Shown one piece after another: positions 1 through 20,000 of a stretch of 20,000 bases of DNA (its first letter is position 1; every line of letters starts with the position of its first letter). Both the position numbers and the translations under genes were made by a program. The stretch lies in the IMG/VR virus record IMGVR_UViG_3300044638_007755. One strand, 5' to 3'. A model generated the notes under the pieces. It was not told where the DNA came from and made no database searches. It saw only the letters and a program-made list of their open reading frames with translations. This DNA comes from an uncultured virus (IMG/VR IMGVR_UViG_3300044638_007755) (lineage: Duplodnaviria; Heunggongvirae; Uroviricota; Caudoviricetes).

Positions 1-445
1 TTTTGTCAAAACACGTAGCTCTAGTTAAACATATATCAACTTCAGTAGGAGATGAAACTTTTTCTATTCTGCCCGGACCAGGAATATTGGTATATAAATT
101 ATTGACTAAATTTCTACCCTCATAAGTATATACTCTACAATAATCAGAAGTGAAAGCATCTACTAATCCTTTGATATTTAGTTCAGAGAGAATCAGGTCA
201 TCATCATGAACAACTACGCATCTATTTTTACACAGTAGGGCAGCACTAAATCTTGAGTTTAGTCCTAGATCTTTATTTGTGTTTATGGTTTTAACCTTAG
301 GCAAATTGCTATTAATCAAAAATAAACTATTATTGTTCCATACTATAATTTCTTCAACTATAGAATAGTTATTATATTTTTCGATTATGCTATTTATATT
401 TTTAGGCCTATTCCATGATAGTATAACTATTGAACATTTTGTCAT
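1..445 (-). CDS. Partial GT-A glycosyltransferase, GT64 (EXTL2/exostosin C-terminal)-like; runs off the left edge
   Basis: Not in the ORF track. Manual translation from the ATG at 445: MTKCSIVILSWNRPKNINSIIEKYNNYSIVEEIIVWNNN...DLGLNSRFSAALLCKNRCVVVHDDDLIL...CFDK, open to position 1. The IIVWN, LNxRF and V-x-x-DDD motifs match the GT64 pattern. It overlaps the upstream GT8 gene by 38 nt. Confidence 0.75.
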   Translation of the reverse strand, partial: MTKCSIVILSWNRPKNINSIIEKYNNYSIVEEIIVWNNNSLFLINSNLPKVKTINTNKDLGLNSRFSAALLCKNRCVVVHDDDLILSELNIKGLVDAFTSDYCRVYTYEGRNLVNNLYTNIPGPGRIEKVSSPTEVDICLTRATCFDK

Positions 446-1244
446 TTCTTACCTCTTGAAACATTGGACACTGTATATTACTCCATGGTTTGTGGTTATG
501 CCAATAGTGAACTATGTGCATGGGTTCATTATTTTTATATGCTTCCCATACGCCATTATTATTTTTAGAGAATTCAACACCAAAAGAACAGGGATTATAT
601 GAGCTATCTATTTCTTCGTGCCTATAGTCATACTGTATAAAATCTAGGTAAGATTTTAATATAGCCTGATCTGTTCCTGGAATGATTTGTTTTGAACCCT
701 TAAAATAAAACATAAATCTGTGTCTAATACCATAGTCATATATTTTATTCCAGTTAATAATTTCTTTTTGCGGGTCATTAATCAACATAACACCAGAATT
801 AATGAATGGTGGATAGTTTGCTGTTTTAATTTGTTCATCTTGTTCATGATCTATGCAAATAATGGGTTTCGACTGATTATTATGAACCTCTCTTATTTTA
901 TTGATGTCGGACACTATAATAGCATCAGCATCTATGAAAATAAAAGGAAAAGAAATAGAGCAAATAACAAAAAATTTATAGGTGAAATTTGTTCCACGAG
1001 ACTTGAAGGATCCAGCAGGAAAATTAATTTTTTGATCAAAACCATTATGTATGGTATTTTTAAATTTACAAGTTTTTGAAGATCTCATTTTGTCTAGCAA
1101 TATTTTAGGTAGAAGATCCCTAGAAAAGATAATACAAGTATCTGTTTCTTTAAGCCAAAGCTCGGCCTGTTTAATCCACAGGTAGCATAATGCCACATTA
1201 TTCTTATTATTCCAATCATAGTTCATTACCGTGACTATATTCAT
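408..1244 (-). CDS. Glycosyltransferase family 8-like protein
   Basis: 278 aa with FIDADAII (DxD), INSGVMLI, TDQAIL, YN and IVHYW..KPW in the canonical GT8 order. Confidence 0.85.
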   Translation of the reverse strand: MNIVTVMNYDWNNKNNVALCYLWIKQAELWLKETDTCIIFSRDLLPKILLDKMRSSKTCKFKNTIHNGFDQKINFPAGSFKSRGTNFTYKFFVICSISFPFIFIDADAIIVSDINKIREVHNNQSKPIICIDHEQDEQIKTANYPPFINSGVMLINDPQKEIINWNKIYDYGIRHRFMFYFKGSKQIIPGTDQAILKSYLDFIQYDYRHEEIDSSYNPCSFGVEFSKNNNGVWEAYKNNEPMHIVHYWHNHKPWSNIQCPMFQEVRNDKMFNSYTIME

Positions 1245-3561
1245 TTTTTGATGTAAATCCCATATGATAGGCTATGGAGCTTGGATATTTTTTACCTAGC
1301 TCTGCGATGCTTATACTTGTGTTCTGTATATGTTCATCATAGCTGGTATTTCTCTGTTTGTCTAGGCACCACCAGGCTGGAAAGAAATGCTTATGATCTA
1401 AGATGCTGATATCTATACCAGAAATACTATCTAAACACGACTGAACAAAATCAGGTCCACTACAAATAACCGCACCCTCATTTTGATTGACTCCATAAGA
1501 CTCTCTCATTTGACCAATAATAAATGCTATAATAGGATTGCTAATTGTAGATCCTAAAAACCCATTCGCCACTCTAGTAGTATCTTTGTCTAGAAATCTG
1601 CTCCCTGTTTTTGTTCCATTTTTTTCATAAGATATAATAAAGCCATTTTTAACTACAGATATTAATGAAGACAGAGGCTTGTCTCCTAGCCAAACAAAGT
1701 CAGAATCCAAGTACCAACCGCCAAACCTATTTAAAATTTCTAGTCTAGCAATATCTGATTTAGCGTCATATTTCTTTTCTTTCATAAAAAGGTCTTTATT
1801 GATCATATCTAAATTATTAAGTTTTTCTTCTGTCCATAAAATATATCTCCAGCCGGGATACTTATTTGTATATTCTTTGGAAAAAGTCTCCATCATCATT
1901 TTAATTTCTGAAGAAATTTCCCCAAACCAAATCTGATGAATAATAGGTGGAATCAATAGTCTAAAATCTCTAAAATAATTAGGGGCAAATTTTAAAAATT
2001 CTTCTGCTGTCATATTAGCAATATCTATATCCATTTTTTCTAGAATATAAAGCTCTGGGACACTAATAGGATCATCGTATTTTGTAAAATATATTGGCCA
2101 GCGTGTTTCATTCTTGTTTCTTTTATCGTCAAAAAAAATATCTGGCAAAGATGCGTATTCTAGAGTATTAGCGCCAGGAATATTAAATTGCATTTTTTTT
2201 CTGATTTTATACATAGCTTTATCGCTAGCTCCAAAAACTAAACTTTTTAAATACGTATTGTCATCAGACATGTCTAAATGCTGAGCGATATCGTGCCGTA
2301 TAATCTGTTTATTAATCCTAATAATCTTTCCTAATTTATAGGCTATTTGAGTAAATTCATCATCACAAAAATACCCCTGATAACTAGTATGATATATGTA
2401 GTTAAATCTTTCATAGTATTTTTTACCGACTATACTCAAAGTGTCTGTTTTTTCGTTGTCTCCTGTGTCGAACCAAAGAACCCCGTCTAAATCTGTAAAA
2501 TATTTATTCATACTTTGTGCGATAATTCTATCGTAATGTTTTTCTGTAACTATCATGTCATCTGAAGCAGCTACTACTATATCGAAATCGAATCGATTAA
2601 TGTCCGCATTATATGCTTCTATTTTGGTCTGGTGGTTATCGAAAAAAATATGAACATTTGGAAATGAAAGAATTTTATTTATTGTGCTTTTATTGTTTAT
2701 TGTTGTATCATTTGTATTACCAGATATACAAAATGCTATATCTTCTATACTATATGCGTTGGTCTGAAAAGATTCTAGTGTTCGCAATAGTTTACTCTCT
2801 CTACCTAAAGTAGGTATTTTTATTAAAAGCTTACATTTAATCTTGTCTTTATTTTCATTACTATCCTGTGTAAGATGTTTTTGTTTATGGTAAGAATAAC
2901 TAGATTTAGTTACTAAATATTTTTTTTTATGAGAAGATGTTTTTTCGATATGAATACTATAATATTTTTGATTAAATCTTAGATAATGATGATAGAGTCT
3001 TTGTCTTTTAGAATAGCCATTTTCTTCAGCCCAAGGCAGATAATAATTCTCTGTTTTTGGATATCGGCTCAGATAGTCCTCTTCGTTAAACTCTATGTCT
3101 ACTGGTTGTAGCCATAGTTTTTGATCGTCGTTTAAAAATCTATAATAGAACAATAGAAAATGGTGATAGATTCTTTGACGATCTGAAAAACCCATATTTA
3201 TAGCGTCTGGCAAATAGTAATTGGCTACTTCAGGATTATTTTTTAGATATTGTTGTTCATCAAAATTTTCTGGTATGTCTATTAACCAGGCTACGGTATC
3301 ATTAAAGATATTATCAAAATTATCTAAATTATTATTGTTATAATAGAGAAGATTAATATTTTCAATGGGTATTAATTGACTATCTAGTGGTCTGTCAGAC
3401 ACTAAAAGTTTAACATAGCTAGAATCATTAATAAGCACATCTTTTACTGATGTGCTAATAAATAAATTATTTACTAAAAAAGAGTTATCTGTTATAGTTT
3501 CGTAATAATAAAAGATATTTTCTATATTATTTTTTATTTTGCTTAAAATATCATTAGGCAT
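1216..3561 (-). CDS. Multidomain glycosyltransferase: N-terminal FDxxxYLxxNP repeats, GT2-like GT-A domain and GT32 (DxD/OCH1-like) domain
   Basis: KLLIKIPTLGR...ASDDM...DTLSIVG...YFCDDEF marks the GT-A domain. IPPIIHQIWFG...YILWTE...KSDIARLEILNRFGGWYLDSDF marks GT32. The track start is 3606; the ATG at 3561 (MPNDIL), which overlaps the upstream stop by 8 nt, is preferred. Confidence 0.85.
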   Translation of the reverse strand: MPNDILSKIKNNIENIFYYYETITDNSFLVNNLFISTSVKDVLINDSSYVKLLVSDRPLDSQLIPIENINLLYYNNNNLDNFDNIFNDTVAWLIDIPENFDEQQYLKNNPEVANYYLPDAINMGFSDRQRIYHHFLLFYYRFLNDDQKLWLQPVDIEFNEEDYLSRYPKTENYYLPWAEENGYSKRQRLYHHYLRFNQKYYSIHIEKTSSHKKKYLVTKSSYSYHKQKHLTQDSNENKDKIKCKLLIKIPTLGRESKLLRTLESFQTNAYSIEDIAFCISGNTNDTTINNKSTINKILSFPNVHIFFDNHQTKIEAYNADINRFDFDIVVAASDDMIVTEKHYDRIIAQSMNKYFTDLDGVLWFDTGDNEKTDTLSIVGKKYYERFNYIYHTSYQGYFCDDEFTQIAYKLGKIIRINKQIIRHDIAQHLDMSDDNTYLKSLVFGASDKAMYKIRKKMQFNIPGANTLEYASLPDIFFDDKRNKNETRWPIYFTKYDDPISVPELYILEKMDIDIANMTAEEFLKFAPNYFRDFRLLIPPIIHQIWFGEISSEIKMMMETFSKEYTNKYPGWRYILWTEEKLNNLDMINKDLFMKEKKYDAKSDIARLEILNRFGGWYLDSDFVWLGDKPLSSLISVVKNGFIISYEKNGTKTGSRFLDKDTTRVANGFLGSTISNPIIAFIIGQMRESYGVNQNEGAVICSGPDFVQSCLDSISGIDISILDHKHFFPAWWCLDKQRNTSYDEHIQNTSISIAELGKKYPSSIAYHMGFTSKNEYSHGNEL
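2974..3288 (-). repeat. Two ~58-aa tandem protein repeats (W..xx..F[DN]ExxYLxxxP....YYLPxA...GxSxRQRxYHHxLxF)
   Basis: Residues ~107-153 and ~165-211 of the 796-aa translation align closely by eye. Confidence 0.85.
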
Positions 3562-4333
3562 AAAAATTAATTTTAGTTGTGGGAAGATTAGATATATGGA
3601 CGGCAACGCTTGAAAAAGAGCTTACCATTCCAAAGATTTTTATACACTTAGATAGTAATATGATATTAATAAATCCGCATATTATGCCTCTTTTAGAGTT
3701 TCTATTATATGGGCATGAACCTAATATAATCAGGTTTTGTTTATCATATCTATTAGTAAAAAGTTCTTCATCTTCTAGGTTTTCGCATGACAAAAGGAAT
3801 TTTTGATTATTGTTATGGTTTAAAATGTCATCAATAGTCGAGAAAAAAGCCTCCGGAGACACATATTTTCTCTTATCTCTTGGGTCTATATTTCCAACTT
3901 TTATATCTCCACCGCGAACATGTATACCAAAAGTGTTTTCTGGGATATTAATATTATTAATCTCATCAATAATACTTGGATGAAGTTTGATGTTGTTGAA
4001 TGTTTCAGCTAGGTCAGGGCTGTGGGAGCTATGTTCAAGTCTAGCAGTAAATGGGTGTACCCAGTGAATCTTTTGTTGGAGTTCTGTATTTGTAATCATA
4101 GAGTTTCGTATCTCAAGCCTATTATTATATAGCTCGGCCCTGTCTTGAATCATAACCAATCTCTCATCGTCAAACAGATCATTAAAACCGCAGCCGCTAC
4201 CAAAATCGTCATGCCAATAATACTTGAGAGGTAAGCCGTAATGCATAGTAAGGTAGTGCGCACTATAGAGAGTGTGTAGTCTGTTACCAAGGCCGCCTGC
4301 TAAGCTTACGATAATATCTGCGTCTTTATACAT
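3554..4333 (-). CDS. Fucosyltransferase-like GT-B protein (GT11/GT23/O-fucosyltransferase superfamily)
   Basis: N-terminal GGLGNRL, central GIHVRGGD GDP-fucose-binding motif and C-terminal LLSKC...SSFS. Confidence 0.8.
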   Translation of the reverse strand: MYKDADIIVSLAGGLGNRLHTLYSAHYLTMHYGLPLKYYWHDDFGSGCGFNDLFDDERLVMIQDRAELYNNRLEIRNSMITNTELQQKIHWVHPFTARLEHSSHSPDLAETFNNIKLHPSIIDEINNINIPENTFGIHVRGGDIKVGNIDPRDKRKYVSPEAFFSTIDDILNHNNNQKFLLSCENLEDEELFTNRYDKQNLIILGSCPYNRNSKRGIICGFINIILLSKCIKIFGMVSSFSSVAVHISNLPTTKINFYA

Positions 4334-5118
4334 TTGTTAATATCCTTTTTAATATTATATTTCATCTGTTGAAATATTTGTTTAAGCTTTGATTGTTCTC
4401 CATGAATTTTATTAAAGTAAAATTCGTAGTTATTTAATATATTTTTTGTTGCATCTACTATGGACCCATACGGGCTCCAGATGACATATTCATGATAAGG
4501 AACAGCTTCCTTCAACGGACTATCCTCTGCAACAACCACCAATCCATTTAATAATGCTGGAATTACTCTAATTTCTTCAAATGTATGATGATATTCTGTT
4601 TGATGAACATTCACTAGAATTTTGCCTTGTTTGTATATATCATACAGATTTTGGTCAAAAGTATTTTGAATATTTATATAACTAGAAAAACCATTATTTA
4701 GATTGTTAAACAATACCTGTCTTCTACCATAAACATGATAAAAACAAGTTAATATATCAATATTTTTTTTGTCGTTTTTAGGACTATACTCACACAATAG
4801 TGGAGGAATATAAATTATTTTATTAAAATATTTACTGTATATTGAGTTTTTTATATTAAGAATATTAGGCTGACTATATTCGATATAGATATCAGAATTT
4901 ACAAAACCTTTGAAGTTTTCTATTCTAACTAAGTAATTGTCTTTTTTGTTTGGGAGTGGTATTGTTCCTTTTTGAAAATCATGATTCTGAGTAAATTCAG
5001 GACAAACTAGATTGTGTTCACAATTAATACAGATATTGGGATTAACTGTATAGTTTACGAGATCACTTTGATCTAGTTCGTTTTGAATAAAATTAATATA
5101 ATCTGTTAGATATGGCAT
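4306..5118 (-). CDS. Putative GT-B glycosyltransferase (Glyco_trans_1_2/CgeB-like C-terminal domain)
   Basis: GRR...KILVNVH...FEEIRVIPALLNGLVVVAEDS resembles the GT-B C-terminal motif. It lies inside the GT cluster. Confidence 0.6.
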   Translation of the reverse strand: MPYLTDYINFIQNELDQSDLVNYTVNPNICINCEHNLVCPEFTQNHDFQKGTIPLPNKKDNYLVRIENFKGFVNSDIYIEYSQPNILNIKNSIYSKYFNKIIYIPPLLCEYSPKNDKKNIDILTCFYHVYGRRQVLFNNLNNGFSSYINIQNTFDQNLYDIYKQGKILVNVHQTEYHHTFEEIRVIPALLNGLVVVAEDSPLKEAVPYHEYVIWSPYGSIVDATKNILNNYEFYFNKIHGEQSKLKQIFQQMKYNIKKDINKCIKTQILS

Positions 5119-5121
5119 AGT

Positions 5122-5910
5122 TTAAGAGATCCATCCATAATTATTATTTGCTTCGTTAGTAAAGTGTTGAATAATATTAGTTGAGGATCCCCTATATAAA
5201 GATGCCCAATAACCACAATTACCGGAATGAGTTATCATAATGTTACATCGAGACACAACAATGACCGCTGCTATAAAATCAATCGCAAAATTTATTCTAT
5301 TATTCACATCAAGTAAGGCAGTCACAGATGTGGATGGTCGGTTTATTGCTGGTAGTTCTGCGATGTGAATAGAATTTTCAAATTCTGCTAAAAAAAGTTG
5401 CAAAAAAACCAGATCGTCTGTTTGTACTAAAAACCTAATATTACGATTTAAATTTTTAACAATTTTTGCTCTTTTAATAAAGTCATCATGGGTCGCTAAT
5501 TTGCATTCTAATGCTTTATCGTTGCCCCGATAGAATACTGAGCAAAGATTGCTGTATTGTATATTATATTTATTTTCAAAATACAAAACTTTTTTTGTGA
5601 CAAAATTACTTGGGAAAAAATATTGATTAATGATTGGACTCAAAATATTAAAATTAAGCTTGGAATAATCAGTAAACTGATCGGTAAAATCGATATGCTC
5701 TGTATACGAGAGCTCTTGTGGAATATCTTGATCTAGAAAAAAATTAGTTATATCATTGTCTTGATTTTGTTTATATAACATAAATTGCTGGGAGCTATCG
5801 ACAATTTTAGGGAATATTTTATGCTCATTAGCATAAACAATTATTGCCCTTAATCTTTGACTCATACAAGAAAATAATCCTGCGTTGTGTGTTACTATTA
5901 ATTTATTCAT
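5122..5910 (-). CDS. NodZ-like (GT23 superfamily) fucosyltransferase
   Basis: AGLFSC near the N-terminus, VFYRGNDK (HxRxxDK variant), FLVQTDD and SRCNIMITHSGN motifs. Confidence 0.75.
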   Translation of the reverse strand: MNKLIVTHNAGLFSCMSQRLRAIIVYANEHKIFPKIVDSSQQFMLYKQNQDNDITNFFLDQDIPQELSYTEHIDFTDQFTDYSKLNFNILSPIINQYFFPSNFVTKKVLYFENKYNIQYSNLCSVFYRGNDKALECKLATHDDFIKRAKIVKNLNRNIRFLVQTDDLVFLQLFLAEFENSIHIAELPAINRPSTSVTALLDVNNRINFAIDFIAAVIVVSRCNIMITHSGNCGYWASLYRGSSTNIIQHFTNEANNNYGWIS

Positions 5911-5942
5911 ATTTTATGTTGCTATAGAATTAATGTTAGGCG

Positions 5943-7202
5943 TTAGGATTTTTTATGTATAATATAGTAGTTATAAATATTACTGATTTGTTCTAAACTA
6001 ATAATCGTATCCTTAGTTGTGCTAAAATTACCAATAATTTTATTTGGTAAATATTGGCGATTAAGAAATTTAGCGACTAGGATATCTTCAGGGTTTTTAA
6101 TATTAGCGTTTGTTATATGGTCTATATACATTTTTATACCAACATCATAAGCTAGTACTGCTAAGCCTCCTTTGATCTGTTCTATCAAAAAGACTTCGCA
6201 CTGACCCATGAATAATCGACACGTTTCGTTTCCGGTAGCATATAATCCTACTCCTCCATTGATATGAGTTGATAATGCTGATCCTGCTGCGTTTGGAACT
6301 AATCCGTCATAAAGAGCCCCAGATATCCAAAAGCCGTTTGAATGATTAACAAAGTTTTTGAGTTTTTGTAGCCATGTTTCTCTAAAAAAACAATCTGTTT
6401 CCAGAAATAATGTGGTATTATAGTTTTTGCAGACCTCTATGGTTCTATAAAACATTATATTTGGCCCAGATTTTCTTCCATATGTTGGGATTTTTTCTAA
6501 CTTGCGGGCATCTTTCAAATACAAATCTTCTTCTTCAGTTAGATTAAGATTGATAATATTTACATTAGAAAAGATGGTTTGTATAGTTTTGGTTTCTATA
6601 CAGCAGTTTATATTGTTAACAATTATGTTGAAGTGTATGTTCTGGGCTTCTTCTTTGGTTGTATTGTCGATTAAACGATTAATTAATTCTATATATTGAC
6701 CATTTTGTATTTCATTATCCGTTACCAATAAAGCAATACATTCTAGATTATTTGTAAAATGTTTCAAAGAAGACCGTGGTATAATTTTACTAATATTTAG
6801 TGTTTTTATTTTATAAGCATATTTTTGTTGTTGATTTATATATCTTCCTTCTATTTTACCAAACTGATAATAATGATTAAACAGTCTTTCTCTCAATGAT
6901 ACTTGAGACAAATAAGCACTAAACTCAATAGTTTCAGGATATTCTGCAAGATAAAATTCATGATCAAAAGCATTATCTATTTCGTCTTCTGAGACCCATA
7001 CTTTTTTGAGCTGTTCTTTATTAAAGAGTCTATTTTCTTTATATCCACATTTAGTATAATGGTTTAGTAGTTTCTGATCTAATAAATCCTTACTAATTGA
7101 AGCATTAGCAGGAGTAAGGAGATGTTTGGCTATGTCTGGATTATATTTTATATAAATATCAGGATCAAATAGTTTAATATCTATTTCAGGTTCATCTTTC
7201 AT
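5943..7202 (-). CDS. Putative glycosyltransferase-like protein with two N-terminal FDxxxYxxxNPD...HY..xG..ExR repeats
   Basis: 419 aa. Repeats at residues ~12-59 and ~79-121. The C-terminal domain has GPN, FLETDCF (ExD) and HINGG..LY motifs. It lies inside the GT cluster. Confidence 0.55.
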   Translation of the reverse strand: MKDEPEIDIKLFDPDIYIKYNPDIAKHLLTPANASISKDLLDQKLLNHYTKCGYKENRLFNKEQLKKVWVSEDEIDNAFDHEFYLAEYPETIEFSAYLSQVSLRERLFNHYYQFGKIEGRYINQQQKYAYKIKTLNISKIIPRSSLKHFTNNLECIALLVTDNEIQNGQYIELINRLIDNTTKEEAQNIHFNIIVNNINCCIETKTIQTIFSNVNIINLNLTEEEDLYLKDARKLEKIPTYGRKSGPNIMFYRTIEVCKNYNTTLFLETDCFFRETWLQKLKNFVNHSNGFWISGALYDGLVPNAAGSALSTHINGGVGLYATGNETCRLFMGQCEVFLIEQIKGGLAVLAYDVGIKMYIDHITNANIKNPEDILVAKFLNRQYLPNKIIGNFSTTKDTIISLEQISNIYNYYIIHKKS

Positions 7203-8109
7203 TTATTTTATATTTTCTTATTTGATTTGGTGTTGTGTGTTTCCAGTCTACTACTATTCCAGATTTATCTTGAGAAAGAATTTTACCATAAACATACATA
7301 TTATCTCGATAATAACAGTCTCCGTTGTACATTATAACTATATTAAATATTTGATTAGGACTGTCATGTCCAAAGATATCAATATTTATTTCGGAACACT
7401 GGAGAATCTTTTGGTTGTTATAGGATACTAGATATCCGAACATTCTTTCTAGAGTATGACAATATGTTCCGTCTTTAGAATCAATCACTCTACCGCACTC
7501 TGCTTTAAATAGGTCATTCAGTTTTTGTATGGTTGATTCATTAAAATATTGTCTAAACAAACTAGTTCTGCCAAAAAACATATTACCAGAAGGAAAACTA
7601 CCAGAGTTGACAATGGAATAGTCTATATTCATCATTTGGCATAATTGATTTATTTTCTTAGTATTTGCCCTTTCTCTATTTGACAAGATTAGATTTTGAC
7701 TAGACAACATGCCAATATTTGGCTGATTAAACTTGGTTATATTGGATACGAAATTTTCTCTATTTCCAATCAAACTATTAAGCAGAATGGCTCTCCAGTT
7801 CATGCCTGGGACTATCTCGCTCTTTTTCCCGTGTATTTTTAAAAATACGTCATCAGAGTTCTCTGTGTTTAAAAAACTCATCTGATGAAGAAAAGGGAGA
7901 ACATCAACTCCCTTGTTCGGGTGCAAAGTAATTGACCCAGTAAAATGACTATAGAAGTCTTGAGAGATATGATCTATATTATTCTCTACACATAATCCAA
8001 GACGCAAATCAATCAGATCACCGATTGGCCTTAATAGCTCTAGAAATTCTGGCCAAAGATCATTATGATATAGCCATAATAATACCGGAATTTTTTGATG
8101 AGATTTCAT
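7192..8109 (-). CDS. Rhamnan synthesis F (RgpF)-like rhamnosyltransferase
   Basis: NKGVDVLPFL, LKIHGKKS, WRAILLNSLIG, FPSGNMFFGR and DGTYCHTLERMF correspond to RgpF family motifs (NxGxD..PF, KxHxKKS, GxMFW.R, DG...HA.ER). Confidence 0.8.
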   Translation of the reverse strand: MKSHQKIPVLLWLYHNDLWPEFLELLRPIGDLIDLRLGLCVENNIDHISQDFYSHFTGSITLHPNKGVDVLPFLHQMSFLNTENSDDVFLKIHGKKSEIVPGMNWRAILLNSLIGNRENFVSNITKFNQPNIGMLSSQNLILSNRERANTKKINQLCQMMNIDYSIVNSGSFPSGNMFFGRTSLFRQYFNESTIQKLNDLFKAECGRVIDSKDGTYCHTLERMFGYLVSYNNQKILQCSEINIDIFGHDSPNQIFNIVIMYNGDCYYRDNMYVYGKILSQDKSGIVVDWKHTTPNQIRKYKINER

Positions 8110-8124
8110 TGCATAATCAAGTAT

Positions 8125-8373
8125 CTATACTTTGATAGCTTTATTGTAAAGTATCAAACTAATTACAGATCCTACAACACCCATAAATAAACCAGCTGGA
8201 GAAACTGCTTGGTATGTTCCGAGCATATATAGGATTGCTCCTCCCATATAGGAACCAGCAACACCTAGAGCTATGGTTTGAAAAAAACCTAGATGTTCTT
8301 CTCCCGGAACTAAACTCTTAGCAATGCTACCAACAAAAATTCCATACACAGACCACATTAATAAATTAAACAT
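8125..8373 (-). CDS. GlsB/YeaQ/YmgE (transglycosylase-associated) small membrane protein
   Basis: 82 aa with three hydrophobic helices and the G..VG.IAK.LVPG...G...TI.LGVAGS..GG pattern. GGAGG lies upstream. Confidence 0.85.
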   Translation of the reverse strand: MFNLLMWSVYGIFVGSIAKSLVPGEEHLGFFQTIALGVAGSYMGGAILYMLGTYQAVSPAGLFMGVVGSVISLILYNKAIKV

Positions 8374-8746
8374 TAGCCGCCTCCATTAGAGTAAATGTTT
8401 CCTCTTCCGTGAGAGTTTCTCCTGTATCAAGAATAGCTTCTAATAAAGCTTTATTATAAAGTCTATAATTTTCTGAAGTTAATTCTTTTCTAATCAATTT
8501 TTTAATTCTCATTTTAGTAAACCAGCCCCTGGTATTAGTAAGAGCTTTAATTTCTTTAGAATATTGAGCTTGATCCATAGGGAGTACTTTATTTTTATCG
8601 CATTCTTGTAGAATCCTTACGCACGTTAAGATGATACTAATTACCATTAAAACCGTAACAATTGCAAATCCATAATTATCCTTTTCAGGAATCTGAGACT
8701 TTTCGATAACTTTGTTAGCAATAAGTTTTAGTTTTTCGTTATTCAT
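8366..8746 (-). CDS. Hypothetical protein with one transmembrane segment
   Basis: 126 aa, hydrophobic FAIVTVLMVISIILTCV segment, tightly packed with its neighbours. Confidence 0.7.
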   Translation of the reverse strand: MNNEKLKLIANKVIEKSQIPEKDNYGFAIVTVLMVISIILTCVRILQECDKNKVLPMDQAQYSKEIKALTNTRGWFTKMRIKKLIRKELTSENYRLYNKALLEAILDTGETLTEEETFTLMEAANV

Positions 8747-8761
8747 ATAAAGTATTCTTTT

Positions 8762-8989
8762 TTAAGAGTTTGTTTTATTGTCACCGGGTAAACCAGGACC
8801 AGCTGGAGCATATGGGGCATTTGGATCTTGCATTGAAGCTATGCACAATTCTGCCCAAGTTGAAGCTTCTGCGGACGATGACCAAGGAGTACCATTAGGC
8901 CAATTGGGTTGTAAAATGATTGGTTCTGTTTGTGTGTCAGAGTAGATCGCTACTGTATTATTTGCTTCTATTGTATATGTTAAAGTCAT
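8762..8989 (-). CDS. Small hypothetical protein (possible fibre-associated or chaperone protein)
   Basis: 75 aa, AAGGA upstream, directly after the 921-aa adhesin-like gene. Function is a guess from position. Confidence 0.65.
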   Translation of the reverse strand: MTLTYTIEANNTVAIYSDTQTEPIILQPNWPNGTPWSSSAEASTWAELCIASMQDPNAPYAPAGPGLPGDNKTNS

Positions 8990-9004
8990 AATATTTATCC
9001 TTTT

Positions 9005-11770
9005 TTAATCGTTTCTAAATGTAATTGCTGACCAATCTCGACCGACCATTGTTCTTTGAGTCCAGGTTATTCCATTTGTTGACGTTAGCGTAGTTGAACC
9101 AAAACCAACAGTTACAAATATGTTATTTCCATAAGAGATACCTTGCCATAGGCCCCACAGAGAAGCATATTGAGTCCAATTAACTCCATCAGAAGAAACT
9201 GCGACATAACCAAAATCATTTGCAACTGCCACATATTTACCATTACCATAAGCTATACTAGACCAATAGGCGACAGATGGCAGGGTACTAGCAGACCAAT
9301 CTGTACCATTACTGGAATATATGGCTTTATCAGAGTTATTTGCAATTGCTACAAACTTATTATTGCCATATGTAATAGCTTGCCAGTCCCCAGTAGAAGG
9401 TAATGTAGATTGACTCCAACTGGTTCCATTGTTTGACGTGGCTAGATTATTTGTAGAGGACAATGCAACGTAGACACCATTACCATATGCTCCACACTTC
9501 CATATTGAACCAACACCCAGAGAAGGTAAAGAAGATGAAGACCATGTATCTGTGGTACTAGAGTAAATTTGAGTATTACCAGTTTGAGACATAACAACAA
9601 AAATACCATTACCATAAATTATATTGATCCAATTAGAGGCCGAGCCTAAAGATTGGTTGGTCCAACTAGAAATGTTGGTAGATTTGGCTCCCACAGCATC
9701 TGTATAAGGACAAGATACGAATACTCCGTTACCATATTCTATATCTGTCCAATATTTAGATCCTGGTAAAGTATAATTATTCCATGAAATTCCATTATTA
9801 GAAGTTGCAACAGTGTCTGAATTAAAAGCAACTGCTACGAATGAAGCTGGTATTGGATTAGTTGGAGTTGGAGTTGGTGTTCTTGTATATGTCGGAGTTA
9901 TTGTGTTTGTTGGGGTTTGACTAGCTGTATTTGTAGGCGTAATAGTATTAGTTGGAGTTGTACTATTAGTTGGAGTAACAGTGCTAGTTGGAGTTATAGT
10001 AGGAGTTTCAGTGTTTGTTGGAGTTATAGTAGGAGTTGTAGTAGCTGTTAGTGTGGGAGTTGGTGTTAGAGAACCAGTATTTGTTTGAGTATTAGTATTT
10101 GTTGGAGTTACAGTATTAGTAGAGGTAATAGTATTAGTAGGAGTTGGAGTTAAGGTACTAGTAGATGTAACACTAACTGTAGGAGTTATTGTTTGTGTTG
10201 TGGTTTGAGTTTGTGTCGTCGTTACTGTTGGGGTTATTGTGTTTGTTGGAGTTGTTGTACTGGTTTGAGTTTGTGTTGGAGTCTTAGTAGGTGTTGTTGT
10301 TGCTGTTGGAGTATTAGTTAAACTGGTGGTAAGAGTTGGGGTTGCAGTCTTTGTAGGAGTAACCGTAGGAGTTGCTGTATTTGTAGGAGTAACCGTGGGA
10401 GTTCTTGTAGGCGTTACATTTGGAGGTTCTCTTAAGCTAAATATGGGATCATCAATTATGCCCCTTAATACAAATCCGTTATATAATATAGTAATGTCAT
10501 TTGTATTGTATAGTGCTTCATTTAGAATTAGTTGTCCTAGTTTTAAAGAATCACATAAAGACTTGGATGGTGTCGGAGATACTGTGGTTGTTGGAGTACT
10601 AGTTTTAGTAGCTGTTGGAGTCTTTGTATTTGTTGGAGTGATTGAAGGAGTTAAAGAACTGGTTGCAGTATGTGTTGGAGTAACGGTTCTTGTTGGAGTA
10701 ATGGTAGTTGTTTGAGTTTTAGTAACAGTTGGCGTTACAGAAGCCGTTATTGTTGGAGTTGGTGTGAATGTAGGAGTTGCCGATGGCGTTTTAGTTTGTG
10801 AAGCAGTTACTGTTGCTGTATTGGTCGGTGTATTAGTTGGAGTTTTTGTAGGAGATGGTGTGAAAGATGCTGTTGGAGTAGGTGTTATGCAACCAATTGG
10901 CAATATAGCATCTCCGATTGAAGATGCTGTTACGGAATCTGGGGAGCTGTTGCTACGTGTTGAGTAAGAGTAATATCCACCCGATCCTGTATTCAAAGAT
11001 GGATCATAATAAGCTGCTTTATACCATTCGTTCTCTGTTGGAATCCAATATTTAGCTGAGATATTTTTTGTAAAACTATATCCAGATATAGCTCCATTGA
11101 GGGTGTATGCTCCGTCTTCTGTTGAGGATGAATTTTGAGCACCACTGGGTTTTCCATTATGCAACCAGTTTACAAATCTAGCAGCATTAAACCAAGATAT
11201 ATAGTATACTGGTTTATTTCCCATGTTAGTTTTAACAGCATATACATAACTTCCATTGGATCCTCCTCTAGCAATACCTCCTCTGCTTTCTGTGCCCATA
11301 TATGTTGCTGAATACAGTCCATAGGTATCTGTCATACCTATAGCATTTAGAAATTCCGTATACTCAGTATTAGTAACTAAATATTTTTGTATTTTATATG
11401 TATATCCAACAGAACCATATGTTGTGCTATCAGCTGCATTAGCAATATTAGCTACTGTTACAAAGGTGCTGTATTGACGATCATCATTGATTGTAGCTAT
11501 TCTAAATCCAACAGTAGTTAATCTAGCGTTAGGCAAAAAAGAAAATCTATATGATTTTGACAAATTACTAACAGTAGAGTCTGTCCAGCTACCACCCCTT
11601 AATCCTCTATTGGACCCAATAATAGAATCATTCCATTCGTATAAAGATCCTGACTGGTCATAGGTATCATAATAGCTGGGACTTCCATTAGTACCAACAG
11701 AAGTAAGATTTCCTACAACACCATTCCAGTTTGCTGATAGATTATAATTAGCACTATTACATGTTGGCAT
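9005..11770 (-). CDS. Large adhesin or virion-fibre-like protein: circularly permuted FGE-sulfatase (SUMF1, C-type lectin fold) domain, Thr/Pro-rich stalks and C-terminal BNR/WD40-like beta-propeller
   Basis: DQSGSLYEW, RGGSW, GFRIA, KYLVTNTEYTEFLN, PVYYISWFNAARFVNWL and IPTENEWYKAA are FGE-family motifs. (TPT)n tracts follow. Repeated W..I.YGNG.FVAV...S.DG..W blades form the C-terminus. Confidence 0.9.
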   Translation of the reverse strand: MPTCNSANYNLSANWNGVVGNLTSVGTNGSPSYYDTYDQSGSLYEWNDSIIGSNRGLRGGSWTDSTVSNLSKSYRFSFLPNARLTTVGFRIATINDDRQYSTFVTVANIANAADSTTYGSVGYTYKIQKYLVTNTEYTEFLNAIGMTDTYGLYSATYMGTESRGGIARGGSNGSYVYAVKTNMGNKPVYYISWFNAARFVNWLHNGKPSGAQNSSSTEDGAYTLNGAISGYSFTKNISAKYWIPTENEWYKAAYYDPSLNTGSGGYYSYSTRSNSSPDSVTASSIGDAILPIGCITPTPTASFTPSPTKTPTNTPTNTATVTASQTKTPSATPTFTPTPTITASVTPTVTKTQTTTITPTRTVTPTHTATSSLTPSITPTNTKTPTATKTSTPTTTVSPTPSKSLCDSLKLGQLILNEALYNTNDITILYNGFVLRGIIDDPIFSLREPPNVTPTRTPTVTPTNTATPTVTPTKTATPTLTTSLTNTPTATTTPTKTPTQTQTSTTTPTNTITPTVTTTQTQTTTQTITPTVSVTSTSTLTPTPTNTITSTNTVTPTNTNTQTNTGSLTPTPTLTATTTPTITPTNTETPTITPTSTVTPTNSTTPTNTITPTNTASQTPTNTITPTYTRTPTPTPTNPIPASFVAVAFNSDTVATSNNGISWNNYTLPGSKYWTDIEYGNGVFVSCPYTDAVGAKSTNISSWTNQSLGSASNWINIIYGNGIFVVMSQTGNTQIYSSTTDTWSSSSLPSLGVGSIWKCGAYGNGVYVALSSTNNLATSNNGTSWSQSTLPSTGDWQAITYGNNKFVAIANNSDKAIYSSNGTDWSASTLPSVAYWSSIAYGNGKYVAVANDFGYVAVSSDGVNWTQYASLWGLWQGISYGNNIFVTVGFGSTTLTSTNGITWTQRTMVGRDWSAITFRND
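9860..10888 (-). repeat. Two Thr/Pro-rich mucin-like low-complexity tracts (~10560-10888 and ~9860-10420) separated by a ~45-aa unique segment
   Basis: Degenerate TPTxT units in the translation; recurrent gttggagt on the + strand. Confidence 0.9.
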
Positions 11771-11782
11771 TATAACAGAATC

Positions 11783-12079
11783 CTAGTTGCGTTTGATATG
11801 AGTTTTACAATTAGGGTCTATTTTAGAAGAGAGTGGTGCTGAGTTGTCTGGTTCGCAATAATTGCAATCAATTTTTTTGATATTGTCTCCACTCATATAC
11901 CATCCTTTACCCTTACATACTGGACAATCTTTTCTCTTGTATTTTGTAGTAATTTCTTGTGAATGCTTAGCTTTAATAATTCCACCAGCAAGAGTTACCG
12001 AAGCTGTTGTTGAGCCGTAATACCTTCCTTCAGAAAACAATAAACTAATGCAAAATAGACTAATAAATAATTTATTCAT
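11783..12079 (-). CDS. Small protein with signal-peptide-like N-terminus and CxxCxGxG...CxxC zinc-finger-like motif
   Basis: MNKLFISLFCISLLFS...CPVCKGKG...CNYC. The ATG at 12079 forms an ATGA overlap with the upstream stop, so it is preferred over the track start at 12094. Confidence 0.7.
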   Translation of the reverse strand: MNKLFISLFCISLLFSEGRYYGSTTASVTLAGGIIKAKHSQEITTKYKRKDCPVCKGKGWYMSGDNIKKIDCNYCEPDNSAPLSSKIDPNCKTHIKRN

Positions 12080-12270
12080 TTTTGTTCTCTCCATGGTAGT
12101 ATGTTGTCTACCAAGTCTTTTAGTCTTTTTCTTTTTTGTGGTTTTGGTTTAATCGAATCGTCTGGTTTATTTTCTGGATTGTTTTTTTCAAACATCTTTA
12201 ATACAGACAAGATAAACCCTAACAGCATATGTATAGCTCTATTTAAAGCTATTCTGTCTATTAGTCTCAT
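12076..12270 (-). CDS. Small hypothetical protein with hydrophobic N-terminal helix and basic C-terminus
   Basis: 64 aa, first gene after the GGTGTAT motif at 12309-12315. Confidence 0.6.
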   Translation of the reverse strand: MRLIDRIALNRAIHMLLGFILSVLKMFEKNNPENKPDDSIKPKPQKRKRLKDLVDNILPWREQK

Positions 12271-12301
12271 AGAAATAATCTCGTATAATAGGGTAGTAAC
12301 A

Positions 12302-12315
12302 TATTATGATACACC
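12302..12315 (-). promoter_or_regulatory. Putative promoter motif GGTGTAT-CATAATA
   Basis: atacacc at 12309-12315 on the + strand, in a 109-nt intergenic gap; same core as at 15763 and 17301. Confidence 0.55.
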
Positions 12316-12379
12316 AAATACCACTAATGCATTTTTGGCCAGAAATAGTGGAGATTATATCGATAAGTGAAAATTAACT

Positions 12380-13303
12380 CTACAAATAGTCATCAAATCC
12401 GTAGCTTGGTAGTTTTTGAAGAGGGAATCCATCAAAACCACTAAAAGCATATGATCCGTTTTGACTCAACATACCCTGAGCAACATCAGAATGAATTAAA
12501 AATGAACCATCAGGAATTGGACCCCATTCTGGATGACCACCATCATTCCATTTTCCCCAGCTATTTTGTACTAGAAATGCTGGTTCTCCATTAGTATCGT
12601 CACAAGCTATCCAAGCCATACAATGCGCCCAAGAACCAGACTGTCTAGCAAATCCCTTTTTATCTCTAGTGTTACTAAAACCATAGTTAGAACATACTGC
12701 TAAACCATAACCGTTAGCCAAAGCATCTCTAGCTTCTTCTACTGTTCGTATTAATGAGGCGGTCTTGATTTGATGGTCATTTGCTAGATCTAGTACTTTG
12801 TCTGGGAGTCCTCGACCTCCCCAACCAGCACCTAAATTACCATTGTATTTACTGAAATCTACAAAACCATAATTTTTTCTTACTACAAGACCACCAATCT
12901 TGCTGACAAACTCAGCTGCTCTGGCACAACTCATGCCCTGTCCACTAAATCCTCTATATCCATAGATAGCCTCTGTTGCACCCCTTGCTATCCAATCCTC
13001 TCTTTCATTATGCACATCTATTTCTACTGCTCGTGAAACATCACAAGCATTTCGTGTTCCATGACTAACACAATCCCCAGTGGTTTGTCTTTCATTATAA
13101 GGATGTTTATCAAACTTTAACACACTCTTGTATGGTGTTGATAGTTTACCCTTACCGCTGCCACTAATTTTTTTACTAGCATCACCAAATAATGGATACT
13201 TGGAAGTTTCCATCAAATGATTGAACACATGCTCTTCCCAGACGCATCCACTAAATCCCTTACGATAATTATCGTATAATTCTTTCGGAGAGAGTCTAGC
13301 CAT
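12380..13303 (-). CDS. Papain-like (C1 family, clan CA) cysteine peptidase
   Basis: QTTGDCVSHG (oxyanion Gln and catalytic Cys), WAHCM (His) and VQNSWG (Asn) in papain order. Confidence 0.85.
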   Translation of the reverse strand: MARLSPKELYDNYRKGFSGCVWEEHVFNHLMETSKYPLFGDASKKISGSGKGKLSTPYKSVLKFDKHPYNERQTTGDCVSHGTRNACDVSRAVEIDVHNEREDWIARGATEAIYGYRGFSGQGMSCARAAEFVSKIGGLVVRKNYGFVDFSKYNGNLGAGWGGRGLPDKVLDLANDHQIKTASLIRTVEEARDALANGYGLAVCSNYGFSNTRDKKGFARQSGSWAHCMAWIACDDTNGEPAFLVQNSWGKWNDGGHPEWGPIPDGSFLIHSDVAQGMLSQNGSYAFSGFDGFPLQKLPSYGFDDYL

Positions 13304-13797
13304 TATTTTGACCCCATATTACAAGCCCAAGCTAAAGCATTAAGACCTTCTACGGCCTTAGCCCTTAGCTCTTTAGATAAAAGAATTTGATCGTCTCCAA
13401 TAGCTGCTACTACCACTTCTTTTGCTTCTTTAGCTAGATCAGGATACTTACCCTTAATATCTAGTCTAAGCATAACACCAGCCAAACTATTGGCTTGACG
13501 AATTTCTTCAGTATTTCTAACCACCTCGTTTTCTCCATCAAGCTCAACAAGTTTTGCTAGATCAAGATATAAATCTCGTAATCTTTTAGCATCGCCTTTT
13601 GCTCCAGATTCTTTTAGTACTGAGACAACGTCATCTGCTTCTTTTTTAACAGCTGAGTCTGTTGGTTCTGGTAATTCTAGAACATCAACAGCATTAGGTT
13701 TGTTTGGTAGAATGTTGAGTCTTGATAGATCAAACTTGGTTAAGCCAACCAGAATAAGTAAACCAGCTACTACCAGTAATAGGTTATTATTTTTCAT
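13303..13797 (-). CDS. Membrane-anchored helical hypothetical protein
   Basis: 164 aa, N-terminal LLLVVAGLLILVGL anchor, 1-nt stop/start overlap with the peptidase gene. Confidence 0.75.
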   Translation of the reverse strand: MKNNNLLLVVAGLLILVGLTKFDLSRLNILPNKPNAVDVLELPEPTDSAVKKEADDVVSVLKESGAKGDAKRLRDLYLDLAKLVELDGENEVVRNTEEIRQANSLAGVMLRLDIKGKYPDLAKEAKEVVVAAIGDDQILLSKELRAKAVEGLNALAWACNMGSK

Positions 13798-14195
13798 ACT
13801 ACTTTATCCTCTTTTTTAGAGCACACATTAGGACTTAGAAACGGAAACATTTGATCAGCAACCTTAATAGCCTCGGCACAACCACTCTTTTCTGCTAGAT
13901 CACGAGTTTGTTTCCATGATACTACAAGCTTAAAAAACACATCGTCCTTATTCTCTCCGACTACTTTAGGTAATACTACTGGATCAACTTTGGGAACATC
14001 AACAGTTGGTAATGTAACAGTATTTCCTTTTGTTATACCCTTGACTTTTTCAACTAATGAAGTAATTAATTGTTGAACTGGGCTTAGTCTATCCTTAAAC
14101 AATACCCAGATAATAATGCCAGCACCAGCATAAAGAGCCAAATCCGTTGTGCTCAAACGACTACTAAATTCTTGGAAGCTCTCTGTAAAATTCAT
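13794..14195 (-). CDS. Hypothetical membrane protein (single TM)
   Basis: 133 aa, LALYAGAGIIIWVLF segment, AAGGA upstream, ATGA overlap with the downstream gene. Confidence 0.75.
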   Translation of the reverse strand: MNFTESFQEFSSRLSTTDLALYAGAGIIIWVLFKDRLSPVQQLITSLVEKVKGITKGNTVTLPTVDVPKVDPVVLPKVVGENKDDVFFKLVVSWKQTRDLAEKSGCAEAIKVADQMFPFLSPNVCSKKEDKVV

Positions 14196-14209
14196 TTTGT
14201 TTTCCTTGT

Positions 14210-14635
14210 TTATTTATCTGAAACTTTTGGAGTATTATCAACAACAGGATCAACCTTAGTGCTTGGATCAACAAAAACTCCACTATTTCTAAAAGTGGTA
14301 ACTAAAGCATCAATAGTCGCACTAACCAATAGCATGAGAATTTGTTTCACATACTTCTGTATAATAGGTTGTAAAATCTGTGGAACAAATGGAAAATTTA
14401 TTATTGTAAATACTTGATCATAAAAGTTAGAAATCATAGTCATAGCCAATGTTTTTTTATCGGCCCCTCTCAGAGAGGGACTATTATCTTCTATGCTCTG
14501 AATAACTTCTGCTGTAGCTAGTTGTAAAATATTCCATGCTTGTGGCATGGCTACTGCTTTAGCACTATTTAGTATTTCTTTAGCTTTAATTACTAGATTC
14601 CCAAGATTATTTACTGATAGGTTTTGGGTTTGCAT
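14210..14635 (-). CDS. Hypothetical helical protein
   Basis: 141 aa, amphipathic and hydrophobic helices, inside the membrane-protein cassette. Confidence 0.7.
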   Translation of the reverse strand: MQTQNLSVNNLGNLVIKAKEILNSAKAVAMPQAWNILQLATAEVIQSIEDNSPSLRGADKKTLAMTMISNFYDQVFTIINFPFVPQILQPIIQKYVKQILMLLVSATIDALVTTFRNSGVFVDPSTKVDPVVDNTPKVSDK

Positions 14636-14933
14636 TTTTCTTTCTCTTTTTTCTTAGCGGTTGACTATTCTTTTTATTAGCTTCTTTTCTTTCTTCTGGT
14701 GTTGCTGTGCTCCACCAAGTCTTTTTAAGATCAGTTCTTCCTTTAACATATTTGAACAATACCATTAATTGTCCTATAATAAGGATAGTAGCTTCTAATC
14801 CTCTGCTAGTTTCTTCGATTAAATTTTCTTTTTGACTATTACTATCCAATAAGCCAATTAGGTATAATCCACTAAATATAAAACTGACAAAAGTAAACCA
14901 GAATTCACTGGTTCTATAGCCGGGTTTGACCAT
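14607..14933 (-). CDS. Holin-like two-TM membrane protein
   Basis: 108 aa with KPGYRTSEFW N-terminus, two hydrophobic helices and a very basic C-terminal tail; GGAG upstream. The holin call rests on topology only. Confidence 0.5.
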   Translation of the reverse strand: MVKPGYRTSEFWFTFVSFIFSGLYLIGLLDSNSQKENLIEETSRGLEATILIIGQLMVLFKYVKGRTDLKKTWWSTATPEERKEANKKNSQPLRKKRKKNANPKPISK

Positions 14934-14966
14934 TGATTTATTTTCTCCAATTATGTGATTATTTTA

Positions 14967-15167
14967 TTAAATACCACTAGCAATTACATTAACAAAAATA
15001 CCATTATAGAATCTATTATCATATTTGGCTTGAATATCATTAATTGTTGGACTATTTTTAGCATATGTATCTATTGTTGAATACTCTCCTGCAACTGTTG
15101 TTGTGACAACGGTTGTTCCGTTTTTTATCTGATTAGCACTAATTGCTTTATTTATATCATTTGCCAT
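14967..15167 (-). CDS. Small hypothetical protein
   Basis: 66 aa filling the gap in the co-oriented gene run. Confidence 0.6.
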   Translation of the reverse strand: MANDINKAISANQIKNGTTVVTTTVAGEYSTIDTYAKNSPTINDIQAKYDNRFYNGIFVNVIASGI

Positions 15168-15170
15168 AAA

Positions 15171-15488
15171 TTACCTTTCTATTCTGTCTTCTAGGGCTTC
15201 TAAGGTTTTACCAAGTGTTGCTATTTGAATTTTTAACTCTGTCATTACTTCAGTATTTCTTTGCAAAGCTAATGCAAATGCTGCTTGACTTTCTTTATTG
15301 CTGTTAAGTCTTTCCATAATAAACTGTTTATCATGGTTATATGGACTTTGAGTTTCTATCATAACTAAAACTTCTGCTTTAGTAGCCATATTTCTACCAA
15401 TAGCCACCCAAAACCCTACCATTGTGACAATAATGCCAATACTGGTTGTTGCAATATTTTCCCAGAAATGAATAATGGTTTCGCTCAT
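15171..15488 (-). CDS. Membrane protein with N-terminal TM and C-terminal coiled coil
   Basis: 105 aa: IGIIVTMVGFWVAIG followed by the heptad-like LQRNTEVMTELKIQIATLGKTLEALEDRIER. Confidence 0.7.
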   Translation of the reverse strand: MSETIIHFWENIATTSIGIIVTMVGFWVAIGRNMATKAEVLVMIETQSPYNHDKQFIMERLNSNKESQAAFALALQRNTEVMTELKIQIATLGKTLEALEDRIER

Positions 15489-15509
15489 AGCTATAAGCCT
15501 TAATTTATA

Positions 15510-15740
15510 TTAGTTACATGAACAATTACATTTAACACATAAACCTAGGATTTTTTTCCAAAATCCACATTCTGGTGGTTTATTAGTAGGCCAGCATTTA
15601 CAGCACTTATTGATATCTATAAAAGATCTATTTTCTTCTTTTATGGATCTCTCGAATGCTATTTCTATTTCTTGTTCTGTTAATAGTATATCTAAACATC
15701 TATTATCGATTGTGATAGTGGTATGATTTAAAGTGTTCAT
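15510..15740 (-). CDS. Small Cys-rich hypothetical protein
   Basis: 76 aa with CCKCW...C...CVKCNCSC; AAGGA upstream. Confidence 0.65.
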   Translation of the reverse strand: MNTLNHTTITIDNRCLDILLTEQEIEIAFERSIKEENRSFIDINKCCKCWPTNKPPECGFWKKILGLCVKCNCSCN

Positions 15741-15755
15741 AGTTTTTTTATTCCT

Positions 15756-15769
15756 TATATTAATACACC
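15756..15769 (-). promoter_or_regulatory. Putative promoter motif GGTGTAT-TAATATA
   Basis: atacacc at 15763-15769 in the intergenic gap, followed on the minus strand by AAGGA and the ATG at 15740. Confidence 0.55.
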
Positions 15770-15776
15770 ATTATAA

Positions 15777-17276
15777 TTATTGAGAAAATCCTCCAGGACA
15801 ATTGTCTGCTAAATAAACTGTTGATTGATTAATTGCTATAAATTGACCATTTAAGCTTTGAATACTAGAAATATCAAAAGCTGTAGATTCTAGAGAGCTT
15901 AAAATCGTCCATCCAGAACCAGTCATACTATAGTAAATATCATTATCTCCAGTAGTAATATTTCTAACTAAAAGCAAAAACTTACTCATACCCAAAGAAT
16001 TAGGTGATCCGAATACCAAGTTGCTATTTGATCCTTGTATTGTTGCAACCAAGTTCCAGTTGATAGCATTAGAGCTTATAAATACGCGACAACAACCTCT
16101 CACTGAGCTTCCCACAGTTATATTCCCCTGTGCAATAGCTACAAAATTACCATTACCATATACTATCTTTTTAATATTTCCTATGTTATTAGTGTTCCAG
16201 TTTGTTGAAGACCCTATTGATCTTAGTGTCCATACAACACCATCTGTACTCGTGGCTATCGATGGATCATAATCTGTCTCTATGGTACCATCTCCAAAAG
16301 ACGAATCGCTACCCGCAACAAAATAATTGGCCCCATAAGCTATGGTTAGCCAATTTTTATTTGTTGGAGCACCGCTGAAAGATGGCGCTGTAGGTAGGGG
16401 GTTACTTGTCCAAGTGATCCCGTCGCTACTAATAGCTATTCTAGAAGCTGTAGATCGATTACTCGAACTAGAAACTGCTAGATATTTTTGTATTTCTTCA
16501 GAATATATAATCTGATTCCATGTGTAATTCTCTACGGGTGGAGGCGTACCTGAACCAGATACAGCAACTATTGGCATGATATTATTTCCAGCCACCCAAG
16601 TTGATCCATCGTTACTGATTGCTGATTTTGGAGACGATCCAACAGCCACAAACCTATTGTCTGCACCATAAGTGATACTCTGCCAAGCATTAGGACCAGA
16701 ATATGGAAGTCCTTCTCCCAGAGTCCAATTGCGAGCATCTAAACTAACTAATGTCGCATTAATACTTTCTATAATAATATAAGTATTATTGCCATAAGTT
16801 ATGTCTTTCCAATCTGTGATTGCAGGTAATGAGTAGCTACTGAAGTTGTCTCCTAAAATACAGTCTCTAGTTGGGGTTGGACTAGTAGTAACTGTTGGAC
16901 TAATAGTTACAGTTGAAGTAATCGTTGGAGTAATCGTTCGAGTTGGAGTAACTGTTGGGGTTGGGGTTTTTGTTCTAGTAACGCTAGGAGTTAGTGTGGG
17001 GGTTCTTGTTTGTGATGCTGTTTGAGTTGGAGTTTTTGTAGCGGTGGGGGTGGGGGTTTTTGTTGCCCCAGTCGGAGTTTGGGTAATAGTAGGAGTTAAT
17101 GTTGGAGTAACTGTTGGAGTGCGAGTCGGAGTTGGAGTAAAAAATAATCCGATTTCAGGTAAGATTTGTTGAGCAAAATTCTCTTGTGATGGTAGAGGCT
17201 TATTTCCCGCAGCGTTTATGCGAAAGTTTATACCGCTACCAAAAACGATATTTGGAATATTATTGCTACTAGACAT
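15777..17276 (-). CDS. Thr/Pro-rich stalk plus BNR/WD40-like beta-propeller protein (adhesin or fibre-like)
   Basis: 499 aa. TPT tract at residues ~47-136, then W..I.YG...[FY]VAV...S.DG..W blades like those of the 921-aa protein. AGGAG upstream. Confidence 0.85.
   Translation of the reverse strand: MSSSNNIPNIVFGSGINFRINAAGNKPLPSQENFAQQILPEIGLFFTPTPTRTPTVTPTLTPTITQTPTGATKTPTPTATKTPTQTASQTRTPTLTPSVTRTKTPTPTVTPTRTITPTITSTVTISPTVTTSPTPTRDCILGDNFSSYSLPAITDWKDITYGNNTYIIIESINATLVSLDARNWTLGEGLPYSGPNAWQSITYGADNRFVAVGSSPKSAISNDGSTWVAGNNIMPIVAVSGSGTPPPVENYTWNQIIYSEEIQKYLAVSSSSNRSTASRIAISSDGITWTSNPLPTAPSFSGAPTNKNWLTIAYGANYFVAGSDSSFGDGTIETDYDPSIATSTDGVVWTLRSIGSSTNWNTNNIGNIKKIVYGNGNFVAIAQGNITVGSSVRGCCRVFISSNAINWNLVATIQGSNSNLVFGSPNSLGMSKFLLLVRNITTGDNDIYYSMTGSGWTILSSLESTAFDISSIQSLNGQFIAINQSTVYLADNCPGGFSQ
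16865..17140 (-). repeat. Thr/Pro-rich low-complexity tract
   Basis: TPTPTRTPTVTPTLTPT... in the translation. Confidence 0.9.
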
Positions 17277-17290
17277 ATTAAGTTAACTCC

Positions 17291-17307
17291 TATTAATCAA
17301 ATACACC
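17291..17307 (-). promoter_or_regulatory. Putative promoter motif GGTGTAT-TTGATTAATA
   Basis: atacacc at 17301-17307 in the intergenic gap, followed on the minus strand by AGGAG and the ATG at 17276. Confidence 0.55.
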
Positions 17308-17315
17308 GTAGAGAT

Positions 17316-20000
17316 TTATTGAATATCTTCTTCTTTTTGCTCTTTTAGATCCAGAGTAGACGCTCTCCAAATACCCCCAACCCCATCAATCAGAGGAGTT
17401 GGCTTTTTAGTTGGAGAAAAACTACCATCACACCTCGTAGCAGCAATAACATCAAAGTTTTTAGGCCATATGGTAGTACTATCATAAATAACACCACAAA
17501 ATATAGAATCTATAATAATAGCTTCTGATAGATTAGCTCCTCTGAAATCAGCATTTGTAAAATTAGATTCATTAATTTCAGTGTTAATAAAATTACTATT
17601 TTGAAAATCGCTATTAATAAATGAGGATCCAAATAAAACAGTATTAACTAGTGATGCTCCATTGAATGACGAAGATATGAAATTAGAAAGAATAATTTTT
17701 GTTCTATTATCTATGACAGTAGTACCATCTATGCGTCCTTCGATATTCACACTACCTGTGGTATTACCTACTGCTTTGTCGTTTATTATTGTAAAGGTAT
17801 TTTTGCTAATAGCTATTATCTTAAAGTTGCCATCGTTTGTGATCGACCCACTAATAAAGTCAAGATTAACACTATCTCCTATCGAGAATCCATGATTTGG
17901 ACTAGTAATAGTTATTGTTGATCCAGATCCTGAGAAAGTTGATGTTGTTGGCAGATTAAAATTAACAATTCCTATTTGAACAGGATCCTTTTCTGAAAGA
18001 ATTCCATTAGAGGAAACTATAGCAAATATGGGTCCCTGAGGAATAACTTCTTTTAATTGAACGGTCAGTTGTGTCTTGTCTGTGTTCGATGCAACACCTT
18101 GTAGTCCTGACTTATTCGTTAAAATTATATCTAACGGAACCAATATTTCATTAGTCTTAGTAAATAATTGGACTATATTATTACTATTAGAAAAATTTGA
18201 ACCATTAATAATTGCTGTTTGATTATTAATTATAGAAAAACTTGGAGTAACAGAAGCTGGTATAGCTTGTGTAGATATCTTTCCTAGAGTAGAAGAATTG
18301 CTTAATGTATTATTAGTATTAACTTGACCTACTATTGTAGTGTCAATGGCTGGTAGTTCGGAAAGAGAAACTGTTATCAGATTGGGAGAATCGACCGTAA
18401 AAGTAAAATTAGTTAATGGTATATTATTGCTGGTTTTCAGTAGTGGGATAGATTCTGTTGTAAATCCATTTCCATTAATTTGGAAAACATTACCATTAGT
18501 GGCTATATTCTGTGGAATATTGGGAGTTAAAACAGAAGACGGAGTATTATCTGATACGACATTTGCAACTTGAACAGCAGAAGTTGTGCTATTCTCATTA
18601 GAAACTTGAGCGGTGATTGGGCCGGTTACTTTACTCAAGTCTAATCCAAATAAAGTAATATCATTATCAGAACCTACGATAAAACTGGAAACATTAATTG
18701 GTTGATTATTTTTATCTCTTAATATTATATTGACAGAATCCGATGTTTCTAAATTAACTCCAGTAATTTTTAAAGATGTATCTGGACTGCTAAATATATT
18801 AGCCTCAGAAGAATTAATTTGTACAATACGCTGAGAAGTGATATTTGACAATTCATTACCAATATTAGCATTGCTAAAATTAGTATCAGAAAATTCAGAA
18901 TCTGTAATAGACGTATTACTAAAGTCCGAATTACTCCAATTCGACGATGTCGCCGTGCTGTTATTGATTGAACTATTTGTGATTGAGGTGTCTTGAAAAC
19001 TGCTATTCTTCAAAGAAATGTTGTTTATATTGCTATTATTTATGAAGCTATTATCAAATGAAACATTGTTGATTGAGCTATCGTTTATAGCAGTAAAATT
19101 TAGACTACTATTATCAAAATTACTATCATCAAAATTACTATCAATAAAATTACTATTGATTAAAGATGAGCTTTTAAAATTACTATTTATCGCATTTGCG
19201 TTATGGAAAACAGTACTATTAAAATTTGTATTATCAAAAGAAGTGTTGCTTAAATTAGAGTTATCGAAAGAGCTATTATTAATATTTCCATTATCCCAAT
19301 TAGTATTAGTTAAATTACTATTTCCAACGTTTATTCCATCCGCATTAGAGCTATCGAAATTAGTATTCATAAAATCGCTATTGGTAACACTGCAACCGCT
19401 AAGATTAGCGCCACTTAGGTTAACTCCTACAAGACTATTATTGCTTAAACCGTTACACGAGGGTGGGTTTTTGCTTGTGGTAGTTCCTCCAGTGGTTGTT
19501 CCTCCAGTTGTTATACCTCCTATAGTGGTTCCTCCAGTTGTTATTCCATTAATAGTAGTTCCACCAGTTGTAATTCCTCCGGTCGTTGTACCACCGATAG
19601 TTGTACCTCCAGTAGTAGTTCCTCCAGTTATTGGAACTGCTGGTGTGCCGTCAGCATTTGTTCCGCCGGTAGTAGTTCCTCCAGTTGTAATTCCGCCAGT
19701 TGTAATTCCGCCAGTTGTTATACCTCCGGTAGTTGTACCTCCAGTAGTAGTTCCTCCGGTGGTAGTTCCTCCTGTGGTGGTTCCTCCGGTTGTTATACCT
19801 CCTGTGGTGGTTCCGCCAGTTATTGGGCCTGCTGGTGTTCCATCAGCATTTGTTCCGCCGATAGTAATTCCTCCTGTGGTAGTTCCTCCTGTGGTGGTTC
19901 CTCCGGTGGTGGTTCCTCCGGTTGTTATGTCTCCAATTGTTGTTCCTCCGGTAGTTGTACCTCCAGTAGTAGTTCCTCCGGTAGTTGTACCTCCAGTTGT
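17316..20000 (-). CDS. 5'-truncated large protein: (GGTTT)n repeats, pentapeptide repeats, about three IPT/TIG-like Ig domains, small beta-barrel (FCCH-like) module and further pentapeptide repeats
   Basis: I checked the frame codon by codon: no stop from 19370 to 20000, so the track ATG at 19370 is internal. The extension reads ...GGTTTGGTTTSKNPPSCNGLSNNSLVGVNLSGANLSGCSVTNSDFMNTNF. It has SxFxN pentapeptides, ITGVNL/INGNGF/INGSNF IPT-like motifs, TITSPNHGFSIGDSV and the C-cap YDSTTIWPKNFD. Confidence 0.85.
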   Translation of the reverse strand, partial: TTGGTTTGGTTTGGTTTGGTTIGDITTGGTTTGGTTTGGTTTGGITIGGTNADGTPAGPITGGTTTGGITTGGTTTGGTTTGGTTTGGTTTGGITTGGITTGGITTGGTTTGGTNADGTPAVPITGGTTTGGTTIGGTTTGGITTGGTTINGITTGGTTIGGITTGGTTTGGTTTSKNPPSCNGLSNNSLVGVNLSGANLSGCSVTNSDFMNTNFDSSNADGINVGNSNLTNTNWDNGNINNSSFDNSNLSNTSFDNTNFNSTVFHNANAINSNFKSSSLINSNFIDSNFDDSNFDNSSLNFTAINDSSINNVSFDNSFINNSNINNISLKNSSFQDTSITNSSINNSTATSSNWSNSDFSNTSITDSEFSDTNFSNANIGNELSNITSQRIVQINSSEANIFSSPDTSLKITGVNLETSDSVNIILRDKNNQPINVSSFIVGSDNDITLFGLDLSKVTGPITAQVSNENSTTSAVQVANVVSDNTPSSVLTPNIPQNIATNGNVFQINGNGFTTESIPLLKTSNNIPLTNFTFTVDSPNLITVSLSELPAIDTTIVGQVNTNNTLSNSSTLGKISTQAIPASVTPSFSIINNQTAIINGSNFSNSNNIVQLFTKTNEILVPLDIILTNKSGLQGVASNTDKTQLTVQLKEVIPQGPIFAIVSSNGILSEKDPVQIGIVNFNLPTTSTFSGSGSTITITSPNHGFSIGDSVNLDFISGSITNDGNFKIIAISKNTFTIINDKAVGNTTGSVNIEGRIDGTTVIDNRTKIILSNFISSSFNGASLVNTVLFGSSFINSDFQNSNFINTEINESNFTNADFRGANLSEAIIIDSIFCGVIYDSTTIWPKNFDVIAATRCDGSFSPTKKPTPLIDGVGGIWRASTLDLKEQKEEDIQ
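19476..20000 (-). repeat. Degenerate 15-bp coding tandem repeat encoding GG[TI]TT, with two GGTNADGTPA[VG]PIT inserts 192 bp apart
   Basis: Recurrent (t/a)cctcc-rgt-ngt-ngt units on the + strand; insert cores begin at 19629 and 19821. Confidence 0.9.

Follow-up and report, generated by a model that had tools for sequence, protein, structure and literature searches.

The window analysed here is a stretch of 20,000 nucleotides from an uncultured lake phage. Its minus strand carries an open reading frame (ORF) for a protein of 921 amino acids, whose first 294 residues (10889-11770, minus strand) are termed the head. The head consists of two parts, called half B and half A after their counterparts in canonical FGE-sulfatase domains, where A precedes B. 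The features of the ORF, listed from its start, are as follows.

9005-11770, minus strand: whole ORF, 921 aa, comprising the head, a PT-rich stalk, a small middle domain, a second PT-rich stalk and a C-terminal beta-propeller
11759-11761, minus strand: codon of Cys4, immediately ahead of N-x-A-N-Y at the new N-terminus
11492-11758, minus strand: half B, residues 5-93, equivalent to the C-terminal part of the canonical FGE-sulfatase domain
11510-11584, minus strand: most variable stretch of the head, residues 63-87, by entropy over 108 swapped units
11465-11491, minus strand: joint, residues 94-102 (9 aa), connecting GFRIA, the former C-terminus, with FVTV, the former N-terminus
10901-11464, minus strand: half A, residues 103-290, equivalent to the N-terminal part of the canonical domain
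10889-10891, minus strand: codon of Cys294 at the new C-terminus, 7 residues past the G-D anchor and next to the PT-rich stalk
10556-10888, minus strand: PT-rich stalk 1, residues 295-405, P+T fraction 0.4-0.65 in 20-aa windows, with tandem repeats
10421-10555, minus strand: middle segment, residues 406-450, small and non-repetitive
9857-10420, minus strand: PT-rich stalk 2, residues ~451-638, assigned by tandem repeats and composition
9008-9853, minus strand: C-terminal beta-propeller-like domain, residues ~640-921, with W..I.YGNG.FV repeats

An in-frame stop lies four codons before the ORF start, and because the open frame measures just 925 codons, an upstream extension is impossible. The sequence AGGA is located 9 nucleotides upstream of the ATG, and a promoter and terminator scan around the gene gave sites no more numerous than in shuffles. 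No family match was found for the middle segment. The Atlas model of the propeller region matches DUF6242_C / BNR-like propeller clusters (TM 0.88-0.90), mostly from Uroviricota, and Pfam offers weak matches to EPTP, DUF6242 and Beta-prop_HVO_0234; a sequence comparison of this region with the PDB returned chance antibody matches only.

An initial annotation of this DNA proposed that the head is a circularly permuted FGE-sulfatase domain, and the motifs that it quoted are all present: NSANY, YDQSGSLYEW, RGGSW and GFRIA, then FVTV, KYLVTNTEY.EFLN, PVYYISW.NAARF.NWL and PTENEWYKAAYYDP. In more general form, half B reads N-x-A-N-Y ... YDQSGxxxEW ... RGGSW ... GFR, and half A reads FVxVGN ... Y.VTN.EY.EFLN ... 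KPV..VSW..A.RF.NWLHN ... IPTENEWYKAAYY ... G-D. The FGE-sulfatase superfamily profile PF03781 is matched by the head in two stretches with 47.3-50.2 bits (cut-off 23.3). When the pieces are scanned singly against the 255 positions of this profile, residues 14-92 align to positions 157-254 and residues 124-257 to positions 36-126. These are two partial matches in swapped order, as had been predicted, and no single collinear match was obtained.

The same swap is repeated in comparisons with PDB sequences, with NCBIfam and between profiles. Specifically, a phmmer search against solved EgtB chains aligns query residues 184-211 with chain residues 305-332 and query residues 38-92 with chain residues 384-437. 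Profile comparisons with pFGE (1y4j) and TvpA (2y3c) place half B on residues 198-266 and 213-291, respectively, again in swapped order, and residues 34-92 match the last 59 positions of the NCBIfam EgtB model. Likewise, hhalign matches residues 100-290 to residues 28-217 of a canonical relative with 50% identity (E 4.8e-77).

The joint and the cut site could both be located. The linker of about nine residues that the annotation saw between GFRIAT and FVTV is exactly 9 residues long and reads GFRIA-TINDDRQYS-TFVTV. The opening of the chain, which had been placed before N.ANY, maps to the canonical loop G-D-[ISNPGA]-N-V-A-N-Y. Canonical junctions read ...TGD-ISNPGA-NVANY, and the head ends in ...SIGDAILPIGC and begins with MPTC-NSANY. 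Sequence, family architecture and the predicted fold together support a circular permutation, in which the old C-terminal third (B, 5-93) comes first, followed by a fixed 9-residue joint and then by the old N-terminal two thirds (A, 103-290).

Half-domain architectures were compared among 243 homologues, where the patterns ABAB (102 proteins), BABA (32), BA (25), ABABAB (12) and BABABA (11) occur along with minor ones. This set contains 108 swapped units in 73 proteins. B-first proteins have a tight B-to-A gap (median 9-11.5 residues) and a loose A-to-B gap (7-759), and A-first proteins have an A-to-B gap with a median of about 3 and a B-to-A gap of 2-2209. The 25 proteins with exactly one B-A unit, which often lies at the last residues of the protein, have a median B-to-A gap of 9 aa (range 6-15), and the median in multi-unit proteins is 9-11.5. 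Both orders therefore exist as discrete units, and in the swapped one the new joint is fixed and the old joint provides the free ends. A paralogue of 1172-1181 aa in the same phage carries a swapped unit mid-protein, with non-FGE sequence on both sides and no extra halves, and the unit is kept at 40-75% identity across many phages.

The AF2 model of the head as a single chain has a pLDDT of 78.2 and a pTM of 0.85, with lower pLDDT at the ends (49 for the first ten residues and 43 for the last ten). A control model of a canonical relative reached a pLDDT of 79.9 and a pTM of 0.82. Among the 16 chains that VIA matched to the head model at Z of at least 2, 14 are FGE/CLec proteins, matched in two pieces; the best Z is 6.2 over 149 aligned residues. 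For the canonical control, these proteins score Z 21.5-17.6, with 200-232 residues aligned. Within half B, model residues 2-94 align to EgtB-IV 334-442 (rmsd 2.5 over 85 residues) and residues 7-98 to Mtd 269-380 (Z 2.6); half A (model residues 95-294) aligns to TvpA, CarF and PorK. A Foldseek search of the head model against the PDB returned nothing at E ≤0.001, with FGE chains at ranks 9, 30 and 50 over ~100 aligned columns. Because Foldseek was empty at this threshold and all VIA Z values are below 8, the fold claim rests on sequence homology and on the control. We consider it likely that residues 1-294 form one compact, autonomously folding FGE-sulfatase-type domain with a C-type-lectin-like fold, permuted relative to every solved or Pfam-modelled member and likely to serve as a binding head.

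It might be argued that the swapped order merely joins the C-terminal part of one canonical FGE domain to the N-terminal part of the next, leaving a tandem fragment that could not fold independently and that either depended on partner halves supplied by another chain (domain swapping) or belonged to a decaying gene. Indeed, the ABAB and ABABAB proteins counted above are tandem canonical arrays among close relatives, and the inter-domain linkers of some (4-13 aa) resemble the joint. However, the stop before the ORF start and the PT-rich stalk directly after the head, the gap statistics that mark B-A as the unit, the conservation of this unit in many phages and the pTM of the single chain make such a fragment very improbable. 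The annotation had named this outcome as one that would overturn its proposal, and it is contradicted by the single swapped units (25 of 243 homologues) and by the paralogue, whose unit has no neighbouring extra halves. An assembly or frameshift error might also be suspected, given that the record is a linear metagenomic contig of an uncultured virus, 66% complete, and the joint had been flagged as a place to look for misassembly. Yet across 10800-11900, 12 contig pieces show 0 differences from the record and no joints; they come from 4 runs in 4 studies, none of which had been flagged as a possible source. Two of these contigs, X5 (10836-11608) and X6 (11219-11900), span the joint at 11462-11494, such that independent lake runs bridge it, and 85 viral ORFs have the same order. 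An artefact is therefore an exceedingly remote prospect.

The distribution of the two orders differs sharply between phages and bacteria. Two peptide patterns yielded 606 bacterial and 304 viral matches, of which the best 80 and the best 75 loci, respectively, were compared. Here the swapped unit occurs in 85 of 93 viral ORFs (72 of 75 loci) and the canonical unit in 3; in bacteria, the swapped unit occurs in 0 of 92 ORFs (80 loci) and the canonical unit in 84. The apparent restriction to phages is qualified by this sampling and by the origin of some B-first proteins in NCBI or JGI records whose nature is unclear. The homologues of the same order that the annotation proposed to seek are thus numerous among phage proteins. 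None of 50,697 deposited phage records matched the head in a tblastn search. In a tree of 618 sequences, built with FastTree from the A half only, one split with a support of 93 joins 193 of 203 swapped units with 7 canonical ones. The 10 swapped units outside this main clade and the 7 canonical units inside it weaken the case for a single origin. The permuted form would most likely have arisen once, from tandem canonical domains that lost their outer halves. The swapped module may then have spread in proteins of uncultured tailed phages, sitting at the N-terminus, internally or at the C-terminus, with as many as three copies. Circular permutation via duplication and truncation is known in other protein families. 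The present case resembles this concept in that the closest relatives abound in tandem canonical arrays joined by short linkers, as would be expected of intermediates.

Cys4 and Cys294 are the only cysteines of the head, as the annotation stated; the others in the 921-aa protein are at positions 406, 687 and 759. A cysteine directly before N-x-A-N is present in 21 of the 203 swapped units (one of them, P0208, looks mis-anchored), and each of these 21 has a partner cysteine 3-14 residues after the G-D anchor. Such a C-flank cysteine is found in only 70 of the 182 units that lack the N-terminal one (Fisher 1.1e-8, uncorrected for relatedness). The tree requires at least 7 changes of this cysteine state, and in 9 of the 21 units there is no other core cysteine. 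In canonical relatives, the positions flanked by Cys4 and Cys294 are bridged by a continuous 6-residue peptide, and we infer from this that the two residues must lie close together. They sit at the two ends of the cut, and a disulfide between them, formed after release into oxic water, would reclose the opened loop.

On these sequence patterns, Cys4 and Cys294 probably form a disulfide in the head and in a minority of its relatives. The terminal staple originally proposed is supported indirectly by the covariation and its recurrence on the tree, but it is a minority trait, the pair being absent from 182 of 203 swapped units, and it is therefore not needed for the fold. There is a lesser, although considerable, chance that the fold is permuted as described and that Cys4 and Cys294 are reduced, bonded to other chains or proteins, or engaged in metal binding. 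Phages assemble in the cytoplasm, which is reducing and so unfavourable to an early disulfide, and the ends of the head model are disordered. Moreover, the 70 units with a C-flank cysteine alone indicate that this residue can have other partners. The invariable co-occurrence over repeated tree changes, the units without further core cysteines and the position of the pair on either side of the canonical loop all favour a disulfide instead.

Turning to function, the head is most likely a non-enzymatic ligand- or glycan-binding head on the long PT-rich stalk of a surface-exposed phage protein; we infer both the binding function and the virion location from the domain context and the genomic setting. 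The annotation also suggested that the rotation reorients the ligand-binding face and that the head binds a receptor; both ideas are conjectural. Specificity would reside between GGSW and GFR, where the head is hypervariable. The entropy profile of the 108 swapped units peaks around residues 75-83, and residues 63-87, which lie between these two motifs, align via TvpA 213-291 to the part that is diversified in lectin-fold proteins of DGRs. All 47 related viral proteins examined match PF03781, and their partner domains include Mtd_N (2 proteins), fn3, an RCC1 propeller, Laminin_G_3 and DUF642. Tail, baseplate or head genes adjoin the gene in 9 of 20 related viral loci. In the phage at hand, its neighbours are small unknown ORFs and a glycosyltransferase cluster, and no recognised tail or head gene was found within the window, which weakens the case for a virion location.

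A DGR was considered for the DNA at hand and rejected, with neither a reverse transcriptase nor a template-like repeat in evidence. The 92-kb record (66% complete) contains no PF00078 reverse transcriptase and no adenine-biased template repeat, and a search of 75 related viral loci, extended by 4 kb to either side, found no DGR components. The variation in the head is ordinary divergence, not DGR mutagenesis.

Two other functional assignments merit discussion. The head might be catalytic, as an FGE-like oxidase, a sulfoxide-synthase-like enzyme or another activity on a host or phage substrate. Enzymes or enzyme parts are common in the family (FGE, EgtB, OvoA and SenA), polar motifs such as NWLHN, ENEWYK and N-x-A-N are strongly conserved, and the gene adjoins sugar-modifying genes. 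However, FGE carries a catalytic, copper-binding cysteine pair after the GGS motif, and residues 5-293 of the head contain no cysteine at all. The DinB-like iron domain is likewise absent, and the EgtB and SenA models match by their last 50-59 positions only, not over their full length (TIGR03440, 39.1 bits against a cut-off of 360, positions 355-413 only; SenA, 28.4 bits against a cut-off of 420). In addition, structure searches place the canonical cousin nearest to the non-enzymatic TvpA, CarF and PorK, and stalks, propellers, fn3 and Mtd_N occur as fusion partners of the domain. A catalytic role is accordingly very unlikely. Somewhat less remote, but still unlikely, is that the protein is a surface-directed, non-structural product, released by lysis or displayed on the infected cell, and tied to the glycosyltransferase cluster. 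The lack of a recognised tail or head gene in the window would fit such a product, as would the distance of ~50-80 kb to the paralogue and to large putative structural genes. Against it, the N-terminus (MPTCNSANY) has no signal peptide, whereas the bacterial cousins have one, and the tail, baseplate or head neighbours of related phage loci and the Mtd_N fusion in 2 of 47 proteins point to a virion component.

We speculate that a phage lineage duplicated and truncated a bacterial-type FGE lectin domain in a single event and so rotated its chain, and that several sublineages later evolved two-cysteine clasps independently; this combined account is tentative, and we regard it as possible rather than probable. 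After such a rotation, the domain would be attached through the G-D...N-x-A-N loop instead of the classic paired N- and C-terminal strands. This geometry would let phages add the domain to either terminus of a fibre or insert it internally, and stack up to three copies. The clasp would replace the lost peptide bond once the particle is in oxic water, as a natural and repeated “repair” of the permutation cut.

DGR variable proteins are built mainly on the FGE-type C-type-lectin fold, as are many proteins of the bacterial surface. A circular permutant that occurs in nature with hundreds of members, whose presumed tandem intermediates persist in close relatives and which has a covarying cysteine pair at the cut, would be a clean case of fold evolution. 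We found no published account of a permuted FGE or C-type-lectin-fold domain in a literature search of non-subscription sources. Pfam-based pipelines give only a partial “FGE-sulfatase” match to these proteins, source records call them “formylglycine-generating enzyme,” which is misleading, and sequential structure searches almost miss the swapped domain. With a profile dedicated to the swapped unit, an adhesin-like module common in freshwater phages could be labelled, and engineers of this binding scaffold gain a second, tested topology.

Among known systems, TvpA (Treponema denticola variable protein 1, PDB 2y3c), an FGE-type DGR target, shares the superfamily and the predicted fold of the head (profile E 1.1e-07). 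The canonical cousin has TvpA as its best structural match (Z 21.5, 224 residues aligned, rmsd 3.0), and for the head model TvpA ranks second (Z 5.8, 145 aligned). TvpA is non-enzymatic, and the part of it that varies, between GGSW and GFR, is the counterpart of the most variable stretch of the head. In contrast, the chain order is swapped between the two, and the DGR reverse transcriptase and repeat of TvpA have no counterpart in the data searched here. CarF (5aoh), PorK/GldK (9mzu), PvdO (5hha), pFGE/SUMF2 (1y4j) and FGE (2q17, 6muj) belong to the same fold family by profile and structure searches, but all are collinear with PF03781. Mtd of Bordetella phage BPP-1 (PDB 1yu0), a phage receptor-binding protein with a C-type-lectin-fold tip, is a distant relative that differs in its canonical order and DGR-driven variation.

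The closest sequence relatives are single-domain secreted FGE-sulfatase proteins of Verrucomicrobiota and Planctomycetota (e.g., the ~330-aa ORF of locus L046), which have all motifs in common with the head and 50% identity over 189 columns. They differ in their canonical A-then-B order, their signal peptide, their short C-terminal tail and the absence of a stalk. Many carry PF07589 PEP-CTERM, and three fall on the phage side of the tree split.

The gene examined here lies on the minus strand, and its product begins with the FGE-sulfatase-like domain, hereafter the head:

9005-11770, minus strand: ORF of 921 aa
10889-11770, minus strand: head, residues 1-294 of this ORF
9008-9853, minus strand: C-terminal domain with about seven W..I.YGNG.FV repeats

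Given that the open frame around this ORF spans only 925 codons, and that an AGGA is present 9 nt 5′ of the ATG, directly past the stop of the upstream gene, the true protein start is at MPTC-NSANY. The source virus record comprises 91,971 bases (estimated completeness 66%) and resembles a tailed-phage genome, with a split DNA polymerase, a DnaB-like helicase, a primase, and a UvsX-like recombinase, in addition to ribonucleotide reductase, PhoH, and dCMP deaminase. Between the two polymerase ORFs (621 aa and 541 aa; L004:8855-13214; G000:C1:47244-51606) lie small ORFs of 61 and 232 aa, and several HNH/homing endonuclease genes are close by.

The initial annotation proposed that the two halves of an FGE-sulfatase domain occur in reversed order in the head, and sequence comparisons bear this out. 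The Pfam model PF03781 (FGE-sulfatase) matches above its cut-off in two separate stretches. When these are scanned separately, residues 14-92 align with positions 157-254 of the 255-position model, and residues 124-257 align with positions 36-126. The same swap is seen when phmmer is used against solved EgtB chains, and when a profile of 25 homologues is compared with pFGE (1y4j) and TvpA (2y3c). Likewise, the last 59 positions of the NCBIfam EgtB model match residues 34-92, and hhalign, run with a profile built from canonical relatives, pairs residues 100-290 with canonical positions 28-217 (50% identity, E 4.8e-77). Thus, a circular permutation of a predicted FGE-type domain is well supported. 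The full-text literature searched contained no description of a permuted domain with the FGE or C-type-lectin fold.

The position of the cut can be read from the relatives. In canonical proteins, the N-terminal Pfam half (A; residues 103-290 in our protein) runs into the C-terminal half (B; residues 5-93) through ...T-G-D, I-S-N-P-G-A, and N-V-A-N-Y.... The protein in the window instead begins M-P-T-C(4)-N-S-A-N-Y, and its A half closes with ...S-I-G-D-A-I-L-P-I-G-C(294), which places the cut within the six-residue loop I-S-N-P-G-A. Nine residues connect GFRIA to FVTV, the former termini.

Two alternative explanations for this arrangement were considered. A misassembly across the joint, raised in the initial annotation, would create the reversed order artificially. 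The stretch 10800-11900 is present in 20 listed runs of 19 lake or freshwater studies, and contigs were compared from four runs, none flagged as a possible source. The 12 contig pieces recovered over this stretch have no differences, indels, or joints, and two from independent runs (spanning 10836-11608 and 11219-11900) bridge the joint at 11462-11494, which rules out an assembly artefact. The head might also be merely a fragment of tandem FGE domains. Both halves were therefore located in 243 homologous proteins including the query (the best 120 of 1254 word-index matches and the best 150 of 8150 exhaustive matches). The architectures are ABAB (102 proteins), BABA (32), BA (25), ABABAB (12), BABABA (11), and rarer arrangements in the remainder. 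Where B comes first, the fixed spacing is that from B to A (in the 25 proteins with a single unit, a median of 9 aa and a range of 6-15), and the A-to-B gap varies from 7 to 759 aa. Where A comes first, the fixed spacing is that from A to B (a median of about 3 aa), and the B-to-A gap varies from 2 to 2209 aa. This pattern indicates that each order forms a discrete structural unit of its own, in proteins that are 40-60% identical to one another. Many single B-A units reach the very last residues of their proteins, and a second swapped copy in the same phage lies within a protein of 1172-1181 aa, flanked on either side by unrelated sequence. The tandem-fragment explanation is rejected on these grounds. 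The paralogue (G000:C1:84966-88484, minus strand) carries its unit mid-protein at 44% identity, has a Cys-rich C-terminal tail, and sits among very large ORFs (2542, 1991, 1119, and 817 aa) resembling a structural module.

Structure prediction with AlphaFold2 (residues 1-300, 25-row alignment) gave a mean pLDDT of 78.2 and a pTM of 0.85, with poor confidence at both ends (pLDDT 49 for the first ten residues and 43 for the last ten). In this model the head is predicted to be one compact body. A Foldseek search with the model gave no match at E 0.001 or better. VIA-align against 48,161 chains returned 16 with Z of at least 2, of which 14 are FGE-type or C-type-lectin folds. Model residues 95-294 align with the front or middle of CarF, TvpA, PorK, pFGE, PvdO, and CalU17 (best Z 6.2, 149 aligned), and residues 2-94 with the C-terminal ends of EgtB-IV (334-442, rmsd 2.5) and Mtd (269-380). 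A control model of similar quality from a canonical bacterial relative, the ORF in L046 (pLDDT 79.9, pTM 0.82), matches these proteins too, with 200-232 residues aligned at Z 21.5-17.6. The same protein list with only partial alignment is expected when a circular permutant is given to a sequential aligner. Similarly, the whole-protein ESM Atlas model aligns to canonical clusters only over residues 98-297.

The protein sequence confirms that Cys4 and Cys294 are the sole cysteines of the head. Because both ends derive from a continuous six-residue loop, these residues should be close, and a disulfide closing the cut again is plausible; its formation would require an environment other than the reducing cytoplasm. 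Among 203 swapped units with distinct A-halves, a Cys immediately precedes N-x-A-N in 21 (one of which, P0208, appears mis-anchored), and all 21 carry a second Cys 3-14 residues past the G-D anchor, usually abutting the stalk motif [IV]-[ST]-P-T-P-T. This C-side Cys also occurs in 70 of the 182 units lacking the N-side Cys (Fisher 1.1e-8, uncorrected for relatedness). The N-side state changed at least seven times on the tree (groups of 12, 2, 2, 2, 1, 1, and 1), and nine of the 21 paired units have no other core Cys. The pair is thus a minority trait that cannot be required for folding.

The swapped order is concentrated in viral sequences. Among the best 75 loci of 304 IMG/VR matches, 93 ORFs carry either half, with 85 swapped (72 loci) and 3 canonical. 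Among the best 80 of 606 confirmed loci in bacterial and archaeal species genomes, where Verrucomicrobiota and Planctomycetota predominate, 92 ORFs carry either half, with none swapped and 84 canonical. Of the listed proteins checked, swapped ones lie on contigs of at most 180,460 bases, and canonical ones include some on contigs of 3.8 and 7.8 Mb. In a FastTree phylogeny of 618 distinct A-halves, each matching at least 150 of 188 positions, a split supported at 93 groups 193 of the 203 swapped units with 7 canonical, 22 ambiguous, and 9 lone halves; 280 canonical and 10 swapped units lie opposite. Order changed a minimum of 12 times on this tree, and the exceptions are mostly truncated tandem arrays. 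For four of them (P0200, P0132, P0161, and P0095), independent events or tree error may be the cause. The phage side also contains three canonical proteins from bacteria (L046, L067, and L011). The closest canonical relatives (L007-L086) come from Verrucomicrobiota and Planctomycetota; they have a single domain and about 330-370 aa, carry signal peptides, and end in short C-tails. Many proteins related to them are listed with PEP-CTERM (PF07589). The order distribution and the tree split are consistent with one main permutation event in a phage lineage, from ancestors resembling these secreted bacterial proteins, and we infer a single origin of the swapped form. Tandem canonical arrays, the intermediates to be expected, also occur among the relatives, with 4-13 aa between their domains.

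Nothing indicates catalysis in the head, which has no cysteines at the site of the FGE catalytic Cys pair. An EgtB or SenA identity is likewise rejected, as these models match by their tails only and the DinB-like domain is absent. Variation among 108 swapped units is greatest at residues 63-87 (GGSW to GFR) and 48-55. The 63-87 stretch corresponds to the region aligned with the C-terminal part of TvpA, which is the variable, ligand-binding region of that protein. No diversity-generating (DGR) system was found: neither a reverse transcriptase nor an adenine-biased repeat turned up in the 91,971-base record or the 75 loci. C-terminal to the head come PT repeats (about 110 aa), a 45-aa segment, a second stretch of PT repeats (about 190 aa), and a predicted DUF6242_C/BNR-like beta-propeller that is common in Uroviricota (Atlas TM 0.88-0.90) and has no solved sequence relative. 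Partner domains in 47 related viral proteins include fn3, an RCC1 propeller, Laminin_G_3, DUF642, P-domain, Gly_rich_2, DUF285, and, twice, Mtd_N. Neighbouring genes encode tail-fibre, minor-tail, baseplate, virion-structural, or head-protease proteins in 9 of 20 related loci and DNA-metabolism proteins in 2, with unannotated neighbours in the rest. The best reading of this indirect evidence is that the domain would act in binding and not as an enzyme, carried on a long, flexible stalk in a phage protein exposed at the surface.

In this phage, the gene adjoins small ORFs of unknown function and, directly downstream, a glycosyltransferase-like run (2-8109, minus strand):

7192-8109, minus strand: RgpF-like gene
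1216-3606, minus strand: DXD sugar-binding glycosyltransferase gene
408-1244, minus strand: GT8-like gene
2-445, minus strand: GT2/GT64-like gene

Phage self-glycosylation is known from mycobacteriophages. Given that the adjacent protein carries PT repeats totalling about 300 aa, one idea is that these enzymes might O-glycosylate the stalk. An 82-aa ORF (8125-8373, minus strand) matching PF04226 (transglycosylase-associated, small membrane protein) separates the gene of the stalked protein from those of the glycosyltransferases. Elsewhere in the window, a 499-aa protein (15777-17276, minus strand) matches phrog_15511, the same PT-rich PHROG as the stalk, and a pentapeptide-repeat-rich ORF of at least 894 aa (17316-20000, minus strand; PF13599, PF00805) extends past the window edge. 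The final 234 bases (19767-20000) lie outside contig G000 and consist of GT-rich, repeat-like sequence.
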